The notes beneath the pieces are model-generated. The model ran no database searches. It was given only the letters and a program-made list of their open reading frames with translations, and had not been told where the DNA came from. Positions 1 through 64,000 of a stretch of DNA of 64,000 bases are shown one piece after another. Each line of letters opens with the position of its first letter. Within the stretch, counting starts at the first letter, position 1. Source of the stretch: Candidatus Delongbacteria bacterium (GTDB taxonomy: Bacteria; CAIWAD01); assembly GCA_041675285.1 (NCBI GenBank), contig JBAYTZ010000018.1, positions 7,586 through 71,585 of the forward strand, written 5' to 3'. The position numbers were made by a program, and so were the translations under genes.

Positions 1-693
1 GGTTCCCAACTCATGCGGGAGCCCGAGCTGCTGCTGGAGGTCGCCGGGGCCGTGGTCCGCGCCGTGGAGCTCCCGGTGACGGTGAAGATGCGCCTGGGCT
101 GGGACGAGGGCAGCCGCAACGCCGTGGAGCTGGCCCTGCGGCTGCAGGATCTGGGCGTCCGCGCCCTCACCATCCACGGCCGCACGCGCTGCCAGAAATT
201 CGAGGGCGAGGCGGACTGGGACGGCATCGCCGAGGTCAAGCGCGCCGTGGAGATTCCAGTCATCGGCAACGGCGACGTCAAGAGCCCGCCGGACGCCTTG
301 CGCCTCTTCCTGCACGCGGGCGTGGACGCCGTGATGATCGGGCGGGCCGCCATCCACTACCCCTGGATCTTCCGCGAGACCCGCGAATTCCTGCGCACCG
401 GCACGCCCTGTGCGCCACCTGGGCTGGCGGAGCGCGTGGCCCTGCTCCGCGAGCACCTGGACCTCGCGCTGGCCCACAAGGGCGAGCGCCGCGCCGTGAT
501 GGAAATGCGCAAAATGTACGCGGCCTACCTGCGCGACTATCCGGGCATCCGCGCCCTGCGGATGGAGCTGATGGCCGTGGACGAGGCCCCGGCCGTGCGC
601 GAGCGCCTGGAGCGCCTGCAGGAGGAAGTGGCCGGGTTGGACGGCGACGAATCGGCCCCACCCGGCTGGACCCCCGCCGCGGTCGCGTCGTGA
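1..693 (+). CDS. tRNA-dihydrouridine synthase, C-terminal part (5' end lies outside the window)
   Basis: Translation reads LPVTVKMRLGWDEG...ALTIHGRTR...IPVIGNGDV, typical of the Dus family TIM-barrel plus helical C-terminal domain. The ORF is open to the window start. Its stop TGA 691-693 overlaps the next gene's GTG start. Confidence 0.75.
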   Translation, partial: GSQLMREPELLLEVAGAVVRAVELPVTVKMRLGWDEGSRNAVELALRLQDLGVRALTIHGRTRCQKFEGEADWDGIAEVKRAVEIPVIGNGDVKSPPDALRLFLHAGVDAVMIGRAAIHYPWIFRETREFLRTGTPCAPPGLAERVALLREHLDLALAHKGERRAVMEMRKMYAAYLRDYPGIRALRMELMAVDEAPAVRERLERLQEEVAGLDGDESAPPGWTPAAVAS

Positions 694-1715
694 GCGCCGA
701 GCGCGCGCCCTGGCTGTTGCTCAGTCTGGGGGATCCGGCGGGCATCGGTCCCGAAGTGCTGCTCAAGGCGGCCCGGCGCTGGCTGGATGCGGAGCGGCCC
801 GCCGGGCTGGCGCTGACGGCGCCCCTGGCCCTCGTGCAGGCCCAGTGCCGGCAGCTGGGGTTGGATCTGCCCCTGCTCGAGGCCCATACGCTGCCCACGG
901 AAGCGCCGCGCGCCCTGCTGGTCCTGGGCTGGGAGGCCGGTCCCGGCGGCCCGGCCGAAGCCCCGGCCTGGTCTGCGACGGCAGAGCCCGAGCGCTGCGC
1001 CAGCCGGGCGGGCGGGCTGGCCTCCTGGGCCTCCCTGGCCCGCGCCGCCTCCCTGGTCCTGGAGCAGCCCGAGCGCCGGGCGCTGGTCACCGCCCCCGTC
1101 AACAAGCACTCCCTTAAGCTGGCGGACTTCCGCTGGCCCGGGCACACGGAGTACCTGGGCTGGCTCTGCGGCGTGGCGGATCCGCTCATGTGGCTGACCA
1201 GCCCGCGCCTCTCCGTCGGACTGGTGAGCAACCACGACCCCGTCGCCGGGCTGGCCGCGGCCGTCACGCCGGAACGCGTGGCGGCGAAGATCAGCCTGGC
1301 GCTGGACTATGTGGGACGGCGCTTTCCGGGCGAGGAGCTGGTGGTCCTGGGGCTGAATCCGCACGCCGGGGACGGGGGCACGCTGGGCCGCGAGGAGGTG
1401 GAGTGGCTGGGACCGCTGGTGGCCGGACTGCGCGCCCGGGGTCTGCCCGTTCGGGGGCCGCTGCCCGCCGACGGCGCCCTGGCCCGCGGGCAAGGCCGCT
1501 TCCTGGCCATGTATCACGACCAGGGGCTGCCCGTCTTCAAGTTGGTGGCCGGGGCGGAGGGCGTGAATGCTACCTTGGGTCTGCCCCTGATCCGCACCTC
1601 GCCCGATCACGGAACGGCCTTCGATCTGGCCGGCCAGGGCCGCGCGGACGAGGGCAGCCAGTTGTCCGCCCTGGAGGAGGCCCTGCTCCTGCTCAACGGA
1701 GATGCCCCGTGCTGA
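690..1715 (+). CDS. pdxA: 4-hydroxythreonine-4-phosphate dehydrogenase PdxA
   Basis: Motifs PVNKHSLKLADF...GHTEYLG, GLNPHAGDGG, MYHDQGLPVFKL and TSPDHGTAFDLAG match the PdxA family. GTG start overlaps the dus stop (GTGA). Confidence 0.85.
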   Translation: MSAERAPWLLLSLGDPAGIGPEVLLKAARRWLDAERPAGLALTAPLALVQAQCRQLGLDLPLLEAHTLPTEAPRALLVLGWEAGPGGPAEAPAWSATAEPERCASRAGGLASWASLARAASLVLEQPERRALVTAPVNKHSLKLADFRWPGHTEYLGWLCGVADPLMWLTSPRLSVGLVSNHDPVAGLAAAVTPERVAAKISLALDYVGRRFPGEELVVLGLNPHAGDGGTLGREEVEWLGPLVAGLRARGLPVRGPLPADGALARGQGRFLAMYHDQGLPVFKLVAGAEGVNATLGLPLIRTSPDHGTAFDLAGQGRADEGSQLSALEEALLLLNGDAPC

Positions 1716-2470
1716 AGGTCCAACCCGCCGGCGCTTACGAGGTGCTGGCCTCCTTCTATGACCAGCTCATGTCCCACGTGGACTACCCCATGTGGGCGGA
1801 TTTCGTGCGCGGTGTCTGGGACCTGCACGCCCGGGTTCCGCTGGACAGCGCCTACGACGCGGCCTGCGGCACCGGCCGCTTCCTGGACGCCCTGCACGAG
1901 AAGGGTCTGCGCCTGGCGGGCTCGGATCTCTCGGAAAACATGCTGGAGGCGGCCCGGCGCCGGCTGGGACGGCGGGCCCAGCTCTCCCGGCGCGACCTGC
2001 GCGAGCTGACGGATCCCGCCCGCTGGCGCCTGGTGACCTGCCTCTACGATTCGCTCAACTACCTGACCGGACCGGGCGAGCTGGTGCGCGCCCTGGGCCG
2101 GCTGGCGGCCCTCTCCGCCCCGGGCGGCCTGGTGGTCTTCGACATCTGCACGGAGCGCAACAGCCTGGCCTACTTCAACGACCGCACGGAGCGCGAGCAG
2201 AACGGCGAGTGGGTCTGGGAGCGCCACAGTTGGTACGAGCGGACGGCCCGGCTGCATCACAACGACTTCCTGCTGGACCACCTGCCCTCCCGGCGGCGCT
2301 GGGCCGAGTCCCACCTGCAGCGCATCTACCGGGTGACGGAGGTGGAGGAGGCCGCCCGCCAGGCCGGCCTGCACGTGCTGGCGCGCTACGCCGAGTTCAG
2401 CCTGCGGCCGGGTGGCGAAGACGCCGACCGCGTGCACTTTGTCACACGACCGCTGGGGACCCCGTGCTGA
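1709..2470 (+). CDS. class I SAM-dependent methyltransferase
   Basis: DAACGTGRFLDAL glycine-rich motif I and Rossmann-like spacing. The GTG start at 1709 lies just before the pdxA stop. The 5' 500 nt of the 1190..2470 track ORF overlaps pdxA in another frame and was trimmed. Confidence 0.6.
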   Translation: MLKVQPAGAYEVLASFYDQLMSHVDYPMWADFVRGVWDLHARVPLDSAYDAACGTGRFLDALHEKGLRLAGSDLSENMLEAARRRLGRRAQLSRRDLRELTDPARWRLVTCLYDSLNYLTGPGELVRALGRLAALSAPGGLVVFDICTERNSLAYFNDRTEREQNGEWVWERHSWYERTARLHHNDFLLDHLPSRRRWAESHLQRIYRVTEVEEAARQAGLHVLARYAEFSLRPGGEDADRVHFVTRPLGTPC

Positions 2471-3168
2471 GCGCGCCCGCTCCGCCGCCACGCCTGCCGC
2501 TGCTGGAGACCCGCGGGCTGGAGTTCGAGTACCCCGGCGGTTTCCGGCTGGGGCCCGTCGATCTGCGCCTGCACGCCGGCGAGCTGGCTGCGCTGTCCGG
2601 CGAACCCGGCGTGGGCAAATCCACCCTGCTGCGGCTGCTGGCCGCGCGTCTGCCCGCCCAGGCCGGCACCCTGCTCTTCCAACAGGAGCCGCTGACCTGG
2701 AGCGCGGGCGGGCTGGCCGCCTGGCGCCGCCGCCTGGGTGTGCTGGATCAGTCCACCACGCTGCCCGCCGGGCGCAGCACGCGCGACCTGATGCGCCTGA
2801 GCCTGGCGGCCCGCGGCCTGGGCGGGCGCGACCGCCGGCGCGAGGCCATGCGCATCCTGGGCGAGACGGGCCAGCTCACCCGGGCCGACCTGCCCTGCGG
2901 CAGCCTGTCCACAGGCCAGTCCCGCTGGGCGCAGCTGGCCCTGGCCCTCTGCGGCCTGCCCGATCTCCTGCTACTGGACGAGCCCTTCGCCCACCTGTCC
3001 CCCGACCACCAGGACGAGCTGCTGGCTTTCCTGGTGCGTCAGTCCTCCCGCGGCACGGCCATCCTGTTCTGTCTGCACGGCGACCGGCCCCGGCTGCCGG
3101 AGGGAACGCGCCGGCTGCGCCTGGAGGGCGGGCGGCTGGAAGGCGACGGCCAGGGATGGCGCCGATGA
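2464..3168 (+). CDS. ftsE: ABC transporter ATP-binding protein, FtsE-like
   Basis: Walker A SGEPGVGKSTLL, signature LSTGQS, Walker B LLLLDEP. About 234 aa, directly followed by an FtsX-like permease. GTG start overlaps the previous stop. Confidence 0.65.
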   Translation: MLSAPAPPPRLPLLETRGLEFEYPGGFRLGPVDLRLHAGELAALSGEPGVGKSTLLRLLAARLPAQAGTLLFQQEPLTWSAGGLAAWRRRLGVLDQSTTLPAGRSTRDLMRLSLAARGLGGRDRRREAMRILGETGQLTRADLPCGSLSTGQSRWAQLALALCGLPDLLLLDEPFAHLSPDHQDELLAFLVRQSSRGTAILFCLHGDRPRLPEGTRRLRLEGGRLEGDGQGWRR

Positions 3169-4013
3169 TCTGGTGGACGGAGGCCCTGGGCCTGCTGGCC
3201 CGCTCGCGCTCGCGCAGCCTGCTGCTGGTGCTGGTCTGGACCCTGACCCTGACCCTGTGCGGCGCGCTGGGCTGGGCCTGGCGCAACAGCCCCCGCCTGC
3301 GCGAGGCCTGGACCAGCCGCGTGCCCGCCGAGTGCTACCTGGAGCAGGCCGACGCCCCCACCCTCGATGGGGTGCGGCGGACCCTGGCGGGCAGCCGCAC
3401 GCTGGAATGGGCCGGGCTGCTCGATCCCGCCCAGGCGGCGGCCGAGTTCCGCAGCGGCTTCGATCTGGACGTGGTGGAGTTGCTGGGCGAGAATCCCTTT
3501 CCCACCACCGTGCTGTTGCGCGTCCGGCCGGCGGCCGAACTGGCGCAGCTAGACCGGGATCTCGCGGCCCTGGACGCGCTGCCCGGCGTGTCCGGCGTGC
3601 ACGTGGAGCGCGAGCTGTTGGGCGAGTTGGGCGCCGGGCTGCGCCGGGCGGGGCGTGCGGCCCTGGTACTTCTGCTGCTGATCAGCGCGCTCACCGCTGC
3701 CCTCCTGGCGGCTGCCCTGCGCTCACTGCGGCGTGCCTGGCGGGGCGAAGCTGTGCTGTTGGCCTTCCAAGGGGTCCGTGCCGGACCCCTCGCACGGCCG
3801 CTCCTCATTGCGCTGGCCCTACCCGCACTGGCAGCCTTACTCATCTCCTGGCTACTATTGGCCGGACTGCAGCGGCTGCCGGCAAGGTTGGGCTTGTCCG
3901 GCGCCGTTGAGGCGCCGCTCTGGCCCCTGCTACTGGGTGTTGCGCTGCCGCTGGTCGTGGCGTCGGGGTTCGTCCTGCGTCGCATGGGCCGCCTGATCAT
4001 GCGCGGCGAATAG
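3156..4013 (+). CDS. ftsX: FtsX-like permease
   Basis: N-terminal TM helix, a ~100-aa periplasmic loop, then three C-terminal TM helices (about 285 aa). The ATG at 3156 overlaps the ftsE 3' end. The upstream 750 nt of track ORF 2412..4013 is an out-of-frame overlap of ftsE. Confidence 0.6.
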   Translation: MAPMIWWTEALGLLARSRSRSLLLVLVWTLTLTLCGALGWAWRNSPRLREAWTSRVPAECYLEQADAPTLDGVRRTLAGSRTLEWAGLLDPAQAAAEFRSGFDLDVVELLGENPFPTTVLLRVRPAAELAQLDRDLAALDALPGVSGVHVERELLGELGAGLRRAGRAALVLLLLISALTAALLAAALRSLRRAWRGEAVLLAFQGVRAGPLARPLLIALALPALAALLISWLLLAGLQRLPARLGLSGAVEAPLWPLLLGVALPLVVASGFVLRRMGRLIMRGE

Positions 4014-4119
4014 CTGTGCCCGTTCCCGCAGAATCACGTTCCGGCAATTGGAGAACATGCATGCCGCAGCTTCAGCCACAGCCAATCGCTGCCCGTCCAG
4101 ATGTCGCTGGATCGGAGCG

Positions 4120-5211
4120 ATGAAGATCCTCTTCATCACGCTCAAGGCTGATAACGCCCATGTGCTCCGCTGGGTGCAGGGAGCCCTCGACGCCGGACAC
4201 CAGCCGGAACTCCTCTGCCTGATGCCCTGTCGCCCGGTACTGGACATTCCCACCACAATCATCGACACCGACTCTGGGCCCTGGGCCAAATCCATTGGCC
4301 GACTCCACTTCATCCTGGCCTGCCGCCGCGCCATCCGTCGCCTGCGGCCGGACTTGGTCCACATTCACTTCATGGACCCGACCCTGACCGTGTTGGGATG
4401 GATACAGGCTTCGCCCTTGCTGGTCTCGGTGTGGGGCAGTGACTTGGCCATGCCTCGCAGCCTGCTTAACGAAGGCTTCCGGCGGTTGGGAATCCGCGCC
4501 GCTGACTGCGTCGTGGCTACAAATCCCTTGCTGGAATACATGGCGCGCGCGCATGTAGGGTTGGACGCGCCGGTAGAGGTGATCCCCTTCGGCGTGGACA
4601 CGCGCTTGTTCACCCCTGGAGCCGATCCCCCCGACCGGCCCTTCCGCATCGGCTTCGTCAAGCATTTGGAGTGGGTATACGGTTACGATGTCCTGATTCG
4701 CGCCGTCGCCATCGCCGTGCGTCGGGTGCCTGACCTGGAGCTGCATATCGTCGGTGAGGGAAATCGCGAGGCGGAAGCAAGGCGCCTGGTTCAGGAGGCG
4801 GGGTTGGGCGAGGTGACGGTGTTCCGGGGGCGGATCCCCAACGCGCAGTTGCCGGAGCTGCTACGCTCCTATCATGCGTTCGCCATGCCCTCGCGCAGCG
4901 AAAGCTTCGGTGTAAGCGCCCTGGAGGCGTCCGCCTGTGGCGTGCCAGTGGTGGCCAGCCGGGCCGGTGGCATCCCGGATGTGGTGCGTGACGGCGAGAC
5001 GGGTTTCCTGGTGCCGCCACGGGATGCCGACGCGCTGGCCGAACGCCTGGTCTGGCTAGCGGAGCATCCGGCGGAGGCCCGCCGCATGGGCCGGTCGGGA
5101 CGGCAACTGGTGGAGAGGGAGTTCGCCTGGGACGACTGTGTGATGAAGATGGAGGCGGTCTACCGTCGGTTGACCGGGAGCGCAGCCAGCTCTCGCAAGA
5201 GACCGGCATAG
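4120..5211 (+). CDS. glycosyltransferase family 4
   Basis: C-terminal GT-B motif EGNREAE...FAMPSRSESFGVSALEASACGVPVVASRAGGIPDVV...GETGFLV. SD GGAGCG lies before the ATG at 4120. Confidence 0.75.
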   Translation: MKILFITLKADNAHVLRWVQGALDAGHQPELLCLMPCRPVLDIPTTIIDTDSGPWAKSIGRLHFILACRRAIRRLRPDLVHIHFMDPTLTVLGWIQASPLLVSVWGSDLAMPRSLLNEGFRRLGIRAADCVVATNPLLEYMARAHVGLDAPVEVIPFGVDTRLFTPGADPPDRPFRIGFVKHLEWVYGYDVLIRAVAIAVRRVPDLELHIVGEGNREAEARRLVQEAGLGEVTVFRGRIPNAQLPELLRSYHAFAMPSRSESFGVSALEASACGVPVVASRAGGIPDVVRDGETGFLVPPRDADALAERLVWLAEHPAEARRMGRSGRQLVEREFAWDDCVMKMEAVYRRLTGSAASSRKRPA

Positions 5212-6440
5212 CGCCGGGCCAGGGCTCCACGCTCGTAGCGCAGGTGGAAGTCAGGACGCTCCGGGTACCCACCCTGAGCCAATCGGTCCAGCATGCGCTC
5301 AAGCGCCGCGGCGATGCCGTCAGCATCCTCCCCATCCGCCGCTTCTCCCCGGCCGCTTTCCAGTATCAGTTCACGCAGAATGCCGGGCGGGCTGGCCAGC
5401 AGGATGGGGCGGCCCAGTCGTAGGTACTCAAACGTCTTGCCGGGGTAGACTAAGTGCCCGTTGGGCATGGTGAACATGTAATTGAGCAGGATGTGGCAGG
5501 CGGACAGGGCCCGCAGCACTTGTCGGTGGGCCAGGAACCCGCAGAGCTCCACGACTTCCGGATGGCGCATAGCCGCCACTCGCTGCGCCAAGGCGCGGTT
5601 GTTGTGGCCGTAGATACGGAGTACCAGGCGGCCGACCAGCTGCGGACGGCGATCCAGCACCTTGTCCAGCGCATCGAGGATCCCTTGAAAGGAGTAGGGA
5701 CCACTAATGCCACCCGTAGCGCCGGCGTATCCCAGTACCAATCCACCGGGCTCAGGCTGGGGCAGGTCGGGGCCGAAATCCTCCTCATCATAGCCATTGG
5801 TGATCAGTGCGGCGCGCTCCGGCTCCCGCAATTGTTGGCGGATCCAGGCGTCGAAGCCGGGGGTGACGCTGACCACTCGGTCGGCCTGGTTGATTGTCCA
5901 GCGCTCCAAGTGCGTCTGGGTCCAACGGAACCAAGCCGTGTTCGGCGTCTGAAGTGGATCCAGCGCCCACATGTCGCGGACATCCAGCACTAGTTTCAGG
6001 TTCGGTCGCCACCGACGCAATAGTGGCACCAGTAATGACATGGAGTTTGGTGGGCTGGTGATTAGCACGGTGTCGATCCCGTGCTCTAGGATCAACGCCT
6101 TGGCTCGTCGCAGCATGGCCGGCAGATAGCGAAAACGATTGTCAGGAAATGGGATCACGCTGCGGAAAACCCAGCCTGCGACCCGCAGCCAACGGGGTCG
6201 GCGCGCCTTGTCCTGGACGCTGGGCGCAACCGGGTGGGGGTTGGCTACCGAGATGGTGATGCCTTCCAGTTCCGAACCGAGGGACGGGTCGGCATCCTTG
6301 GACTCAAAGCCCCCCGTGAGCACGATGATCGGCAGGCCGTCCCGATGCAGGTACTTGGCCAACTTGACCATTCGCACCGACCCGCCTCCGCCGACGAACG
6401 GATGAAAATCGTATGCAATAAGCAAAATCGGCACAATCAT
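5160..6440 (-). CDS. glycosyltransferase, GT4-like (paralog 1 of 2)
   Basis: N-terminal YDFHPFVGGGGSVRMVKLAKYL (Glyco_trans_4-like), 426 aa. Roughly 50% identical to the product of 13775..15070. SD GGAAGG is upstream. Confidence 0.6.
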   Translation of the reverse strand: MIVPILLIAYDFHPFVGGGGSVRMVKLAKYLHRDGLPIIVLTGGFESKDADPSLGSELEGITISVANPHPVAPSVQDKARRPRWLRVAGWVFRSVIPFPDNRFRYLPAMLRRAKALILEHGIDTVLITSPPNSMSLLVPLLRRWRPNLKLVLDVRDMWALDPLQTPNTAWFRWTQTHLERWTINQADRVVSVTPGFDAWIRQQLREPERAALITNGYDEEDFGPDLPQPEPGGLVLGYAGATGGISGPYSFQGILDALDKVLDRRPQLVGRLVLRIYGHNNRALAQRVAAMRHPEVVELCGFLAHRQVLRALSACHILLNYMFTMPNGHLVYPGKTFEYLRLGRPILLASPPGILRELILESGRGEAADGEDADGIAAALERMLDRLAQGGYPERPDFHLRYERGALARRYAGLLRELAALPVNRR

Positions 6441-6518
6441 TCAGACATCAACCTTCCAGCGCAGCTTTGATAGATTCATATATTAGCAACGTAGTGTGAG
6501 AATCCCAGGAGATCCCCC

Positions 6519-7649
6519 ATGAGGGTAGCCATCGACGGTCGCGCCATCATGCCATTTCTGGATGGAATCGGGCGCTACTCCCACTGCCTCATTGAGCAAT
6601 TGCGCCATCTTGACAGCTGGAACGAGTACATCGTTTTCGTCACCCACCCCCAGTTCGACTTTCCCGCCGACTCAAACTTTCGCGAAGTGGTGCTGCCATA
6701 TCGCTACGTGCACGCCTACACGGTCACCCATTTCCATCGGGACTTGAACCGCGAGGGGGCTGATCTGCTTTTCGCCCCCTTCTTCCTATCCCCGCCTCTG
6801 TTCAGGGGGCCGGTGGTCCTGACCGTCCATGACCTGATTTGGGTCACCCATCCGGAGCTGCAGGGACAACGCTGGCGCTTGGGGGACATGGTGAAGCGCC
6901 AAGCCCACGCCTGGATTGTCCCCCTTTCCCTGCGCCGGGCCCGGGCCTTGCTCTCCGTCAGCCAAGCCACCACGGCGGAATTGCTGGCCTTCCTGCCGGA
7001 GGTGGCCGGACGCGTCCACACCATCCCCTTGGGCTTGGACCACGTGCCCGTCCCTGCCACCATCCTGCCGATGGAGCAGCGCTTGCCTTATCTCCTGTTC
7101 ATTGGCAATTCGAAGCCCTACAAGAACATGGCTGGCGTCATCCGCTGCTTCGACCTACTGGTGCGCGAAGCCGGATTCAGCCAGTGGCGCCTGAAAATCC
7201 CAGGTCGACGGGACAGTTTCCGCGGCAGCATTCAACGTTTGTTGGATGACTTGGACTGTCGAGACCGGGTGGACCTGCTTGGCCCCGTTTCCGAGGAGAA
7301 CCTGGCGGAGCTTTATGGACAGGCTAGTTTGCTGCTCTTCCCCTCGCGCATGGAGGGCTTCGGTTTCCCGGTGTTGGAGGCCATGCGTCACGGAACTCCG
7401 GTGGTCACAAGCAACCGCAGTTCCCTACCTGAAGTGGCGGGCGGCTGTGCGCAGTTGGTGGATCCAGACGACGTGCCGGCCATGGCGCGGGCCTGCGCGG
7501 AGCTGCTGGGCGATGTGGCGCGGCGACAGGAGCTGTCCGCGCGCGGGCTGGAGCACGCAGCCGGCTTTCGCTGGGAAAACACGGCGCGGGCGACCTTGGC
7601 CGTGCTTCGACAGGCCGCCGACGGACGGATGAGCCCAGGCCCACGGTGA
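6519..7649 (+). CDS. glycosyltransferase family 4
   Basis: LLFIGNSKPYKN...LLLFPSRMEGFGFPVLEAMRHGTPVVTSN is the GT4 EX7E region. AGGAGA SD is upstream. Confidence 0.75.
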   Translation: MRVAIDGRAIMPFLDGIGRYSHCLIEQLRHLDSWNEYIVFVTHPQFDFPADSNFREVVLPYRYVHAYTVTHFHRDLNREGADLLFAPFFLSPPLFRGPVVLTVHDLIWVTHPELQGQRWRLGDMVKRQAHAWIVPLSLRRARALLSVSQATTAELLAFLPEVAGRVHTIPLGLDHVPVPATILPMEQRLPYLLFIGNSKPYKNMAGVIRCFDLLVREAGFSQWRLKIPGRRDSFRGSIQRLLDDLDCRDRVDLLGPVSEENLAELYGQASLLLFPSRMEGFGFPVLEAMRHGTPVVTSNRSSLPEVAGGCAQLVDPDDVPAMARACAELLGDVARRQELSARGLEHAAGFRWENTARATLAVLRQAADGRMSPGPR

Positions 7650-7689
7650 AGCCGGAGGCCCCCTGCACTGACGGCGAGCCGCCGATCGA

Positions 7690-9072
7690 TTGCTACCTTC
7701 GGCGAGCTCAGGGCCAATAATGCCAGAACTTCGCACGTCGCATCTGTTGCTCACCGGAGACTCGCCACAGTTGAGGTGGTGGGCGCTCGGCCTCTCCATT
7801 TTGGGGGCCCTTTGCGTCTCCTTAGCTTTTACAGAACCGCTCTGGCTACTTGGCCCCATCTTCGTCCTGCTCGCCTTCGCAGGCATATTGGCCCGGCAGG
7901 CCGCCCCCTTGCTGTTGGGCCTCTACCCCGCACTTTGCGTTCACCACAATCTGCGCCTCAATGTGCTCTTCGTCCTTCTGGGCCTGTTGCTGTTGGTTCT
8001 GGAACGGGCGGAGGAATGGGAGCCGGCCAAGTCGAAAGCCATGGCAATCGCTGGGCTGGAATTGGGGTTGGTGATTGCCGCCGTGCTGGCCCTGCATCCC
8101 GTGCCCTTCGCCACACATCCCGTCGAAGCGTTTGGACAGTGGCTCTATGATTATTCGCCCGTACTTTTGTATGTGTTGATCGTACGCTCGGGCTTTTCCG
8201 CCCGCTTGGTGCCCATGCTTGTGCGCCTATTGCTGGTGGCGATCCTGGCGGCCAGCGTCACCGTGGTGGTGGACGGCCTGCTTCATCCCAACACCCGGGC
8301 TGTGGGTTGGGTGGAGCGCATGCCTACGGGGACGGCGTACGATCTGGTCATGTTCGTGCCCATTGGGCTGGGAATGTTTGCGTCTGGCCGCAGCCGAGTG
8401 CTCGGGCTGGCGACCGCGTTGCTGGCCTTGGCAGCGATCTTCTTCACGGGCTCTCGGGCCCCGTTCGCCGTTGCCCTGCTTTTAGCCCTGCCCTTTGCCC
8501 GGGGCCAACGCTGGGCCTTGCCGGCCTTGTTGGCCGTCCTCACCCTGGCAATGATCCAGACCGGTGGCGGCATCGTCAGTCGTATGGCCTCCATCGAAGG
8601 CGAAGCCGGGCTGATCGATGCCTCCACCTTGCTACGCATTGTCGTCTGGGGTCTATCGATTAAAATCTTGATGTTGCATCCCTTGTTGGGCATCGGATTC
8701 GGCCAATTCATCTCCTATGCGAGCAGCCTGTTCATCTTCGATGAGTTTCTTCTCGGCCATTCACACAATATCGTGCTGGAGAAAATGGTCCAAGTGGGCA
8801 TACCGCTCGCGCTTTTTTACTTAGCGTTGATAGGTCTGTTACTACGGCGGAACTGGCGCACATACCGCGCATTGCGCGATCGGCTGGACAGGGCGGACGT
8901 GGAGCTGTTCCGCGGGCTATTCTTTGGTGCATTGGCCATGCTGGCCTGTGGCGCTTTGGATGCCGTGCTGAACGGTTCCAACCAGCCACTGGCCTTTTGG
9001 ATGATCATGGCCCTGCTCACAGTCTGGACGGAGGGACTGGGCCGCACCCAAGTCCGGGAGGCCGGGCAATGA
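7690..9072 (+). CDS. O-antigen ligase / polymerase-like polytopic membrane protein (Wzy_C-like)
   Basis: About 10 predicted TM helices. FFTGSRAPFAVALLLALP and GHSHNIVLE resemble the Wzy_C/O-antigen-ligase signature region. Lies inside the glycan cluster. Confidence 0.5.
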   Translation: MLPSASSGPIMPELRTSHLLLTGDSPQLRWWALGLSILGALCVSLAFTEPLWLLGPIFVLLAFAGILARQAAPLLLGLYPALCVHHNLRLNVLFVLLGLLLLVLERAEEWEPAKSKAMAIAGLELGLVIAAVLALHPVPFATHPVEAFGQWLYDYSPVLLYVLIVRSGFSARLVPMLVRLLLVAILAASVTVVVDGLLHPNTRAVGWVERMPTGTAYDLVMFVPIGLGMFASGRSRVLGLATALLALAAIFFTGSRAPFAVALLLALPFARGQRWALPALLAVLTLAMIQTGGGIVSRMASIEGEAGLIDASTLLRIVVWGLSIKILMLHPLLGIGFGQFISYASSLFIFDEFLLGHSHNIVLEKMVQVGIPLALFYLALIGLLLRRNWRTYRALRDRLDRADVELFRGLFFGALAMLACGALDAVLNGSNQPLAFWMIMALLTVWTEGLGRTQVREAGQ

Positions 9073-10226
9073 GTCCTCTGGAATGCCTCGCCTTGGCGCT
9101 ATTCTGGCTTTGCGTGACCGGGTTGGCGGCCGCTTATCCGGGCATCCTGCTGCTGGCCCTTTGGATGCGCCGGCTGCCCGTGCCCTGGCACGCCGACCCC
9201 GACTGCGAGCCCACCTTCACTGTGGTCATCGCGGCCCGTAACGAAGAGCGCGTCATTCGTGACAAACTGGACAACTGCTTGGCGCTGGACTATCCGCCGG
9301 ACAAAGTAGACGTGTTGGTAGTCTCGGACCAGTCGGAGGATGCCACCGCGGCTATCATTGACGAGTACGCCGGACAGCGTGTGAGTCGCCTCGACTTCGC
9401 CGAGAGATTGGGCAAGACGCAGATTCTCAATCGCGTTGTCCCGCTGGCCAAGGGCGAGATCGTGGTCATGACCGACGCCAACGTGATGTTCGACGCCGGA
9501 GCCTTGCGCTCCTTCGCCCGCTGGTACGCCGATCCACGAATAGGACTGGTCTCCGGCTACGAACGCCGCGTGCAACGTGAACGCGAGAGGTTCCAGGCCG
9601 AGACCTGGTACCGGGACTTCGAAGTGGTGCTCAAAGAGGCTGAGGGCCGGATGGGTGCGGTGATGGGCGCGCACGGCGGACTCTACAGTCTGCGCGCTGC
9701 CTGCTGGCGCACCTTGCCGGAAAACGCACTTTCCAATGACGATCTGCTGACGGCCATGGGCGTCCTGCGGCAGGGTCTGGCCGTCGTCCAAGACAGCGAA
9801 GCCCGCGCGGTGGAGTACATTGGCGCCGACCCTGACCAGGAGTTCGGCCGGCGCGTGCGCATCGGGGCTGGCAATTATCAGTGCTTCGGCTGGAATCTGT
9901 GGCTATTGAACCCCTTGGAGGGCTGGAAGAGTCTGTTTTACTGGTTGCACAAGCTCCCCCGCTGGTTTACTCCGCACCTGATGGCAACCGCCCTGGCCGC
10001 ACACCTGCTACTGGCCGCGCACGGCCGATTGCTGGCCCTCCTGGTGCCTCACTTGGCCCTCTACGTCCTTGGAATCATCGGTTTGGTCCTCAACCGTCGC
10101 GGTCGAGGTGGTGGCTTGGTTTCGGCACTAGGTCATTTCCTCTACATGAATGCCGCTGTGTCCGCGGGCTTCGTCAAATGGTTGGGCGGGATCCAGGGCA
10201 GCACCTGGAATCCCACCCGCCGCTGA
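9069..10226 (+). CDS. glycosyltransferase family 2 (membrane-associated)
   Basis: TVVIAARNEE...VLVVSDQSEDAT (DXD-type GT-A core) ...VMTDANVMF, with C-terminal TM helices. ATG overlaps the previous stop (ATGA). Confidence 0.7.
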   Translation: MSPLECLALALFWLCVTGLAAAYPGILLLALWMRRLPVPWHADPDCEPTFTVVIAARNEERVIRDKLDNCLALDYPPDKVDVLVVSDQSEDATAAIIDEYAGQRVSRLDFAERLGKTQILNRVVPLAKGEIVVMTDANVMFDAGALRSFARWYADPRIGLVSGYERRVQRERERFQAETWYRDFEVVLKEAEGRMGAVMGAHGGLYSLRAACWRTLPENALSNDDLLTAMGVLRQGLAVVQDSEARAVEYIGADPDQEFGRRVRIGAGNYQCFGWNLWLLNPLEGWKSLFYWLHKLPRWFTPHLMATALAAHLLLAAHGRLLALLVPHLALYVLGIIGLVLNRRGRGGGLVSALGHFLYMNAAVSAGFVKWLGGIQGSTWNPTRR

Positions 10227-10230
10227 CGTC

Positions 10231-11553
10231 ATGCTGCGAGCCACCCTGTCCATACTAGGCACACGTCTCGCCACCCGTTTGGTCACGATGGCCGCGGGGA
10301 TCCTGATCGCGCGCACCATCGGTGTCAGCGAACAGGGCGTGCTTGGACTTTTATTGATGCTGGGCGGCCTGTTGGCCGGGATGGTGGACTTAGGGCTGGG
10401 CATGGGCGCTGTGTTTTTTGTCGGTCGGCAAGGGTGGCGCGAGGAGCGGTTCGCCGGTTTGGCCTTGCCCGTATTGTTGGTGGCCACTGTCGTGGGGTTG
10501 GGCCTCTTCTCTTGGCTGGCTACCACGTGGCTCACCGATTATGCCGTTGCGTTGGAAGGCGGCAATCTGGCCATCCTGGCACTCTTCGTTGTGGGCAACG
10601 CGTTCACCGAGCTCCTGCTCAATCTGTTCATCGCCCGGCAGCGCTTGCGGGAGTACAACCTGGCCGAAGTATTGTTCGCCGGGGTTATGCTCCTGGCCAC
10701 CTTGGTTCTTACCTACGTTGGAGCTGCCACTGCTGCGCCCTATTTCATCCTATACGGGGCCGCCCGCCTGCTCGTCTTCTTCTATCTGCTGACGCGGCTG
10801 GAGCACCGCCCAGTTGCCCCGGTCTGGCGCGAGTTACCCAACCTGTTGCGCTATAGTTTGACCCAGTGGTCGGCAAACCAGTTCAGCCAGCTCAGCGTCC
10901 GCGTGGATGCGCTGATGCTGGCCTGGTTCATTCCGCGCAGCCCGCGGATCTCGCTGGCGGATCTTGGCCTCTATACCATTTGTTTGCTCACCATCACACG
11001 GCTGATGGAGATCCAGCGCAGCATCCAGACTGCTTTTTTTTCCCGCGTGGCGGGGCTGGACGACGCTGCCGCCATAACGGCCACCAACTCCACTTACCGT
11101 CGCAGCTTCTTGGTCTACCTGCTGCTGTCCGCCCTTTTGATCCTGTTCGGCTGGCCCGTGCTCTGGCTGTACGGGCCGGATTTCACAGCCGCCTGGGGCG
11201 TGCTCACCGTTCTGGTGCTAGGAACCATTACGTTGCGCGGCAATGCCGGCATGCTGATGTTGTACTTCTCCACCGTGGACCGCAGCATTTACACTGTGCA
11301 CACCCACCAGATCACGTTGGTGGCGAATGTGCTGTTCAATGGACTGTTGATCCCGCGCTGGGGGAACATGGGCGCTGCGGTGGGCACCAGCCTGTCCTTT
11401 GCCGCGGGCAAACTCTATCTGCTTTGGCGTTACCAGCAGTTGACGGGCAGCCACTGGGCGCGGGATCTGCTTATCGGGCCGGCAGAAGCGCGAGAATCCA
11501 TTGGGGATCTGATCCGGGAGGTGCGGGAAATGCTGGGACAGAGAAGGTCTTGA
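10231..11553 (+). CDS. polysaccharide flippase (Wzx/MOP superfamily)
   Basis: About 440 aa with roughly 12 TM helices throughout. Sits in the glycan cluster after the GT2 gene. Confidence 0.6.
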   Translation: MLRATLSILGTRLATRLVTMAAGILIARTIGVSEQGVLGLLLMLGGLLAGMVDLGLGMGAVFFVGRQGWREERFAGLALPVLLVATVVGLGLFSWLATTWLTDYAVALEGGNLAILALFVVGNAFTELLLNLFIARQRLREYNLAEVLFAGVMLLATLVLTYVGAATAAPYFILYGAARLLVFFYLLTRLEHRPVAPVWRELPNLLRYSLTQWSANQFSQLSVRVDALMLAWFIPRSPRISLADLGLYTICLLTITRLMEIQRSIQTAFFSRVAGLDDAAAITATNSTYRRSFLVYLLLSALLILFGWPVLWLYGPDFTAAWGVLTVLVLGTITLRGNAGMLMLYFSTVDRSIYTVHTHQITLVANVLFNGLLIPRWGNMGAAVGTSLSFAAGKLYLLWRYQQLTGSHWARDLLIGPAEARESIGDLIREVREMLGQRRS

Positions 11554-11757
11554 AGGAACCCGCCTGGCACCGAAAAGCACCTAGAGCTGGCGCGCTGCCC
11601 TAGCGACGGGTCACCTGACCCATTGGTGCAGGACCGGCCACTGTGAATCCCCTTGTTGGTCGATGACCTTGCAGGTCCTGGCCGAACTGCATGCAGGGGC
11701 CAAACACCGGCGATCCATAGGTTGACGACCATACACCTGGCGCAAGATGGAGGACGC

Positions 11758-12657
11758 ATGACAGGCGGCGCACGGTTGTCGCGGGCGTTGTGGGGAAAGC
11801 GCGGCTGGGTGGCGCTGGGCGTGCTGCTGCTCCTGGCCCTGCTGGCCCTGCTCGGGCGCTGGGACACCCACCGACGGCGAGCCCGGCCGGATCTGGAACG
11901 GGCCGTGGCCCAGGCCGACGACAGCATTTTCACCGTGGCGCGGCTGCGGGCCTGGCTGGACGCGCAGCCCGACAGCCTCAGCCGCGAGGAGGTCCAGCAC
12001 TGGTTGGAAGGCTGGGTGGAGGACCAAATCCTCTATCAAGCGGCGGTCCGGCAGGGCCTGGATACGCTGGGCGGAGTCCGGGAGGAGCTGAAGCGCCTGC
12101 GCCTGCGCTACCTGCGCGGCCTGCTGGAGGAGCAGAGTCTGGCCGAGTCCCTGCGCATTTCCACCCTCGAGTTGAAGACCTGGGCGCGCGCCAATCAGGA
12201 TCTGCTGGCCCTGCCCGAACGGCAGCTCCGCTTCTCCTGGGTGGCGGGGGCGGACAGCCTGGCGCTGGCGCGATTGATTCCCGTGATCCAGCGCGACCAG
12301 CTCACCCGCAAGCGGCTGGAGGACCAGCGGCTGGGCAGCGGCCGGACGGAGTTCGTGACCCGCGGCGAGTTGCCCCTGGCCCACGCCGCGATCCTCCTGG
12401 GACTGAAGCTCCACCAGGCCTCGCCCGTGCTGCGCGGCCCGGAAGGCTGGATGGTCTATCAGCTGGAGGAAGTGCGCCCGGTGGGCTGGGTGCCCGACCC
12501 CGACCAGCACGAAGAGCTGGTGCGGGCCGCCATGCTGCAGGATCTGCGCTGGAAACGGCTGCAGTCGCGCCTGGAGACGCTGCGCCAGGAGGCGGTCTGG
12601 AAGGTGGATCTGACCCCGCTGCTCGAGGTGGAGATCGGCGTGCCGCCCGCCCGTTGA
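11758..12657 (+). CDS. membrane-anchored SurA-N / parvulin-like chaperone (PpiD-like, probably a degenerate PPIase)
   Basis: N-terminal TM WVALGVLLLLALLALL. SurA_N-like segment DDSIFTVARLRAWL...EDQILYQAAVRQGLD. C-terminal GWMVYQLEEVRP resembles the parvulin GWHII motif. GGAGGA SD before the ATG at 11758. Confidence 0.4.
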   Translation: MTGGARLSRALWGKRGWVALGVLLLLALLALLGRWDTHRRRARPDLERAVAQADDSIFTVARLRAWLDAQPDSLSREEVQHWLEGWVEDQILYQAAVRQGLDTLGGVREELKRLRLRYLRGLLEEQSLAESLRISTLELKTWARANQDLLALPERQLRFSWVAGADSLALARLIPVIQRDQLTRKRLEDQRLGSGRTEFVTRGELPLAHAAILLGLKLHQASPVLRGPEGWMVYQLEEVRPVGWVPDPDQHEELVRAAMLQDLRWKRLQSRLETLRQEAVWKVDLTPLLEVEIGVPPAR

Positions 12658-12677
12658 GACGCCGGGCGCTGGATGGG

Positions 12678-13778
12678 TCAGGCTGATTTGCCAAGAAGCT
12701 TGCCGCTGCCTGACAGGAGGCGCAGGTAGAGCTGGTCCAGCTCGGACTCTGATCCAGGACATGGCGGTACATTCGCCGGAGGCCGCAGGCGGCCCTCTAA
12801 CACGGCTTGGATTTTATCCGCCAGGTCAACGACATCCCCACTGTGATACAGCAGCGCCCCCGGTTGGCGCGGCGCGGCGTCGCTGGCGAGCACGGGTTTA
12901 CCCAGGGCAAGGGCCTCCACCACGGTCAGGCCGAAGCTCTCGAACCGGGTGGTCCTCAGAACGAGGTCGGAGGCCGCGATGGCCGGGACGAACTCATCAT
13001 GCAGTGATTCATGCCAAAGCACCCGCTCGCGAAGGGTCGGGTCCTCGCACTCCCTTTTCAACTTGATGTAGTGGGCCCTCTCCTCGGGGGTCTGGCTGCT
13101 GATGGAAGTGATGTAGAGTAGCAGCTTTGCGGGCGAACCTCGTTCCACCAGCAGGCGCATGGCGGCCAGCAGCTGGTCGAAGCCGTAAAGATCGCCTACT
13201 GGTCTTAGACGCACGGCGCCGTTTGCGACAAGCAACGGTCCGCCCCTGGCGACGAAGGACCTCACCTCTGCTGGCAGGCTTGCCTGGCCGGTACCGGGAG
13301 GCGGCGTGACCCAGGGATGGATCAGATGCTGGTTGGGCCTGCAGCCCAACTGGGGCAGCAACGCCTCTCTCGCGCCTTTGCCCACCAGGACCAGCGCTTG
13401 AACCCGGCGCAGGTTCCAGATCACCAGACGGGCGAGCCAGGATCCCACGGGTCCGAACTGCTCATGGGGTTCGGCGGTATGCAGAGTCGCGACAACGAGG
13501 CAGCCGCGCAGCTGGAAGAGCCAGAGCAGGGCGCGGAACTTCAAGTTGGTACTGTGCACGTGTAACACGTCGGGGGGGTGACACAGGAGATGCAGGCATA
13601 AGCGACCCCAGGACATACGGGGCAGAATCAACTCGCTCGGTTCGGCCGAGTCCGGGGACTCGTTGTACACGCGCACGTGGTTGCCCTGGCCCGCCTGATG
13701 GAAGGTCAGGCGCATCACATGCACGGAAACGCCGCCCAAGGGAGGTGGCCAGCAGCCCACATGCACGATGTGGGTCAC
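12678..13778 (-). CDS. glycosyltransferase family 4
   Basis: C-terminal RFESFGLTVVEALALGKPVLASD. GTG start at 13778 overlaps the stop of the upstream gene (GTGA). The track ORF was extended to 14021 over the neighbour; that part was trimmed. Confidence 0.65.
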   Translation of the reverse strand: MTHIVHVGCWPPPLGGVSVHVMRLTFHQAGQGNHVRVYNESPDSAEPSELILPRMSWGRLCLHLLCHPPDVLHVHSTNLKFRALLWLFQLRGCLVVATLHTAEPHEQFGPVGSWLARLVIWNLRRVQALVLVGKGAREALLPQLGCRPNQHLIHPWVTPPPGTGQASLPAEVRSFVARGGPLLVANGAVRLRPVGDLYGFDQLLAAMRLLVERGSPAKLLLYITSISSQTPEERAHYIKLKRECEDPTLRERVLWHESLHDEFVPAIAASDLVLRTTRFESFGLTVVEALALGKPVLASDAAPRQPGALLYHSGDVVDLADKIQAVLEGRLRPPANVPPCPGSESELDQLYLRLLSGSGKLLGKSA

Positions 13779-15070
13779 GGTCGGCGGTCCACGATCAGGC
13801 TCCGCAGGACTTCCGCGTATTCGTGGAACAGCCGCTCGCATGAGTATTGCGCATAGTGCCCGGGTCCGATCTCGTAGTGGGCGGCGCAATCGTGACGCTT
13901 CTCCAGCAGGCGCAGCAGCGCCGCGGCGATCCCCTCCGGATCTGTGAACTCTGCCCACTCGCCCAGCCTGTGCGTCCGGGTCACCAGTTCCTTGAGGATG
14001 CCCGGCGGCGAGGCGACCCACAAGGGCTGCCCCAGCCGCATGTATTCCCAGGTCTTGCCCGGATAGACGATCTCGATGCCCGGCGCATCGAACAGGTTGA
14101 GCAGGAGGATGTCGGCGCGGCTCAATTCCTGCAAAGAGCGATCGTGCGGTAGGAAGCCCAGCAGGCGGAAGCTCTCCCGGTTGGCGAAGCCGGCGATCTG
14201 CCGCAGGGTGCCGGCGTCGCAGTGGCCGATGATCTCCACCACCAGCTCCCGGCGCAGCCCGGGCTGGGCGGCGAACACGCGCGACAGGGCGCCGTCGATG
14301 TACTCCAGCGTGCGCGGGCCGGCCACACCCCCTGTGCTGCCTGCGTAGGAGATCAGGCAGCGGTCCGGTTCCCGCGGCAGTGGTTCGAAAGCGAAGTCAT
14401 CCTCGTCGTAGCCCGAGAGAATGGTCCGGCCCCGCTCCGGTCGGCGCAACTGCCGCTTCACCCAGGCCGTCATCCCCGGCGTGCAACTCACCACCAGGTC
14501 GCACTGGTTGAGCGTCCAGCGCTCCAGCCGCTTCTGGCACCAGCGAAACCATGAGTGTTTGGGCGTGGCGATGGGGTCCAGCGCCCACATGTCGCGAAAC
14601 TCCAGCACCATTGGCAGCTTGGGAAAATGTCTACGCAGCATTGGGATTAGCAGACCTGTGGAGCTGGGCGGCAGGGTGACCAGGACAATCTGCAGATCGT
14701 GTTCGTGGATCAGCCGGCGGGCCTCCGCGGCCATGCGCGGAAGGTAGCGGAAGCGGTTGTCCGGGAAGGGCAGGATGCTGCGCAGCAGCCGGCCCGCCAG
14801 GCGCAGGTGGCCGGGCCGGGCGGTGTTGTCTTCCACCGTGGGCGGCGCGGGATGCGGGTTGGCCACGTGCAGGTGCAAGCCCTGCACATCCGGCGCATAG
14901 GACGGATCGCCCGCCTCGGACTCCCAGCCCCCGCACAGGACGTGTACGTCCCAACCCTCGCGGCGCAGGTACTTGGCCAGCTTGATGGCGCGGATGGCGC
15001 TCCCACACCCATTGAACGGATAGAAGAAGTACGAGATGAGCAGGATGCGGGGCCGCTCCACGGGATTCAC
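13775..15070 (-). CDS. glycosyltransferase, GT4-like (paralog 2 of 2)
   Basis: ILLISYFFYPFNGCGSAIRAIKLAKYL...FPDNRFRYLPRM is collinear with the 5160..6440 product. Confidence 0.6.
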   Translation of the reverse strand: MNPVERPRILLISYFFYPFNGCGSAIRAIKLAKYLRREGWDVHVLCGGWESEAGDPSYAPDVQGLHLHVANPHPAPPTVEDNTARPGHLRLAGRLLRSILPFPDNRFRYLPRMAAEARRLIHEHDLQIVLVTLPPSSTGLLIPMLRRHFPKLPMVLEFRDMWALDPIATPKHSWFRWCQKRLERWTLNQCDLVVSCTPGMTAWVKRQLRRPERGRTILSGYDEDDFAFEPLPREPDRCLISYAGSTGGVAGPRTLEYIDGALSRVFAAQPGLRRELVVEIIGHCDAGTLRQIAGFANRESFRLLGFLPHDRSLQELSRADILLLNLFDAPGIEIVYPGKTWEYMRLGQPLWVASPPGILKELVTRTHRLGEWAEFTDPEGIAAALLRLLEKRHDCAAHYEIGPGHYAQYSCERLFHEYAEVLRSLIVDRRP

Positions 15071-15073
15071 CTC

Positions 15074-16066
15074 TCAGGCCCCCAGGGCTGCGTCGATGCG
15101 ATCCTGATGACTGCGGAACCAATTCACGGTTTTTGACAGGCCCGTTTCCAGATCCACCGTGGCCCGCCACTCGGGCAGCTCCGGGCTGCCCGGCACGAAG
15201 TGGCGGTGCAGGGTCTCCCAGGAGCGGACGGGCATCTGGGAGATGCCGGCCGGGTTGCCGGTCAGGCGGTTGATGGTCTGGGCCAGTTCCAGGGCCGAGG
15301 TGCTGACCCCGCTGGACAAGCGCAGGCAGCGCCCGGCCAGGTCGGGTCGCGCGGCGGCGGCGAGGAAACCGGCCACGATGTCGCCCACGTAGGTGTAGTC
15401 GCGGCTGCTGGAGCCGTCCCCGATCACGGGCAACGGCAGCCCGCGCAGGGCGCGGTGAATGAAGTTCGGGATCACGTTGCGGTAGGGGCCGGGCAGTTCG
15501 CCGGGGCCGTAGCTGTTGAAGATCCGCACCGTGCTGAACGAGAGCCCCTGCTCGCGGTGGAAGTAGTAGCCGTAGAACTCGCCCAGGGCCTTGGTGATCT
15601 GGTAGGGTGTCTTGAGCAGCAATTCCACCCGACCCGGCGCGGTGCCGGCTTCGAGACCGTCGTCGATGGCGCTGGTGGAGGCGTAGACCACCCGCTCCAC
15701 GCCCAGGCGCTGGCAGTCGCGCAACAGGGCCAGGCAGCCCCGGCCGTTGACCTCCAGGTCGTCCTCGGGATGGTCCACTGAGTTCTGGTTGGCAAAAAAG
15801 GCCGCCAGGTGGAACACGACCGTCGGCCGGGCGTTGAAGGCCAGCTCCCGGGCGGCGGGGTCGCAGATGCTGCCGCGGATGAAATTCACGCGCGGATCCA
15901 CGGGCAGATTCCAGGGAACCGCGGAACTCAGGTCATCCAGCACGCTGACGCGCCCGGCCTGGCGGGCCAGCAAGGCGGCCACCAGATTGGAGCCGATGGC
16001 CCCGGCGCCGCCGGTGACCAGGACCTCCCGGTCCATGAAGAACTCCTGCGGCGTCGAAGGGCTCAT
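15074..16066 (-). CDS. NAD-dependent epimerase/dehydratase (SDR family, UDP-sugar 4-epimerase / decarboxylase type)
   Basis: VLVTGGAGAIGSNL Rossmann motif and YxxxK region (YASTSA...). Start is at M28 or M38 of the track ORF, so it is uncertain by about 30 nt. Confidence 0.75.
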   Translation of the reverse strand: MSPSTPQEFFMDREVLVTGGAGAIGSNLVAALLARQAGRVSVLDDLSSAVPWNLPVDPRVNFIRGSICDPAARELAFNARPTVVFHLAAFFANQNSVDHPEDDLEVNGRGCLALLRDCQRLGVERVVYASTSAIDDGLEAGTAPGRVELLLKTPYQITKALGEFYGYYFHREQGLSFSTVRIFNSYGPGELPGPYRNVIPNFIHRALRGLPLPVIGDGSSSRDYTYVGDIVAGFLAAAARPDLAGRCLRLSSGVSTSALELAQTINRLTGNPAGISQMPVRSWETLHRHFVPGSPELPEWRATVDLETGLSKTVNWFRSHQDRIDAALGA

Positions 16067-16236
16067 GCAGTGGTCCCCTTGCTGAATCGGTGCGGTCACG
16101 CGCCGCAGGCAGGGCGCAAAGTAGAGATCGGCGCTGGATCGCCGCAAATCCCCGCGCCCGTCCCTCCCCAGCCCTGCTTTGTTAGGTTGTGCCGCCGAAC
16201 CGAACCCGGCCTGGGCCGGTGAACCACGGGAGAATC

Positions 16237-17538
16237 ATGAGCTGGATGCGCATCCTGCCGGCCTGTCTGCTGGCCTGTCTGTTCCTGCGGCCCCTGGCCG
16301 CCCAGGAGACCCTTGACCGCGTGCTGGTGGTGGTGGACGAGGCCGTGATCCTCGAGAGCGAGGTGGGCCAGGAACTGCAGCGCTACCTGATGGAGAACAA
16401 GCTGGATCCGGCCACCTTGGGCGGCGAGCGGCTCGAGGAAGTCAAGTTCGACCTGGTCCAGGCGATGATCGACAACAAGGTCCTCTACGCCGTGGCCCGC
16501 CAGGACACCAACATCGTGGTCACGGACAAGGACGTGGAGCGCCGCGTCCAGGACCGGATGGACGAGATCCTGCGCCAGGTGGGCAGCGAGCGCCGGCTGG
16601 AGGAGATGATGGGCCAGCCCGCCAAGGCCATTCGTCACACGCTGGAAAGCGGCATGCGCGAGCGGATCTACGTGGAGGAGGCCCAGCGTCGCAAGCTGGG
16701 CAAGGTGGAAGTGACCCGCCAGGAAGTGGAGGAGTTCTTCAGCGCCTGGCAGGACAGCCTGCCCCAGGTGGGCGAATCCGTCCGCCTCTCCCACATCTTC
16801 CTGACCTGGAAGACCTCGCCGGCCAGCGAGGCCCGTGCCCGCGCCCTGGCCGACAGCCTGCACGCCCTGCTGAGCGCCGATCCCGCCCGCCTGGGCGAGC
16901 TGGCCGCCGCCTTCAGCCAGGATCCGGGCAGCGCGGCCGCGGCGGGCTCCATCGGCCGCACCAAGCGCGGCAACCTCGTGCGCCCCTATGAAGAGGCCGC
17001 CTACCGGCTCAATCCCGGCGAGCTGGCGCCGCCCGTGCGCTCGGAGTACGGCTGGCACCTGATTCGGCTGGACGCCCGGGAGGGCGAGTACATCGAGACC
17101 AGCCATATCCTGATCAAGCTGGAGCCCACGGCGGAGGACCGGCAGCTGATCTACGACCGCGCGGACTCGCTCTACAGCGCGCTCCAGGGCGGGGCGGATT
17201 TCGCCCAGCTGGCCACGCGCTACACGGATCATGCCCTGACGCGCCAGAACGGCGGCGACCTGGGCTGGCTCGAGCTGGAGCAGTTGCAGCCCCTGCTGCG
17301 CTCGCGCGTGCGGGACCTGAAGGAGAACGAGCTGAGCCGGCCCCTGCGCGGGGAGGTGGAGGGCAAGGAGGGCGTGCAGATCGTCCGTCTGCAGGAGCGC
17401 CGCCCGGCCCGCCAGCCCAACCTGGACGCCGACTGGAGCCAGCTGGAGATCATGGCGCTGAACTTCAAGAAGCAGCGGCTGCTGAAGGAGTGGGCCACCC
17501 AGTTGCGGGAGCGGGTCTACATCCAGGTGGTGGATTGA
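16237..17538 (+). CDS. surA: periplasmic chaperone / peptidyl-prolyl isomerase SurA
   Basis: Signal peptide, a SurA_N domain, and two parvulin-like regions (...GDLGWLELEQL...). Confidence 0.7.
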   Translation: MSWMRILPACLLACLFLRPLAAQETLDRVLVVVDEAVILESEVGQELQRYLMENKLDPATLGGERLEEVKFDLVQAMIDNKVLYAVARQDTNIVVTDKDVERRVQDRMDEILRQVGSERRLEEMMGQPAKAIRHTLESGMRERIYVEEAQRRKLGKVEVTRQEVEEFFSAWQDSLPQVGESVRLSHIFLTWKTSPASEARARALADSLHALLSADPARLGELAAAFSQDPGSAAAAGSIGRTKRGNLVRPYEEAAYRLNPGELAPPVRSEYGWHLIRLDAREGEYIETSHILIKLEPTAEDRQLIYDRADSLYSALQGGADFAQLATRYTDHALTRQNGGDLGWLELEQLQPLLRSRVRDLKENELSRPLRGEVEGKEGVQIVRLQERRPARQPNLDADWSQLEIMALNFKKQRLLKEWATQLRERVYIQVVD

Positions 17539-17564
17539 GAGTGAGCGCGCCACGTGGCGCGCGG

Positions 17565-18248
17565 ATGCTGGCCGCGCTGGTCCTGGCGCTGCTGATCACG
17601 GTGTCCGCGCCGGCCCAGGGGACGATTCCGCTGGCGCGCCTGAAGTACGACGGCGGCGGGGACTGGTACGCCAATCCCAGCAGCCTGCCCAACCTGCTGC
17701 GCTTCGTGCGCGAGCAGACGGGCCTGCCCATGGAGGAGAAGGAGCGGGTGGTGGAGCCGGAGGATCCCGAGCTCTTCTCGTGTTCCTACCTCTATCTGAC
17801 GGGCCACGGGCGCCTCTCCTTCAGCCCGGCCCAGGCCGAGCGCCTGCGGGCCTGGCTGCTGGGCGGGGGCTTCCTGCACGCCGACGACAACTACGGCCTG
17901 GACGCCCACTTCCGCCGCGAGATCAAGCGCGTGCTGCCCGAATACGAGCTGGTGGAGGTGCCCTTCGACCACCCGCTGTATCACGCGTGGTTTCCGTTTC
18001 CGCAGGGCTTGCCGAAGATCCACGAACACGACGGCAAGCCGCCGCGGGGCTGGGGGATCTTCATCGACGGCCGGCTGGCCGTCTTCTACGACTGGGAGTG
18101 CGACCTGGGGGACGGCTGGGAGGATCCCGACGTGCACCAGGATCCGCCGGAGCTGCGTCGCAAGGCGCTTGAGATGGGCACCAACCTGATCGTGCACGCC
18201 CTGGGCGCCGGCCCCGACCGGTTGCCTCGGGCCGGACAAGTGGACTGA
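17565..18248 (+). CDS. DUF4159-domain protein
   Basis: Signal peptide. LKYDGGGDWYANPSSLPNLL and the overall ~220-aa architecture match DUF4159 proteins of FCB bacteria. Immediately followed by a DUF4175-like gene. Confidence 0.5.
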   Translation: MLAALVLALLITVSAPAQGTIPLARLKYDGGGDWYANPSSLPNLLRFVREQTGLPMEEKERVVEPEDPELFSCSYLYLTGHGRLSFSPAQAERLRAWLLGGGFLHADDNYGLDAHFRREIKRVLPEYELVEVPFDHPLYHAWFPFPQGLPKIHEHDGKPPRGWGIFIDGRLAVFYDWECDLGDGWEDPDVHQDPPELRRKALEMGTNLIVHALGAGPDRLPRAGQVD

Positions 18249-18495
18249 TTCTCGTGAGATGTCGGATGATGATGCGTCCACACCGTCCAGTGCAAGGCGC
18301 AGCGCCGCAGGCGTAGCGGGGCTACGCCAAGGGGCTGCAACGCAGCAATGGGCGGCGTGGGCACTTCCCGTAGGGTTTGCGTCAAAGATGGAACCAACTC
18401 ACTTCTCTCAGAAGCAGCAAACAGCATCTGACAGATCACGGGAATCAGTCCACTAGGGACCCCGGGTCGCTGATCCGGGGAGGAAGGGCAGCGTC

Positions 18496-21400
18496 ATGGA
18501 CGGCTACGGACTGGCTTGGGGACACGTGCAGCGGACCCGGCAACGGATTCGCGGCCTGCGCGCCCAGACGGGCCTGCTCTGGTGGAGCCTGCTGCCGCCC
18601 TGGCTGGCCTGGGGCTTCGTGCTGGCCGAGCACCTGGGCGACCACGCCGCCTCCGGCCGCGCCGGCCTGCGCGCCGGCCTCCTGCTCAGCCTCGCTCTCT
18701 GGGGTCTCGGCGCGCTGGGACTGATCCTGCGCGGCCTCTTCTGGCGTGCGGCCCTCCCCGGCGAGCGCGAGACAGCCCTGCTGCTGGGGCGCGGTGACGA
18801 CGAGATCCGCGACCGCCTGCTCAACGGCCTGCAGGTGATGGAGGAGGAGCGCCGCTCCCCGGGCCGCTCCGACCCGGGTCTGGTGGCGGCCAGCCTGGAT
18901 CTGGTGCTGCCGCGGCTGGAATCCCTCGACCCCCGCAGCGTGCTGCCCGTGGCGCCACGCCGACGGGCCCTGGCCTGGGGCGCGGGGGCCTGGCTGCTGG
19001 CCCTGGCGCTGTTCCTGCTGGGGGGCGAGTCCGCCCGGCTGGCGGCTGCGCGGCTCTGGGATCCCGCCCGGGATTTCCGCGGCGCGCCGCTCTTCTCCCT
19101 GAAGATCAGCGTGGCCTGGCCGGATTCCACCCAGCCGGGCCGCGTGCTGGAAGGCCAGAGCCTGGACCTGCGCGTGGAGGCCCAAGGCGCGGCCCTGCCC
19201 TCCGAGATCGAGCTGCAGGCTGTTGGGCTGGAGGCCGGCTCCGCCCGCGGGGAGGATGCCGTCTGGCGCCTGCCCCTGCGGCTGGGTCGCGCCACCCTGG
19301 CCGGGCTGGCGCCGCGCGGCTCCTGGACGCTGCGCGCCTCCGCGCTGGAGGAGCAGCTGGGCCAAGTGCGCCGGCTGGAGAGTGCGCCGATTGAGGTCGT
19401 CTGGCTGCGCCCGCCCCGGTTGGACAGCCTGGGCCTGCGCCTGCACCCGCCCGCCTACACGGGCCTGCCCGTCCGCGACCTGCCCGGCGACGCGGCGGAT
19501 TTCAGCGCCCCGGTGGGCAGCCGCCTGGAACTGGCGGCCTGGTCGCAGGACGGTCTGCGCCGCGTCTGGCTGCAGGAGGAGCGGACGGACTCCACCCGCG
19601 CGCCGGTCCGCCACTCCCTGGCCCTGGAGCGCGGCGGCGCCCGCGGCGCCTGGAGCGTGACCCGCTCCCTGCGCTGGTCCCTGCGCCTGGAGGACGACCA
19701 GGGTCTGCCGAATCCCCAGCCCCTGGTCCACGTGCTCGAGGCCCTGCCCGACCAGCCGCCGCGGCTGCGCGTGCTGGCCCCGCGGGAGACGGAGGGCCGG
19801 CTGGATCCCAGCCTGGCCCTGGATTTGGCCCTGCTGGCCGAGGACGACTACGGCTTCGGCCCGCTGCGTCTGGCCTGGAAAGTGCTCTCGCGCAACCTGC
19901 GCGAACTGACGCCCCCGCCGGATCCCGCCACGCTGGACTCCATTCCGCGCGACTGGGGCCGGCGCACCCTGGCGCTGAACGCGCTCCAGGACGGCGGGGC
20001 GGCGGCGGACGCGCCCGCACTGCGCCGCGCCGCGCTGGAGGAGCGCTGGGATCTCGCCGCTCTGCAGCTGTTGCCCGACGACGAGCTGGTCTTTTTCTTC
20101 GAACTCTGGGACAACGACGGCTGGAACGGGCCCAAGGTCGTGCGCAGCCCGCTCTATCGCTTCCGCATGCCCGGGCTGGAGGAGCTGTTCGCCGAGACCC
20201 GCCAGGACGAGCAGGACATCGAGCAGGAGGCGGCGGAGGTGCTGCAGCAGGCCCGGGAGAACACCAAGCGCCTGGAGGAGCTGAAGGAGGAGTTGCGGCG
20301 GGATCCGGAGCTGACCTGGGAGCGCCAGCAGCGCCTGAAGGAGGTCGTGCGCGAGCAGGAGCAGGTGGCCCAGCGCGCCGGCGAGCTGGCCGCCAAACTG
20401 GACGCCACCCAGCAGAAGCTGGACTCGCGCAATCTGCTCTCGGAAGAGCTGCGCAACAAGCTCGAGCAGTTGAAGAACCTGCTGAACGAGGTGATGAGTC
20501 CCGAGCTGCTGGAGAAGCTGCGCAAGGCCGCCGAACAGGCTCTGCAGAATCCCGGCCCTCAGCCCGCCCAACGGCCCCAGGCGGACATGGAGGAGGTGCT
20601 GCGCAAGATGGAGCAGCAGCTGGACCGCTTCCTGGCCGTGCTGGAACAGATGAAACTCGAGCAGCGGCTGGAGGAGCTGGCCCGGCGGGCGGAGGCCCTG
20701 CTGGAGCAGCAGCGCCAGCTGCAGGAATCCCTGCGGCAGGGGGAGAAGCCCCAGTCCAAGAGCGCCGAGGAGGCGGCCCGCCGGGAGGACGCCGAGCAGC
20801 TGGCCCAGGAGCTGGAATCCCTGCAGGACGAGTTCGGCGAGCGCTCCACCTTCCCGCACGAATCCATCGATCAGGCGCGTCAGCAATTGAAGGGCAAGAA
20901 GATCCCCCCGCGACTGGGCGAGATGCAGCAGCAGTTGGAAGGCGGCCAGTCACCCTCTTCGGAGAGTCAGGAAAGCATGGACCAGGACCTGAACGAGTTG
21001 GCCGAGCAGCTCCAGCAGGCCCTGCAGCAGTCGCGTCAGCAGTCCATGGCCGAGCTGGGCAAGGAGATCGAGCGCCTCTGCCAGGAACTGCTGGTGATCA
21101 GCCAGCGCCAGGAGACGATCAGCGAGAGGTTGAGCGGGCTGAACAGCCGCAGCGCCCAGCTGCCCGGGCTGGCCGAGGAGACCCTGGAGAACCAACTGGG
21201 CGTGCGCGCCGCCGCCCGGGGCGTCTACGAACTGACCCGCAAGAGCCTGCACATCCCCACCGGCGCCCTGACGGAGCTGGGTCTGGCCGACCGCAGCCTG
21301 GACGAGATGCTGGCGGGCTTCCACGAGCGCCAGACCGGCCGGCTGGGCTCCCTCTCGCCGGACGCCATGGCCCGGGTCAACCTGACCATCCTGCTACTCA

Positions 21401-21999
21401 AGGAGGCCGAGCGCCAGATGGCCAGCTCCAGCTCCTCCAGCGGCCTGCAGGAGATGATGGAGAAGATGGCCCAGGCCGCCAGCCGTCAGCAGTGCCTCAA
21501 CGGGCAGTGCAACAACTTGATGAGCATGAAGCCCGGCCAATCCAACAAGCCCATGTCCATCTCCTTCGGCGAGGCCAAGGGCGAGCAGGGCAGCATCCGC
21601 GAGAGCCTGGAATCCATGCAAGAGAAGCTGGGGGACAAGGGCAAGCCCCAGCTGGGCGACCTGGGACAGACCGCCGCCGACATGAAGGAAGTGGAGAAGG
21701 ATCTGGCCGCCCACACCTACACCGAGCGCACGCAGAAGCTCCAGGAACGGATTGTCAGCCGGTTGTTGGACGCCCAGCGCAGCGTGCGCCGCCAGGATGA
21801 AGAGAAGAAGCGCGAGAGCCGCAGCGCCCAGCCCCTGCGCGCCGCGGCCCCGCCGCCGGTGGAGCTGCAGCGCGAGCGGGCCCTGGAGCGCGACCTGCAG
21901 CGCGCCCTGCAGGGGGGCTACCGCCCGGAGATGCAGGAACTGATCCGCGACTACTTCCGCGCCCTGGAGGAGTCGAGCGCCCCGCCCGCCAGGCCGTGA
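18496..21999 (+). CDS. DUF4175-like large membrane-anchored coiled-coil protein
   Basis: 1167 aa. N-terminal TM helices, a beta-rich region, a 250-aa E/Q/R/L-rich coiled coil (about 20160-20900), and a C-terminal segment with NGQCNNLMS. Partner gene of DUF4159. Confidence 0.5.
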   Translation: MDGYGLAWGHVQRTRQRIRGLRAQTGLLWWSLLPPWLAWGFVLAEHLGDHAASGRAGLRAGLLLSLALWGLGALGLILRGLFWRAALPGERETALLLGRGDDEIRDRLLNGLQVMEEERRSPGRSDPGLVAASLDLVLPRLESLDPRSVLPVAPRRRALAWGAGAWLLALALFLLGGESARLAAARLWDPARDFRGAPLFSLKISVAWPDSTQPGRVLEGQSLDLRVEAQGAALPSEIELQAVGLEAGSARGEDAVWRLPLRLGRATLAGLAPRGSWTLRASALEEQLGQVRRLESAPIEVVWLRPPRLDSLGLRLHPPAYTGLPVRDLPGDAADFSAPVGSRLELAAWSQDGLRRVWLQEERTDSTRAPVRHSLALERGGARGAWSVTRSLRWSLRLEDDQGLPNPQPLVHVLEALPDQPPRLRVLAPRETEGRLDPSLALDLALLAEDDYGFGPLRLAWKVLSRNLRELTPPPDPATLDSIPRDWGRRTLALNALQDGGAAADAPALRRAALEERWDLAALQLLPDDELVFFFELWDNDGWNGPKVVRSPLYRFRMPGLEELFAETRQDEQDIEQEAAEVLQQARENTKRLEELKEELRRDPELTWERQQRLKEVVREQEQVAQRAGELAAKLDATQQKLDSRNLLSEELRNKLEQLKNLLNEVMSPELLEKLRKAAEQALQNPGPQPAQRPQADMEEVLRKMEQQLDRFLAVLEQMKLEQRLEELARRAEALLEQQRQLQESLRQGEKPQSKSAEEAARREDAEQLAQELESLQDEFGERSTFPHESIDQARQQLKGKKIPPRLGEMQQQLEGGQSPSSESQESMDQDLNELAEQLQQALQQSRQQSMAELGKEIERLCQELLVISQRQETISERLSGLNSRSAQLPGLAEETLENQLGVRAAARGVYELTRKSLHIPTGALTELGLADRSLDEMLAGFHERQTGRLGSLSPDAMARVNLTILLLKEAERQMASSSSSSGLQEMMEKMAQAASRQQCLNGQCNNLMSMKPGQSNKPMSISFGEAKGEQGSIRESLESMQEKLGDKGKPQLGDLGQTAADMKEVEKDLAAHTYTERTQKLQERIVSRLLDAQRSVRRQDEEKKRESRSAQPLRAAAPPPVELQRERALERDLQRALQGGYRPEMQELIRDYFRALEESSAPPARP

Positions 22000-22009
22000 T
22001 TTCTACGTC

Positions 22010-22400
22010 GAGGCCACGTTCACCCCGAAGGGCACGAAGGCCAACAAGGTGCGGGAAGAGGAACGCAGGATTAGAAGAGAAGTGAAGAGAACAAGCTGCC
22101 CACTGGCTTGGACACGAGCGTCGCCCTCCTCACCCTGACGCCCAAACCCATCTCCCAAGAGCTTCGTGCGCTTCGTTCTTCTTCCCGCACTTCGTGGTGG
22201 GCTTGGTTTCTGCGTCGGGGCCACGTTCACCACGAAGGACACAAAGGCGAACGAAGAGCGGGAAGAGGAGTAGGGAAGAAGAGAGGAACCAGCTTCCCAC
22301 TGGCTTGGAATCAAGCCCCGCTCTCACGGACAGTTCTCCCCAATCCATCTTCCAAGTCTTCGTGCGCTTCGTTCTTCTTCCCGCACTTCGTGGTTCATGT
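22010..22400. repeat. two tandem ~196-207-bp units, each bounded by ~17-bp inverted repeats (MITE-like or structured-RNA candidate)
   Basis: The 37-nt block cttcgtgcgcttcgttcttcttcccgcacttcgtggt occurs twice exactly (22162-22198 and 22358-22394). gtgcgggaagaggaacg (22049-22065) is the reverse complement of cgttcttcttcccgcac (22174-22190). The units are about 75% identical overall. Confidence 0.6.
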
Positions 22401-23468
22401 GGCTTGAGGGAAACGGAAAACGGGGCCTGGGAGGCCCCGTTCCTGAAGGATTCCTTGTTGATAGCGGCGGGTCACCGACGGACGGTGAATTAGCAAAATC
22501 AAACGGTGGTGTCGAGAAGGGGGTGTTCGAGCAGAAAACAACATGGGGGTGTTGCCTTCCGTAGGGGGTATCCGTCGAAAACCCTTCTCAACAAGAAACC
22601 CATTCGCTGGAACTCTGAGCAACCCACGTGCCAAGAGTTCGAGTCGAATGGGCTTCTTGTAACGATAAGACTAACAAGCACTTCCTCGCACGCTCAAGCA
22701 AGCCCGAACGTGTTCTGATTTTGCTCGCTGTCCAGGATCGGTCGCCTATCTTGCTCCCTGCTCGTATCAGCATCCCCAACTTGCCGCGTAACCCCTGATC
22801 AGGCAAGTGGATCCACTGACTCCCGGTGCTCGGCCGCTACGCACGCCCGGTTTCGAACAGCTTGAACAAGAATCGGCCCCTGAACGGCTAATGCTTGTTT
22901 GGTCAGGAAAAAGCCTCAGTCCCATACGCACATCAGCCCTGGTGTTGACGCCAGGGCGAAAAAATGGATATGCGGAAACGAATCATTTCTGATTTTACAA
23001 CGAGGACGGGCCCTTCAGAAAAAGATAGCGGCTTGGTTCCGGTTACATGCCGAACAGACAGAGAACCAATAGCAAAATCAGAAATACGGGTGAGGAAATG
23101 AGGAGATTGGAATGAAAGGCAACCCGACGCGCCATCTGCCTAACGGCGGGCGAATTACCCAGATCGAAGCTGTGGACTTCGAAAATCTTTTCCATTCAGC
23201 ACCCGGAACCATTCTTTTCTGAAGGACCCAGCCCTCGGGGATAAATCTGCGCAAGAGCCGTGCCAGTCAACGTCAGTTTGTGACCCTGTTGAGAGCCAAG
23301 CCCTTGCCTATTCTGGACCTCGCGTCAATCCCGCTGGGCTGTTCAACTCCCGACGGCTCTGCTCAGAATTGAACAACTCGGGCTCGTGAATGGGGCGGCC
23401 AAGTCCAGGAAAGACAAAGCGCCTCAGCTTGGAGCCGGGGCGCCTGAGGTGTCGCGTGGCCGCGGCGT

Positions 23469-24662
23469 TCAGCGTGCGCGCCAGGCCGTGACGAAGTCGC
23501 CAATGCGTTCGAAGGCCTTGCGCAGCGTCTCGTCATCCGGCAGGGTGACCAGGCGGAAGTGGCTGGTCCCGGGCCGCTGACCGAAACCGGAGCCCGGCAC
23601 CACCACCACGCCGGTGTCGAGGATCAGTTGGCGGACGAAGTCGCTGTCGTCCCCTTCAACGTAAAGGGAGGGATAGGCGTAAAACGCTCCGCTGGGGGGG
23701 ACCAGCGACATCCCCTCCACCTGGTTCAGCATGCGGCCGGCCAGTTCGGCCCGGCGCTTGAGAATTTCATTCATCGACTGGATGTGGCTTTGGTCGCCCT
23801 CCAGCGCCACGCGGATGGCGTGCTGCTCCGGGTGGTTGGCGCAGAGGCGGGCCCGGGTCAGCTTGAGCATGGCCTCCAGGTAATCCTCGATCAGCTTGTC
23901 CGGCCCGGATACGATGCACCAGCCCAGCCGGAAGCCCGGCGCCACCCAGTTCTTGGAGAGGCCGTTGAAGGTGAGGATGCAGATGTCGTCGGCTAGAGAC
24001 GCCGTGGGCACGTGTTCCTGACCGTTGTAGATCAGCCGGTCGTAGATCTCGTCGGAGAGCAGCACCAGATTGTGCTGGCGGCATAGCTCGATGATCTGCA
24101 GCAGGGTCTCTCGGCTCCAGACGCCGCCGGTGGGATTGTTGGGGTTGATCAGCACGATGGCCCGGGTGTGTTCGTCGATGCGCGCGGCCATGTCCGCCAG
24201 ATCCGGCTGCCAGCCGTTGGCCTCGTCCAGGAAATACGGCCGGCCCTCGCATTCCAGCTTGGCGGTCAGCGCCGTGTAGAGCGGATAGCCCGGGAACGGC
24301 AGCAGCACGTTGTCCCCGCGGTCCACCAGGGCGGAGAGCGCGATCTCGATGGTTTCCGAGGCCCCGGTTCCAATGAACACGTCCTGGATGTTCTTGAGCC
24401 CGCGGCGCTCGGCGTCGCGCCGGATGGCGGCCACGGCTTCCGGGATGCCTGAACTGGGGCTGTAGCCGTTCAGGTTGTCCCGCATGGCCTTGATCGTCGC
24501 CTCGAGGATGTGCTCGGGTGTGCGGAACTGGTAGGGATTGGGGTCGCCGATGTTCAAATAGAGCAGATCGCGGCCCCGGCGGCGGGCCTCGTCGGCGATC
24601 AGGATGATGTCCCGCACGGCGTAGCGGATATGATGGGTGCGCTTGGCGGCTTGGATGGACAT
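23469..24662 (-). CDS. class I/II aminotransferase (alanine aminotransferase-like)
   Basis: NPNNPTGGVW and SKNWVAPGFRLGW (PLP-lysine region), about 397 aa. Start is at M66 of the track ORF. Confidence 0.8.
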   Translation of the reverse strand: MSIQAAKRTHHIRYAVRDIILIADEARRRGRDLLYLNIGDPNPYQFRTPEHILEATIKAMRDNLNGYSPSSGIPEAVAAIRRDAERRGLKNIQDVFIGTGASETIEIALSALVDRGDNVLLPFPGYPLYTALTAKLECEGRPYFLDEANGWQPDLADMAARIDEHTRAIVLINPNNPTGGVWSRETLLQIIELCRQHNLVLLSDEIYDRLIYNGQEHVPTASLADDICILTFNGLSKNWVAPGFRLGWCIVSGPDKLIEDYLEAMLKLTRARLCANHPEQHAIRVALEGDQSHIQSMNEILKRRAELAGRMLNQVEGMSLVPPSGAFYAYPSLYVEGDDSDFVRQLILDTGVVVVPGSGFGQRPGTSHFRLVTLPDDETLRKAFERIGDFVTAWRAR

Positions 24663-24955
24663 GCGAACCTCTTGATGGGCGGCGGGTTTCCCCAGCCGGA
24701 TGCTTGTTCGTCTGTCCACAAGATACCATTCGGACCGGCCCGGAACATTTTGTGGGAGCGGTTTGGGTGGCCGCACGCTCTGTTCGATTTCCGGCGGCTT
24801 GAACGGAATGGCACAACTGCATACTGGACAGCCCAGATCGAAGTCCAAGCCAGTCAATCCTCTTCGGTTCCTAACAGGTTTGGCACAAGGATTGCCGTCT
24901 TCGGAGAGCCTAAAACTGCTATCAACCTCGACAACCTGTTAAGAAGGAGCACCCG

Positions 24956-26593
24956 ATGAAGCGCAACCTATTGTGTAGTGTGAGCCTGTTGGGCCTGCTG
25001 GCGAGCGCCGGCATGGCCGCGACGGTCACCGATGCCCAGCAGATGGACGCGGCCAAGCGCCCGATGCCGGGTCTGGACATGAGCCGCTCGCTGACCTGCG
25101 AAGACGCCACGGTCATCGACTGCGACTTCGGTCCCAACACGTACACCATTCCCGCCGGCGGCGGCGAGTGGTTCTACTACGTGGGCACCGGCTTGGGCCT
25201 GACGATGGAGACTCGCTTCGCGACCACGACCATCGACTCCGACCTCTACATCTACACCGGCACCTGCGGCGCCCTCACCCAGGCCTTCTATCGCGACGGC
25301 GACAGCACCCAGGGGTGGAAGACCTACCTGAACTGCACGGACTTCAATTTCGTCGCGGGCCAGGGCTACTACATCTACGTCACGGACTACTCCAGCGGCA
25401 CGGGCGACGTCACCATCGACTTCACCTGCTGCGAGTTCACGCCCTTCGCCTGCCCGCCCAACTCGCTGCCCTACAACGAGGCCAATGAGTTCGGTTGCGG
25501 CGACTACGCCCACTCCATCGACTGCGGCCAGGTCTATTGCGGCGAGATCGCCGACAACGACGATCACGACTACTTCTGGTTCACCGTGACCGCCCCCATG
25601 ACCACCATGACCCTGAACGTCTACGGCAACGACACCAACGGCCGCGCGCCCTTCGGTTATGGCCTGGATCCCTACATCCGCGTCTACAACGAAGACTGCA
25701 CCGTGCTGATCGCCGAAGACGACGACAGCGGCACGGGCTACGACAGCCAGCTGCTGCTGAGCTGCATGACCCCCGGCTTCTATATCGTGGAAGTCAACAC
25801 CGAGTGGAGCGCCCCGGGCCCGTACCTGCTGACCCTGGACTGCGCCGTCTGCTGCTGGGAGACCAATGCGGTCACCACGCCCGACGTCGTGATCGACGAG
25901 ACCAACTTCAGCTCCTTCGTGGGTGAGGCCAATGCCTTCACCACCGCGGTCAGCCTGTGCGACTATTGCAGCATGATCGCGGCCGGCCCCGGCTGCTTCA
26001 GCAACGGTCATTGCATCCTGGACCTGGACGGCGGCGAATATTGGTTCAACGTCTACCAGCCCCTGACCGGTTGCTACGCCATGCAGATGCGCGTCACCCC
26101 GGCCTACACCGACACCTGCACGCCTCTGGTGGGCGTGGCCCAGAACGGCGCCCTGTTGGGTTACTTCGCCCTGGACGCCTCCACGGGTCTCTATCCCTCC
26201 AACTACAACAACGCCGGCACGGACCAGACCACCTTCGTGATCGACGCCCCGGCCGCTTGCTGTGACCTGGTGCACGTCAGCATCTGGTACGAAGACCTCT
26301 GCCCGCCGGTGGAAGCTGGCGACCAGCCGGTCAGCTTCGCCCTGTCCCAGAACGTGCCGAACCCCTTCAACCCGGCGACCACCATCAGCTTCACGCTGCC
26401 TGAGTCCGGTTTCGCCAGCCTGAAGGTCTACGACACCGCCGGCCGCGAAGTGGCCACCCTCGTCAACGGCCTGAGCGCCCGCGGCGACCATCAGGTGACC
26501 TTCGACGGCAGCCAGCTGAGCACGGGCGTGTACTTCTACACCCTGCAGTTCAACGGCCAGAGCCAGACCCAGAAGATGGTCCTGGTCAAGTAA
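24956..26593 (+). CDS. secreted Cys-rich protein with PPC-like domains and a T9SS type-A C-terminal sorting domain
   Basis: Signal peptide. DSDLYIY and DHDYFWF pre-peptidase-C-terminal-like motifs. About 26 Cys. C-terminal tail LSQNVPNPFNPATTISFTLP...GVYFYTLQ is the FlgD-Ig / Por secretion tail. Confidence 0.6.
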   Translation: MKRNLLCSVSLLGLLASAGMAATVTDAQQMDAAKRPMPGLDMSRSLTCEDATVIDCDFGPNTYTIPAGGGEWFYYVGTGLGLTMETRFATTTIDSDLYIYTGTCGALTQAFYRDGDSTQGWKTYLNCTDFNFVAGQGYYIYVTDYSSGTGDVTIDFTCCEFTPFACPPNSLPYNEANEFGCGDYAHSIDCGQVYCGEIADNDDHDYFWFTVTAPMTTMTLNVYGNDTNGRAPFGYGLDPYIRVYNEDCTVLIAEDDDSGTGYDSQLLLSCMTPGFYIVEVNTEWSAPGPYLLTLDCAVCCWETNAVTTPDVVIDETNFSSFVGEANAFTTAVSLCDYCSMIAAGPGCFSNGHCILDLDGGEYWFNVYQPLTGCYAMQMRVTPAYTDTCTPLVGVAQNGALLGYFALDASTGLYPSNYNNAGTDQTTFVIDAPAACCDLVHVSIWYEDLCPPVEAGDQPVSFALSQNVPNPFNPATTISFTLPESGFASLKVYDTAGREVATLVNGLSARGDHQVTFDGSQLSTGVYFYTLQFNGQSQTQKMVLVK

Positions 26594-26617
26594 GCCAGAC
26601 CCTCTTTGAGCTACGAA

Positions 26618-26647
26618 GCCCCCGGCCTTGCGGCCGGGGGCTTTTTC
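26618..26647 (+). terminator. rho-independent terminator
   Basis: gcccccggcc-ttgc-ggccgggggc followed by ttttt. Confidence 0.7.
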
Positions 26648-26831
26648 ATGGCCGATGGCTGCCCCCGCCCGGCGGCCACTGGCCCCTTCCAGGTGCTAAC
26701 AGCTTTTTCTTGACGATTCGCTTCCTGAGCCCATCCCATCCGCACTAATTCACAGCAACAGATTGATAATGAATGAGATAGCCTAACATGGAATAGGAAA
26801 ACAAAATCTATACTTTAACAGTAATGCTTGC

Positions 26832-26844
26832 GAGTCTGCGACTC
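26832..26844. promoter_or_regulatory. candidate MarR operator palindrome GAGTC-tgc-GACTC in an AT-rich promoter region
   Basis: Perfect 5-3-5 inverted repeat, 45 nt upstream of the 26887 start, in the only AT-rich stretch (26650-26820) of this locus. Confidence 0.3.
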
Positions 26845-26886
26845 ATTGGTGATCATTATGAAAACGCAGTCGCATTGAGGCCGTCC

Positions 26887-27351
26887 ATGGAAAACCGCGA
26901 ATGGAGCATGCTGGAACAGGTCCTGAAACTGACCTGCGGCGTCACCTCCCGGATCACCGCGCTGGCCAAGCAGGAGAACCTGCCGGCCACGGCGCTCAAG
27001 ATTCTCATCCTCACCAGCTATTCTCCCTTCACCTGCGTCAGCACCCTCACCGAGTGCACGGGGCTGCAGAAGGGTCGCATCAGCCCCCTGGTCCAGGAGC
27101 TGGTGGAGCGTGGCCTGATCAGCCGGCACGAGGGCAGCGACCGGCGCTACAGCCTGTTGCGCCTGACCCCCGACGGCGCGCGCTTTCTGCGCAACCTGCT
27201 GGTGGACGAGATCCATCGCATCGAAAAGGTGTTCCGCAACCCCGACGCCCCGCGCGAAGAGGATCTGCTGGAACACATGCGGCTGGTGGCGGACACCCTG
27301 GGCTTTGCCAGCGAGGTGCCGCGCGGCCGTGAAGAGGAACTGGCCGGCTGA
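26887..27351 (+). CDS. MarR family transcriptional regulator
   Basis: Winged-helix region ...CVSTLTECTGLQKGRISPLVQELVERGLISRHEGSDRRYSLLRLTPDG. An alternative ATG at 26824 would add 21 aa. Confidence 0.65.
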   Translation: MENREWSMLEQVLKLTCGVTSRITALAKQENLPATALKILILTSYSPFTCVSTLTECTGLQKGRISPLVQELVERGLISRHEGSDRRYSLLRLTPDGARFLRNLLVDEIHRIEKVFRNPDAPREEDLLEHMRLVADTLGFASEVPRGREEELAG

Positions 27352-27498
27352 TTCGTGGCCGGCTGAAGCTCCTGGCCACGCCGGGCCGCGACCCGATTCC
27401 GATGGACAGCGCTGGCGCTTGCGACAGGCCATCTTCGATGGCGGGGAAATAATGCCCCGCCGTTGCCGTTTCAGCCGGCAACACAACTGGAGGACATC

Positions 27499-28335
27499 AT
27501 GCGACAAGCCTGGATTCCCCTCGCCCTGCTGACCCTGGCCCTGGGCTGCGGGGACGACGACAACAACGTCAACAGCACCGAAGACCTGACCCTGTCCGAG
27601 CAGACCGAGGACGCGGCCGTGATCGTGGGCGAGTCCGTGGCCCTGCAATCCGGCGGCCTGCTGGAATCCCTCGAATCCACCCTGGACAGCGACGTGGAAG
27701 GCAGCGCGGACGCCGCCGGCAGCCTCCTGGGCGGCAAGGACCGCGACTTGGACGAGGCCGTGTTCGACTCCAGCGCCTGTCTCTGGACCATCAGCCGGGC
27801 TCGCGCCGGCGAGTCCGAGCACGCGGGCTTCAGCTGGAGCCAGACCCGCACCCTGCACTTCATGGACGAACTGGGCGAGTGCGTGGTCCAGCGTGGCGAT
27901 AGCACGATCCGCAGCCTGGATTTCACCCGGACCTTCGCCGGCAGCAGCTGGAACCAGCGCCGGGAGGGCGCCAAGAGCGGCAGCGGCGTCTGGGCTTTGA
28001 GCAGCCTGCATGACGCGGAGCCCGGCTCGCTGGTGAACGGCACGCACGCGGAGGAGGGCGAAAGCGTGATCCATCGCGTGCGCCCCAACGGCGAGGTCGT
28101 CGACGTGAGCTACGAGTACACGCTGCAGGTGGAGGGCACGGACCTGCTGATCCTGCGGCGCGCCGAGCGCCGGGTTCCCGTGGCCGGCACCCTGCACGTG
28201 GTTTACGACGCCGTGCGCAACGGCCGGGCCATCCACCGCGACTTCACCGTCGTGTTCGGCGAGGACGGCGGCAACCTGAGCTACGGGAACGCGGCCTGGC
28301 TGCTGAATCCCGTGACTGGCGAACTGAGCAACTAA
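27499..28335 (+). CDS. lipoprotein, function unknown
   Basis: Lipobox LALGCG after a hydrophobic N-terminus. No recognised catalytic motif. Confidence 0.4.
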   Translation: MRQAWIPLALLTLALGCGDDDNNVNSTEDLTLSEQTEDAAVIVGESVALQSGGLLESLESTLDSDVEGSADAAGSLLGGKDRDLDEAVFDSSACLWTISRARAGESEHAGFSWSQTRTLHFMDELGECVVQRGDSTIRSLDFTRTFAGSSWNQRREGAKSGSGVWALSSLHDAEPGSLVNGTHAEEGESVIHRVRPNGEVVDVSYEYTLQVEGTDLLILRRAERRVPVAGTLHVVYDAVRNGRAIHRDFTVVFGEDGGNLSYGNAAWLLNPVTGELSN

Positions 28336-28644
28336 GCCCAACCGCAGTTGGACCTTCCTGGGGCGGGTCGACGTGGGTCGGCGCCGCCCCTTGTCATGTA
28401 TCGAAAGGGCTCACAGCTGGTGCGCTTCCTTGACAACGGGTCTCAGAGGCGAACGAATCCGCCCGGTCATCCAGGGCGAAGTCAAGGCGCGGCGGCGCGT
28501 CGAAAACAGGTGCGCGATTTGCTGGGGGAATCTCGATCGGAAGGAGGCCCCATGCAGACCGCACTCAGCCGCACCCAAACCCGGACGGGCCGTGCCCGCC
28601 CCGCGTTCCTTGCCGGCCCCCGAGGCCTTCCTTACTTTCCCCCC

Positions 28645-29874
28645 ATGAAAGCCATTCCCATTCTGCTCTGCTGCGTGGCCCTGCTCTGGTCGGGTTGCGC
28701 CATCGAGGAAGTGGACGAGCACCACGAGACGGGCACCCTGGTTTTCCGGGCGGAGAACCTGGCGGACGCCCACGAGGCCGTCTCCGGCACCCTGGACATC
28801 GCCGGGCACAACCCGCCCAGCATCCCCTACTCCGGCACGGACTCGCTGGTGGTGGTGACGGGCCTGCCGCTGGACAGCGCGCTGACCCTCAGTTTCACGC
28901 CCACGGATGCCGACCTCTGGTTCGACGCGGAACCCCTGCACTTCTCGCTCAGCAGCGCCGCGCCGCGCCAGACCCACGTGCTGCGGCTGACGGCGCGGAC
29001 GGATTCCACCCTCTCCGTGATGGTGCGCACCCTCTCCGATGGCGACGAACTCACCGGCATGCCGCTCTGGCTGGACGGCGTGCGCTGGCCCCAGGATTCG
29101 CCGGCCACCGTGCACTTCAGCGCCGGGACCTCGCACCTGCTGGAATCCCGCAACGAGACCTGCACGCGCGGCAGCCGGACCTTCAGCTTCCTCGACGCCC
29201 CGACCGAGGACCTGCTGCTGGATCTGCCCGCCATCCTGACCAGCGCCGACGCCATTGCCCCGGACGCGGACCTCGTGGTGAACGGCCAGTCGGTGGGTCC
29301 GTACTGGGACTGGTTGAATGCTCCCGCCCAGGACTTCTTCGTCAGCGCCTGGCGGCAGGGCTTCCGGCCCAACCCGGCCTTCTTCACCCTGGACGGCTTC
29401 TGCGGCGAGGACGCCGGGTTCGAGTGGATCGCCAACCCGGAAGGCTACCTGGCGGACCAGCTCTTCCCGGACTTCACCCTGGAGCAGGTGGTGCCGGGCC
29501 AGACCGCGCCCATCGGCGAGTACAGCCTGCGCCAGCTGCGCGGCCGCACGGTGCTGATGACCTTCTGGTACATCACCTGCGTCAACTGCCAGCTGGAGAT
29601 GCCCGGCTTCCAGAACCTGCTGGACGAGTACTACGACCGGGGCTTCCGCGTGGTGGCGATGGATCCCTATCCCTCCGACGACGCGGCGCTCTTCCCCGAC
29701 TTCGACTTCATTTTCCTGCGGGACACGGGCAGCCCGCCGGTGGCGCAGATGGCGCAGGTGGGCGCCTTCCCCACCAACTTCCTCATCCTGCCCGACGGGC
29801 GCATCCACTCGGTGCGCGGCGGACTGAGCGAGGAAGCCCTGGAGAGCCTGTTGCTGGAGCTGCTGCCCGAGTAG
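28645..29874 (+). CDS. lipoprotein with a C-terminal TlpA/ResA-like thioredoxin domain (CVNC)
   Basis: Lipobox LLWSGC. C-terminal RGRTVLMTFWYITCVNCQLEMP...FPTNFLILPDGRI is a redoxin fold with a CxxC motif. The N-terminal ~300 aa is unassigned. Confidence 0.55.
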   Translation: MKAIPILLCCVALLWSGCAIEEVDEHHETGTLVFRAENLADAHEAVSGTLDIAGHNPPSIPYSGTDSLVVVTGLPLDSALTLSFTPTDADLWFDAEPLHFSLSSAAPRQTHVLRLTARTDSTLSVMVRTLSDGDELTGMPLWLDGVRWPQDSPATVHFSAGTSHLLESRNETCTRGSRTFSFLDAPTEDLLLDLPAILTSADAIAPDADLVVNGQSVGPYWDWLNAPAQDFFVSAWRQGFRPNPAFFTLDGFCGEDAGFEWIANPEGYLADQLFPDFTLEQVVPGQTAPIGEYSLRQLRGRTVLMTFWYITCVNCQLEMPGFQNLLDEYYDRGFRVVAMDPYPSDDAALFPDFDFIFLRDTGSPPVAQMAQVGAFPTNFLILPDGRIHSVRGGLSEEALESLLLELLPE

Positions 29875-29897
29875 GGCCAATTGGAAAGGAAGGACCC

Positions 29898-30659
29898 ATG
29901 AGATTCATCTGGCTGGCGGCGCTGGGCATCTGGCTGGCCGCCTCCCGTCCGGCCCAGGCCCAGTGCATGGACCTGACGGTGCCGGACACGCTCTCCTACA
30001 CCATCCAGGTGCCGGAGATCTCCCTGGCGAATCCCGTCTCGCGGAAGTTCTACTACGAGGCCTACAATCCCAACATCCTGGACGAACTGCTCTTCGTCCA
30101 CCTGGTCAAGAACAGCGGCCCGGCCATCGGGGACTGGCGCTACCAGTGGTGCGAGGATCCGGCCACCGATCCCCACGCCCAGTGCCGGCCCATCCAGCCC
30201 TGGGAGACCGAGTTCAGCATCCACGACACGCTCTACAGCGAGGACGGCTCGCTCTACGACGTGGAATTCTACGCCATCATCTTCGGTTCGGCCGAACTGG
30301 AGCTGACCCTGACCCGGGAGTTCTGTCCGGAGACCGTCGTCCATCAGGTGCTGAACGTTACCGTGGAGCAGGACTCGGGCCTAGCGGAGTGGCCTACCGA
30401 TCTGGAACTGCAGGCGGCCTGGCCGAATCCCTTCAATCCCCTGGCCCACATCCCCTTCCACCTGGAGCGGGCGGGTGCGGTGCGCGTGGACGTCTACGAC
30501 CTGAACGGCCGGCTGGTGGGCACGCCGCTGCTGGGCTCGCTGCCCGCGGGCCGCCACGAGGCGCTGTTCGACGGCAGCGGGCTGCCCAGCGGCCGCTACA
30601 CCTATTGCGTGCGGACGGAGGATTCCTCCCTCAGCGCCCCCCTGACCCTGATCAAGTGA
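29898..30659 (+). CDS. small secreted protein with a T9SS type-A C-terminal sorting domain
   Basis: Signal peptide with AQA cleavage site. Tail AAWPNPFNPLAHIPFHL...GRYTYCV. AAAGGAAGGA SD before the ATG at 29898. Confidence 0.5.
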   Translation: MRFIWLAALGIWLAASRPAQAQCMDLTVPDTLSYTIQVPEISLANPVSRKFYYEAYNPNILDELLFVHLVKNSGPAIGDWRYQWCEDPATDPHAQCRPIQPWETEFSIHDTLYSEDGSLYDVEFYAIIFGSAELELTLTREFCPETVVHQVLNVTVEQDSGLAEWPTDLELQAAWPNPFNPLAHIPFHLERAGAVRVDVYDLNGRLVGTPLLGSLPAGRHEALFDGSGLPSGRYTYCVRTEDSSLSAPLTLIK

Positions 30660-30666
30660 GGTTGCC

Positions 30667-31182
30667 ATGCTGCGCCGTGCTTCGCTTCTGCTGACTCTGC
30701 TGGGCCTGCTGCTGACCGCCGGAAGCGCCGGGGCTGCCGAGACGGCCGCCTTCCGCCTGCGCGACCTGAACGGCAAGACCGTGGACCTGGCCGCGCTCTG
30801 CGCCCAGGGTCCCGTGCTGATTTCCTTCTGGGCCACCTACTGCGAACCCTGCAAGAAGGAGATCCCCCATCTGGTGGAGCTGGTGAAGGAGTTCCAGGAC
30901 CAGAAGCTGCAACTGGTGCTGATCACCGTGGACAGTCCGCGCAGCCAGAAGCAGGTCAAGCCCTACGTCACCAGCAAGGGCTGGAACATGCCTGTGCTGA
31001 TGGATCCCAACGGCCAGACCATGAAGAAACTCAAGGGCGGCAACCCGCCCTACACGCTGCTGGTGGGCAGCAAGGGTGAAATCCTCTACTCCCACAGCGG
31101 CTACAAGCCCGGCGACGAGAAGGTCCTCAAGCAGGAAGTGGACCGGCTGCTCAAGGCCGCCCAGACCGGTGCCAAGCATTGA
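30667..31182 (+). CDS. periplasmic thiol:disulfide oxidoreductase (TlpA/redoxin family, CEPC)
   Basis: Signal peptide. LISFWATYCEPCKKEIPHL thioredoxin-fold active site. Both Cys are TGC codons, so it is not a selenoprotein. Confidence 0.7.
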   Translation: MLRRASLLLTLLGLLLTAGSAGAAETAAFRLRDLNGKTVDLAALCAQGPVLISFWATYCEPCKKEIPHLVELVKEFQDQKLQLVLITVDSPRSQKQVKPYVTSKGWNMPVLMDPNGQTMKKLKGGNPPYTLLVGSKGEILYSHSGYKPGDEKVLKQEVDRLLKAAQTGAKH

Positions 31183-32765
31183 TGCGCCGCGCACTGGGGC
31201 TGATTCTCGTTGCGGGCCTGCTCGCCCCCCTGGGCGCCGCGGATCTCAACGTCTCCGGCCTGAACACGCTGCGCTACGGCACGGGCACGGCGCTGGACGA
31301 AATCACCCTCCAGGAGACGGATCGCCGCTACTTCGAGGAGACCCTCGACCTGGACCTGAGCGGCGGGGCCTTCCGGCTCAACCTGGCCAGTCTGGCCGCC
31401 TGGCCGACGGAGTTTCCCGACTCCCCGCCCCGCACGGGCGACGCGGAAATCCGCCAGCTGGCCCTGATCCGCCGCAGCCTGGAATGGAACGGCCCCGTCA
31501 ACGTGCAGCTGGGCGACTTCTGGACCACCTTCGGCAACGGTCTGGCGCTCTCCCTCTACCGCGACGAGGCGCTGGTCAATCCGCGCCTGATCGGCAACGC
31601 GCGCGAAGAGCTGCCCGCCAGCTGGGACAACGGCGGGGACGGCGTGCTGGTGGAGGCCCTGCGCGGAGATTGGACGCTGAAAGGTCTCTGGGGAAACACG
31701 GACTACGTGGGCAAGCTGGCCGGCGGCAACGTGGAGTGGACGCGCGGCTGGGGCAGCCTGGGTGGCAGCCTGGTGCGCGCCACGGGCATCCCGCAGAACG
31801 ACGACATTCGCATCGGCGTGGCGCCCACCCTGGACCTGGTGAGCCGCGAGGCCTACGCCACGCTCCGCGTGGGACCGGCCGAGTTCTCACTCAATCACGT
31901 GGATCAGCACCAGCTGGACACGGAAGCGCGCAACGCGGGCGCCGGCGGCCTGGCCACCTACGCCACGGCCAGCGCGCCGCTGCTGGGCTGGACCGTCCTG
32001 ACGGAATACAAGTACTACCGTTTCGCGCGCCAGACCCTCTACCTCAACAGCGCGCCCACTGTGCAGCGCGAGATCCCCACCCGGCTGATCGCCCGCAGCA
32101 CGCACCGCGTGTTCGCCAACGAGGACGAGACGGGTTTGCAGGTGGACGTCTCACGCTCCTGGGAAGGCGGACACACCCTGCGCGCCAGCGCGGCCTGGGC
32201 CTCGCACATCGACGGCAACCTGTTGCCTGTCCTCGAAGAGGCCCAGAACGGCTACCAGGAGTACACGGCGGGCTGGTTGATGGAGTTCAGTCCCGAGCGG
32301 CACCTGGAGTTGGGAGTGGCCTACACCGAGGAGACCAACGGCTGGCTGCCTGACGGACAGGAGCCCCTGAGCACCGCCTCCTGGTTCCGGCGCACGGGCG
32401 TGAGCGTCGCGCTGCTGACCCCCGCGCCGCTGGTGCGTTCGCTGGAGATCGCAGCGGAGCTGCTGGGCAAGGAGGAACTCACGCTGGACGAGCGCAGCAC
32501 GGGCCTGCTGCTCTGGACCGAGCTCTTTCCCTCACCGGCCTGGTCCCTCAACCTGACGGCGGACTACGACGAGCACAGCACGTCCCGCCAGGACTGGATG
32601 GGTTCCGGCGAGCTGCGGACGGACTTCCACTTCCCGGCTGCCGTGAACCACACGCTGACCGTGTTCGCCGGCCGCTTGCGTGGCGGACAGGTTTGCAGCA
32701 ACGGCAATTGCCGGATCGTGGCGCCCTTCGACGGGGTCAAGCTCACGCTGGCCAGCAAGTTCTAG
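31182..32765 (+). CDS. putative outer-membrane beta-barrel protein
   Basis: Signal peptide, alternating amphipathic segments, and a C-terminal ...LTLASKF ending in Phe (OMP signature). ATG overlaps the previous stop. Confidence 0.4.
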   Translation: MRRALGLILVAGLLAPLGAADLNVSGLNTLRYGTGTALDEITLQETDRRYFEETLDLDLSGGAFRLNLASLAAWPTEFPDSPPRTGDAEIRQLALIRRSLEWNGPVNVQLGDFWTTFGNGLALSLYRDEALVNPRLIGNAREELPASWDNGGDGVLVEALRGDWTLKGLWGNTDYVGKLAGGNVEWTRGWGSLGGSLVRATGIPQNDDIRIGVAPTLDLVSREAYATLRVGPAEFSLNHVDQHQLDTEARNAGAGGLATYATASAPLLGWTVLTEYKYYRFARQTLYLNSAPTVQREIPTRLIARSTHRVFANEDETGLQVDVSRSWEGGHTLRASAAWASHIDGNLLPVLEEAQNGYQEYTAGWLMEFSPERHLELGVAYTEETNGWLPDGQEPLSTASWFRRTGVSVALLTPAPLVRSLEIAAELLGKEELTLDERSTGLLLWTELFPSPAWSLNLTADYDEHSTSRQDWMGSGELRTDFHFPAAVNHTLTVFAGRLRGGQVCSNGNCRIVAPFDGVKLTLASKF

Positions 32766-32793
32766 GGGGCCCGGCGGCCAGACCCGGGATGAC

Positions 32794-34272
32794 ATGGTGA
32801 ACCCACAGCACACGACACCGGACGGCGGGGCGGACACCCGCCGTCTGCTCTCCGGCCTGCCGGCAGTGGACCGCCTGCTGCGCGAGCCGGCGCTGCAGGC
32901 CTGGGAGGACCGCCTGCGCCGCGAGACGCTGGCGATCCTGGCCCGCGAGGAACTGGAGACCTGGCGCGCGGAGCTGCTGGCCGGGACCCGCGGCCAGGCG
33001 GGCTCTGCGGCCGAACTGGCGGCCGGGGCGGCCCGGCGGGCGGCGCGCCTGCTGGACGGCCGCATGCGGCGCGTGATCAACGCCAGCGGCGTGGTGCTGC
33101 ACACGGGCCTGGGGCGCGCCGTGCTGCCGCAGGCGGCCCGCGCGCGCGTGCAGGAGATCCTGACCGGCGCGGTGGACCTGGAGTTCCAGCTGGAGGACGG
33201 CAAGCGCGGCCGGCGCGAGGAGCGGGTGGCCCGGCTGCTGCGCCTGCTCACCGGGGCGGAGGCCGCCCTGGCCGTGAACAACAACGCCGCGGCCGTGCAC
33301 CTGATGCTGCGCGCCCTCTGCGCCCGGCGCGAGGTGATCGTCTCCCGCGGGCAGCAGGTGGAGATCGGCGGCGGCTTCCGCATTCCCGAGGTGATCCGCC
33401 AGAGCGGCGCGCGGCTGGTGGAGGTGGGCTGCACCAACCGCACGCACTGCGAGGACTACGCCCAGGTCATCGGGCCGCGCACGGCGGCCCTCTTGCGCGT
33501 GCATCCCAGCAACTTCCGGGTGAGCGGCTTCACGGCCGAGCCCACGCTGGAGGAGCTGGCGCAACTGGCCCACGCCCGGGGCCTGCTCTTGCTGGACGAC
33601 CTAGGATCCGGCGCCCTGGTGGACTTTCCCGGCGTGCCGGAGCCGGAGCCGCTGGTGACCGCCTCCCTGGCCGCGGGGGCGGATCTGGTCTGCTTCAGCG
33701 GCGACAAGCTGCTGGGCGGGCCCCAGGCGGGCCTGCTGCTGGGGCGCGCGGAGCTGATCCGCAAACTGGCCGCGCATCCCATGATGCGGGCCTTCCGCTG
33801 CGACAAACTGACGCTGGCGGCGCTGGAGGCCGTGCTGGAACTCTATCTGGCCCCCGGCGGCGAGCGGCCAGCCGACCTGCCGGTCTGGGCCGCCTGCAAC
33901 GAGGGGCGGGACGCCGTGCGCCGGCGGGCGGGCGGGCTGTTCGAAGCCCTGCTGCGCGAACTGGGCGCCCCCGCGGTGGCGGCCGGCTGGGAGCGTGCGG
34001 CCGAGGCGGCGGGGCTGGAATTGAGGGAATCAGACAGCACCGGACGGACGGGATCCGGCGCGCTGCCCGGCCAGGATCTGCCCAGCGCGGCCGTGGCCCT
34101 GCGGCCCCTCCGGGGCGGCGCCCACCGCCTGCACGACCGTCTGCGCCGCGGCACGCCCGCCGTGGTGGGCCAGGTCCGGGCGCAGGAACTGCTGCTGGAT
34201 GTCAAGGCCGTGGCCGAGGAGGAGATCCCCGAGCTGGCTGCCGCCGTGCGCCGGGCGCTGGGATTGATATGA
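32794..34272 (+). CDS. selA: L-seryl-tRNA(Sec) selenium transferase SelA
   Basis: VINASGVVLHTGLGRA and FSGDKLLGGPQAG (PLP-lysine) are SelA signatures. About 492 aa. Confidence 0.85.
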   Translation: MVNPQHTTPDGGADTRRLLSGLPAVDRLLREPALQAWEDRLRRETLAILAREELETWRAELLAGTRGQAGSAAELAAGAARRAARLLDGRMRRVINASGVVLHTGLGRAVLPQAARARVQEILTGAVDLEFQLEDGKRGRREERVARLLRLLTGAEAALAVNNNAAAVHLMLRALCARREVIVSRGQQVEIGGGFRIPEVIRQSGARLVEVGCTNRTHCEDYAQVIGPRTAALLRVHPSNFRVSGFTAEPTLEELAQLAHARGLLLLDDLGSGALVDFPGVPEPEPLVTASLAAGADLVCFSGDKLLGGPQAGLLLGRAELIRKLAAHPMMRAFRCDKLTLAALEAVLELYLAPGGERPADLPVWAACNEGRDAVRRRAGGLFEALLRELGAPAVAAGWERAAEAAGLELRESDSTGRTGSGALPGQDLPSAAVALRPLRGGAHRLHDRLRRGTPAVVGQVRAQELLLDVKAVAEEEIPELAAAVRRALGLI

Positions 34273-34548
34273 ATCACCACAGAGACACAGAGTTTTTATT
34301 GGACTCAGCCTGGGTTGTGAGCTGGATCGACCGAGAGTCCATTTGAACACGAAGTCACGAAGTCTCGAAGATGATTTGTGTCACATGAGGGGAGGGCCGC
34401 TTGTGGCTCATTACCACTGAGGCACACAGGCACAGAGTTCTAGCTGGGCTGCCAGAGGCGCTTGACCTTAGGTTTCTTCCCCCCCATCCCATCCCTTCCC
34501 CACTTCGCAGGGGAAGGGGTCGCACAGGCAAAGGTGTCAGGGATGCTT

Positions 34549-35014
34549 GAGGTGAAGCCCGCAGGGCTGAACCAGAACCAGGTGGTGACGCCGTCAGGCG
34601 GAACCAACTACATGGACACAGGAAGTCCAACCGCCGGCCAGCGGAAGGCCACCGCGAGGTGGCCTGACTCTGGCCGCTGAGAAAGAGCGCTTCTTTGGCT
34701 CCACCTTTCTGGCGCCAGCAGAAAGGTGGAAATCAAGGCAACCCGGCAGTTTCCAGGATGCAAGTGAGGTGATGGGATCCCCCGGTCAAGCCGGGGGATG
34801 ACGAGTTGGATGAGTGAGGTGAAGCCCGGAAGGGCTGAACCAGAAAATGGGTGAAGCGCGAAGCGCGAACCAACTACCTGGAGACAGGAAGGAGCCGCTG
34901 CCGCCAGCGGAAGCCCGCCGGGAGGCGGGCTGACTCTGGCGGGTGAGAAAAAGCGCCTCTTTGGCTCCACCTTTCTGGCGCAAGCAGAAAGGTGGAAATC
35001 AAGGCACCCGGCAG
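34549..35014. repeat. two tandem ~200-nt copies (34549-34749, 34816-35014) of a hairpin-rich element; candidate structured ncRNA pair
   Basis: A conserved P1(6 bp) / internal loop GCGGAA...UGACUC / P2(7 bp, GNRA loop) module shows compensatory changes between copies (cggcca-tggccg vs ccgcca-tggcgg; ggccacc-ggtggcc vs gcccgcc-ggcgggc). Each copy also has an identical 10-bp hairpin ccacctttct...agaaaggtgg. Flanked by the palindromes 34493-34519 and 35046-35067. Confidence 0.6.
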
Positions 35015-35153
35015 GTGACAGGGATGCGGTGAACCCCCATCCCGACCTTCCCCCTGCAGGGGGAAGGGGAGCCTGAGCGAAGGTCAAAACGACCGCTGAA
35101 AAGTGCGGAATGAAAAGAGGCGCTGCGCTGCGCCTCCCAGCGCGAGGATTCTG

Positions 35154-35930
35154 ATGGCCTGGATGGGAAAACTAGTCGGCGGCGGGCTGGGGTGGGCCGT
35201 GTTCGGACCCCTGGGCGCCCTGTTGGGCGGCATCATCGGCAACGCCTTCGACCAGCGTGGCGAGACCCGCGAGATCCCCGAGGACTACTACCGGCACCGG
35301 GGCTGGACGCGCAGCGACCCGCGCTTCAGCGCCAACCCGGCGGGCAACTTCGTGCTGGCCCTGCTGGCGCTCTGCGCCCACGTCATCAAGGCCGACGGCA
35401 CCGTGCGCAGCGCCGAGGTGCAGCAGGTTCGCGACTTCGTCCAGCGCACCTTCCCGCACGACGCGGCCGACCTGATGCAGGTGCTCAAGCAGCTGCTGGA
35501 GCAGCAGGTGGACGTGGGTCCGCTCTGCGCGCAGATCGGCATGCACCTGGGCTATCCCGAACGCCTGGAACTGCTGCAGTTGCTGGTGGCCGTGGCCCGC
35601 GCCGACGGCATCCTCAACCCCGCCGAGACCCGCACCGTGCGCGAGATCGCCCAGCGCCTGGGCATCCGCGAGGCCGACCTGCGCACGCTGTTCGGGGCGG
35701 CGGGTCAAGCCAGCGCGCCGGCCCAGGCCGCGCCGGATCCCTACGAGGTGCTGGGAGTCGCCCGGAGCGCCAGCGACGAAGAACTCAAGAAAGCCTGGCG
35801 CGCGCTGGCCAAGAAGTTCCACCCGGATCGCGTGGCCCACCTGGGCGAGGACCTGCGGCGCTTCTCCGAGGAGAAGTTCAAGTCCATCCAGGGCGCCTGG
35901 GACCAGATCAAGCAGGAGCGCGGCCTCTGA
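35154..35930 (+). CDS. djlA: DjlA-like co-chaperone (TM anchor, TerB-like domain, C-terminal J-domain)
   Basis: TM region [21 protein letters not shown]. TerB-like helical region. C-terminal [32 protein letters not shown] is a J-domain with HPD. Stop overlaps the selB ATG (ATGA). Confidence 0.65.
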
Positions 35931-37858
35931 TGTCCCACATCGTCATCGGCACCGCCGGCCACATCGACCACGGCAAGACCAGCCTGGTGCGCGCCCTGAC
36001 CGGCATGGACACCGACACCCTGCGCGAGGAGCGCGAGCGCCAGATCACCATCGACCTGGGCTTCGCCTTCCTGGGCGAGGACGTGACGATCATCGACGTG
36101 CCGGGGCACGAGCGCTTCATCAAGAACATGGTCAGCGGTGTGGCCACCATCGATTTCGTCCTGCTGGTGGTGGCCGCCGACGACGGAATCATGCCCCAGA
36201 CCCGCGAGCACATGGACATCCTGGGCCTGCTGGGGCTGGAACACGGGCTGGTGGTGATCACCAAGGCCGAGATGGCCGAACCCGACTGGCTGGCCCTGGT
36301 CCAGGACGAGCTGCAGACCTTCCTGCGCGGCACCTTCCTCGAGGACGCGCCCGTGCACGTGGTGGATTCGCTCTCCCTGCGAGGCATCGACGAGCTGCGC
36401 AGCGCGCTGGACGCGGCCCTGCACGCCCTGCCGCCCCGGGAGGGCCGGGGCGCCTTCCGCGAGGTGGTGGACCGCGTCTTCAACGTCAAGGGCCACGGCA
36501 CGGTGCTCACCGGCACGGTGCTGGCGGGCTTCCTGAAGAGCGGCGACGAGGTGGAGATCCAGCCCGGCGGACTGAAGGCCCGGGTGCGCGGTCTGCAGGT
36601 GCACGGCAAGGCCGTGGAGCAGGTCCGCCAGGGCGACCGCGCGGCGCTCAACCTGCAGGGCCTGGCCCGCACGGAGCTGGGCCGCGGCTCCTGGGTGGCG
36701 GCCCCCGGCCTGCTCACACCCACCAGCCTGCTGGACGTGCGCCTGCGCGTGCTGCCCGGCGAGCTCCGCCTCAAACATCGCGACCGCGTGCGCGTGCACC
36801 TGGGCACGGCGGAGTTGATCGGCCGCGTGCTGCTGCTGGGCCGCAAGGCCCTGGAACCCGGCGAGGAGGGCTTCGCCCAGCTGCTGCTGGAGGAGGAGAC
36901 CGCCGCCCTGCTGGGCGACCGCTTCGTGATCCGCCGCTATTCGCCCCAGACCACCATCGGCGGCGGCGTGGTGGCGGATCCCAATCCGCGCCGGCACCGG
37001 CCCTCCGCCGGGCAGGTGGTGGACCGGCTGGAGCGCCTGACCGACGGCAGTTTCGACGAGCAGCTCGAGAGCCTGCTGGACGATCCCTGGCAGCCGCTCT
37101 GGCAGGAGAGCGAGCTGCGCGCCCGCACCGGCGCGGAGCCCGACGAGCTGCGCCCGGAGCTGGAGCGCATGGTCGTCCAGGGGCGCGTGCGGCGCTGCGA
37201 GTGGGGCAGCCGCGTGCACTGGATGCTGAGCACGCGCTGGCAGGAGGCGGGGGAGCGGCTGCTGGAGCGCCTGCGCCGGCTGCACGAGGCCACGCCGGAA
37301 CTGCCCGGGCAGCCTGTGGCCCAGTTGCGGGCGGACCTGTTCTCGCGGCCCGGCTGGCAGGCGCACGCCCAGCCCCTGCTGGACGCGCTGCTGGCGGAAC
37401 TGGGCGGAAAGGGTCTGATCAAACTCGAGAATCGCTGCGCCAGCCTGGCCGGCCACGAGCCGCGCCTCTCGCCCGAGCTGCGTCGACGCACGGATGCCCT
37501 GGTGGACTGGCTGGAGGGCCAGGGCTACGGCGCGCCGCGGCTGGAGGATTTCGCCCAGGCTCTGGCCTGCGGCGTGCCCGAAGTCAAACGCCTGCTGGCC
37601 CTGGCGTTGCAGGAGGGCCGCGTGGAGCAGGCCACTGATCAGATCTTCCTGACCCGCGCGCGGCATCTGGCGGCGCTGGCCGAGCTGCGGGCCCTGGGCC
37701 GCAAGCAGCCCGAGGGCTTCACCGTCAGTCAGGCGGGCGCGCGCTTGAGTGCCAGCCGGCGCTTCATGGTTCCATACCTTGAAGCCCTGGACACCCGGGG
37801 CCTCACCCGGCGCGCCGGTAACTTCCGCAGCGTGGCCGACGGAGCGGGGGACTTGTAG
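35930..37858 (+). CDS. selB: selenocysteine-specific elongation factor SelB
   Basis: G-domain GTAGHIDHGKTSLVRALTG, DVPGHERF, ITKAE. C-terminal winged-helix extension. About 642 aa. Confidence 0.85.
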   Translation: MSHIVIGTAGHIDHGKTSLVRALTGMDTDTLREERERQITIDLGFAFLGEDVTIIDVPGHERFIKNMVSGVATIDFVLLVVAADDGIMPQTREHMDILGLLGLEHGLVVITKAEMAEPDWLALVQDELQTFLRGTFLEDAPVHVVDSLSLRGIDELRSALDAALHALPPREGRGAFREVVDRVFNVKGHGTVLTGTVLAGFLKSGDEVEIQPGGLKARVRGLQVHGKAVEQVRQGDRAALNLQGLARTELGRGSWVAAPGLLTPTSLLDVRLRVLPGELRLKHRDRVRVHLGTAELIGRVLLLGRKALEPGEEGFAQLLLEEETAALLGDRFVIRRYSPQTTIGGGVVADPNPRRHRPSAGQVVDRLERLTDGSFDEQLESLLDDPWQPLWQESELRARTGAEPDELRPELERMVVQGRVRRCEWGSRVHWMLSTRWQEAGERLLERLRRLHEATPELPGQPVAQLRADLFSRPGWQAHAQPLLDALLAELGGKGLIKLENRCASLAGHEPRLSPELRRRTDALVDWLEGQGYGAPRLEDFAQALACGVPEVKRLLALALQEGRVEQATDQIFLTRARHLAALAELRALGRKQPEGFTVSQAGARLSASRRFMVPYLEALDTRGLTRRAGNFRSVADGAGDL

Positions 37859-38156
37859 AACGGGCTCAATTCCAGCCCCGCAGATGCAGATAATGAGGGG
37901 GATCGCCGGAATCGGGAGTCTGTCGGACTTGGCCACTTGGCGGGCTTCATCGCCCCACCCGGCCCGGATTTTTCGGAGCTTTCTTGCACATACCCCCAGT
38001 ATGCGCTGCGAAATTTCCGAAGAGCCGGCCTCGACTGGAGCACGCGCGCCTGCGGCGCGAATCCCATCCAAGGTCCAAGCCCGACAGACTCCCAGGGGGA
38101 ATCAGCTTTGCCGGACCTGCGCCAGCCCAAATCGGGAGGCGGGTCCGGCGCGGCGC

Positions 38157-41100
38157 ATGTCCGGCGGGCAGAGCAAGGGAGACTTCGTGAGCGGCACAGG
38201 GCGGGTGATCATCGGGCTGGGGCTGGCCTGCGGGCTGGCCGGGACGGCCCACGGCCTCGTCACCGGCGTCACGCCGGCCCCGGGCTCGCGCTTAAGCCCC
38301 GGCCAGTACATCACGCTGGAATTCAGCCCTTCCATGACCCAGGCGGAGCTCAACCGCCTGGACGACCTGATCGAAATCCGCGACGAGCGGCGCGGCCGCA
38401 TGTACTGGTTCGCCGCGGGCGTGGGCAACGCGCCCTACCAGCGGGTGGTCCTGATCCCCGACGAGAACTGGGTTCCGGGCGGCGCCATCCGGCTGGAGAT
38501 GATGACCGACCCCACCATCCCGGGCGCCACGCTCCAGGCCGCCCACTTCCGCTGGCCCTTCCTCTGCGACAGCTGCGAGTGGCTGGGCGTTCGTCCCTCC
38601 TGGTCCCTGCAGCTACAGGGCGCGGCCAGCGAGGCGCTGGACGTCCTGCCATTGGACCTGGACCGCAACCGGCTGAACGACCTGGTGGTGGCGCGCCGCG
38701 AGCAGATGGTCTTCTTCCGCGTGGACACCTGCGCCTCCACGCCGCAGATCTCCGGACTGGGCGGCATGGCGCTGCCGGACTTCTCGTTGCAACGCGAGCT
38801 GCGTTCCTTAAGCCTGGGCACCAGCGCCGTGGGCGAGCTGCACCCGGGCGAGGGCCTGCTGATGCACACGGGCGGCCAGGACGAGGGCCTGCGCGTGCTG
38901 GCCCGCACCGGGCCGGACAATTCACCCGTCTTCACCCAGCTCCTGCTGGAGGACGGCACCTTCGCCGGCTCGCCGCTGCTGGCCGAGCCCATCCGTCTGG
39001 TGGGCGACCATCTCTGCCAGGATCTGCTGGTGGGCACGCGCGGCGGCGACCTGGTGCTCTTTCCCGCCGACGCGACCTGCTCGCAGATCGAGCCCGACTC
39101 CACGCGCGTCCTGTTCAGCGGCCTGGGCCAGCCCCTGGACCTGCTGGTAATCCAGGGCACGCGGCTGGCCCCCGGGGCCTTCGAGGACTTCGTGCTGGTG
39201 CTGGACGCCGCGCCGGAGCCGCTGCACTGCCTGGTCTGGAACGGCAGCACGCTCGATGAAGTCTGGACGGCGCCGCCGGATCTGGTGCAGAACCTGGAGC
39301 GCCTGGAGGCCTGGAGCGACGGCGATCCCGCCGGCCTGCCCGACCTGATCGCCTGGAACGGCGACGGCCGCGTGGTGGTGGTCTCCAACATCGATCCACA
39401 GACTCAGCAGGCGGAGATCACGGCCTGGGATTTCCCGGAGCCGCTGCGCGACGTGGAGTCGCTGCCCGACGGCCGCGTGGTCTTCGCCGGCTTCTCCACC
39501 GTGCGCTTTACTTTCGATCCCCGCACGGGCCTGACGGACACGCTCTACGCCGACCTGCCCGACGTGCCGCGCCGCCTGCGCGCCATCGACATCAACAGCG
39601 ACGGCGACCACGACCTGCTGGTGCTCTTCCAGGACGGCCGCCTGCTGGCCCACCTGGACGAGCCCGTCGGGGCGGACCGCCTGGACCTGCCCGCGTCCCT
39701 GGCCTGGAGCCGCGTGGCGGTGGGGGACACGCTGCGCGTGCCGCTCACGCTGCGCCACCGCGGGCTGGCCGGCCTGATGCGCCTGGACGTCTCGCCGCCG
39801 CCGGCGGATCCGGACTTCCCCTTCTCCTGGGACGACGTGGCGCCCCGGGACCTGGCGCCGGGCGACAGCCTGGTGCTGGAGCTGCGCGCGCACCCTGCCG
39901 TGGCGCTGGACAGCTGCTGGACCAGCGGCCAGTTCAACGTCTGGTGGAGTTTCCCGGGCTGCGTGGGCCAGAGCGGCCAGGCCGTCCTCGACCTCTGCTT
40001 GCAGGCGGGCCTGGCCACACCGCAGTTCGCGCTGGACAGCCTGGAGCTGGGCTCCGACTGCGGCGGGCACGCCCAGTGCGAGGAGAGCTGTCCCACCGGC
40101 GGGGTCTGGCTGCGCAACGGGGGCGAGGCCGATCTGCTGGTGCGCGACGCCTTCCTGGCCTCCCATCCCGACGACAGCCTGAGCGTGCCGGAGAGCTTCT
40201 GCCTGTTGGAGTGGCCCCAGGCCGCGCTGGCCCCGGGCGACAGCGCCCAGCTGCGGCTCTCCTTCTGCCCGCCCATGGACGGACCCTGGCCCTGGCGCCA
40301 GGGCGCCCTGCTAACCCTGCGCACCAACGCCGCGGGCGCGGACAGCCTGCTGCAGCTGCCCGTGCTGGGCCTGCTCACCTGTCCCTGGCCGCCCCGCTTC
40401 ACGGCGGACCTGCCGGAGATGCCGGAGGACCTGGCCGCCTGGCTGGATCTGGCGCCGCTGATCGAGGATCCCGATAACACGCTCTCGGAACTGAGCTTCA
40501 CCCTGCACGGCCTGACCGGCACGGGCAACCAGCCGGCGGACAGCCTCATGCGGCTGGACGAGCTGGACGGCCTGCGCCTGCACGTGACGCCGGGCCTGAA
40601 CGTCAATAGCGCCCTCCACCCGCAGCTGGGGCTGGACCTGGAGCTGGCCGACCCGTCTGGCAACCACACGCGTGACACACTGCTCTTCGTGATCCGGCCG
40701 GTGGACGACGCGCCCTTCTTCCTGGGCGGGCCGGACTCGCTGCTCACGGTGCGCGAGGGCCGCACCCTGCGGCTGGACTTCCAGTGGGGCGAGGTGGACG
40801 GCGACCCGCTGCTGAACGCCTTCACGCTCTACCGCGACGCGGCCCACCAGGAGCTGGTGGAGAGCACGCCTTTCAGCGGGAACGGCAGCTGGCGCTACGA
40901 GCGGGCCATCGCGCCGGGAGACTCCGCCTTGTTCAACGGTCAACTCTTTTGGGACGCGCGGCTGGCGGACCAGGTCGGGGAGCAGGGCTTCACGGCCGTG
41001 CTGGCCGGCCGCCTGCGCTTCACCAGCCGCCGGGACACGCTCAGCCTGACCGAGGACCGCGAACTGGTGTTGGACCTGGCGGACTGGCTGCTCAGCCCGG

Positions 41101-42266
41101 GCGAGGATCCGGCGGGCATGCAGTCCGAGCTGCTGGGCGTGTTCGGCACCGGGGAGCTGGCGCCGGACGAGGTGCTGGAAGTGGAGGCCCTGGACGGCCT
41201 GCTTTTCCGACTGAGCCCCGCACCGGACGTCAACCTGCGCCAAGTGCCGGGCCTGAGTCTGCTCTTCCAACTGCAGGAGGAGGGCCAGGCCGCCCGCCGT
41301 GACACATTGCGCGTGGCCATCCAGCCCGTGGAGGACGACCCGCGCCTGCTGCTGGCGCCCGCGGAGGGCACGGACCTGCCCGAGGGCGTGGAGACCCTGC
41401 TCAGCTGGGAAGTGGCGGAAGTGGACGGCGATGGGCTGGCGGGCGAGCTCCTGCTCAGCCACCATCCACTCTTCGCCGACACCCTGGCCCTGTTGCCGTT
41501 GGCCGGCGCGACCCGCCGCCTGGATCTGGCCTATCGGCCGGAGGTGGGCGACTCCCTTCGCCTGGGTGGCCGAGTGCACTGGCGCCTGGACGTGTCCGAC
41601 CTGCCGCCGGGCAGCGGCTCTCTGCACGTGCAGCGCGGGCTGGACGTCCTGCAGTCGCCCCAGCAACTTCAGCTCAACCTGCGGGCCGCGCCGCCCGCCG
41701 AAGCCCACTGGGGCGACACGCTCTCCCTGCCGGTGCGGATCTTCTCCGCCAGCGGCTATGTGGGCAGCCTGGTGCTGCGGCTGGAGCAGGACCTGCAAGA
41801 GGCCGCGCGACTGGACTGGCCCTGGCTGGACCTGGGCGCCGCGGCCACGTTGGACACCAGCCTGACCCTGGTGATGCCCCTGGACGGGACGCAGAGCTGC
41901 TGGACCCTGCGCCTCTTGCCCGGCAATCCCGCCGAGGACGAGGCCGACAATCAGCTGTCGGACTGCGTCCAGCTGACCCGCGAGCCCCTGGGTCCGGAGC
42001 AGCGGGCCTTCTCGCCCAATGGCGACGGCGTCAACGACGAGCTGCGCTTCGTGTTCAGCGCGCGGCCCGCGGCGCGCCATTACCGGGTCGAGATCTTCGA
42101 CGCCGGCGGCCGGCGGGTGGCGGCCCACAGCCTGGGCGCCGCCGAACACGCCTGGAACTGGGACGGGCGCCTGGCGGGCCGCGATCTGCTGCCCGGCGTC
42201 TACGCCTGGGTGATGCTGGACGGCGAGCACGTGCTGGCCCGCGGCCAGCTGGGGGTGGTGCGATGA
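38157..42266 (+). CDS. giant secreted adhesin-like protein with FG-GAP-type repeats and a T9SS type-B C-terminal domain
   Basis: Signal peptide. Repeated DxDxNxLNDLVV / IDINSDGDHDLLV (FG-GAP/VCBS-like). C-terminus FSPNGDGVNDELRF...WNWDGRLAGRDLLPGVYAWVMLDGE...LGVVR matches the gliding-motility CTD (type B). About 1369 aa. Confidence 0.6.
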   Translation: MSGGQSKGDFVSGTGRVIIGLGLACGLAGTAHGLVTGVTPAPGSRLSPGQYITLEFSPSMTQAELNRLDDLIEIRDERRGRMYWFAAGVGNAPYQRVVLIPDENWVPGGAIRLEMMTDPTIPGATLQAAHFRWPFLCDSCEWLGVRPSWSLQLQGAASEALDVLPLDLDRNRLNDLVVARREQMVFFRVDTCASTPQISGLGGMALPDFSLQRELRSLSLGTSAVGELHPGEGLLMHTGGQDEGLRVLARTGPDNSPVFTQLLLEDGTFAGSPLLAEPIRLVGDHLCQDLLVGTRGGDLVLFPADATCSQIEPDSTRVLFSGLGQPLDLLVIQGTRLAPGAFEDFVLVLDAAPEPLHCLVWNGSTLDEVWTAPPDLVQNLERLEAWSDGDPAGLPDLIAWNGDGRVVVVSNIDPQTQQAEITAWDFPEPLRDVESLPDGRVVFAGFSTVRFTFDPRTGLTDTLYADLPDVPRRLRAIDINSDGDHDLLVLFQDGRLLAHLDEPVGADRLDLPASLAWSRVAVGDTLRVPLTLRHRGLAGLMRLDVSPPPADPDFPFSWDDVAPRDLAPGDSLVLELRAHPAVALDSCWTSGQFNVWWSFPGCVGQSGQAVLDLCLQAGLATPQFALDSLELGSDCGGHAQCEESCPTGGVWLRNGGEADLLVRDAFLASHPDDSLSVPESFCLLEWPQAALAPGDSAQLRLSFCPPMDGPWPWRQGALLTLRTNAAGADSLLQLPVLGLLTCPWPPRFTADLPEMPEDLAAWLDLAPLIEDPDNTLSELSFTLHGLTGTGNQPADSLMRLDELDGLRLHVTPGLNVNSALHPQLGLDLELADPSGNHTRDTLLFVIRPVDDAPFFLGGPDSLLTVREGRTLRLDFQWGEVDGDPLLNAFTLYRDAAHQELVESTPFSGNGSWRYERAIAPGDSALFNGQLFWDARLADQVGEQGFTAVLAGRLRFTSRRDTLSLTEDRELVLDLADWLLSPGEDPAGMQSELLGVFGTGELAPDEVLEVEALDGLLFRLSPAPDVNLRQVPGLSLLFQLQEEGQAARRDTLRVAIQPVEDDPRLLLAPAEGTDLPEGVETLLSWEVAEVDGDGLAGELLLSHHPLFADTLALLPLAGATRRLDLAYRPEVGDSLRLGGRVHWRLDVSDLPPGSGSLHVQRGLDVLQSPQQLQLNLRAAPPAEAHWGDTLSLPVRIFSASGYVGSLVLRLEQDLQEAARLDWPWLDLGAAATLDTSLTLVMPLDGTQSCWTLRLLPGNPAEDEADNQLSDCVQLTREPLGPEQRAFSPNGDGVNDELRFVFSARPAARHYRVEIFDAGGRRVAAHSLGAAEHAWNWDGRLAGRDLLPGVYAWVMLDGEHVLARGQLGVVR

Positions 42267-43981
42267 AAACCCGACTCACCCGGCTGGCGCTGGTTCTCAC
42301 CATCGGTCTGGCGGCCCGCGCGGAAATGACCTTCACCGGTAACCCGGCCCTGCTGGGGCGGACGGACGCCATGCGGATCAATCCGGCCCTGGCGGCCTGG
42401 CGTCCGCTGGCCTTCTCGGCGGACTGGCAGCTGCTCAACGCGGGACTGGCGGGCGGCGCCGCGGCCATCGGCCAGGGCGGCTTCCAGCTGGCTGTGCCGC
42501 GGGTCAACCTGGTGCTACTGGGCGACCTGCGTGACACAGACCTGCTCAGCGAGAACGAGCTCAGCCTGGACTGGGCCGTGCGGCTGCGCAGCAACCTCTC
42601 GCTGGGCCTGGAGGCCGGCGTGCGGCGCTTCGGCTGGAACCGCGAGCGCCTGGGCGCCGACGCGCTGCAGGATCCCGTCTTCCGCGACGGCCTGGACCGT
42701 CTGCAGCCCCTGCTGGGCGCCGGGCTGTTCTGGGCGCCGCGCACGGACCTCTACGTGGGCTTGGGTCTCAAGCGCCTCAACCGGCCCAGCCTCTCCCTGG
42801 TCTCGTCGGCCCCCAAGGCCCCCGTGCGGGGCTACCTCGGCCTGGCCTGGCAGAGTCCCAGCTTGAGCCTGGGCCTGACCGTGGACAACCTGGCCAACCA
42901 GACCGTGGGCGGCGGCGCGCTGCAGGATCTGGGGAGCGAACAACGACCCAGTCTGCAGGCCGAATGGCGAGCAATGGAGACCCTCTCCGTCTACGGCGAC
43001 CTGCGCCAGGACGGGCTGGCGCTGGAGTTCGCCACCCAGCCGCTGCCGGACCACGAGCTGGCCTATCGCTGGACCGTGCCGCTGGGAGACCTGGCGGAGC
43101 GCTCTGACGGCAGCCACCGGCTGGAGTGGACCTACAGCCTGGGCGGCGCGCTGATTCCCGGCGGACCCTGGCGCGGCCAGCCCGCCCTGTTGCCCGGCGA
43201 CGAACCCCGCGAGGGCGCCCCCTGGCTGGAGGCGCTGCGGCGTCGCTGGCGGCCGGAGCGCGCGCCCCTGCTGCTGCGCAGCCCCGTGCCGCAGCTGGAG
43301 GTGGTGGAACTGCACGTGCACGTGGAGCCCGCGCTGCTGGAGCGCCTGGCCCAGGCGGGGGCGGATCCCGCGGCCCTGGCGGCCTCCGGCCTGACCTTGA
43401 ACCCCGGCAAGGCCCTGACTCCGGACCAGTCCGGCGTGGTGAACGGCACCTGGTCAGCGGCCTGGTGGCAGCTCTCGGGCTGGCTGGAGACGCTGGCCTG
43501 GGACGAGGGCGTGCGGCCCGTGATCCACGTGGGCGACCGGGTGGAGCGGCTGGACGACCTGGCCAATCTCCTGGGGGCCGAACTGGAGGAGCAGCCGCTG
43601 CCCCGGCTGCCCGAGAATGGACGTCTCACGCTGCCCGACACGCTGGCCCTGGGGCTGGAGCTGCCCGAAGAGCTGGCCCGGCTGGCGCGCTCGTGGCGGC
43701 TGGAGGCCGAGCTCCCTGGCCAGGCGCGCGTGGTGCGCGAGGGTCGGGACGCTCCGCCCCGCCGGCTGCAGCTGGCGCTGGATCCCGGCACGCTGGAGCC
43801 CGGCGAGGCCCGGCTGCACGTCACGGTGGCCGACAGTCGCGGACGCCTGCTGGCGGACCGCACCCTCGTGCTGCCCGTCCAGCTCCGCGTGAGACACGTG
43901 CACTTGAGTGAGCAGGCACCGGGAGCGGCGCTCCCGGCGGGCGTGGACCGCATCCACATCCATCTGGACGAACATGAATAG
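42263..43981 (+). CDS. PorP/SprF-family T9SS membrane protein with a ~290-aa C-terminal extension
   Basis: Signal peptide, then ...MRINPALAAW..., and an alternating beta-strand N-terminal half of about 280 aa. It is the standard neighbour of type-B CTD proteins. ATG overlaps the upstream stop. Confidence 0.5.
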   Translation: MKTRLTRLALVLTIGLAARAEMTFTGNPALLGRTDAMRINPALAAWRPLAFSADWQLLNAGLAGGAAAIGQGGFQLAVPRVNLVLLGDLRDTDLLSENELSLDWAVRLRSNLSLGLEAGVRRFGWNRERLGADALQDPVFRDGLDRLQPLLGAGLFWAPRTDLYVGLGLKRLNRPSLSLVSSAPKAPVRGYLGLAWQSPSLSLGLTVDNLANQTVGGGALQDLGSEQRPSLQAEWRAMETLSVYGDLRQDGLALEFATQPLPDHELAYRWTVPLGDLAERSDGSHRLEWTYSLGGALIPGGPWRGQPALLPGDEPREGAPWLEALRRRWRPERAPLLLRSPVPQLEVVELHVHVEPALLERLAQAGADPAALAASGLTLNPGKALTPDQSGVVNGTWSAAWWQLSGWLETLAWDEGVRPVIHVGDRVERLDDLANLLGAELEEQPLPRLPENGRLTLPDTLALGLELPEELARLARSWRLEAELPGQARVVREGRDAPPRRLQLALDPGTLEPGEARLHVTVADSRGRLLADRTLVLPVQLRVRHVHLSEQAPGAALPAGVDRIHIHLDEHE

Positions 43982-44012
43982 CGCAGTCCCAACGCAGACG
44001 AGGTCCCTGACC

Positions 44013-44744
44013 ATGCAGCAGCGAATCCGCGCCTTCCGGGCGCCCCATGCGGCGATCATCCTGACGCTGTGTTCCGTCCTGCCGGCGCTTGCCGCGGAGG
44101 GCGGGGCCGGCGACGCCGCCACCCTGCCCGTGCTGGAGATCCTGGCCATGGGCGGCTGGATCATGTGGCCCATCTACCTGACGCTGGCCGCGGGCGTAGC
44201 CCTCAGCATCTCGCGCTTCCTGATGATCCGCCTGGACCAGTCGCGCGAGAACGCCTTGCAGGACTGGAAACCCCGCGGCCGCAGCGCCGACGACGCCCTG
44301 AAGGCCATCCAGGGCATGGAGACGGGCAGCCTGTCTCAGGCGGCCGTGGACATGCTCACCCAGTTCCGCGCCACGCGCAACCCGGAGTCCATGAGCGCGC
44401 AGATCGAGCGCCACCTCACCGTGCGCCAGGACTGGTTCAAGCCCTATCAGAACTGGCTGAACTTCCTGTCCGAGAGCGCCGGCGCGCTGGGCCTGTTGGG
44501 AACCGTGCTGGGCATGTTCCAGACCTTTTTCGGCGGCACGCTGGACAAGGACAAGGTGCTCCACGGCATGGGCCTGGCGCTGATCACCACCCTGGTGGGC
44601 CTGGTGGTCAGCCTGATCCTCAACTTCGTGCTGACCCTGGTACGCAACCATTTCGACAAGAGTCTGGACCGGCAATACCAGAAGCTCACCGAGATCCGGC
44701 AGGCCATGCTGGAGGCGGGGGCCCTGGATTCCCAGCGGTCGTAG
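44013..44744 (+). CDS. exbB: MotA/TolQ/ExbB proton-channel protein
   Basis: Three TM helices. ...ESAGALGLLGTVLGMFQTF...GMGLALITTLVGLVVS is the ExbB/TolQ core. Confidence 0.75.
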   Translation: MQQRIRAFRAPHAAIILTLCSVLPALAAEGGAGDAATLPVLEILAMGGWIMWPIYLTLAAGVALSISRFLMIRLDQSRENALQDWKPRGRSADDALKAIQGMETGSLSQAAVDMLTQFRATRNPESMSAQIERHLTVRQDWFKPYQNWLNFLSESAGALGLLGTVLGMFQTFFGGTLDKDKVLHGMGLALITTLVGLVVSLILNFVLTLVRNHFDKSLDRQYQKLTEIRQAMLEAGALDSQRS

Positions 44745-44756
44745 GAGCCTGAACCC

Positions 44757-45137
44757 GTGCTGCGACTCATCGACATCGTGCTGATCCTGCTGTTCGGCTT
44801 CATCTCGATCAGCCACTTCGACAGCTCGGTCTCCGTGCAACTGCCCGAGGCCGGCCACATGCCCCGGCTGCAGGCCGAGTTCCAGAACCTGGCCGTGGTC
44901 AGCCTGAACGAGGCCGGGGCATTCGTCTGCGGCCCCGAGCGGCACCAGGTGGCCGACGCGACCGAGCTGCGCGACTGGCTGGCGGGCGAGCAGGCCGCCG
45001 GAGCCACCCAGGTGCGCCTGCGCGCCGACCGCGGCCGGCCGTCCTCGGAAGTGGCCCTGCTGCAGGAATTGTGCGGCGAGCTGGATCTGGGCCTGAGCCT
45101 GGAGATCATCCGCCGCGCCGAGGAGATTCGTCCGTGA
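44757..45137 (+). CDS. exbD: ExbD/TolR biopolymer transport protein (copy 1)
   Basis: N-terminal LRLIDIVLILLFGFISI TM helix and a ~125-aa fold. GTG start, GTAGGAG SD. Confidence 0.7.
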   Translation: MLRLIDIVLILLFGFISISHFDSSVSVQLPEAGHMPRLQAEFQNLAVVSLNEAGAFVCGPERHQVADATELRDWLAGEQAAGATQVRLRADRGRPSSEVALLQELCGELDLGLSLEIIRRAEEIRP

Positions 45138-45589
45138 CACTGATGCGCGGCTACATCACACGCCTGATCGACGTGACCCTGATCATCCTGATCGGCTTCC
45201 TCTCGGTGGCCGACCTGGATGACCGCGCCGTGCTGCCGCTGCCCGCGGGGCTGGCCGCCGTGCTGGACACGCTGGCCCGGGACGAGGCGCAACGCCGGCT
45301 GGAGATCACGGCCACGGAGGCCGGGAGCTTCCTGCTGGAGCTGTCCAGCACCACGGGCCTGAATCTGCCCCTGGGGCGCGTCAGCGGCGCCGACACCCTG
45401 CGCGCCGTGCTGACCCGACTGAAGTCCGAGCACCAGTTGGCCGGGGCGGACGTCCGCTCCTGGCCGCGCGTGCCGCTGCAGACCGCCGTGGACGCCGTGG
45501 ACGCCTGCGACCTGTGCGAGATCCCGCGCGACGTGCGCTTCCTGCCGGAGACGGGCGCGCCGGCCGCCGGGGCGGAGGCGCGGCCATGA
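45134..45589 (+). CDS. exbD: ExbD/TolR biopolymer transport protein (copy 2)
   Basis: YITRLIDVTLIILIGFLSV TM helix. GTG start overlaps the upstream stop (GTGA). Confidence 0.7.
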   Translation: MTLMRGYITRLIDVTLIILIGFLSVADLDDRAVLPLPAGLAAVLDTLARDEAQRRLEITATEAGSFLLELSSTTGLNLPLGRVSGADTLRAVLTRLKSEHQLAGADVRSWPRVPLQTAVDAVDACDLCEIPRDVRFLPETGAPAAGAEARP

Positions 45590-46452
45590 CAACCCTGGAT
45601 CTGCGCGAGCGCCAGTACCGGCTGATCGGCTGGTCCACCAGCCTGCTGGTGATGGCCCTGCTCTGGCTGCTGCTGGCCCAGCTCTCGGTGGATCGGCCCC
45701 GTCAGGGTCCGGCGCCCACCGAGGTGATGCTGAACTGGGTGCGCACCATCGTGCCCACGCCCGTGCGCGACCGGCTGCTCAAGGCGCGGGTGCGCGAGCG
45801 GACGGTGCGCCAAATCGGCCGCAGCGCTCCCCGGCCACTGTCGGTGCCGGACCGCGCGGCCCTGCGAAGCGCACCCCGGGATCCGGGCGCGCTGACGGCG
45901 GTGCCCGAGCGGCAGGGGCGCGGACTGCCCGACCTGCCCGCCCGCGGCGGCGCCCGTCCGGTCATGCCCGGCCGTGGACGACTGTTGGACGGCGGCGATG
46001 AGGTGGGCGGCTCGGGACTGAACCGCGGATCCGCAAACATGAATCTGCGCACGGAGCCGCTGGCCCGGCGTGGCGGAGGCGCCGGGGCGGGTTCGGCGCG
46101 CGGTCCGCGGGGCGAGCTGCTCTCCCTGCCGCCCCAGGAGCTGGACCCCGTGCTGGCGCGCTTCATGGGCGTGACGGCCGCCAGCCTGCCCGGCGGCACG
46201 CTCAATCTGGGCGGTCAGCCCTGGCTGGTCTGGGTGTCCGAGCAGGGCGGCCTGCTGCGCGTGCTGCTGCGGCGCGGCGACGAGTTGCGGCTATTGGTGC
46301 TGGCGGGCGCGGACCTGCAGGCCCAGTCCTTCCAGCGCGGCGAGGTCTCCCGCGCCCGGGGCGGACTGGTGGTGCAGTCCCAGCGCAGCGGGGCGGGCGA
46401 GGCCGCGGGCCTGCGCGAGGATTTGCTCAAGGCATTGGAGGATCTGGAATGA
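45586..46452 (+). CDS. membrane-anchored periplasmic protein in the TonB position; no recognisable TonB C-terminal domain
   Basis: Single N-terminal TM helix, a Pro/Arg/Gly-rich linker, and a C-terminal ~110 aa unlike TonB_C. ATGA overlaps on both sides. Confidence 0.4.
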   Translation: MTTLDLRERQYRLIGWSTSLLVMALLWLLLAQLSVDRPRQGPAPTEVMLNWVRTIVPTPVRDRLLKARVRERTVRQIGRSAPRPLSVPDRAALRSAPRDPGALTAVPERQGRGLPDLPARGGARPVMPGRGRLLDGGDEVGGSGLNRGSANMNLRTEPLARRGGGAGAGSARGPRGELLSLPPQELDPVLARFMGVTAASLPGGTLNLGGQPWLVWVSEQGGLLRVLLRRGDELRLLVLAGADLQAQSFQRGEVSRARGGLVVQSQRSGAGEAAGLREDLLKALEDLE

Positions 46453-47954
46453 ACGGTGCCGGTCGCGGGGTCCGCTGGAGTCTCCCGGCTTCCGCCCTGC
46501 TCCTCATGCTGCTGGCGCTGCCGGGAGCGACCTGGGCGCAGGAGTCGGGCGCGGCCGTGACACGCCGCGTGGATCAGATCCTGGAGGAGGGCAAGGGCCA
46601 GGTGCCCCGCGTGAGCGCCAAGCGGCGCGCGGAGGCCCGGGCCCGCCTGAACGAGGCCGCCGAGCTGCGGAAGCGCACCCAGGACCAAGCCTGGGTGGTC
46701 TGGCGGCTGGACTCGCTGCGCCGCGCGGGCGCGACGGACTCCACGGCCTGGTACGACCTCTACGACAAGGCGCTGCGCCAGATGCAGAGCACGCTCAGCC
46801 TGACCAACAACAAGTACCCGGGCGACATGTCGGCGCGCGAGCTGGGCGCCGTCAAGGAGAGCCTGCGCCGTCAAGCCGCGGAGGGCTACCGCAAGTCCCT
46901 GGGCCTGCTGGAGGACGCGCTGCGGGCCAACCCCTGGGACGACTCCGTCCTGGCGGCCATTGGCGGCGTGCTGGAGGATCTGGCGCGTCTCTACACCAGC
47001 CTGAACTTCCGCGACCGGGCCATCGAGCTGACCCAGAAGCGCCTGGCCCTGGACGCCTCCAACTACTACGCCCACTGGGATCTGGCGGACCTGCTGCGCG
47101 CCGCCGGCCGCGGTCCGGCCGCGCTGGAGCGCTACCAGAAGGCCTGCCGCGCGCTGCGGGCCTTTGCCTTTGAGGACGAGGGCGGCAGCGAGGAGCGCCC
47201 GGTGGGACGGCGGCGCCAGGACCTGGTGCTCCTTCTGCGCGAGCGGGTCTCGCTGGCCATGGAACAGCAGAACGAGGCCGAGTTCCGCCAGGCCATGGGC
47301 GAGTGGGAGCCCCTGGCGGACGCGTCCGACCAGAAGGAGCTGACCCAGCTCAAGCGCTGGCTGCAACGCGGCGGCGGGCGGCTGGGCCAGGCTCTGCGCA
47401 TCGACAAGGCCTGGAAACTCATCGAGCAGGGCCGCGAGATCGAGGCCCGCGAACTGCTCCAGCAGGCGGTGGCGGAGAGCGCCGACCCGCAGGAGAAGAC
47501 CCGCAACCTGCTGGCCCTGGGCGAGCTGGAATTCGACCAGCTGGGCATGAAGGAGGCGGGGCTGGAGCGCGTGCGCGGCCTCTTGACCGAGGGCGTGCGG
47601 GACGACAGCCTGCGCGTGGAGGCCCTGGACACCCGGGGTCGGATGACCCTATCCTTGGCGGCCGAGCTGGAAGAGGAGGATCCCCAGCGCGCCTGGGCCC
47701 TGCTTGAGGAGAGTCTGGCCGCGCCGGGACGCTGGGAGACGGCGCTCTGCCTGCGGCTGGCCGGCCTGCTGCTCAACCGGCCCGAGGCCGCGCTGCCCTG
47801 GCTGCAGCGCGCCGAGGCCGCCTGCTCGCGCGGACCCTGCGACGGCGCGGATCGCGCCGAGCTCTACCAGTTGCAGGCCGACGTGTATCGGCGGCTGGGC
47901 CGCGCCGAGGAGGCGCGCGCGGCGCTGAAGAAGGCCGGCGGAGGCACGCCATGA
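46449..47954 (+). CDS. secreted TPR-like repeat protein
   Basis: Signal peptide and repeated helical-hairpin segments. Lies in the conserved slot after exbB-exbD-exbD-tonB. Confidence 0.45.
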   Translation: MNGAGRGVRWSLPASALLLMLLALPGATWAQESGAAVTRRVDQILEEGKGQVPRVSAKRRAEARARLNEAAELRKRTQDQAWVVWRLDSLRRAGATDSTAWYDLYDKALRQMQSTLSLTNNKYPGDMSARELGAVKESLRRQAAEGYRKSLGLLEDALRANPWDDSVLAAIGGVLEDLARLYTSLNFRDRAIELTQKRLALDASNYYAHWDLADLLRAAGRGPAALERYQKACRALRAFAFEDEGGSEERPVGRRRQDLVLLLRERVSLAMEQQNEAEFRQAMGEWEPLADASDQKELTQLKRWLQRGGGRLGQALRIDKAWKLIEQGREIEARELLQQAVAESADPQEKTRNLLALGELEFDQLGMKEAGLERVRGLLTEGVRDDSLRVEALDTRGRMTLSLAAELEEEDPQRAWALLEESLAAPGRWETALCLRLAGLLLNRPEAALPWLQRAEAACSRGPCDGADRAELYQLQADVYRRLGRAEEARAALKKAGGGTP

Positions 47955-48649
47955 GCCGCCCGCTCTGGACTTTGGCGGCGCTGGGCGCCCTGCTGCCTGC
48001 CACGGGCGGCTCCGCTCCCGGCGACGGGCAGGCCGGCAGCGGACCCCGGGTGGAGGCGCAGATGGTGCTGCGTGCCCGGGTGGAGGATCCCGTGCTGATC
48101 GAGCGCCTGCTCAGCCAGCAGCTGCTGGGCCTGGACGCGCGCGCCGCGGAGGCCGTGGAACTGGTGGACCTGGGCGGCGATGGTTTCGGCGAGGGCGACC
48201 TGCTGCGCCTGCTGCCCGGCGGACAGGGCCATCTGCTGCGCCCCCTGGATCGCGAGCTGCGCGAGACCCTGGCCGGCTGGTCCTTCGCCGCGCACCACGA
48301 GATCCACGCCCCGGCCGACGTGCAGCCGGAGGAGCTGCGCCAGCTGGCTCAGCCCACCGCCGTCCTGCTGGCCGACCTGCTCGGGGCCACCCGGCGCAAT
48401 CTGGGCATCTCACGCTTCGAGCTGGCCCTGGACGTGCGCGAGGACGGTCTGCTGATGCGGGTCTGGGACTATCCGGGCGACAGCCTGTTCGCGCGCCCGG
48501 GCGGCGCGGGCGGACGGCGCGTGCTGGACGTGGTGCAGATCGTGCGCGAGGACACGACCTACGTGGTGGACAAGGTGCTGCGCGACCTGTTGATCCTGGA
48601 GAGCCAGGTGGTGGACACGCTGTACCTGCGCAAGCCGGACCGTCCATGA
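47951..48649 (+). CDS. hypothetical exported protein
   Basis: Hydrophobic N-terminus. Translationally coupled on both sides. No recognisable motif. Confidence 0.3.
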   Translation: MSRPLWTLAALGALLPATGGSAPGDGQAGSGPRVEAQMVLRARVEDPVLIERLLSQQLLGLDARAAEAVELVDLGGDGFGEGDLLRLLPGGQGHLLRPLDRELRETLAGWSFAAHHEIHAPADVQPEELRQLAQPTAVLLADLLGATRRNLGISRFELALDVREDGLLMRVWDYPGDSLFARPGGAGGRRVLDVVQIVREDTTYVVDKVLRDLLILESQVVDTLYLRKPDRP

Positions 48650-50652
48650 ACCTGCGTGCGGGCCTACCCGCGACCTTGGCGGCCTGGCTGCTGGGGGTCT
48701 GCGTCGCCCGGGGAGCGGAGCCGTCGTGGTCCGTCACCCTGCTGGGCTGCGACAGCCTGCGCCTGAGCGGGCGCGCCGCGGGCTGGGACTGGCTGGAGGC
48801 GGAAACGCCGGCCGGATTCCTGGAGCTGGGAGCGGTGGGAGCGGACGGGGCCGTGGACCTGCAGCTGGGCGCGCCGCCGCGCGGCGGGTCGCTGGTGCTG
48901 CGCCCGGCCCGGCTGGACTCGCTGGGTCTGCCGGACTACGGGGACGAGTGGATCTGGAACCGCGCCCTGCCCCGGTTGGAGGCCCGGCTAGAAGGCCGCC
49001 GGCTGGTGGGGCGCGTCCAGCAGGACGGCCGGGACGGGTGTCCCCTGCCCGACCTGATCCTGCGCCTGGAGCACGGCGGCCAGCTCACCGATCTCCAGCG
49101 GCTGCCCGCCGGCAGCTCGTTCGAACTCGATCTCGCCGGCCGCGCCTTCAGCGCGCTGACCCTGGACTGGGGCGGCCTGGGCAAGCCCCTGCGCCTGGCC
49201 GGTCCCGACCAACCCGCCGCCCCTGCCCTGGCCGGTCCGGTCGAGGACGCGGCCCCGGCCGCGCCGGAGTGGGCGGGTTTCGCGGGCGAGGCGCTGGAAC
49301 TGCTCAGCCCCTGGCCGCTGGTGCTGCTGCAGGGCACGGCGACGCTGGAGAATGCCGGCGCCGGACGCTGGCGCGTGACGGCAACCGGGACGGATGAATT
49401 GCTGGTGGCCGCCCGGGACGATGAGGGACGGACCTCGTTGCCCTTCCGCTGGGAGAGCGGCGCGGCGGCCCTGCGGCTGGACGTGCGCCGCACGGGACCC
49501 GGCAGTCTGCAGATCAGCGCACGCGACGCCGTCGTGCCGCCGGAACTCGAACTGGTCTGGCTGGACGGCCAGGGCCGCCAGGGGCGCGCTCCGCTGCCCG
49601 CCGCCGGCCTCACCCTGGAAGGTCTGGCCGGTGTCTGTCGCCTGCAGGCCCTCGGGCCGCAGGGTCCGCTCTGGAAGCAGAGCCTGGATCTGAGCTGGCC
49701 CGCGCCGGGCGGCCTGCGCCTCAGCTCGGCCAGCGACACGCTGCTGACGGCCACGCTGGAGGACGAGCGCGGCTGGAGCGGGCTCTGGGAGCTGGAGTGG
49801 CGCGCCGCGGGCGTCGTCACCCGCCGACCCCCGGCCGCCGCGCACGCCTTCGCCCTGCCGGCGACGGAGCGCCTGCACCTGCGCTGGCGGGCCGGCAGTC
49901 CGCCCAGCCAGAGCCGCTGGTCGGCTTGGCGGGAGATCTCCCTTACGCCCGAACCGCCCGCCGCCGTGGACGTCCGCCCCGCGCCCGGCGGCCTGGAACT
50001 GAACTGGGAGCCGCGCGAGTGGCTGGCCGGCCAGCTGGAGATCGAGCGCGTGCTGGGCGCGGACACCCTGCGCTGGCGGGTGCCCGAGGCGCCGGGAAGC
50101 TGGCTGGACCCGCTGCCCGGCGACCGGTTGGCCCGCTACCGGCTGCGCAGCCGGCTGACCCGCCACCAGAGCGACTGGACCACCGTCTGGGGCGCCCGCC
50201 CGCTGGAGGATCTCCCGGCCGGAACCCTGGCGCGGCGCAGCGTGAGCGTGGCGGAAGTGCGGGCCTTCTCGCGTGAGACCGGGACGGCCCTGCCCGCCGC
50301 CGTCGAGTGGGTGGAAGGCCGGGCCGCGCGGCCCGCCGACGATCAGCCCGCCCTGGGACTGAGCCCGCGGGAAGCGCTGCGGTACTGCAATTGGTTGAAT
50401 GCGCGACTGGGCCTGGACGGCCGCTATGATGAGTCTGCGGCGTGGCAGGCTGGCACGAAGGGTGGCTATCGCCTGCCCGGCACACCGGCGGAAGCAACCG
50501 GGGCGGGGCGGGTCTGGCTGGCGGGCGCGGAAGGCGTGCGGGCCGCCGGCTCCTCGGGGCTGCGCAGCGGCTCCAGCCGCCGACCTTACAGCCTGGACGC
50601 GCGCCAGCCCGACGTGGGGCTCTGCCTGATCTGGAGTCCGCCCGCCCGCTGA
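48646..50652 (+). CDS. exported protein with a degenerate C-terminal FGE-sulfatase (SUMF1 / GldJ-GldK-like) domain
   Basis: Signal peptide. C-terminal VSVAEVRAFSRETG...LSPREALRYCNWLNARLG follows the pattern V..EF.AF...TGy...VSW.DA.AYC.W.g.RL of the FGE fold. Confidence 0.4.
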   Translation: MNLRAGLPATLAAWLLGVCVARGAEPSWSVTLLGCDSLRLSGRAAGWDWLEAETPAGFLELGAVGADGAVDLQLGAPPRGGSLVLRPARLDSLGLPDYGDEWIWNRALPRLEARLEGRRLVGRVQQDGRDGCPLPDLILRLEHGGQLTDLQRLPAGSSFELDLAGRAFSALTLDWGGLGKPLRLAGPDQPAAPALAGPVEDAAPAAPEWAGFAGEALELLSPWPLVLLQGTATLENAGAGRWRVTATGTDELLVAARDDEGRTSLPFRWESGAAALRLDVRRTGPGSLQISARDAVVPPELELVWLDGQGRQGRAPLPAAGLTLEGLAGVCRLQALGPQGPLWKQSLDLSWPAPGGLRLSSASDTLLTATLEDERGWSGLWELEWRAAGVVTRRPPAAAHAFALPATERLHLRWRAGSPPSQSRWSAWREISLTPEPPAAVDVRPAPGGLELNWEPREWLAGQLEIERVLGADTLRWRVPEAPGSWLDPLPGDRLARYRLRSRLTRHQSDWTTVWGARPLEDLPAGTLARRSVSVAEVRAFSRETGTALPAAVEWVEGRAARPADDQPALGLSPREALRYCNWLNARLGLDGRYDESAAWQAGTKGGYRLPGTPAEATGAGRVWLAGAEGVRAAGSSGLRSGSSRRPYSLDARQPDVGLCLIWSPPAR

Positions 50653-50655
50653 GGC

Positions 50656-51129
50656 TTACGGGTCAAGCAGCCGCCACAAGCCCCCGTCCCCTTCCACCCA
50701 CAACCCCTGGCCGCGGCGCAGCCCGCGCGGCAGCACGCCGTCCAGCCCGTGCTTGCGGGCCAGCAGGGGCGGCAACCCCAGGCAGAGTTCGAAGTGGGTC
50801 ACCACCACCAGCAGCTCGGTCCCGCGGGACCACTCGTCCAGCTTGCGCACCAGGCCGGGCAGGTCCTGTTCCCAACTGCCCGGCGGGCCGTCGGGCCCGC
50901 TCCAGAGCCGCGGGTCCTCCTCCGGCTCGCGCAGCCCCAGAAAGGAGCAGAGGGCGGAGGCGGTCTGGCGGGCCCGGGGAGCCGGACTGCTCAGCACCCG
51001 GGCCTCCAACTGCCGACGCCCGCCGGAATCGCGCAACTGGCGGCCCAGCGAGGCCGCCTGGCGTTGTCCCAGGTGGGAGAGGTTGTTGCCGTCCAGGTCG
51101 CCGTGACGGATGAGGGCCAGCGCGTTCAT
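50656..51129 (-). CDS. histidine phosphatase family protein (SixA-like phosphohistidine phosphatase)
   Basis: LALIRHGD (RHG catalytic motif) ...RVLSSPAPRARQTA...VVVTHFEL, about 157 aa. Confidence 0.55.
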   Translation of the reverse strand: MNALALIRHGDLDGNNLSHLGQRQAASLGRQLRDSGGRRQLEARVLSSPAPRARQTASALCSFLGLREPEEDPRLWSGPDGPPGSWEQDLPGLVRKLDEWSRGTELLVVVTHFELCLGLPPLLARKHGLDGVLPRGLRRGQGLWVEGDGGLWRLLDP

Positions 51130-51210
51130 GCGGTTCCTTCCAGCCTTCAGCCAATCCTCGTGCCCGCCGCCACCCGCGCCCGCGTTGTATCACGAACAGA
51201 TCCAGTGAAT

Positions 51211-51996
51211 TCAGCGCCGGAAGACCAGCAGGCCCTTCTTCCAGGCCGGGTGCTCGGCCAGCGGCTCCAGGCGCACCTTCATGGCCCGGCTGGAGGCGTT
51301 GAGCAGCAGCACGCGCCCGCCCTCGTGGACGATGATCCCCACGTGGGTCACGTCCAGGCCGGGCTTGGCCGCCCAGAGACCCACCAGATCGCCGTCGCGC
51401 AGGCTGTCCAGGGTGGACTCGCCCGGCGGGACCCACCAGACCTCCTGCGTGCGGACGGGCACGCCCTGGACCCAGCGGCGCTGGCCTTCCCGCTGGTTGA
51501 GCTCCACGCTGCGCCGGCGGGCGCCGCTGAACCCCGCGCCGGCGTCCGTCAGGCGCGGGCCCGAGTCCAGCCAGTCGCTGAAGAAGTGGTGACGCTGTTT
51601 CCAGTTCACGAGCCCATCGCGGAACCGCACGCGCGCCAGGGCCAGGGCCAGGCTGTCCGCCCTGCCCGCCGCGGGCCGTCCGGCCAGCGAGTTGCCCGCC
51701 AGCAGCCACTCCAGCAGCACCATGCAGTCCACCTTGGACAGGCTGAGGGTCAGACCCGTGGCGGGATCGCGCGGGCCGGCCAGCGCGCCCTTGAGATAGG
51801 GCGTGCCGAGCAGCGAGCGTCCCAGTTCCACCAGGCAGTCCGGCCCGGGAGCGGGGCAGGCCGCGGCGCGGGCGGCGAAGGCCTCCACCTTGGGTTCGGC
51901 CGCCCGGAGTGGCAGCGCCAGCACCAGCAGCCAGCCGATCCAGCACAGGGCCGACAAGCGCCGGCCCTGTGAAGTTTTCAGAAGCGGATGTGTCAC
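51211..51996 (-). CDS. exported hypothetical protein with a possible NlpC/P60-like Cys/His hydrolase fold (DUF1460-like)
   Basis: Signal peptide. A conserved Cys in SKVDCMVLLEWLLA and a His in DVTHVGIIVHEG. GTG start. The long track ORF 51211..52881 was trimmed. Confidence 0.35.
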   Translation of the reverse strand: MTHPLLKTSQGRRLSALCWIGWLLVLALPLRAAEPKVEAFAARAAACPAPGPDCLVELGRSLLGTPYLKGALAGPRDPATGLTLSLSKVDCMVLLEWLLAGNSLAGRPAAGRADSLALALARVRFRDGLVNWKQRHHFFSDWLDSGPRLTDAGAGFSGARRRSVELNQREGQRRWVQGVPVRTQEVWWVPPGESTLDSLRDGDLVGLWAAKPGLDVTHVGIIVHEGGRVLLLNASSRAMKVRLEPLAEHPAWKKGLLVFRR

Positions 51997-52004
51997 AGCG
52001 GTTC

Positions 52005-55000
52005 CTATTGCAGCAGCATGAGCTTGAGCGTCGCGGACTGGCGGTGGCCGTCCGCGGTCTGCAGTTCCAGCCGCGCCAGGTAGAGACCGCTGGCCCGGCC
52101 CGCCGCGGTCCAGCTCAGGCGGCCGGCGCCCGCGGGCACCTCCCGGGCGGCCAGTTCCTCCACCAGTTGTCCGGCGAGGTTGTAGATGCCGCCGCGCAGC
52201 GTGCCCGGCCGCTCGGCGCGCCACTCCAGCACCGTGGTCGGATTGAAGGGATTGGGATGCGCGCCGCTGAGCGCGAAGCCGCGCTCCGGCCGTGTGGCGG
52301 GCGCGGGCTCCACGGCCGTCTCGCCGCGGCTCCAGGCCCCCAGGGCCTCCAGGCTCTCCCGCAGGTTGATCCCGTTGCCGATGTCGGCGATGCCCTCCAG
52401 GCCGAAGCCCAGGGTCAACAGCCCGCCCTCGCCGCACCACAGCTCCTCGGCGGCGCTGCCCGCCTGGTAGTTGTAGTAGTAGGCCTGGGGCGCCATGCAG
52501 TCCAGCAGGCCGGCCAGCACGTCCACCCGGGTCTGGTTGCCCGCGCCGCCGTTGAACAGGTACATGCGCCGGCCGGCGAAGATGCCCTCCGCCACCGTGT
52601 CCACGGCGTTGTTGTCGTAGACGCTGTCCACCAGGGCCAGGCCGCAGTATCCCGAGAGGTCCTCCGTGGACTGGGCCTCGGCGAAGTCCTGGCCCGTGAA
52701 GACCAGGTGCCCGCCATCCTGCCAGTACGACGAGAGTCGCACCCACTCCTCGGGCTCCAGGGCCCGGCGGTTGTCCCCCGTGAACCAGACCACCAGACCG
52801 TAACCGCTGAGGTCGGCGGGCAGCGAGTCCGGCGTGGCCAGCTGGTAGTCCAGCGCGCCCGCCAGGGCCGTCTCGTACCACGTCTCATAGGTCGCGCCGC
52901 CGTCGTCGTCCACCAGCAGCAGCTCGGGGTGGCCGGCGGGGAAACTCTGGCTGAGTTCCAGGCTGCCGCCCGCCCAGGTCACGGTCAGCGTGATGGGCAC
53001 CAGTCCCGAAATGCCGTCCAGCGTGCTGCCCCCCAGGGCCAGCTCGTCGCGGCCACCAAAGGCCAGCGGCGGCCGGACCACGGGACCGGCCAGCTCCACG
53101 TCGGGGTGGCCGCAGGAGAGGGACACGTCCAGCGCGCCGGAGGCCGCGCCCCGGTTGAACAGCTCGAAGGCCAGTTGGAAGGCGCCGCCGGCAGGGATGC
53201 GCTCCAGGGGCTGGCCGGCCTCGTCCAGCAGGCGCAGGTCCGAGCAGTGGATGTCTGTTGCGGGCGGGCTGTCCAGCCGGGTGGCGGGGCCGAGGATCCA
53301 GTCGTCGGGGTCCAGCTCCACGGCCAGGGGTTCGGCGTCCAACAGCAGCCGGTAGCCCTGCGCCGCCTGGTCGTTGGTCACGACCACCGTTTCCGTGGCC
53401 CCGCCCGCCATGGTCACGCGGCAGTCGACGGGCATCGTGAAGGTCTGGCGCTCGGGCGTCTGGGCCTGGATGAGGCCCAGGTCCAGCCAGTAGTGGCCGG
53501 GCGTCCCGGCGGGCTCGGAGGTCCAGAAGTACTCGTAGTCCGGGTAGTACTGGCCCATGATCCACTCGTCGAAGAACCACTCCAGCGACGCGCCGTGCTC
53601 GGCCTCCATGAAGGCGCGGAACTCGTCCGTGGTGGCCGTGCGGTGATACGCCGGCTCGTTGGGCCCCAGGTAGGCGTGGACGGCGGCCCAGAAGGCCTCC
53701 TCGCCCATGACGTGGCGCAGCATGTGCACGACCCAGCCGCCCTTGGAGTAGCTCAAGTTGCCGTCGAAGATGTTGTCGGTGGCGGGATTCTCGACGTAGA
53801 TCGTGCCCGGGCCCAGGTACTCCTCGTAGTTCATGTACTCGTGCAGGGCCTCCGGGCCCAGGTAGTGCTCGAAGTGGATGGCCTCGCTATAGGTGGCCCA
53901 GCCCTCGTTGAGCCAGATGTGGTGGAAGGTGTCGCAGGTGATTTTGTCGCCGAACCACTGGTGCGCCAGTTCGTGGGCCACCACGGCCTCGTTGTAGAAG
54001 CCCATGGACGTGCAGGTCTGGTGCTCCATGGCGCCGCCCCAGGTGTACTGGGCGTGGCCGTACTTCTCATTGCGGAAGGGATAGGTGCCGTAGCGGGTGG
54101 AGAGCGCGTCCAGCGAGGCCAGCCCGGATTCCAGCACGAATTGCTGGTCGCCCGCGCTCAGGCCCCAGGACCAGTCGTGCATGGGCATGTCCTGGCCTTC
54201 CCAGCTCCAGACGGTCTCCGCGTGATTGTACTCGGTGACACAAAGCGAGACCAGATAGGTCACGATGGGCCAGCTCTCGTGCCACGTGAAGGTGCGCGTG
54301 CCGTCCTCGTTCAACACGTTGGAGCGCAGCACGCCGTTGCTCACCGCCGTGTTGAAGTCGTCGGTGGTGATGGCGAAGGTCAGGGAGTCCGCCTTGTCGC
54401 GCGTGTCGTCCTTGCAGGGCCACCAGCAGCGGGCGTCGAAGGGCTCGGCCTGGGTCGTGATGGTGTGCACGTTCTGCCCGGTCTGCACGTTGGCGCGCCA
54501 GGTGCTGAGCACGCCGCAGCCGTTGAACTCGGCGAAGTACTGGATCTGCAGGCGGGCGGCCTGGCCCTCGGCCAGCGCGGCCGGCAGCTGCACGCTCAGC
54601 CGGTCGCCCTCGCGCTGGTAGTCCAGCTCCTGGCTGCCGTCGCTGACGCTGTTGAGGGTCAGGTTGGGCGCGGCGTGCAACTCGAGGACCTCCAGGCCGT
54701 CCAGCCGACTGATCAGCTCCATCTCCACGAAGCCGTTCAGCAGGTCGTCGCCCTGGAAGACGGACACGGCCAGGTCGTAGAAGGTCACGTCGTACCAGGT
54801 CAGCGGATCGTCCTCGCGCAGGGCCTCGTCCAGCAACTGGGACGACTCGAGGCGCGCGGACTGCTTGCCCAGCCGGCAGGCCTCGCGGGCCTGGAGCACT
54901 GCCGCGCGGCCGGGCAGGGCCGTGGCGGGTGGCGCTCCCTGCCAGCCTTCGGTTTGAACTTCGTTCGGAAAGGAACTGCCGGCGGCGGCCGGCGCTGCCG

Positions 55001-55061
55001 ATAAGAGCCAGGCGGCCAGGATCAAGACCAGGGCCGGCCAGGGCGTGTGCGCGCGTTTCAT
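52005..55061 (-). CDS. M1-family zinc aminopeptidase (aminopeptidase N-like) with a T9SS type-A C-terminal sorting domain
   Basis: HELAHQWFGD...LNEGWATY (HEXXH-18-E). C-terminal SGAHPNPFNPTTVLEW...GLYLARL. Signal peptide. Confidence 0.8.
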   Translation of the reverse strand: MKRAHTPWPALVLILAAWLLSAAPAAAGSSFPNEVQTEGWQGAPPATALPGRAAVLQAREACRLGKQSARLESSQLLDEALREDDPLTWYDVTFYDLAVSVFQGDDLLNGFVEMELISRLDGLEVLELHAAPNLTLNSVSDGSQELDYQREGDRLSVQLPAALAEGQAARLQIQYFAEFNGCGVLSTWRANVQTGQNVHTITTQAEPFDARCWWPCKDDTRDKADSLTFAITTDDFNTAVSNGVLRSNVLNEDGTRTFTWHESWPIVTYLVSLCVTEYNHAETVWSWEGQDMPMHDWSWGLSAGDQQFVLESGLASLDALSTRYGTYPFRNEKYGHAQYTWGGAMEHQTCTSMGFYNEAVVAHELAHQWFGDKITCDTFHHIWLNEGWATYSEAIHFEHYLGPEALHEYMNYEEYLGPGTIYVENPATDNIFDGNLSYSKGGWVVHMLRHVMGEEAFWAAVHAYLGPNEPAYHRTATTDEFRAFMEAEHGASLEWFFDEWIMGQYYPDYEYFWTSEPAGTPGHYWLDLGLIQAQTPERQTFTMPVDCRVTMAGGATETVVVTNDQAAQGYRLLLDAEPLAVELDPDDWILGPATRLDSPPATDIHCSDLRLLDEAGQPLERIPAGGAFQLAFELFNRGAASGALDVSLSCGHPDVELAGPVVRPPLAFGGRDELALGGSTLDGISGLVPITLTVTWAGGSLELSQSFPAGHPELLLVDDDGGATYETWYETALAGALDYQLATPDSLPADLSGYGLVVWFTGDNRRALEPEEWVRLSSYWQDGGHLVFTGQDFAEAQSTEDLSGYCGLALVDSVYDNNAVDTVAEGIFAGRRMYLFNGGAGNQTRVDVLAGLLDCMAPQAYYYNYQAGSAAEELWCGEGGLLTLGFGLEGIADIGNGINLRESLEALGAWSRGETAVEPAPATRPERGFALSGAHPNPFNPTTVLEWRAERPGTLRGGIYNLAGQLVEELAAREVPAGAGRLSWTAAGRASGLYLARLELQTADGHRQSATLKLMLLQ

Positions 55062-55209
55062 GTGGGCCTCCGGGAAGCGGAACGGAAGCGGGCCCCGGAG
55101 CGGGAACCCGCACGGCTTGGCGCACCAAGCTCACGAAGCGGGCAAGTTTCCGCAAGCGAAAGAGCTTGCAGGCTGCTAGGTTGACGCGGGAAAAGCGGGA
55201 GGACGGGCC

Positions 55210-56193
55210 ATGATCATCGTGACCGGCGGGGCGGGCTTCATCGGCAGTGCCGTGGTCTGGGAGCTGAACCGGCGCGGGGTGGACGACATCCTCATCGTGG
55301 ACCGGCTGGGCACCACGGAGAAGTGGCACAACCTGGCCAACCTGCGCTACAGCGAGTATCACCACAAGGACCAGTTCCTGCGCGATCTGCGCGCGGACGG
55401 CCTGCCGGCGGGCGTCACGGCCGTGATCCACATGGGGGCCTGCAGCTCGACCACCGAGCGCGACGCCGATTACCTGATGTTCAACAACGTGCACTACAGC
55501 CGCGATCTGGCCCGCGCCTGCGCGGCCGCCGGCGTGCGCCTGGTCTACGCCTCCAGCGCGGCCACCTACGGCGACGGCTCCCAGGGCTACTCCGACGACC
55601 TGCAGAGCCTGGACCGCCTGCGGCCCCTGAGCATCTACGGTTACAGCAAGCACCTCTTTGACCTGTGGATGCGCCGCGAGGGCCTGCTGGACAACGCCGT
55701 GGGCTTCAAATTCTTCAACGTCTTCGGCGTGAACGAGTACCACAAGGGCGAGATGCGCTCCATGGCACTCAAGGCCTGGGAGCAGATCCACGAGCACCAC
55801 CACGTCAAGCTCTTCGCCAGCCACCGCACGGGCCACGCCGACGGCGGCGAGACCCGCGACTTCCTCTACGTGAAGGACGCCGTGCGCTGCGTGGCGGAGG
55901 CCCTGGAGCCCGCCATTCCGGGCGGGATCTACAACCTGGGGACGGGCCGGCCGCGCTCCTTCCGCGACATGGTGCACGCGGTGTTCGCCGCGCTGGGCCG
56001 CGAACCCGACATCGACTGGGTGGCCATGCCGATGGAACTGCGCGACCAGTACCAGTACTACACCTGCGCCGAGATGGACAAGGCCCGCGCCGTGGGCCTC
56101 AGCGTGCCCGCCACGCCGCTGGAGGAGGCCATCGCCGACTACGTCAAGGGCTACCTGGAGCGCACCCGCGCCCACCTGGGCAGCGAGGGCTGA
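55210..56193 (+). CDS. hldD: ADP-L-glycero-D-manno-heptose 6-epimerase
   Basis: MIIVTGGAGFIGS...YGYSK, 327 aa, collinear with HldD/RfaD. Confidence 0.75.
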   Translation: MIIVTGGAGFIGSAVVWELNRRGVDDILIVDRLGTTEKWHNLANLRYSEYHHKDQFLRDLRADGLPAGVTAVIHMGACSSTTERDADYLMFNNVHYSRDLARACAAAGVRLVYASSAATYGDGSQGYSDDLQSLDRLRPLSIYGYSKHLFDLWMRREGLLDNAVGFKFFNVFGVNEYHKGEMRSMALKAWEQIHEHHHVKLFASHRTGHADGGETRDFLYVKDAVRCVAEALEPAIPGGIYNLGTGRPRSFRDMVHAVFAALGREPDIDWVAMPMELRDQYQYYTCAEMDKARAVGLSVPATPLEEAIADYVKGYLERTRAHLGSEG

Positions 56194-56221
56194 GGCGCGA
56201 ACCAGTGAGTTGATTTCATAG

Positions 56222-56247
56222 GGGAGGGCCGACGCCCTCCCTTTTTG
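56222..56247 (+). terminator. rho-independent terminator
   Basis: gggagggc-cgac-gccctccc followed by tttttg. Confidence 0.7.
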
Positions 56248-56502
56248 TGGGCTGTCTGGCCGCTTGCCGGGCGGGGCCTGTCGCCGTCGTTCCCGGATCT
56301 GGCTGATGGAAGGTCGAACCGGTTGACCGGCAACGAATTCGTTCCCCAGTCCCTCTGGTTCGCCCCATTGGTTGACTTGTTAAGAAATCCCACCTTTTGA
56401 CAGCCGAAGCCGGGCCCCGCGCGGGGTCCGCTCCCAATCAGCCAACCGCCGGGAACCCCGCGTGCGAAATGCGGCCGGACCCGGCTCGCCAAGGAGGATC
56501 CG

Positions 56503-57579
56503 ATGGCACATAAGAAGCTCTTCATCCCCGGACCCGTCGATGTCCGGCCGGATGTGTTGGCCGCCATGGCCACGCCCATGATGGGTCACCGCAGCAAGGA
56601 CGCCAGCGCCCTGCAGCGCGCGATCTCCGAGAAGCTCCAGCAGGTCTTCCAGACCCGCGAGCAGATCCTGCTCTCCACCTCCTCGGGCTCGGGCCTGATG
56701 GAGGGCTCCATCCGCTCCTTCACCCAGAAGGGCGTGGCCGTCTTCAGCGTGGGCGCCTTCGGCAAGCGCTGGTACGAGATGGCCGTCCAGAACGGCAAGA
56801 CCGCGGACTTGTTCGAGGTGCCCCAGGGCCAGCACACCACCGCCGAGGCCGTGGAGGCCGCCCTGGCCACGGGCAAGTACGACACCTTCACCATCACGCA
56901 CAACGAAACCTCCAGCGGCGTGATGAACCCCGTCGCCGAGATCGCCGAAGTGCGCCGGCGTTATCCCGACGTGCTCTGGCTGATGGACGCCGTCTCGAGC
57001 ATGGGCGGCGCACCCATCGCCGTGGACGAGCTGGGCGTGGACTGCTGCATCACCAGCAGCCAGAAGGCCCTGGCGCTGCCCCCCGGCTTGGCCGCCTGCA
57101 GCGTCACCAAGCGCGCCATCGAGCGCGGCCGCACGGTCAAGGAGCGCGGCTTCTACTTCGACATGGTCCAGCTCTACGACTTCATCTTCAAGAAGGACTA
57201 CCAATACCCGTCCACGCCCACCCTGAGCCACATGTTCGCGCTGAACCTCCAGCTGGACCTAATGCTCTCCGTCGGCCTGGAGGCCTACTGGAAGCGCCAC
57301 GAGGAAAACATGAAGCTCACGCGCGAGTGGGCGGCCAAGCACTTCCGCCTGCTGGTGGAGGAGAAGTACGCCAGCCGCACCGTCACCGTGGTGCACAACA
57401 CGCGCGAGCTCAACATCAGCGACCTGAACAAGGCGCTGGGCGAGCGCGGCTACCAGATCGCCAACGGCTACGGCGACCTGAAGGACAAGACCTTCCGCAT
57501 CGCGCACATGGGCTGGCGCACGCGCGAGGAGCTGGAAGGCCTGTTCGGGCAGATGGAAGAGATCCTGGGTCTCAAGTAG
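56503..57579 (+). CDS. class V aminotransferase (archaeal-type phosphoserine aminotransferase / serine-pyruvate aminotransferase family)
   Basis: MAHKKLFIPGPV N-terminus and PLP-fold spacing. Immediately followed by a SerA-like dehydrogenase. Confidence 0.65.
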   Translation: MAHKKLFIPGPVDVRPDVLAAMATPMMGHRSKDASALQRAISEKLQQVFQTREQILLSTSSGSGLMEGSIRSFTQKGVAVFSVGAFGKRWYEMAVQNGKTADLFEVPQGQHTTAEAVEAALATGKYDTFTITHNETSSGVMNPVAEIAEVRRRYPDVLWLMDAVSSMGGAPIAVDELGVDCCITSSQKALALPPGLAACSVTKRAIERGRTVKERGFYFDMVQLYDFIFKKDYQYPSTPTLSHMFALNLQLDLMLSVGLEAYWKRHEENMKLTREWAAKHFRLLVEEKYASRTVTVVHNTRELNISDLNKALGERGYQIANGYGDLKDKTFRIAHMGWRTREELEGLFGQMEEILGLK

Positions 57580-57589
57580 GAGTCGCCAC

Positions 57590-58504
57590 ATGGCACGCAT
57601 TCTCTTGAACGACGGCCTCGACGCGGCCGCCGTGCAGGCCCTGAAGGACAAGGGCCACGACGTGGACACCACCCACTACGAGGGCGACGAGCTCAACTCC
57701 CAGCTGAAGAGCGCCGACGCGGTGGTCATCCGCAGCGCCACCAAGCTGCGCGAGCCCAACATCGACGCGGCCCTGGCCGGCGGCAAGCTGAAGCTGATCA
57801 TCCGCGGCGGCGTGGGCATCGACAACATCGACCACGTCTACGCCCGCGCCAAGGGCATCGAAGTCCGCAACACGCCCACCGCCTCCAGCGCGGCCGTGGC
57901 CGAGCTGGCGCTGGCCCACATGTTCGCCGTCAGCCGCTTCATCGCGCACAGCAACGTCAGCATGCGCCAGGGCGAGTGGAACAAGAAGCAATACAAGGGC
58001 ACCGAGCTGGGTGGCGCCACGCTGGGGATCATCGGCATCGGGCGCATCGGCCAGGAACTGGGCAAGCGCGCCCAGGCCCTGGGGATGAGCGTCGTCTACA
58101 CTGACCTGCCCGGCGTGGTCTGGGACCAGCCCGGTGCCAGGCGCGTGGAGTTGCCCGAATTGCTGGCCCAAAGCGATTACCTCAGCCTGCACGTGCCGTT
58201 CGACAAGGCCAAGGGCGCGCTGCTGGGCGCGGCCGAATTCGCCGTGATGAAAAAGGGCGTGCGGCTGGTGAACTGCAGCCGCGGCGGCGTGGTGGACGAG
58301 GCCGCCCTGCTGGACGCGCTGAACAGCGGCCAGGTGGCGGGCGCGGGCATCGACGTCTACGCCGAGGAGCCGACCAAGAACCAGACCCTGCTGAACCATC
58401 CCAACGTCAGCGCGACGCCGCACATCGGCGCGGAGACCAAACAGGCCCAGACGCGCATCGGCGCCGAGGTGGTAGCCATTCTCACCGAACGGCTGGGGGG
58501 CTGA
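57590..58504 (+). CDS. serA: D-isomer-specific 2-hydroxyacid dehydrogenase (D-3-phosphoglycerate dehydrogenase-like)
   Basis: GIIGIGRIGQEL NAD motif ...NCSRGGVVDE. 304 aa, so it lacks an ACT domain. Confidence 0.7.
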   Translation: MARILLNDGLDAAAVQALKDKGHDVDTTHYEGDELNSQLKSADAVVIRSATKLREPNIDAALAGGKLKLIIRGGVGIDNIDHVYARAKGIEVRNTPTASSAAVAELALAHMFAVSRFIAHSNVSMRQGEWNKKQYKGTELGGATLGIIGIGRIGQELGKRAQALGMSVVYTDLPGVVWDQPGARRVELPELLAQSDYLSLHVPFDKAKGALLGAAEFAVMKKGVRLVNCSRGGVVDEAALLDALNSGQVAGAGIDVYAEEPTKNQTLLNHPNVSATPHIGAETKQAQTRIGAEVVAILTERLGG

Positions 58505-58506
58505 GC

Positions 58507-59757
58507 ATGGCGGTCTTCACCCCCTTCCAGGGCTTCCGGCCCCGCGCCGAGTTGGCGGCGCGCGTGGCCTGCCGGCCCTATGACGTGCTCAATTCCGCCG
58601 AGGCCCGGCTGGAGGCCGAGGGCAACCCCCACACCTTCCTGCACGTGGACAAGTCGGAGATCGACCTGCCCGCGGACGTGGACCTCTACGACGACCGCGT
58701 CTACGCCAAAGCCCGCGAGAACCTGGACCGCTTCATCGCCCTGGGTGTGCTGATCCAGGACGACACGGACTGCTTCTACATCTATCGCCAGCACATGGAC
58801 GGCCGCGTCCAGACCGGCTGGGTGGGCTGCTGCAGCGTGGACGACTATCTGACGGACGTGATCCGCAAGCACGAGCACACGCGCGCCGACAAGGAGAAGG
58901 ACCGCATCCGGCACGTGGACGAGTGCGACGCCAACGTGGGGCTGGTCTTCCTCACCTATCGCGGCCAGGCCCGGCTGGACCAGATCGCCGAGCAGTGGAC
59001 GGAGAGCCGCCCGCCGGTCTATGACTTCGAGTCCGGCGGCGTGCGTCACCAGTGGTGGGTGCTGGACGACGCCAAACTGCAGGCGGAAGTCACGGCGGGC
59101 TTCGCCAAGGTCAAGAACCTCTACGTGGCCGACGGCCACCACCGCAGCGCCAGCGCGGCCAAGGTGGGCGAGCAGCGCCGGGCGGCCAATCCGAAGCACA
59201 CGGGGGACGAGGAGTACAACCGCTTCCTGGCGGTCTGCTTCCCCAGCGACCAGCTGCACATCATGGACTACAACCGCCTGATCAAGGACCTGGGCGGCCG
59301 CACGCCCCAGCAGTTCCTGGCGGACCTGGAGCGCGCTTTCATGGTGGAGCCCGCCGGCGAGCGCGGCGCGCCCTGCAAGCCCGCGGAGCGCGGCAACTTC
59401 GGCCTCTATTTGGAAGGGTGCTGGTACCGGCTGACGGCCCGCCCCGAGGTGGTGCCGGCGGACGATCCGGTGGCCTGCCTGGACGTGGCCGTGCTGCAGA
59501 AGAACCTGCTCACCGACATGCTGGGCATCACGGATCCGCGCACGGACAAGCGGCTGGATTTCGTGGGCGGCATCCGCGGGCTGGCCGAGCTGGAGCGGCG
59601 CGTGGACGAGGACGGCTTCGCCTGCGCCGTGGCCATGTATCCCACGTCCATCGACGACCTGATGGCTGTGGCCGACTCGGGCCAGGTCATGCCGCCCAAG
59701 AGCACCTGGTTCGAGCCCAAGCTCTACAGCGGGCTGGTGGTGCACCGGCTGAGCTGA
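58507..59757 (+). CDS. DUF1015-domain protein
   Basis: MAVFTPFQGFRP...YVADGHHRSASA matches the DUF1015 family, which recurs next to serA/serC. Confidence 0.55.
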   Translation: MAVFTPFQGFRPRAELAARVACRPYDVLNSAEARLEAEGNPHTFLHVDKSEIDLPADVDLYDDRVYAKARENLDRFIALGVLIQDDTDCFYIYRQHMDGRVQTGWVGCCSVDDYLTDVIRKHEHTRADKEKDRIRHVDECDANVGLVFLTYRGQARLDQIAEQWTESRPPVYDFESGGVRHQWWVLDDAKLQAEVTAGFAKVKNLYVADGHHRSASAAKVGEQRRAANPKHTGDEEYNRFLAVCFPSDQLHIMDYNRLIKDLGGRTPQQFLADLERAFMVEPAGERGAPCKPAERGNFGLYLEGCWYRLTARPEVVPADDPVACLDVAVLQKNLLTDMLGITDPRTDKRLDFVGGIRGLAELERRVDEDGFACAVAMYPTSIDDLMAVADSGQVMPPKSTWFEPKLYSGLVVHRLS

Positions 59758-59770
59758 ATCTGTTGACCGA

Positions 59771-59798
59771 AAGGCCGGGGAAACCCGGCCTTCTTTTG
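59771..59798 (+). terminator. rho-independent terminator
   Basis: aaggccggg-gaaa-cccggcctt followed by cttttgg. Confidence 0.7.
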
Positions 59799-59828
59799 GG
59801 GACACGCACCGAGAATCGTGAGGCTGTC

Positions 59829-61334
59829 ATGGCCGACGTTCATCACCGATGGAATCGACATGCCGGCACCATCAGGTGGCTCCTGGGTGGCCTGTGGTTG
59901 ACCGGGATCGCCTGGGCCGCCGCTCCCACCACCATCTGCGTGGATGTCGCCTCGTGTCCCGCCACCATCCATGTACAGCGTCTCGAGATGAATCAGCCCG
60001 TGGTTTGGGAGGGCGTTGTGGATGTCATCCTTCCCCGGGGGCCTTTCGAGATGGAGCTGAGCAATCCTTGGGGCATGAACCCGGTGTCGATGGAGGTGAG
60101 CGCCGCTGACCTCGCCCTCGACAGCATGTCCATGGATTTGTGGTTGTCGGATGGCTTGGCGTCCATGAGCAGACAGCGGATTCCCATTCATGGGAGAAGG
60201 TTGCTCGATGAGGCATCCCAGCTGATTCAACATCACAGGTTGGTCGTGCATAGCGACTCCAATAGGAGCGCGATTCTGCGGCGGCTAGACGACACGCTCC
60301 GTGAGGAAGGGGACCGTTCTCCCTGGACGTGGACGGGCGATCTGTGGCAAGGTGATTTGCCCACCGCTGTGGGGCGGTTGCTGTCCAGCTGGCGGGAATC
60401 AGGACTGCAAATGCGGGAGCCGATCACCCTGCATGGAATGTGCGGGAAGGCGGGGCGGAAGTCGATCCACATTCGGGGGATTGCGAGGGAGTTGCTCGGT
60501 TCCCACGTGTATGCGACGACTGTGGAGAACTCACCGCGCACGGTGAACGCGGTGGCCAAACGTTGCGTGACCAATCAGGGCGAACGTGAGCTAGTCATGT
60601 CGAAGTGGGCGGACCTTCGATCCTCCGCATCAAGGAAGAGCCACGTGAAGTTCTGGCCCTTGGGATCTGATTGGCCCGAGTACCAGGAGGAGTGGGGCCA
60701 ATTGTCCCTGGACCCACCTCTGCTATCCGGTGCGCTGCGATCCCGAATCGAGCCGGGCGGCACCGTGAGCTGGGGCGTGGACTCCACGGAATGGAAGTGG
60801 GACAAGGTGGTCCGGGACTCCCAGAAGCGGGGCATGGCCGGTACGACCGTAGCCAGCCTGGACATGGTGGCAGGTCTCCCGGGTCAAGATGACCGCCGCA
60901 TCCTCCCCTATGAACACCACGTCCTTGAGTCCTTTGCCTTGCGCGATTGGCTGGTGGCCGGGCGGATCGACCGGCTCCCAATGGGAGACTCAGGGATTTT
61001 CCGTTACCCTTGGTTCTGTCACACGATGGGGACGCGGGACTACACGGCGCTCGAGCTGGGAGCCGTGACAGGACTTGATGCCGCTCGCCAAGTGTTCCAG
61101 GAAACACGCGCTGGTGAACCCGTGTGGCACTTGGATGTGCAGTTCACCAACACGGAAGACACCCCGTTGGAGTTCACTTGGCGTGAGATCCAGGGCCACA
61201 CGCGGTGGACCCTGTTGGAAAGCGAGCCTGCCGCACGGGCCGGCGCCAACGGCTTGGCCCTGGACGTTCCCGTGAGGGTGCCCGCCCGTGGCATTGCCCA
61301 TCTCAATGCGGTACTTGGCGTCCGCAAGGACTGA
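59829..61334 (+). CDS. exported hypothetical protein encoded by a low-GC (~60%) gene; likely horizontally acquired
   Basis: Hydrophobic N-terminus. GC and codon usage (TTG, GAT, AAT frequent) differ sharply from the neighbours. No motif recognised. Confidence 0.4.
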   Translation: MADVHHRWNRHAGTIRWLLGGLWLTGIAWAAAPTTICVDVASCPATIHVQRLEMNQPVVWEGVVDVILPRGPFEMELSNPWGMNPVSMEVSAADLALDSMSMDLWLSDGLASMSRQRIPIHGRRLLDEASQLIQHHRLVVHSDSNRSAILRRLDDTLREEGDRSPWTWTGDLWQGDLPTAVGRLLSSWRESGLQMREPITLHGMCGKAGRKSIHIRGIARELLGSHVYATTVENSPRTVNAVAKRCVTNQGERELVMSKWADLRSSASRKSHVKFWPLGSDWPEYQEEWGQLSLDPPLLSGALRSRIEPGGTVSWGVDSTEWKWDKVVRDSQKRGMAGTTVASLDMVAGLPGQDDRRILPYEHHVLESFALRDWLVAGRIDRLPMGDSGIFRYPWFCHTMGTRDYTALELGAVTGLDAARQVFQETRAGEPVWHLDVQFTNTEDTPLEFTWREIQGHTRWTLLESEPAARAGANGLALDVPVRVPARGIAHLNAVLGVRKD

Positions 61335-61396
61335 TCCATTGTGCGCTTGGCAGCGCCCATACCAAGAACGACCTTTCCCGCCCTCACCGGCAGGAG

Positions 61397-61969
61397 ATGT
61401 TCATGCGGCGATTCATCGGAGCGCAGCTGCTGCCCTCGGGCCTGATCTTCGGGTCTCTGCTGGCCGTTGCCCTGCTGGTGGACTGGGCCTTGCACCAGGC
61501 CGGCCTGGCTGGGGTGGGCCGCTGGCTGGGGCCGGTGGGCGTGGGCCTGTTGGCCCTCTCCTTTCTTCATTCCTTTCGGCGCCGCAAACTGCTGCGGCTG
61601 GGCTCGCCCAAGGGCCTGTTGCAGCTGCACGAGACCCTGGGTTGGCTGGGCGCCCTGCTCCTGCTCGTGCACGGGGGCATCCACCTGAACGCCGTGATTC
61701 CCTGGCTGGCCCTGCTGGCCATGGTGCTGGTGGTGGCCAGCGGCCTGACGGGCAAGTTCCTGCTGGCCGAGGCCCGCCGGCGCCTCGCGGCGCGCCGCCG
61801 GGAGCTCGAGGCCCTGGACCTGGATCCGCACGAGACGGAGCGCCGTCTGCAGACCATGGCCCTTCTGACCGGCACCTTGCAGCGCTGGCGCAGCATCCAC
61901 ATGCCGCTGACCCTCGCCTTCGCCGGCCTGGCTCTGGTCCACGTCGCCGTCACCCTGTTGCTCTGGTGA
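61397..61969 (+). CDS. small 4-TM membrane protein with conserved His in helices (possible b-type haem / quinol-interacting partner)
   Basis: About 190 aa with four hydrophobic helices. His in LLLVHGGIHLN and LALVHVAV. CAGGAG SD. 4 nt before the decahaem cytochrome gene. Confidence 0.35.
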   Translation: MFMRRFIGAQLLPSGLIFGSLLAVALLVDWALHQAGLAGVGRWLGPVGVGLLALSFLHSFRRRKLLRLGSPKGLLQLHETLGWLGALLLLVHGGIHLNAVIPWLALLAMVLVVASGLTGKFLLAEARRRLAARRRELEALDLDPHETERRLQTMALLTGTLQRWRSIHMPLTLAFAGLALVHVAVTLLLW

Positions 61970-61973
61970 AGCC

Positions 61974-62885
61974 ATGAACCGCAGCCTGCTGAGTTTCCTG
62001 ATCGTACTCGTCCTGGGGGCGGGCTTCGCCTGGCTGGCGCCCGGCGCGGCCATCCAGCCCGGCCACCTGCTGGCCGCCCACGAATCCCTTCAGGACGACT
62101 GTCTGGCCTGTCACGAAGTGGGGCGGGGCGTCACTCGGGAGCGCTGTTCGGCGTGTCACGAGCCGGCGGGCATCGGGCTGCGCACCGTGGACGGGGCAGA
62201 ACTGGACTCGCCGCGCGTGGCCGTCCAGGGCTTGCATCAGCGCAGCCAGGCCCTCACCTGCGCCCTCTGCCACGCCGAACACGCGGGCCGATTGGGCGGG
62301 GGCGCCGCGGCACGCTTCTCCCACGACCGGCTACCGGCCGAGCTGTCCGCGGATTGTGCCGCCTGTCACGGGGGCCAGCAGCCGGACGACGCGCTGCACG
62401 CCACAGCGTGGCTGGCCTGCGGCGACTGCCACGGCCTGGATGCCTGGACGCCCGCCACCTTTGATCATCAGGTGCTGGGCGCCGGTTCGCCGGCCTGTGC
62501 AGACTGCCACCGGCCGCAGGTCCCCGCCGACGACCTGCACCGCGCACTGGGCACCACTGTGGATTGCGCCCGCTGCCACCGGACTCGGGCCTGGACCCCC
62601 GCCGACTACGATCACCAGCGTTACTTCCGCTTCGACGACCACCACCCGGCCCACTGCGCCGATTGTCACACGCCGGGTCAGGGCTACAATTCCTACAGCT
62701 GCACGGGCTGCCACGTCCACAATCCGGCGCGCCTCGCGGCCGAGCACCGGGAAGAGGGCATTTCCGATTGGCGGGACTGCGTGCGCTGCCACCGCAGCGG
62801 GGACGAGGACGGGGCTGAGGGCGGAGAAGGCGACGAAAGCGAGGCGAGCCACGACGGCGGGGAGCGGCACGGGGACGACGACTGA
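61974..62885 (+). CDS. decahaem c-type cytochrome
   Basis: Signal peptide and ten CxxCH motifs (CLACH, CSACH, CALCH, CAACH, CGDCH, CADCH, CARCH, CADCH, CTGCH, CVRCH). Internal duplication CxxCH...AWTPA(T/D)(F/Y)DHQ. Acidic tail. Confidence 0.8.
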   Translation: MNRSLLSFLIVLVLGAGFAWLAPGAAIQPGHLLAAHESLQDDCLACHEVGRGVTRERCSACHEPAGIGLRTVDGAELDSPRVAVQGLHQRSQALTCALCHAEHAGRLGGGAAARFSHDRLPAELSADCAACHGGQQPDDALHATAWLACGDCHGLDAWTPATFDHQVLGAGSPACADCHRPQVPADDLHRALGTTVDCARCHRTRAWTPADYDHQRYFRFDDHHPAHCADCHTPGQGYNSYSCTGCHVHNPARLAAEHREEGISDWRDCVRCHRSGDEDGAEGGEGDESEASHDGGERHGDDD

Positions 62886-62912
62886 CCCTCACCGGCTCCG
62901 TACGGATCCCTT

Positions 62913-63290
62913 TCAGCTCGCGCGGCGGAGCCCCATAGTACCGCGGCAGACGGGACAGCGGCCGGCGCCCGTGGGCAGCCAGGCGCCGGTGCCGCACTCC
63001 GCGCATTCCGCCCGCAGCAGGCCCTGATCCTTCGGCGTCGGTCCGTCGCTCACCGTCCACTCGTCCAACGGGGCGCGCAATTCTTCCGGCAAGCGGTCCA
63101 GGTGCAGGCTGAGCCCGCGCCACAACTCCCAGACCTCCCACTCCTCCGGCGCCAGCAGGAGGAGCCCCTCCCGGTAGAGGCCGCAGGCCGGACAACTCAA
63201 TTGGTTATGGGCGGGCTGTTCCCGGCCCAGCTCCAGCGCGAAGCGCACGCCGCAGCGCGGGCAGAGAAACACGGTGAGCGGCTGGTTCAC
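62913..63290 (-). CDS. zinc-ribbon protein (two CPxCG-type pairs)
   Basis: FLCPRCG...CPACG and CAECG...CPVCRG. GTG start with a strong SD (GGAAGGAGGG) 5 nt upstream. The track ORF extended to 63566 was trimmed. Confidence 0.4.
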   Translation of the reverse strand: MNQPLTVFLCPRCGVRFALELGREQPAHNQLSCPACGLYREGLLLLAPEEWEVWELWRGLSLHLDRLPEELRAPLDEWTVSDGPTPKDQGLLRAECAECGTGAWLPTGAGRCPVCRGTMGLRRAS

Positions 63291-63675
63291 GATCCCTCCT
63301 TCCTGACTTGATCCCCAAGAAACGGCCAGGGTGGGACGCTTCCGCCCTTCTCCTTGGCGCGCGGGGGCCATGGTCACAATGGCCTCCCGGCATGTGGGTG
63401 CGATGTGGATGAACCTGGGATCCGCCGCGGGGGAAGGGTTGCCTTGGCTTATGGTTAAGGTTTGGTCCGCCGAAGAAAATGTCAACCAACTGTTCGAAAA
63501 TGGTCCCTGATTGGTCAAAATCGAACATCTAGGTGGGAGAAAGGTGGGCTCGCGGGCAGAACGCAAAGCTGGTTAGGGAAGCGAAACAATCTGGCACGCC
63601 CCTTGCAATTTCCTCATGCAAGAAACGACGAAGAGTTGATCGACCCCCAAACCACGTGAAAGAAAGGCTACCCCC

Positions 63676-64000
63676 ATGAAGAATGCATTGTGCTTCTGTC
63701 TCGGCGCCGCGCTGGCGGCTCCGGTGCTCGCTGGCACGGCCATCGAGCGTGACATGGTCCAGTCCCTCATCCAGAGCGGCGCCCTGCTGCCCAGTCAGAA
63801 CCTGGTGATGAATTCCGCTGACCGCACCTTCTGCCTCAGCGGCAGCATCCTGGCCGGCGAGACCATTTCCATCACCTTCGTGTTGACGGAAGACTGTTGC
63901 GACTGGGAGATCAATTCCTGTCCCTCCGACGAGACGGACACGTACTTCACCAGTTTGGTCGGCCCCGGCATCGACCTGCAGGGTGTGGACGATCCGGGCA
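63676..64000 (+). CDS. secreted protein, 3'-truncated by the window end
   Basis: ATG at 63676 after AGAAAGG. Signal peptide MKNALCFCLGAALAAPVLAGTA. Open to the window edge. Confidence 0.3.
   Translation, partial: MKNALCFCLGAALAAPVLAGTAIERDMVQSLIQSGALLPSQNLVMNSADRTFCLSGSILAGETISITFVLTEDCCDWEINSCPSDETDTYFTSLVGPGIDLQGVDDPG

Follow-up and report, generated by a model that had tools for sequence, protein, structure and literature searches.

The spacer between selA and djlA-selB in the 64-kb window (the whole stretch of DNA analysed here) holds two copies of a dispersed repeat, which were inserted into a formerly tightly packed operon junction. We read the repeat as probably a new modular interspersed element, loosely of the BOX, BIME and ERIC kind, that sits in the sel operon and would be co-transcribed with its host operons. 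The family is well supported, comes from an uncultivated phylum and is absent from Rfam, and recognizing it removes a tempting false lead from the annotation: the spacer does not encode a selenocysteine-linked riboregulator. The first-pass annotation had described a local tandem pair tied to the sel spacer, a view overturned by the finding of 56 copies at unrelated loci.

Organization of the selA-djlA spacer

Two bodies of ~190 nt, A and B (~215 nt counting the 3' hairpin), lie in a spacer with a GC content of 0.56-0.65, compared with 0.70-0.79 in the genes; the flanking genes and the low GC content had been described correctly. The spacer as a whole is a repeat island made of two full bodies, one dead stub and accessory repeat modules. 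Its features and flanks are:

32680-34272: SelA gene, the upstream flank of the spacer, with stop codon at 34270-34272
34275-34295, plus strand: module a, CACCACAGAGACACAGAG, CACAGAG(G/A) repeated with an 8-nt period; first feature of the island, directly behind the selA stop
34296-34386, plus strand: type-1 leader, ...GAGAGTCCATTTGAACACGAAGTCACGAAGTCTCGAAGATGATTTGTGTCAC, with the 8-nt tandem repeat CACGAAGT at 34348-34370
34387-34399, plus strand: stub of a third body, truncated and degenerate, in register after the leader (GAGGGGAGGGCCG versus consensus GAGGTGAAGGCCG)
34423-34450, plus strand: second partial module a and leader start (CACACAGGCACAGAGTTCTAGCTGGGCT), a direct repeat of 34278-34305 with 75% identity
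34480-34529, no strand: module f, the G/C palindrome CCCCCCATCCCATCCCTTCCCC-ACTTCGCA-GGGGAAGGGGTCGC, annotated earlier as 34493-34519
34549-34739, plus strand: body copy A, 191 nt; model R1 228.4 bits, E ~1e-64; fold z = -4.84
34551-34573, plus strand: H1 of copy A
34584-34605, plus strand: H2 of copy A
34635-34640 / 34671-34676, plus strand: P1 of copy A
34647-34653 / 34658-34664, plus strand: P2 of copy A, loop GCGA
34700-34711 / 34719-34730, plus strand: terminal 12-bp hairpin of copy A
34740-34760, plus strand: H6-A, degenerate 5-bp hairpin CCCGG-CAGTTT-CCAGG
34773-34803, no strand: module e, hairpin GGGATCCCCCGGTCAAGCCGGGGGATGACG, annotated earlier as 34777-34799
34816-35005, plus strand: body copy B, 190 nt; model R1 209.8 bits, E ~5e-59; fold z = -5.25
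34818-34841, plus strand: H1 of copy B
34850-34871, plus strand: H2 of copy B
34901-34906 / 34937-34942, plus strand: P1 of copy B
inside 34904-34939, plus strand: P2 of copy B, loop GGGA
34966-34977 / 34985-34996, plus strand: terminal hairpin of copy B
35006-35026, plus strand: H6-B, hairpin CCCGG-CAGGTGA-CAGGG
35030-35073, no strand: module f again, GAACCCCCATCCCGACCTTCCCCCTGCAGGGGGAAGGGGAGCC, a frequent 3' tail of copies, annotated earlier as 35046-35067
35074-35153, plus strand: resident 5' untranslated stretch of djlA; contains the hairpin GAGGCGC..GCGCCTC and the GAGGA ribosome-binding site
35145/35154-35930: djlA, encoding a TerB+DnaJ (DjlA-like) protein, followed by SelB

Aligned pairwise, A and B have a mean column identity of 85%. 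The direct repeats 34637-34761 and 34903-35027 are also 85% identical, with more in-register blocks from 34541/34808, so the two repeats noticed at first pass are real. The P1/internal-loop/P2 module with its pair-preserving differences likewise reads as described: P1 is CGGCCA:TGGCCG in A and CCGCCA:TGGCGG in B, P2 is GGCCACC-GCGA-GGTGGCC in A and GCCCGCC-GGGA-GGCGGGC in B, and the internal loops GCGGAAG and CTGACTC are the same in both. Two hairpins that had gone unmentioned also differ in a compensatory manner between the copies, namely H1 (AGCCC..GGGCT) and H2 (CGCC-GTCA-GGCG in A, GCGC-GAA-GCGC in B). The hairpin reported as identical in both copies is indeed so, but it has 12 bp and a 7-nt loop rather than 10 bp (TCCACCTTTCTG-7 nt-CAGAAAGGTGGA, at 34700-34730 and 34966-34996). 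The body runs from GAGGTGAAG to CAAGG, and directly 3' of it lies H6, which is CCCGG-N6-7-CCGGG in most copies (downstream flanks of 50 copies). The plus strand folds better than dinucleotide shuffles for both bodies (z = -4.8 for A and -5.3 for B, with 0 of 200 shuffles as good), and the minus strand folds well too (z = -3.4 and -4.9).

Neither a sigma-70-type promoter nor an intrinsic terminator was found on the plus strand of the spacer, which is compatible with read-through; the only terminator-like site of the region is the minus-strand reading of H6-B and the following CCTTGATTTC. ARAGORN detects no tRNA gene, tmRNA gene or cloverleaf in the 64-kb window, from which selC is absent, in agreement with the earlier remark that nothing here matches a tRNA-Sec. 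Rfam 15 gives no family match at gathering thresholds over the whole window, and permissive scans of the spacer and of loci L019 and L045 give matches at noise level alone.

Accessory modules

The two G/C palindromes and the 9-bp hairpin between the bodies had been taken to bracket the array. All three are present, but they are separate repeat modules that also stand beside many other copies. Module f with its linker lies 5' of bodies in L042, L049 and L035, while module e, found 18 times in loci of the Ga0172380 metagenome and once in the 64-kb window, lies 5' of bodies in L031, L070, L064, L039 and L036. The motif of module a precedes many other copies (38 occurrences in Ga0172380 loci and 13 in loci of a metagenome-assembled genome, MAG) and has none in 72 kb from relatives. 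The type-1 leader, which aligns with the leaders of L014, L011, L015 and L021 at a mean identity of 74%, is carried by ~17 of 52 bodies, the others having a different 5' module. At other loci it abuts the body directly; here it abuts the stub, where the covariance model finds no full copy. Bodies combine with at least four kinds of 5' module and at least three kinds of 3' module, and optional 13-14-nt inserts occur at three fixed sites within the family. Matches to ATTTGTGTCAC at 6836 and 54235 of the window lie inside coding sequence and were discounted as chance. A leader in the distant copy L019 was also discarded: it is similar by eye, but its local alignment is no better than that of shuffles.

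A dispersed, lineage-specific family

The covariance-model search suggested at first pass returned 56 copies above 44 bits in the contigs scanned (model R1), two of them in the window. Exact pattern matches give at least 36 copies in ~3.2 Mb of Ga0172380 contigs, and the loop pattern is present on 8 contigs of one MAG (93% identical; at least 8 copies). One distant copy, L019, lies in another Candidatus Delongbacteria genome (OY760505.1; 44.7 bits, E ~1e-12). The family is specific to a lineage within Candidatus Delongbacteria-like bacteria and numbers roughly 50 or more copies per genome. Searches with blastn against plasmid and phage collections, and with two core patterns against viral contigs, gave no match, and an origin from any of these was rejected.

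It had been asked whether copies elsewhere also flank sel genes, and they do not: the neighbours include rpsA, those on the downstream side include a miaB-like gene, htrA, panC, dxr, pmbA, fliM, djlA and a histidine kinase, and they share neither function nor a common pathway. A riboswitch or other pathway-specific cis-regulator was rejected on the same ground. Among 25 proteins scanned (5 in the window, 20 beside other copies) all are of the housekeeping kind, except one XerC/D-like recombinase near a diverged copy. Copies tend to be co-oriented with their neighbours, with same-strand ratios of 35:12 for the upstream gene and 31:12 for the downstream gene, counts that rest on crude GC3-based gene calls and include orthologous duplicates. 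Orientation relative to local GC skew (26:18) is uninformative on replication direction. Where copies occur in pairs, most are arranged as direct tandems (the window, L042, L049, L028 and L038), and assembly breaks coincide with copies. All 8 MAG copies occupy orthologous positions in a second genome; the insertion sites are therefore old and stable, with little recent movement.

Insertion into the operon junction

In relatives, the gap between selA and djlA is 2 nt (L073, L074, L075), 7 nt (L079, L080), 84 nt (L078) or 117 nt (L072). The gap widens to 372 nt in L014, which has one body, and to 881 nt where two are present (the window and L076). A further relative, P0003 (76% DjlA identity), has a gap of 675 nt. 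Model R1 has no match in the element-free relatives with selA-djlA-selB synteny, and 72 kb from five relatives (62-84% DjlA identity) contain no body and no accessory module. Because these relatives share the gene order and have a junction of only 2-117 nt, the elements must have been inserted into it. What remains of the resident sequence can be seen next to djlA, where the 5' stretch from ~35109 is common to the orthologue L014 and the last ~20 nt are common to the element-free L072. Comparison of filled (window, L014) and empty sites (L072, L073) reveals no obvious target-site duplication, the junction DNA being strongly diverged, and a repeat search finds internal hairpins alone, with terminal inverted repeats neither on the body nor on the larger island.

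Fold conservation and exchange of hairpin alleles

Random substitutions of the kind expected from a decaying MITE, the contrary outcome considered at first pass, are not seen in the further copies. In the alignment of 56 copies 96.5% of pair cells are paired, compared with 87.6% in shuffles. Double-sided changes occur in 20 of the 41 pairs, compared with at most 4 in slid controls and a count that 0 of 500 shuffles reach, and the covariation score is 0.199 versus 0.064, all to be read with the caveat that the copies are paralogues exchanging segments and that the alignment was fitted to the model. H2 alone has at least ten stem variants, nearly all Watson-Crick, and the distant L019 has the same architecture with entirely different H1 and P2 stems. 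A third hairpin, H3 (CCUG-GAGA-CAGG in copy B), is not conserved across copies and was left out of the model; a long-range pairing GGUG/CGCC proposed by RNAalifold shows no covariation and was replaced by H2.

The two forms seen in A and B belong to a limited repertoire of hairpin alleles, which reappear across the family in mosaic combinations and are exchanged between copies at orthologous sites as well. In orthologous pairs, whose flanks are 90-97% identical, 16 of the 24 changed base pairs show changes on both sides. Since orthologous copies differ by whole-hairpin alleles, the compensatory changes between A and B are two circulating alleles rather than independent compensatory mutations. 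The earlier argument from covariation to a functional RNA holds as far as conserved pairing across the family is concerned, but not for the A/B differences on which it was built, and it is only by inference that we regard the fold as acting as RNA.

Several unpaired or non-canonical elements do not vary at all. These are the tandem G·A motifs (UGAA/UGAA in H1 and H2, GGAA/UGAC in the P1-P2 loop) and the single-stranded stretches CAGGAAG and GCGGAAG. Throughout the window lineage the P2 loop takes one of three forms, GCGA, GGGA or GUGA; the distant L019 has AGU. Both the constant tandem G·A mismatches and the GNRA loops speak for a fold of the plus strand in single-stranded form. The pairs are 98% strict Watson-Crick; among ~1,990 cells there are 8 G·U/U·G and 10 A·C/C·A, six of the latter being one shared variant at the outermost P1 pair, so that wobble statistics (8 versus 10) do not discriminate the strand.

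Discussion

We favour an element that would be carried passively, in sense orientation, on the operon transcript, with selA-(element x2)-djlA-selB being read through. Its plus strand would fold into H1, H2, P1/P2, the terminal hairpin and H6, and the three invariant tandem G·A motifs together with the GNRA loop probably form a protein-recognition surface. Copies may stay foldable through selection on the fold combined with frequent exchange of hairpin-sized segments, by gene conversion or template switching. Any effect on the sel genes would be at most generic, on mRNA processing or stability or on translation uncoupling, as proposed for BIME, ERIC, Correia and BOX.

Dispersed intergenic copies built from recurring sub-modules and restricted to one lineage place the repeat loosely with BOX and BIME. 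The pneumococcal repeats BOX (boxA-boxB(n)-boxC), RUP and SPRITE have been concluded to be parasitic elements that likely affect co-transcribed genes (Croucher et al., 2011, PMC3049150). Like the present repeat, they are modular, with variable combinations of sub-elements, are intergenic and under ~200 to a few hundred nt long, have extensive predicted folding if transcribed, are found in one lineage and its closest relatives and inside transcribed regions, and transpose slowly; BOX and RUP differ in having terminal inverted repeats and target-site duplications (PMC3049150), neither of which is seen here, and there is no sequence similarity. In contrast to BOX, the body forms one unit of 190 nt; it has 5-6 distinct hairpins, its tandem G·A motifs do not vary, and hairpin alleles are swapped between copies. 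REP/BIME resemble it as mosaics of short palindromic modules, intergenic and between cistrons, that persist vertically at conserved sites and affect mRNA stability or attenuation with no specific pathway; a REP is a single 20-40-nt palindrome, however, and a REPIN an inverted doublet mobilised by a single-copy RAYT (PMC3116915, PMC3337134, PMC3184786). Here the imperfect palindrome of that size and the inverted doublet are replaced by a much larger unit of 190-215 nt in direct tandems, and no RAYT is seen among the 25 scanned proteins. As summarised in PMC3049150, ERIC/IRU and the neisserial Correia elements are 100-150-nt structured repeats co-transcribed with their neighbours, the folded RNA being a substrate of RNase E or RNase III with orientation-dependent effects; those are long imperfect palindromes with terminal inverted repeats, whereas ours strings together independent hairpins, joined by conserved single-stranded linkers. 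The repeat is small, non-coding and multi-copy as MITEs are, but has no terminal inverted repeats, and no autonomous IS relative was found in ~0.5 Mb of loci or in the phage, plasmid and viral collections. With structured RNAs in general it shares covariation beyond shuffle controls.

It is unlikely, in our judgement, that the bodies form a multigene family of trans-acting sRNAs, each a gene of ~190-215 nt with its promoter in the leader (...ATTTGTGTCAC, 2-3 nt 5' of the body) and acting, for example, as a protein sponge through repeated GGA and tandem G·A motifs. About one third of the bodies do directly follow the conserved type-1 leader, whose end is fixed 2-3 nt before the body; the 5' boundary of the body is sharp and conserved (GAGGTGAAG), and single-stranded stretches such as CAGGAAG and GCGGAAG are invariant. 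The host is flagellated (FliM, MotA), and in a flagellated host a CsrA-type partner is conceivable. At the 5' side of most bodies, however, lies either another module (type 2, hairpin e, palindrome f) or unique sequence, the leader type differs even between the orthologous copies L001 and L045, and the upstream region of L019 has no significant similarity to the leader. Besides the missing sigma-70-like promoter and plus-strand terminator in the spacer, the terminal hairpin is followed by AAAACAAGG with no U-run, although canonical T-run terminators exist in the genome (upstream flanks of L001, L029 and L041), and an Rfam match to RsmY is noise (11.4 bits, E = 5).

The near-pure Watson-Crick pairing bears on a different, also improbable explanation, in which a HUH/Y1 transposase encoded in trans (REP/RAYT-like or IS200/IS605-PATE-like), or another recombinase, recognizes the hairpins as single-stranded DNA and the fold is kept for mobility. 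Selection on a fold as RNA usually leaves an excess of wobble pairs, which is missing here, and the H2 allele GCGAAGC matches the very stable d(GCGAAGC) DNA mini-hairpin. Tandem arrays, a copy number that varies between 1 and 2 at one site, and the assembly breaks at copies fit as well, and transposons moving as single-stranded DNA are also known to show an orientation bias. Yet no transposase adjoins any of the 56 copies (weak evidence, covering ~0.5 Mb of loci), none of the 25 scanned proteins is a Y1 transposase, and the XerC/D-like gene is the sole recombinase seen. The orthologous positions of 8 of 8 MAG copies speak against recent movement, orientation does not follow local GC skew (26:18), and a 190-nt unit with 5-6 different hairpins is unlike 20-40-nt REPs or REPIN doublets.

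A bolder proposal, to which we give little credence, treats the body as a structured module of a new class that would bind protein either as RNA or as single-stranded DNA, with each genome of the Delongbacteria-like bacteria carrying ~50 or more copies in co-orientation. A dedicated trans-acting factor would recognize the three invariant tandem-G·A hairpins and drive a cassette-like exchange of stems, mutually complementary optional 13-14-nt inserts included. If true, hairpin modules would be actively copied and rewritten at fixed chromosomal sites rather than being passive junk.

That the bodies are guide-RNA remnants of a transposon (an omega-RNA of TnpB/IscB, or the Rfam Transposase-2 motif) that has lost its protein gene is very improbable and largely refuted. 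The scaffold is multi-hairpin and of guide-RNA size, and copy B has a sub-threshold match to RF03015 Transposase-2 (20.5 bits versus gathering 42.7, E = 0.17), the likeness consisting of the short conserved string GAAGCGCGAAC on the 5' side and, after it, a GC-rich hairpin capped by a GNRA loop. The match hangs on one H2 allele of one copy, with none for copy A, L045 or L019, and was treated as a chance resemblance; no TnpB, IscB or IS gene adjoins any copy, and the phage, plasmid and viral searches were empty. A regulatory RNA specific to the sel genes, or alternatively a SECIS-like element or divergent tRNA-Sec, suggested by the position between selA and djlA-selB and by the absence of selC from the window, is refuted by the distribution of copies, 54 others lying at unrelated loci while relatives have the same operon without the element, and ARAGORN and Rfam find neither a tRNA nor a known family.

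The reading as an interspersed repeat leaves a family with unusually clean features, namely a multi-hairpin fold maintained over dozens of copies, non-canonical G·A motifs that never vary, and the swapping of entire hairpin alleles at orthologous sites. There is also a lesson for interpretation: when two neighbouring copies differ in a pair-preserving way, the differences can be pre-existing alleles exchanged inside a repeat family, and are not by themselves proof of independent compensatory evolution. The insertion splits a junction that is 2 nt wide in relatives, which makes it naturally suited to testing how operons tolerate elements of this kind.

The spacer and its two repeat copies

The gene for SelA is followed by a spacer, then by a gene for a TerB and DnaJ domain (DjlA-like) protein, and then by the gene for SelB. 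Sequence, flanking genes and GC profile bear out the first-pass annotation in that the spacer is non-coding, with a GC content below that of both flanks, and holds two direct repeats, here called bodies A and B, spaced about 266 nt apart with 85% column identity in a pairwise alignment.

32680-34272, gene for SelA
34387-34399, stub of a third body, directly 3' of a leader
34423-34450, partial start of a CACAGAG repeat/leader
34549-34739 (+), body A
34816-35005 (+), body B
35006-35026 (-), terminator-like site formed by H6, the hairpin directly 3' of the body
34608-35087 (-), open frame

The module of stem P1, internal loop and stem P2 and the flanking palindromes lie where that annotation had placed them, as does the terminal hairpin, although its length is 12 bp and not the 10 bp proposed. 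Each copy has two extra hairpins, H1 and H2, in which the differences between A and B also preserve pairing. The plus-strand folds of A and B are far stronger than those of dinucleotide shuffles (z = -4.8 and -5.3, respectively), and the reverse strand folds well too.

No Rfam family reaches its gathering threshold anywhere in the window; a sub-threshold match to Transposase-2 was allele-specific, was not reproduced in other copies and was rejected. No tRNA or tmRNA was found in the 64 kb, in keeping with the earlier view that the structure is not tRNA-Sec. With no tRNA-Sec, nor any other tRNA, in the 64 kb that surround the two sel genes, selC must be located outside the window. The minus-strand open frame (159 codons, TTG start) covers both bodies and is almost certainly spurious, because it sits in repeat DNA and is not similarly conserved in other copies; automatic gene callers could nevertheless annotate it.

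A dispersed repeat family

We scanned one genome per species, and then metagenome contigs, for the conserved internal-loop strings CCAGCGGAAG-N14-22-CTGACTCTGG. Among the genomes, a single MAG (DYSB01, labelled 'Acetofilamentum sp.') carries full-length homologues on 8 of its contigs, and the Candidatus Delongbacteria chromosome OY760505.1 has one diverged copy; among the metagenomes, 19 long contigs of sample Ga0172380, together about 3.2 Mb, give at least 36 exact matches. A covariance model, an approach that the first-pass annotation had proposed, was built from 38 copies (R1; 192 positions, 41 pairs). In the retrieved DNA it detects 56 copies scoring above 44 bits, with bodies A and B its only matches in the window. 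The window corresponds to ENA contig ERZ27247358:k141_190027. The nearest named relatives of the window's DjlA are Candidatus Delongbacteria. In both assemblies many contigs start or end inside a body (locus ends L031, L033, L036, L039, L046, L051, L065, L004 and L011). The repeat breaks short-read assemblies, and copy numbers from such assemblies are therefore underestimates.

The first-pass annotation had asked whether copies elsewhere flank sel genes; the genes beside copies are housekeeping genes unrelated to one another, namely rpsA and those for a MiaB/RimO-like enzyme, transaldolase, HtrA, PanC, Dxr, PmbA/TldD, a histidine kinase, FliM, MotA and carbamoyl-phosphate synthase. None of the neighbours examined encodes a transposase, TnpB or a reverse transcriptase. 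The only recombinase near any copy is XerC/XerD-like (a tyrosine recombinase with Phage_integrase and N-terminal SAM-like domains; L039:3441-4415, plus strand), convergent with a copy at 4572-4810 (minus strand) that is the most diverged in its genome (87.7 bits); it is probably a housekeeping Xer gene.

The nearest analogues are modular small interspersed repeats, among them pneumococcal BOX, RUP and SPRITE (PMC3049150), REP/BIME and REPINs (PMC3116915, PMC3337134, PMC3184786), ERIC and Correia elements. The element shares with them restriction to a lineage, modularity, predicted RNA folding, insertion in transcribed regions and slow turnover, whereas it has no terminal inverted repeats or clear target duplication, consists of distinct hairpins in series and not of a single long palindrome, and exchanges its hairpin alleles. 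The family is new and well supported; elements of this kind are broadly known, and some of its features are unusual.

Insertion into the sel operon

The order selA-djlA-selB is kept in relatives, in which the gap between selA and djlA varies.

Gap between selA and djlA in the window and in other loci
2 nt: L073, L074, L075 (DjlA identity 71% and 62%)
7 nt: L079, L080 (DjlA identity 64%)
84 nt: L078 (DjlA identity 75%)
117 nt: L072 (DjlA identity 84%)
372 nt: L014, in a 93%-identical MAG (one leader, one body)
881 nt: window (two bodies)

The relatives with gaps of 2-117 nt have no body that R1 detects, and their 72 kb contain no accessory modules. The insertion is therefore younger than the divergence from the 84% relative, and the element cannot be an ancestral sel regulator. 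A function specific to sel was rejected because copies lie at unrelated loci and relatives with this operon lack the element. The observation in the first-pass annotation is confirmed and its interpretation partly supported: the conserved fold stands, a sel-specific role does not.

Origin of the pair-preserving changes

In the R1-based alignment of 56 copies, standard pairs fill 96.5% of pair cells, compared with 87.6% in shuffles, and double-sided changes occur in 20 of the 41 pairs, a count matched by none of 500 shuffles and falling to at most 4 with slid partners. Stem alleles number three in H1, at least ten in H2, three in P1 and two main ones in P2, and the terminal hairpin has three forms; a small set of alleles recurs family-wide in mosaic combinations. 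In the distant copy in OY760505.1 the H1 and P2 stems differ and H2 is missing, yet the P1/loop/P2 and terminal-hairpin architecture is preserved.

All MAG copies lie at sites orthologous to Ga0172380 copies, with flanks 90-97% identical, and the bodies there differ by swaps of entire hairpin alleles. Sixteen of the 24 pairs changed between orthologues are altered on both sides; at a divergence of about 8%, we roughly estimate that mutations arising independently would produce only about 1-2 such pairs. Because whole alleles are swapped at orthologous sites and the same alleles recur in mosaics, A and B carry, for each hairpin, two alleles that circulate in the family and are presumably exchanged via gene conversion or template switching. 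The compensatory changes noted earlier between A and B thus reflect a real pairing signal but not independent covariation between two copies, and independent events are far fewer than the cells counted.

RNA or DNA

H1 and H2 each contain an invariant tandem G·A (5'-UGAA/UGAA-3'), the P1-P2 internal loop an invariant GGAA/UGAC, and P2 a GNRA loop throughout the window lineage (AGU in the distant copy). Read on the opposite strand, the same motifs would give C·U mismatches, and the loops would not be GNRA. A palindrome-perfecting process acting purely at the DNA level would have erased them, and their retention argues that selection acts on the single-stranded plus strand.

We lean towards a co-transcribed RNA element, which fits these plus-strand motifs, the bias to sense orientation (upstream gene on the element's strand 35:12, downstream gene 31:12, from crude GC3-based gene calls) and the lack of a plus-strand terminator in the spacer, which leaves the operon open to read-through. 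Orientation is not tied to local GC skew (26:18). On the minus strand H6 and the CCUUG(A/U)UUUC that follows it are terminator-like, and most copies have such a site at this position; antisense transcription would be halted there before it entered the body, which could explain the bias to sense orientation. An HUH-type DNA element is unlikely, although the strictly Watson-Crick pairing (98%) and the d(GCGAAGC)-type loop in one H2 allele favour single-stranded DNA. Wobble cells (8 G·U vs 10 A·C) do not decide between RNA and DNA. That the copies are a family of trans-acting sRNAs seems just as doubtful.

Spacer mosaic and module turnover

The spacer reads, in order, CACAGAG repeat, type-1 leader, 13-nt stub of a dead body, second partial CACAGAG/leader, palindrome f, body A, H6, hairpin e, body B, H6, palindrome f and the resident djlA 5' untranslated region. 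Every module is found elsewhere in the genome in different combinations; direct tandem pairs of bodies recur at L042, L049, L028 and L038, and the type-1 leader is present on only about one body in three. The stub and the second partial leader suggest repeated rearrangement or nested insertion at one site. Of two orthologous copies 3' of rpsA, L001:2049-2198 has a type 2 5' module and L045:3850-3999 a type-1 leader; replacement at a fixed site thus extends to whole modules and is not limited to hairpins.

An optional insert of 13-14 nt, (G/A)CCT(G/A)ACCGGCCGT, is confined to bodies (L021:7683 and 7772; L039:4608 and 4648; L014:2871; L018:3360; L049:2768; L053:5410; L060:9383; L064:9702 and 12032) and to three fixed places: inside the loop of H2, 3' of P1 (where it is reversed) and 5' of the terminal hairpin. 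Where paired (L021, L039), the inserts are mutually complementary and would form an extra long-range helix; a footprint or template switching are possible origins. An 11-mer, GGTGCCAGG(C/T)C, forms long tandem arrays 3' of some bodies (downstream of L031:138, L040:128 and L053:7989), and a related short array, GTGCCAGGTAC x3, fills the selA/djlA gap of a body-less relative (L078:500-535).

Follow-up and report, generated by a model that had tools for sequence, protein, structure and literature searches.

A proton-motor operon tied to a type-B T9SS cargo gene and its PorP/SprF-like carrier in Candidatus Delongbacteria

Introduction

Why would genes for an ExbB/ExbD-type proton motor share an operon with a T9SS-exported surface protein and its outer-membrane carrier? 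The question is raised by nine co-directional genes (g1-g9) at positions 38157-50652 (+ strand) of a 64,000-nucleotide stretch of Candidatus Delongbacteria DNA, here called the window. Type-B cargo remains attached to a PorP-like carrier dedicated to it (PMC9143113), and SprF is linked mechanically, through its periplasmic C-tail, to a track that a motor drives (PMC12635249). Transducers other than TonB adjoin tolQ, tolR and TPR genes (PMC12204202). An earlier note on the window had likened the nine genes to a PorL/M/K module built from Exb parts and attached to one adhesin. We examined the products of these genes and the distribution of the gene set in other lineages.

Results

Gene layout

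An independent gene caller, applied to the source contig (ENA ERZ27247358 k141_190027), reproduced the nine genes exactly. Direct reading of the junctions revealed six 4-nt overlaps, at 42263 (ATGA), 45134 (GTGA), and 45586, 46449, 47951, 48646 (ATGA), and two gaps, of 31 nt (g2/g3) and 12 nt (g3/g4); the coupled nine-gene layout described earlier was thus reproduced in full. Identical overlaps were present in relatives whose g9 was only 52-59% identical, indicating that they did not arise by chance. No credible terminator was found within g1-g9, and there were no Rfam matches and no tRNAs. The genes are:

38157..42266, +, g1: 1369-aa secreted surface protein (cargo) with a type-B T9SS C-terminal domain (CHU_C)
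42263..43981, +, g2: 572-aa "long PorP/SprF" outer-membrane carrier (PF11751 relatives)
44013..44744, +, g3: 243-aa proton channel of the ExbB/TolQ/MotA family (PF01618)
44757..45137, +, g4: ExbD/TolR paralog 1, 126 aa (PF02472)
45134..45589, +, g5: ExbD/TolR paralog 2, 151 aa (orthologs and transmembrane Asp)
45586..46452, +, g6: 288-aa candidate force transducer, anchored in the inner membrane (AF2 topology)
46449..47954, +, g7: 501-aa TPR protein with signal peptide, periplasmic (TPR_12)
47951..48649, +, g8: 232-aa core module member of no assigned fold, probably periplasmic (cross-phylum orthologs)
48646..50652, +, g9: 668-aa accessory with signal peptide, an FN3/Ig-like array and half an FGE-sulfatase domain (AF2, Foldseek, HMM)

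The flanks were also syntenic in Delongbacteria, with selA-djlA-selB upstream and genes for His_Phos, AmiA and an M1 peptidase downstream. Because synteny there reaches flanking housekeeping genes, close relatives by themselves would not prove linkage. That the organism uses T9SS is indicated by a type-A T9SS cargo gene at 24914-26590, elsewhere in the window, which matched Por_Secre_tail at 43.6 bits.

Cargo and carrier

g1 has a signal-like helix at its N-terminus and a type-B C-terminal domain at residues ~1283-1353. CHU_C (PF13585) matched the full-length protein at 27.4 bits (cutoff 27) and the isolated domain at 33.1 bits; TIGR04131 scored 20-26 bits, under its cutoff of 35. This domain was the sole Pfam/NCBIfam match in g1, and conservation of the body outside it was limited to Delongbacteria. 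The portrayal of g1 as a giant, SprB-like FG-GAP adhesin with a type-B domain is therefore upheld for the C-terminal domain but not beyond it: no FG-GAP match was obtained with Pfam, and the strict motif DxNxDGxxD occurred only once, at residue 478. Cargo bodies differed among related modules (FG-GAP, VWA, cadherin-like, Ig), and 58/58 of the cargo C-terminal domains matched both CHU_C and TIGR04131. This combination of a variable body and a constant type-B domain is the pattern expected of a carrier-binding signal.

g2 comprises a ~300-aa N-terminal barrel followed by a ~270-aa C-terminal extension. It scored 21.2 bits against PF11751 (PorP_SprF), just below the cutoff of 22.3, and 28.7 bits against TIGR03519 (cutoff 90.55). 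An exhaustive phmmer search yielded 59 relatives, mostly of 560-620 aa; 44/49 phmmer relatives matched PF11751 (best E 4.6e-19), and the orthologs at loci L050 and L047 passed its cutoff. The presence of a PorP/SprF-type barrel after the cargo gene is thus supported through relatives of g2. Its extension is probably periplasmic, since a periplasmic OmpA domain replaces the tail in some relatives (peptidoglycan-binding OmpA domain in 6/49). The extension was kept across phyla, including a FlgD-like Ig motif that is degenerate in the window's own g2. No cysteine was present in the g2 translation, so the SprF-GldK disulfide mechanism cannot apply. SprF sensu stricto, with its short twin-cysteine C-tail, was rejected as an identity for g2.

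Motor proteins

PF01618 (MotA_ExbB) matched g3 at 55.6 bits (cutoff 22.9), and PF02472 (ExbD) matched g4 at 25.6 bits (cutoff 25.4). g5 scored just 15.3 bits against PF02472; its orthologs at loci L009 and L011 passed. Both ExbD paralogs retain the proton-binding Asp: the g4 transmembrane motif RLIDIVLILLFGF, including this residue, was kept in 29/29 orthologs examined, and the g5 transmembrane Asp (RLIDV) likewise in 29/29. These findings confirm one ExbB and two ExbD paralogs. Their description as canonical Exb parts is correct at the level of the PF01618 and PF02472 families but not for g3, which scored far under every ExbB/TolQ/MotA equivalog cutoff; the ExbB/TolQ models TIGR02797, TIGR02805 and TIGR02796 gave 13-23 bits against cutoffs of 135-221. 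Judged by its sequence, g3 is a member of a distinct ExbB subfamily, which is marked by the motif AGALGLLGTV. Neither sequence nor fold identified the motor as GldL/GldM (PorL/PorM).

Periplasmic components

The AF2 model of g6 showed a helix at residues 3-35, the single transmembrane helix of the protein, a disordered linker at ~86-170 rich in Arg/Pro/Gly, and a C-terminal domain (171-288; pLDDT about 90). g6 had no Pfam or NCBIfam match, and its C-terminal domain, a six-strand meander plus a helix, matched neither TonB/TolA nor any other solved fold. This domain is predicted to be novel, confidently folded and non-TonB. The protein in the tonB slot had been said to lack a TonB C-terminal domain; TonB_C (PF03544) was indeed absent as domain and as fold, and TonB was rejected as an identity for g6. 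By its N-terminal helix, long disordered linker, globular C-terminal domain and motor neighbours, g6 belongs to the topology class of TonB/TolA-like transducers, and its position after the second ExbD is conserved among modules. TonB and TolA bind their motors via a His/SHLS motif of the transmembrane helix. An alignment of 28 sequences showed no conserved His/SHLS in the g6 helix.

g7 matched TPR_12 at 31.9 bits, in agreement with the TPR protein assigned to the exb block. It was found in most complete modules, and was 80-87% identical in relatives whose g9 identity was only 52-59%. g8, overlooked in the earlier note, had no match in Pfam, NCBIfam or PDB. It has a signal-like N-terminal sequence and a conserved motif D-x4-G-F-G-x2-D-x5-P, and seven residues (D73, G78, G80, D83, P89, W110, W172) were invariant in 30 cross-phylum orthologs; it is a highly conserved core component of the module.

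g9 scored 14.9 bits (E 0.022) against PF03781 (FGE-sulfatase; cutoff 23.3). An HMM built from the canonical FGE genes of Zixibacteria modules matched residues ~527-612 with E 3.6e-9, covering only positions 13-98 of 221, the N-terminal half. In the AF2 model (pLDDT 73), residues 27-517 form about six beta-sandwich domains of FN3/Ig-like type, the C-terminal domain is just ~100 residues long, and all Foldseek PDB matches were FN3 arrays. A search of 5.8 billion proteins yielded only 8 homologs, and the single signal-region Cys, a candidate lipoprotein Cys, was not conserved among these 8. The FGE homology is thus real but partial: of the degenerate FGE-fold protein that had been placed at the end of the operon, a half-domain is present but not the full fold. 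GldK/PorK and GldJ were rejected as identities for g9, which has no full FGE-sulfatase domain and no conserved lipobox Cys. An FGE protein accompanied the module in just two lineages, as a degenerate half-domain in Delongbacteria and in canonical form in Zixibacteria, so the PorK/GldK leg of the analogy is weak for this window, and the claim that g9 is a PorK/GldK-like part of the set was not sustained. g9 is instead an accessory outside the conserved core.

Linkage and co-inheritance across lineages

The g3-type ExbB subfamily was recovered at 80 loci. A ~600-aa long PorP was encoded on the same strand at 72/79 distinct loci, and the remaining 7/79 were truncated contigs; the linkage is obligate. 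It spans at least seven phylum-level lineages, with loci in Delongbacteria, KSB1, Calditrichota, Zixibacteria, Balneolales/Rhodothermales, Melioribacteraceae, Zhuqueibacterota and one cultured Rhodohalobacter. Among loci with enough flank, 38/44 had the cargo C-terminal domain, PorP, ExbB, two ExbDs, g6 and g8 together, and the type-B protein was as tightly linked as the motor genes. With cargo written as A, PorP as P, ExbB as B and the ExbD paralogs as D and d, the gene orders were A-P-B-D-d (51 loci), P-B-A..-D-d (15) and B-D-d-6-7-8-A-P (3). The g1-g8 set was kept through all three orders and in unrelated flanking contexts.

Seven MAGs with 2-3 modules were used for a co-divergence test, in which the same-type module of another genome was compared with the paralog of the own genome. 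The other genome's same-type module was closer for PorP (15/15), ExbB (15/15), the two ExbDs (14/14 and 14/14), g6 (14/14), g7 (11/11) and g8 (9/9), indicating that the components are inherited as matched sets and not as shared parts. The 72/79 linkage, the retention through three gene orders and the co-divergence support the view that the adhesin/SprF pair and the exb block form one functional unit, in line with the linkage first noticed in the window. No published description of a motor-adhesin operon was found in a literature search; the system thus appears undescribed, as had been suggested.

Discussion

We consider it probable (about 0.6) that this operon encodes a self-contained, PMF-driven, envelope-spanning machine dedicated to one carrier-cargo pair. 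A pentamer of the ExbB-type g3 and a heterodimer of the ExbDs g4 and g5 would assemble into an inner-membrane proton motor of 5:2 stoichiometry. g6, with its one transmembrane helix beside the motor, would span the periplasm on its disordered linker like TonB or TolA, and its C-terminal domain, with help of g7 and g8, may engage the ~270-residue periplasmic tail of g2. The g2 barrel would hold the type-B domain of T9SS-exported g1 on the cell surface, so that motor force would reach the carrier-cargo complex. This force might either pull the complex from the T9SS translocon, or move or tension the adhesin in the outer membrane. g9 would be a lineage-specific periplasmic accessory. Some features of the window's own proteins speak against such a machine, namely the lack of His/SHLS in the g6 helix, the absence of cysteine from g2, and the position of g2 under the PorP_SprF cutoff with a degenerate Ig-like tail motif.

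The system resembles SprB-SprF/GldLM of Flavobacterium johnsoniae (PMC12635249, PMC9143113) in that a T9SS type-B cargo gene lies beside that of a dedicated PorP/SprF-type barrel whose C-terminal part is periplasmic, a proton motor of the 5:2 type is implicated in acting on the carrier, and FGE-fold proteins accompany the operon type in two lineages. However, its motor is ExbB/ExbD-type rather than GldL/GldM, its core has no GldK/N ring or track gene, and its motor genes share an operon with each cargo and duplicate with it. The g2 tail is ~270 aa, Ig-like and cysteine-free, whereas that of SprF is short, twin-cysteine and disulfide-bonded to GldK. The Ton system (ExbB-ExbD-TonB) likewise combines, in the same order, one ExbB, two ExbDs with a conserved transmembrane Asp, a single-pass long-linker protein and a TPR protein; unlike TonB, g6 lacks both the TonB_C fold and the SHLS/His motif, its partner in the outer membrane would be a PorP-type barrel and not a TonB-dependent transporter, and g3 lies far under the ExbB/TolQ equivalog cutoffs.

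With Agl-Glt of Myxococcus xanthus (AglR/Q/S, GltG, GltD/E/C; PMC3169522) and its VWA adhesin CglB, the likeness is one of component architecture only. Both combine one TolQ-like and two TolR-like proteins with an anchored protein resembling TonB, with TPR proteins, with barrels in the outer membrane and with an adhesin on the cell surface; both occur in several specialised paralogous copies per genome, and some of the related modules carry VWA cargo. In contrast to Agl-Glt, the present system would use a T9SS C-terminal domain to deliver its adhesin and a PorP barrel to hold it, and its modules come from FCB-related lineages instead of Myxococcota or Gammaproteobacteria. The vWA transducers that adjoin tolQ/tolR/TPR genes (PMC12204202) share the TonB-like topology, a non-TonB C-terminal domain and synteny with motor and TPR genes, and the related locus L010 reads PorP - ExbB - VWA, with no ExbD called there. 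However, no solved fold, vWA included, matches the C-terminal domain of g6, and the SHLS motif that one class of these transducers is reported to have is absent from g6. The earlier comparison with a PorL/M/K-analogous module is weak for g9, and PorLM-like action is not distinguished from Ton/Tol- or Agl-Glt-like action.

The same parts could be read as a Tol-Pal-like system that tethers or stabilises the outer membrane in lineages without tol-pal, with g3-g5 as TolQR, g6 as TolA, g7 as CpoB/YbgF, g2 as a Pal-like partner whose tail is pulled, and the type-B protein as a passenger. A single ExbB/TolQ together with ExbD/TolR, a transducer with a membrane anchor and a TPR protein does resemble Tol-Pal plus CpoB, 6/49 g2 relatives have a peptidoglycan-binding OmpA domain, and undiscovered stabilising systems are expected in Bacteroidetes, where tol-pal loci are missing (PMC12204202). 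We consider this reading unlikely, because g1-g9 gave no TolB-like propeller (WD40/TolB) or Pal/OmpA match in Pfam or NCBIfam, linkage of the type-B protein is no looser than that of the motor genes, and 2-3 diverged modules per genome, each with a different cargo, would not be expected of an envelope system with a housekeeping role. Import by a divergent TonB-type system, in which g1 captures a substrate and the motor gates the g2 barrel via g6, much as in a SusCD-like or TonB-dependent transporter that has a PorP barrel as its base, seems less probable still. g6 has TonB topology, and the exbB-exbD-exbD-(transducer)-TPR order mirrors exbB-exbD-exbD-tonB-TPR, the usual Ton operon layout in FCB bacteria. 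Against import, no TonB_C, TonB-dependent receptor, plug domain or SusD-like gene was detected with Pfam or NCBIfam, cargo domains of related modules are adhesin-type (FG-GAP, VWA, cadherin-like), and the role known for PorP/SprF barrels is that of a carrier and not of a channel (PMC9143113).

That an ordinary Ton-system operon merely lies beside an adhesin/SprF pair without a functional link is very improbable. Conserved local gene order, including the flanks, could account for the arrangement within Delongbacteria; comparative genomics strongly contradicts such a view, since the linkage persists across phyla despite different flanks and rearranged internal order, and the components co-diverge as sets. 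The stop-start overlap of g1 and g2 and the spacing of only 31 nt between g2 and g3 also argue against chance neighbours.

If the operon does encode a dedicated carrier-cargo machine, g1-g8 may represent an unrecognised way of powering cell-surface proteins that recurs in many Bacteroidota-related lineages.

Organization and setting of the operon

The window lies within a 152-kb metagenome contig (ENA ERZ27247358 k141_190027) and has a GC content of ~72%. Gene prediction with an independent caller agreed exactly with the nine plus-strand genes described in the earlier note (g1-g9, 38157-50652), and direct reading of the sequence bore out its account of their junctions. Six are 4-nt overlaps (ATGA at 42263, 45586, 46449, 47951, and 48646; GTGA at 45134), and the remaining two are gaps of 31 and 12 nt. 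The 4-nt overlaps are kept in relatives whose last gene (g9) shows just 52-59% identity. A scan for sigma-70 promoters and terminators was uninformative, revealing no prominent terminator-like site inside the operon, and Rfam and tRNA scans found no Rfam family or tRNA within the window.

The genes selA, djlA-like, and selB (window 32680-37858) are located directly upstream of the module formed by g1-g8, and also at related loci L007 and L008. This placement persists in Delongbacteria whose ExbB shows only 37% identity, an unusually stable synteny of selenocysteine genes with the module. Elsewhere in the window, a protein encoded at 24914-26590 (+) has a T9SS sorting domain of type A (Por_Secre_tail, 43.6 bits), indicating that the organism also uses T9SS for other cargo. 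The region 3997-16234 is an island of lower GC content (about 0.62-0.66, vs about 0.72 elsewhere) that encodes glycosyltransferases (GT4, GT2), a Wzy_C O-antigen ligase/polymerase-like protein, and an NAD-dependent epimerase; this content suggests a surface-polysaccharide locus, which may have been acquired horizontally. Two further plus-strand genes are unrelated to the module: 18457-21996 encodes a protein of 1180 aa that weakly matches DUF4175, and 61911-62882 a multihaem c-type cytochrome (c3/c7-like).

Linkage of the module across lineages

Word-indexed searches yielded seven homologs of g6 and eight of g9; ExbB (g3) reached further, and the same cluster was present around ExbB homologs of 64%, 39%, and 37% identity. 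One KSB1 contig with wholly different flanks carries the order TPR, FG-GAP/CHU_C adhesin, 600-aa protein, ExbB, ExbD, ExbD, 349-aa protein, TPR, 251-aa protein. Pairwise BLAST showed that g2-g8 of the window are homologous to this locus, with a weak match for g6 (E 0.002).

Species-representative genomes were scanned with an ExbB alignment, and 80 loci were annotated with HMMs built from the module. These loci came from Delongbacteria, KSB1, Calditrichota, Zixibacteria, Balneolales/Rhodothermales, Melioribacteraceae, and Zhuqueibacterota, together with one short Gemmatimonadota contig and the cultured Rhodohalobacter sp. 8-1. The linkage of adhesin and SprF genes to exb genes, which had been described from the window, recurred in related genomes: a long PorP (the g2-type carrier) was encoded on the ExbB strand in 72 of 79 distinct loci, and the other seven were truncated contigs. 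Cargo CTD, PorP, ExbB, two ExbD, g6, and g8 occurred together in 38 of the 44 loci with sufficient flank; the six exceptions were partly contig-end truncations and partly sub-threshold matches of g6 or the cargo domain. Three gene orders were found: cargo-PorP-ExbB-ExbD-ExbD-g6-g7-g8 (51 loci), PorP-ExbB-cargo(s)-ExbD-ExbD-g6-g7-g8 (15 loci), and ExbB-...-g8-cargo-PorP (3 loci). Synteny among close Delongbacteria was rejected as proof of linkage because flanking housekeeping genes are syntenic there too; the linkage argument therefore rests on distant phyla and rearranged orders.

A minimal variant was observed at L010 (CP070762.1, a 5.2-Mb genome; 8213-11870), where PorP_SprF (575 aa), ExbB (306 aa), and a VWA protein (312 aa) follow one another and no ExbD was called at the locus. 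The arrangement is similar to the class "tolQ plus vWA without tolR" (PMC12204202), but differs in adjoining a PorP barrel. Database labels of several MAGs conflict. The window's proteins are named "Candidatus Delongbacteria bacterium" at NCBI; the near-identical contig L012 is labeled "Acetofilamentum sp." (Bacteroidaceae in NCBI), L013 and L014 "uncultured Bacteroidaceae", and one identical contig was deposited twice, as KSB1 and as Phycisphaerae (L088/L090).

Seven MAGs have two or three modules each. In these, every component had its closer counterpart in the same-type module of a different genome, not in the paralogous module beside it in its own (PorP 15/15, ExbB 15/15, the two ExbD 14/14 and 14/14, g6 14/14, g7 11/11, g8 9/9), indicating that modules were inherited and diverged as whole units. 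Divergence of this kind is what a specific complex of these parts would predict, and would be unexpected for a nearby housekeeping motor.

Cargo and carrier

The first gene of the operon encodes the cargo:
38157-42266, + strand: g1, 1369-aa surface protein with a T9SS type-B CTD at its end

The g1 protein matched CHU_C with 27.4 bits when scanned whole and with 33.1 bits as isolated CTD, and its TIGR04131 score was under the cutoff. Cargo CTDs of related modules matched both CHU_C and TIGR04131 without exception (58/58). The FG-GAP repeats attributed to g1 in the earlier note were not recovered; there was no Pfam call, and just one strict Ca-loop-like motif. Cargo bodies vary among modules. 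FG-GAP, ASH, cadherin-like, and CARDB domains are found in KSB1, and cargo of the second gene order consists of VWA plus CHU_C proteins or small CHU_C proteins. At two loci of that order (L075:10767-12161, L053:11624-14152), the cargo includes proteins with VWA and a type-B CTD, and also one protein with VWA, cohesin, and dockerin-like parts and a type-A CTD. This repertoire of VWA types and KSB1 FG-GAP proteins looks integrin-like.

The g2 product (572 aa, zero cysteines) scored 21.2 bits for PorP_SprF, slightly below the cutoff of 22.3. An exhaustive phmmer search gave 59 relatives, mostly of 560-620 aa, and PorP_SprF was matched by 44 of the 49 scanned (best E 4.6e-19). The length of these relatives and their PorP_SprF matches indicate that g2 is a "long PorP", i.e., a barrel of ~300 aa plus an extension of ~270 aa. 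This extension, conserved across phyla, includes a FlgD-like Ig motif, which is degenerate in the window copy. Six g2 relatives have an OmpA domain in its place, suggesting that the extension is periplasmic.

Motor, candidate transducer, and predicted periplasmic proteins

The g3 protein showed a solid MotA/ExbB-family match (55.6 bits) and scored far under all ExbB, TolQ, and MotA equivalog cutoffs. The paralogs g4 and g5 are ExbD proteins, both of which retain the transmembrane Asp in every ortholog examined. In g6, the candidate force transducer, the His motif that docks TonB/TolA on motors is absent. The g6 ortholog at L005:478-1331 is broken into two ORFs of 76 and 205 aa, probably by a frameshift or assembly error. 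The g7 product is a TPR protein that bears a signal peptide. The g8 product (232 aa) starts with a signal-like sequence and has no known relatives; residues D73, G78, G80, D83, P89, W110, and W172 are sharply conserved.

ExbB proteins of KSB1, Calditrichota, and Balneolales loci are 420-530 aa long (e.g., L050:9812-11404, L018:9836-11110). Their C-terminal extension, which g3 lacks, carries Ig-like domains (Big_1, DUF4198-like) and brings no extra predicted transmembrane segment. A GldM-like periplasmic role of the extension in these phyla was rejected for this reason; with this topology, the Ig-like domains would, oddly, be cytoplasmic.

The terminal gene g9

g9 (48646-50652) encodes 668 aa, with ~six FN3/Ig-like domains and, after them, a small CTD. 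Comparison with PDB structures gave generic FN3 arrays only and nothing on the CTD, and the Pfam match to FGE-sulfatase reached only 14.9 bits. Two Zixibacteria modules carry three FGE-domain genes apiece directly after g8:
L023:14662-18513: three consecutive FGE-sulfatase-domain genes at the end of the module
L063:14651-18642: three consecutive FGE-sulfatase-domain genes at the end of the module

The three Zixibacteria genes scanned with Pfam are canonical FGE-sulfatase (E 1e-17 to 7e-30). One of the L023 genes (16543-18513) encodes FN3 domains together with a plausible lipobox (VLIGC), and in this recalls the lipoproteins GldJ and GldK. An HMM built from the Zixibacteria genes matched g9 (E 3.6e-9) over the N-terminal ~85 of 221 positions only; the FGE-type domain of g9 is therefore truncated and degenerate. 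FGE genes were restricted to Delongbacteria and Zixibacteria loci and were absent from KSB1, Calditrichota, Balneolales, and other loci, indicating that g9 is accessory. The FGE assignment of g9 is borne out in degenerate form, and a role of g9 as a core GldK analogue was rejected in view of its absence from KSB1, Calditrichota, and Balneolales modules.

Discussion

Every part of the module belongs to a known class. No description of a PorP/SprF-ExbBD module was found in the literature searched. In the most far-reaching reading, to which we give a probability of roughly one in three, g1-g8 would represent an unrecognized, widespread machine of FCB-related bacteria in which a dedicated ExbBD-type 5:2 motor, by way of a new class of periplasmic transducer (g6 with g7 and g8), mechanically drives individual PorP-type carriers and their type-B adhesins. 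It would provide either a second, GldLM-independent route of adhesin propulsion and gliding, or an energy chain that serves T9SS release of a specific cargo, and the FG-GAP/VWA cargo would parallel integrin-like focal adhesions.

In the mechanism that we propose, an ExbB5-ExbD1/ExbD2 motor would reside in the inner membrane, g6 would act as a TonB/TolA-like transducer of new fold, and g7 and g8 would be periplasmic adaptors. The target at the outer membrane would be the periplasmic tail of the long PorP, whose barrel would hold the type-B cargo on the cell surface. The force might serve to free the carrier from the translocon, or else it might move the adhesin or put it under tension; sequence does not discriminate between the two. 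Each step is plausible in view of published precedent. A dedicated PorP-like carrier keeps type-B cargo bound (PMC9143113). The periplasmic tail of SprF, which carries the gliding adhesin, was reported in 2025 to have a physical link to the motor-driven GldJ/K/N track, and the step of type-9 transport that needs energy is ejection of carrier-cargo complexes from the translocon (PMC12635249). Non-TonB force transducers that adjoin tolQ, tolR, and TPR genes were proposed from genomics in 2025 (PMC12204202). The Agl-Glt core comprises one TolQ-like protein, two TolR-like proteins, a TonB-like anchor, and TPR proteins, and acts on outer-membrane proteins and an adhesin (PMC3169522).

A Tol-Pal-like stabilizing system is a rival reading of low probability, hard to reconcile with several cargo-specific paralogs and with the absence of TolB and Pal. 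For TonB-like import, transporter features of any kind are missing. Mere adjacency of motor genes to an adhesin/PorP pair is contradicted by the linkage across lineages and the divergence of modules as matched sets, and is effectively excluded.

How force is delivered to bacterial outer-membrane proteins is an active question. The module joins two lines of work on it, the motor-tied carrier SprF (PMC12635249) and non-TonB transducers (PMC12204202), by giving a type-B T9SS carrier-cargo pair its own ExbBD-type motor, a transducer of unknown fold, and a pair of conserved periplasmic partners. Its conservation extends over many little-studied lineages (KSB1, Calditrichota, Zixibacteria, Delongbacteria, Balneolales/Rhodothermales, and Ignavibacteria relatives), and duplicate copies have differing adhesin cargos. 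Its presence in at least one cultured isolate makes direct experimental testing possible. What makes the module notable is its wide distribution, its internal coherence, and its accessibility to experiment. Should it prove to drive adhesins, it would add a new machine to those that run on 5:2 motors, and would change the view of motility, adhesion, and type-9 secretion outside the classical Bacteroidota.

Follow-up and report, generated by a model that had tools for sequence, protein, structure and literature searches.

Docking hubs of the Bacteroidota T9SS ring and gliding track have recently been shown to be non-catalytic FGE-like folds. PorK (9OTS, 9MZU), GldK (NCBIfam TIGR03525) and GldJ (TIGR03524) carry such a fold without catalytic cysteines and provide the precedent for a docking hub of this type (PMC12421860). 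They are lipoproteins of FCB-group bacteria, built entirely from a full-size FGE fold enlarged by InsH, InsV and the B-loop; they present a periplasmic docking surface, pair with PorN/GldN and the proton-powered GldLM/PorLM motor, and are linked genomically or functionally to type-B cargo and PorP/SprF-type carriers. In PorK, InsH (residues R81–P230) is a large insertion in the first ('horizontal') helix that mediates polymerisation (PMC12421860). GldK is disulfide-linked to SprF and PorG, the bond to SprF joining a cysteine of the track to one or more cysteines in the C-tail of the carrier (PMC12635249). FGE itself (SUMF1; 1Y1E, 2Q17, 6MUJ) has its catalytic Cys pair after RGGS, at Cys336/Cys341 in the human enzyme and Cys272/Cys277 in that of S. 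coelicolor (PMC4505483). PvdO (5HHA) and ToxD (7SPQ), which lack this pair, are full-length FGE domains of ~260–320 aa that serve small-molecule biosynthesis, PvdO in the periplasm.

The locus described here lies in a window of 64,000 nucleotides from a Candidatus Delongbacteria bacterium (contig JBAYTZ010000018.1), in which all positions below are counted. It comprises nine genes, the last of which encodes a 668-aa exported protein ending in a miniaturised FGE-sulfatase-like (mini-FGE) domain:

37749–42266, + strand: gene 1, putative large protein of the cell surface, ending in a T9SS type-B sorting domain (residues 1420–1489 match Pfam CHU_C, E 4e-6; TIGR04131, E 5e-4); true start probably downstream of 37858
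42263–43981, + strand: gene 2, PorP/SprF-like outer-membrane carrier, free of cysteine and extended at the C-terminus by ~270 aa (PF11751, E 2e-4; TIGR03519, E 9e-7)
43908–44744, + strand: gene 3, MotA/TolQ/ExbB-family proton channel, start uncertain (PF01618, E 8e-15)
44757–45137, + strand: gene 4, ExbD/TolR-family protein (PF02472, E 1.4e-5; TIGR02801 TolR, E 8e-6)
45143–45589, + strand: gene 5, second, divergent ExbD-like protein (PF02472, E 0.033; L004 orthologue 2e-4); longest ORF from 45071, likely start 45134–45143
45586–46452, + strand: gene 6, N-terminal membrane anchor, Arg/Pro/Gly-rich linker and small C-terminal domain (sequence; alignment A8 with the L001 and L004 orthologues)
46449–47954, + strand: gene 7, exported TPR protein of 501 aa (TPR_12, E 1.5e-7; L004 orthologue 2e-14)
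47951–48649, + strand: gene 8, exported 232-aa protein with invariant GFGEGD and DTTY.VD motifs (alignment A7)
48646–50652, + strand: last gene of the operon, 668-aa exported protein, stop codon at 50650–50652 (ORF list and translation)

Start and stop codons overlap by 4 nt between operon genes, and by the sequence these nine genes are a translationally coupled operon. The ATG of the last gene and the TGA of the ORF before it overlap in an ATGA, and 3 nt separate its own TGA from the end of a convergent His_Phos_1 gene, so that this ORF closes the + strand operon, as the original prediction had it for an exported protein of 668 aa. Comparison of loci showed the operon to be conserved across Delongbacteria: the same nine genes with the same flanks were found in L001/L002, L003 and L004, the last of these a Delongbacteria chromosome. 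Gene 1 is conserved in L001, L003 and L004, and the L004 orthologue of gene 2 exceeds the Pfam cut-off (23.2 bits). No Pfam or NCBIfam match was obtained for gene 6, whose architecture is TonB/TolA-like, and no Pfam, NCBIfam or PDB match for gene 8. A convergent gene for an AmiA-like amidase is a conserved neighbour of the operon.

The operon resembles the Ton and Tol-Pal systems (ExbB-ExbD-TonB; TolQ-TolR-TolA-TolB-Pal-CpoB) in its MotA/ExbB channel, its ExbD/TolR proteins, its long-linkered membrane-anchored protein and a TPR protein of the periplasm (cf. CpoB). It differs from them in having two ExbD paralogues, in lacking any recognisable C-terminal domain of TonB, TolB propeller or Pal, and in opening with T9SS cargo plus carrier and ending with an FN3 and mini-FGE protein. 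The T9SS cargo at its head could be unrelated to the rest, which would then be a general envelope system of the Ton/Tol type. GldL/M/N (PorL/M/N) are absent from the operon, whose products match MotA_ExbB, ExbD, TPR, PorP_SprF and CHU_C only.

The last gene product is 100% identical to the NCBI entry 'MAG: hypothetical protein WC326_14435 [Candidatus Delongbacteria bacterium]' and is organised as follows:

48646–48714, + strand: predicted type I signal peptide, about residues 1–23 (sequence and homologue alignment A1)
48724–50196, + strand: stalk of ~5–6 beta-sandwich (FN3/Ig-like) domains, residues 27–517 (AF2 model, Foldseek)
50224–50649, + strand: miniaturised, probably non-catalytic FGE-sulfatase-like domain, residues ~527–668 (Pfam, profile searches, hhalign, domain model)
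50248–50280, + strand: FGE helix 1, VAEVRAFSRET, residues 535–545, aligning to the FGE 'T.aqy..F..aTG' helix (AF2)
50365–50406, + strand: FGE helix 2, PREALRYCNWLNAR, residues 574–587, the best-conserved FGE signature (AF2, PDB profile search, hhalign)
50407–50493, + strand: post-helix insertion LGLDGRYDESAAWQAGTKGGY, then a degenerate RLPTEAEWE motif (RLPGTPAEA, residues 609–616) (alignment A5)
50494–50649, + strand: compressed C-half, residues 617–668 (alignment A5, bridged by P0015, P0019 and P0014)

Read directly from the sequence, the N-terminus MNLRAGLPATLAAWLLGVCVARG, followed by AEP, has a type I signal peptide pattern that is the same in homologues, and the AF2 model places a low-pLDDT helix at residues 7–19. 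The product has no lipobox (LLGVC, with V at −1). Across the homologues of alignment A1, the signal-peptide region contains no conserved Cys, and an LLGC-type motif occurs in only one of them, P0004; the invariant Cys35 lies after the h-region and is preceded by charged residues. The full-length AF2 model (m0db3d02884c7, pLDDT 73) showed an all-beta stalk whose best Foldseek matches were FN3/Ig chains (E 1e-13 to 1e-8). Cys35 and Cys132 are invariant in the stalk, which also contains a disordered Pro/Ala linker at residues 189–202. Having no recognisable lipid anchor or T9SS sorting domain, the protein most likely stays in the periplasm.

The C-terminal ~140 residues were shown by profile comparison to be a genuine evolutionary derivative of an FGE-sulfatase (FGE-type C-type-lectin-like) domain. 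Pfam PF03781 aligned residues 529–598 to profile positions 40–122 of 255 with E 0.022 and 14.9 bits, below its gathering score of 23.3 bits. The same weak match was seen in 7/8 family members, and the distant orthologues P0019 (38.9 bits) and P0014 (25.0 bits) passed that score. We built a profile of the C-terminal domain (A2) and searched 1.84 billion representative proteins by hmmsearch, which returned 323 proteins at E ≤ 1e-3. The five matches checked were strong PF03781 proteins (Pfam E 1e-78 to 1e-132): A2 reached P0012, P0013, P0017 and P0018 at E 1.1e-17 to 3.3e-14 (Pfam E 1e-82 to 1e-132) and P0038, also a PF03781 protein, at E 2.6e-8. In hhalign, the alignment of the C-terminal domain (A5) matched a canonical FGE alignment with a probability of 99.2% (E 9.6e-20), over template positions 34–105 of 227 only, which correspond to the two-helix N-half. 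Against the PDB, all matches of the A5 profile to E 0.7 were FGE-fold proteins, led by ToxD (2.6e-6). A model of the isolated domain (pLDDT 79, pTM 0.78) gave seven top Foldseek matches that were all of the FGE fold (ToxD, PvdO, EgtB-IV, 5aoh, SenA, OvoA), weak and by themselves short of statistical significance at E 0.1–4, with TMq 0.19–0.50 and the value of 0.50 for ToxD and PvdO, the nearest solved relatives by both profile and Foldseek. In the full-length model, residues 636–668 have pLDDT < 50. These results agree with the original prediction that residues ~520–600 follow the SUMF1/FGE fold, for which it had quoted motifs at residues 533–546 and 572–589; the PF03781 search it proposed fell short for the single sequence, and the resemblance became significant with family profiles.

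The domain retains helix 1, helix 2 (S/W-x-x-A-x-x-Y-C-x-W), the RLPTEAEWE remnant and the C-terminal R..Y...AR....G(F/L) skeleton of FGE in ~140 aa, compared with 225–255 aa in canonical domains, which is ~60% of normal size. The two helices are separated by 28 residues without an inserted domain, and S573 and W583 are invariant in all orthologues. The post-helix insertion is also present in the canonical FGE-like matches P0013, P0038 and P0127, and over this segment P0019 retains GYRLPTAAEYEE (alignment A5). After the RLP motif (residues 609–611), ~57 residues are left, compared with ~120 in a canonical domain, and alignment A5 showed deletions of 28–45 aa even against the protein's own distant orthologues, which retain longer loops and NVREW, GxSW and GFR motifs. 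Within the C-half, RVWLAG is equivalent to GNVWEW, AGSSGLR to RGGSW, RRPYSLDAR to NRYRVAAR and DVGLCL to NLGFRC. In FGE, the catalytic Cys pair and the groove loops lie in this half, which has thereby been shown to be reduced to 52 residues here, and these are the most conserved segment of the protein, with 42% invariant columns compared with 25–33% elsewhere (orthologues at 51–87% identity). Orthologues at 26–36% identity keep the architecture. These alignments show purifying selection.

No Cys pair was found in the stretch that the A5 and S. coelicolor FGE alignments place opposite C-HDSY-C, which follows RGGSY in that enzyme; the corresponding stretch, AGSSGLRSGSSRRPYSLDAR, is without Cys in any close homologue. 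The GNVWEW motif, which we take from the human FGE structure to be the structural Ca2+ site, is represented by G(A)GRVWLAG in the 668-aa protein and by NVREW in distant orthologues. As the Cys pair has gone together with most of the loop region, a binding or structural role is the sensible reading, and the domain is probably non-catalytic. The original prediction had described the Cys-pair context and the Ca-binding residues as eroded. The erosion is real and goes further than it described, and for the Ca-binding residues it holds for GNVWEW, now GRVWLA, provided that the motif is the Ca site. Its view of a non-enzymatic, structural use of the fold is also sensible, apart from the GldJ/GldK/PorK label attached to it.

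The reading that we favour, and hold to be reasonably probable, is that the mini-FGE domain is a trimmed, non-catalytic docking module, set on a periplasmic FN3/Ig stalk, of a Ton/Tol-like operon system. Its homology, truncation, loss of cysteines, selection and operon conservation are given above; its location, docking role and partner are proposed. The type I signal peptide would export the protein to the periplasm, with the mini-FGE domain at the tip of the FN3/Ig-like stalk. By analogy with the use that PorK, PvdO and other Cys-less FGE-like domains make of the former substrate groove, this domain most likely offers a docking surface for a protein or ligand, and it would link the Ton/Tol-like energising module to an outer-membrane or cell-wall partner, with the compressed, highly conserved C-terminal 52 residues as a candidate working interface. 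The data would accommodate a small molecule or a glycan as ligand just as well as a protein partner.

Chance or compositional resemblance in an Ala/Arg/Gly-rich, high-GC protein would fit the sub-threshold single-sequence Pfam match (E 0.022) and Foldseek E values of 0.1 or more, but it is ruled out by the A2 search (E 1e-17 among 1.84 billion proteins, with matches confirmed as PF03781), by hhalign and by PDB matches that are exclusively FGE-fold below E 0.7; moreover, the low-GC orthologue P0019 matches PF03781 at E 1e-9, above the cut-off. We give this reading practically no credence and reject it. Homology to the SUMF1/EgtB/PvdO family, with ToxD, PvdO and SenA as nearest solved relatives, could instead point to an active enzyme that oxidatively modifies a periplasmic substrate. 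However, the cysteines at the S. coelicolor Cys272/277 position are missing (PMC4505483), the groove and loop region has lost ~90–100 residues, the DinB-like iron domain of EgtB, OvoA and SenA is absent, and alignment A5 contains no conserved His or Cys cluster, which makes catalysis very improbable. Diversity-generating retroelements (DGRs) have their variable regions at the C-terminus of FGE-type CLec folds (PMC5758913), and T. denticola TvpA (2y3c), a domain of this kind, is among the PDB matches of the A5 profile. A DGR target of the TvpA type is nevertheless effectively refuted, with a negligible probability left to it: no template/variable repeat pair was found in 36–64 kb of the window (chance matches only, 67–75% identity), the operon has no reverse transcriptase, and the C-terminal 52 residues are conserved rather than hypervariable.

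More is to be said for a divergent T9SS track or hub of the GldJ/GldK/PorK type, in which polymers of the protein beneath the outer membrane would bear the PorP/SprF-like carrier and its adhesin, with ExbBD replacing GldLM. A Cys-less FGE-like fold is common to PorK, GldK and GldJ (PMC12421860), type-B cargo and a PorP/SprF-like carrier are encoded in the same operon, the organism has T9SS cargo bearing type-A CTDs, and the distant orthologue P0019 gave a weak GldK match (E 2e-4), the best obtained with that model. This match scored 20.7 bits against a cut-off of 350, however, and neither the GldK nor the GldJ model matched the 668-aa protein or, at E ≤ 10, its isolated domain. PorK was not among the PDB matches of the A5 profile at E ≤ 1, whereas a canonical FGE profile finds it at 1e-38; for the P0019 domain, E was 0.8 with PorK and 0.5 with human FGE, and PorK was absent from the Foldseek matches of the domain model, though present in the library. 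The domain has lost sequence rather than grown by InsH, helix 1 containing no large insertion of that type in the AF2 models; it is a C-terminal appendage that follows ~500 residues of beta-sandwich domains, a lipobox is not conserved, the GldN/PorN-like and GldL/M genes are missing from the operon, and the motor is ExbB/ExbD. The carrier contains no cysteine, and therefore a disulfide of the SprF–GldK type cannot operate here (PMC12635249). We consider this track or hub improbable, and the "GldJ/GldK-like" membership assigned by the original prediction is unsupported in model matches, lipobox, InsH, PorK-specific similarity and operon gldLMN. What the locus has in common with PorK, GldK and GldJ is a Cys-less FGE-like fold with a proposed periplasmic docking surface, an FCB-group host, type-B cargo and carrier, and a proton-powered motor, and, by functional analogy with them, the domain may serve a T9SS-linked envelope machine as its FGE-like docking module. 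FGE folds are members of the C-type-lectin-like class, and the mini-FGE domain could also be a lectin-like anchor that binds peptidoglycan, LPS core or exopolysaccharide and tethers the Ton/Tol-like module to the wall. An architecture of stalk plus terminal binding domain, the lack of a recognisable anchor of its own and the neighbouring amidase gene are consistent with such an anchor, which we still regard as fairly unlikely: to our knowledge, glycan binding is undocumented for FGE-type domains, the Ca-site motif has degenerated, and the amidase gene lies on the opposite strand and may be unrelated.

Taking the favoured docking module further, the operon might be a self-contained, Delongbacteria-specific counterpart of the Bacteroidota gliding/T9SS energy chain. 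In this proposal, the ExbB/ExbD motor would stand in for GldLM, the TonB-like anchor and TPR protein would transmit force through the periplasm, and the FN3-stalked mini-FGE domain would dock the PorP/SprF-like carrier through its 270-aa cysteine-free periplasmic extension, so that the machine moves, tensions or releases the type-B surface adhesin encoded by the operon itself; recruitment of the FGE fold would then be independent or very early. This version is tentative and quite unlikely.

The family shows how far the FGE fold can be reduced while remaining conserved, to ~140 aa with the former active-site half as a conserved stub of 52 residues. Compared with PvdO and ToxD, ~40% of the fold is gone and the remainder is fused to an FN3-like stalk, and, in a phylum of the FCB group that has been little studied, this domain shares one operon with type-B cargo, a carrier and an ExbBD-type motor. 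Should the functional analogy be true, the operon would represent a second, simpler coupling of a proton motor to an outer-membrane carrier and would bear on the evolution of the T9SS/gliding energy chain. If it is false, a 'hypothetical protein' family still gains a domain assignment that is missed at standard Pfam/NCBIfam thresholds, and a conserved envelope operon of Delongbacteria is still defined.

The C-terminal domain of the 668-aa exported protein encoded at 48646-50652 (+) (ORF list and translation) is, on sequence comparison, almost certainly homologous to FGE-sulfatase. The window protein by itself matched Pfam PF03781 below threshold (residues 529-598 to profile positions 40-122 of 255; E 0.022; 14.9 bits, gathering score 23.3), as did seven of eight close homologues, and on such weak single-sequence matches alone the resemblance would be unproven. 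Alignments A1 and A2 (A2 covering the C-terminal domain) comprised eight proteins at 51-100% identity, and the wider A3 and A5 included the distant orthologues P0009, P0010, P0015 and P0019 (26-36% identity, length and architecture as in the window protein) from an exhaustive HMMER search, with the fragment P0014 included in A5 only. A second, word-indexed homologue search with A3 returned nothing beyond the same eight close homologues. The HMMER search with profile A2 against 1.84 billion representatives recovered 323 proteins at E<=1e-3, and five of the matches that were checked were unambiguous FGE-sulfatase proteins (Pfam E 1e-78 to 1e-132); A2 E-values were 1.1e-17 to 3.3e-14 for P0012, P0013, P0017 and P0018, and 2.6e-8 for P0038. 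Comparison of A5 with A6, which aligns six canonical FGE domains, gave an hhalign probability of 99.2% (E 9.6e-20, 72 columns). Against all PDB sequences, A5 matched FGE-fold proteins exclusively, down to E 0.7 (best: ToxD, 2.6e-6, and human FGE, 4e-3; further, in order: PvdO, TvpA, EgtB-IV, CalU17, T. curvata FGE, pFGE and OvoA). The low-GC orthologue P0019 alone exceeded the Pfam threshold (E 1e-9), and composition is therefore not the cause of the resemblance. The A2 search, the hhalign result, the PDB ranking and the P0019 match bear out the FGE-like tail of the original prediction; the window protein alone stayed below the PF03781 threshold, and the family profiles gave significant matches to FGE-sulfatase proteins.

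The full-length AF2 model (pLDDT 73) showed about five to six beta-sandwich domains at residues 27-517 and a disordered Pro/Ala linker at residues 189-202; Cys35 and Cys132 were invariant in all orthologues. Because the Foldseek search with this model was dominated by FN3/Ig chains (E 1e-13 to 1e-8) and was uninformative on the tail, a separate domain model was required. The model of residues 512-668 (pLDDT 79, pTM 0.78) contained the two FGE helices, at residues 535-545 and 574-587, and, C-terminal to them, a small number of short strands. Its top seven Foldseek matches, led by ToxD and PvdO (TMq 0.50) and then EgtB-IV, 5aoh, SenA and OvoA, all had the FGE fold and none was significant (E 0.1-4); the predicted fold is thus consistent with FGE without being decisive. 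These results show that the FGE-derived domain terminates a multi-domain stalk.

The hhalign alignment to canonical FGE was restricted to the N-half of the domain (query 13-107 to template 34-105 of 227). Helix 2 was followed by an insertion of ~19 residues, LGLDGRYDESAAWQAGTKGGY, which the canonical FGE-like proteins P0013, P0038 and P0127 also carry, and then by a degenerate RLPTEAEWE motif that reads RLPGTPAEA in the window protein and is still RLPTAAEYEE in P0019. A register placing GRYDESAAWQAGTKGG on the RLPTEAEWEYAARGG motif, seen in HMMER alignments to ToxD and A6, was rejected because P0019 keeps the canonical GYRLPTAAEYEE where the window has GYRLPGTPAEA, and because the insertion is shared with those three proteins. 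Beyond this motif region, ~52 residues remained in the window protein versus ~120 in the canonical domain. P0015, P0019 and P0014 bridged this size gap: their loops are longer by 28-45 residues, and they retain the motifs NVREW, G(A/N)SW and D(V/A)GFR, whose counterparts in the window subfamily are RVWLAG, AGSSGLR and DVGLCL.

With catalytic FGE residues defined as in PMC4505483, the catalytic pair of S. coelicolor FGE aligned in the C-HDSY-C segment straight after RGGSY, and its counterpart GSSGLRSGSSRRPYSLDAR contained no cysteine in any close homologue. The eroded Cys-pair context of the original prediction was thereby confirmed as a loss of the catalytic pair, and the domain is very probably non-catalytic. 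The compressed C-half (residues 617-668) was the most conserved part of the whole protein (42% invariant columns vs 25-33% elsewhere), and P0009 and P0010, in which the N-half was eroded further, retained the C-half motif. Judged as an FGE the domain is thus degenerate, yet it is a selected, functional module. These results show a truncated FGE derivative, non-catalytic and maintained by purifying selection.

In NCBI an identical protein is deposited as 'MAG: hypothetical protein WC326_14435 [Candidatus Delongbacteria bacterium]', with no precomputed Pfam domain. The N-terminus of the product resembles a type I signal peptide, with a basic residue and a hydrophobic stretch ahead of ARG-AEP; no conserved lipobox was found in the signal region in the alignment with close homologues, and Pfam found no T9SS C-terminal sorting domain. 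A lipoprotein anchored through the invariant Cys35 (LLGC) was ruled out, as Cys35 lies behind charged residues and beyond the h-region, and homologues P0003 and P0008 have PLGC and VQGC. The gene's ATG and the TGA of the ORF before it overlap as CCATGAAC, and 3 nt separate its own TGA from the end of a convergent His_Phos_1 gene, making it the last of a + strand operon; neither a terminator nor a promoter consensus was found where the operon ends. The operon comprises nine genes from ~37.8 to 50.65 kb, with mostly 4-nt start/stop overlaps.

Genes of the operon
Gene 1 (+): large protein, longest ORF 1505 aa (true start probably later), T9SS type-B C-terminal domain (CHU_C, E 4e-6; TIGR04131)
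Gene 2, 42263-43981 (+): 572-aa PorP/SprF-like protein (PF11751; TIGR03519)
Gene 3 (+): MotA/ExbB-family protein (PF01618, E 8e-15)
Genes 4 and 5 (+): two ExbD-like proteins (PF02472)
Gene 6, 45586-46452 (+): membrane-anchored protein with Arg/Pro-rich linker, TonB/TolA-like architecture (no family match)
Gene 7 (+): 501-aa exported TPR protein (TPR_12)
Gene 8, 47951-48649 (+): 232-aa exported protein (no known family)
Gene 9, 48646-50652 (+): 668-aa FGE-like protein (family profiles)

The nine-gene set and its convergent His_Phos_1, AmiA-like and Peptidase_M1 flank recurred around three ortholog sets: loci L001/L002 (orthologue of the 668-aa protein 52% identical), L004 on the complete Candidatus Delongbacteria chromosome OY760505.1 (~27-29% identical) and L003 (CAZMSD010000015.1). 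The last is a full, high-GC Delongbacteria-type operon in a MAG labelled 'uncultured Bacteroidaceae bacterium', a label that is probably wrong. These results show that translation of the 668-aa protein is coupled to that of a Ton/Tol-like module and a T9SS cargo/carrier pair, and that the operon is conserved across Delongbacteria.

The PorP/SprF-like carrier is ~270 aa longer than the PorP_SprF profile coverage, and the length of this C-terminal extension, at residues ~300-572, is conserved in L001, L003 and L004. Bacteroidota SprF depends on a Cys-x-Cys motif in its C-tail; translation of the 572-aa carrier gave no cysteine. The linker of the gene 6 protein is extremely rich in Arg, Gly and Pro and apparently disordered, the C-terminal domain is small and conserved, and despite its TonB/TolA-like topology the protein showed no detectable homology to TonB or TolA. 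The 232-aa protein (L001 9300-10004; L004 9214-9909; L003 9051-9887) shows strong conservation, the motifs GFGEGD and DTTY.VD...DLLILES.VVDT being invariant, and had no relatives in Pfam, NCBIfam or PDB. A metagenome scan with its profile returned three short contigs only. In the most distant, L031, a 29%-identical relative adjoins a TPR lipoprotein, and no 668-like gene was recognisable in the following 720 nt; L031 is therefore uninformative on this point.

Elsewhere in the window, type-A T9SS sorting domains (Por_Secre_tail) were found at 24956-26593 (+; E 3.5e-11) and 28695-30659 (+; E 1.5e-4), and the organism therefore has and uses a T9SS. The genes immediately upstream of the operon, at 32680-34272 and 35192-37858 (+), encode selenocysteine machinery, namely SelA (PF03841, E 2e-120) and SelB (GTP_EFTU and SelB winged-helix domains); ARAGORN found no tRNA-Sec, other tRNA or tmRNA in the whole window. 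G+C was 58-68% at ~4000-17500 and 22000-24000 vs ~72-75% in the surroundings, and this low-G+C block may be horizontally acquired. The 4-17.5 kb part is a polysaccharide/O-antigen cluster (several GT4 glycosyltransferases, a Wzy_C O-antigen ligase-like protein, an NAD-dependent epimerase). A 1167-aa protein at 18496-21999 (+) matched DUF4175 alone (E 6e-8).

PorK is a lipoprotein with an FGE-like fold, common to GldK and GldJ too, and without the catalytic cysteines; its first helix holds a large insertion, InsH (R81-P230), a smaller one, InsV, comes after the second helix, and PorN docks in the former substrate groove (PMC12421860). GldK Cys343 is disulfide-bonded to SprF and PorG via cysteines in their periplasmic tails (PMC12635249). 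The window protein, in contrast, has no conserved lipobox, its domain model has no InsH, and its carrier neighbour has no cysteine. No GldK or GldJ model matched it, and Pfam found no GldL/M/N genes in the window operon or in L004. Profile A5 did not reach PorK, which is present in the PDB and is found by a generic FGE profile at 1e-38, and the P0019 domain scored PorK no better than human FGE. Membership was therefore rejected, the GldJ/GldK/PorK-type label of the original prediction did not hold, and a GldK/GldJ-type track or hub orthologue is quite improbable. An analogy is left, in that a Cys-less FGE-like module is encoded together with a type-B cargo, its carrier and a MotA/ExbB-family proton-driven motor.

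We propose that the 668-aa protein would stay in the periplasm, where the mini-FGE domain, above all the conserved C-half of 52 residues, could form a docking surface that ties the energising module to an outer-membrane or wall partner; candidates are the C-terminal extension (270 aa) of the carrier, the TPR protein, the 232-aa protein and a glycan. That the domain docks within the machine of its own operon has about an even chance, and a lectin-like wall or glycan anchor is somewhat unlikely. An active SUMF1/EgtB/PvdO-type enzyme is highly improbable given the missing Cys pair and the deleted groove. Chance FGE similarity, refuted by the A2 search with its verified matches, the PDB ranking and hhalign, has a negligible probability, and so little speaks for a DGR variable protein, with no repeats found and a conserved C-terminus, that we practically discount it. 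A more novel reading, in which the operon would be an analogue of the gliding/T9SS energy chain driven by ExbBD and the 668-aa protein would dock as GldK/J does, is unlikely, and would be of high interest if true.

Non-catalytic FGE-like domains and their structural use in T9SS proteins are already known. What is new here is a lineage-specific, unannotated family below curated thresholds, with an unusually reduced version of the FGE fold, and the fusion of this mini-FGE with an FN3-like stalk, encoded in a conserved operon where a type-B cargo/carrier pair and an ExbBD-type motor come together.
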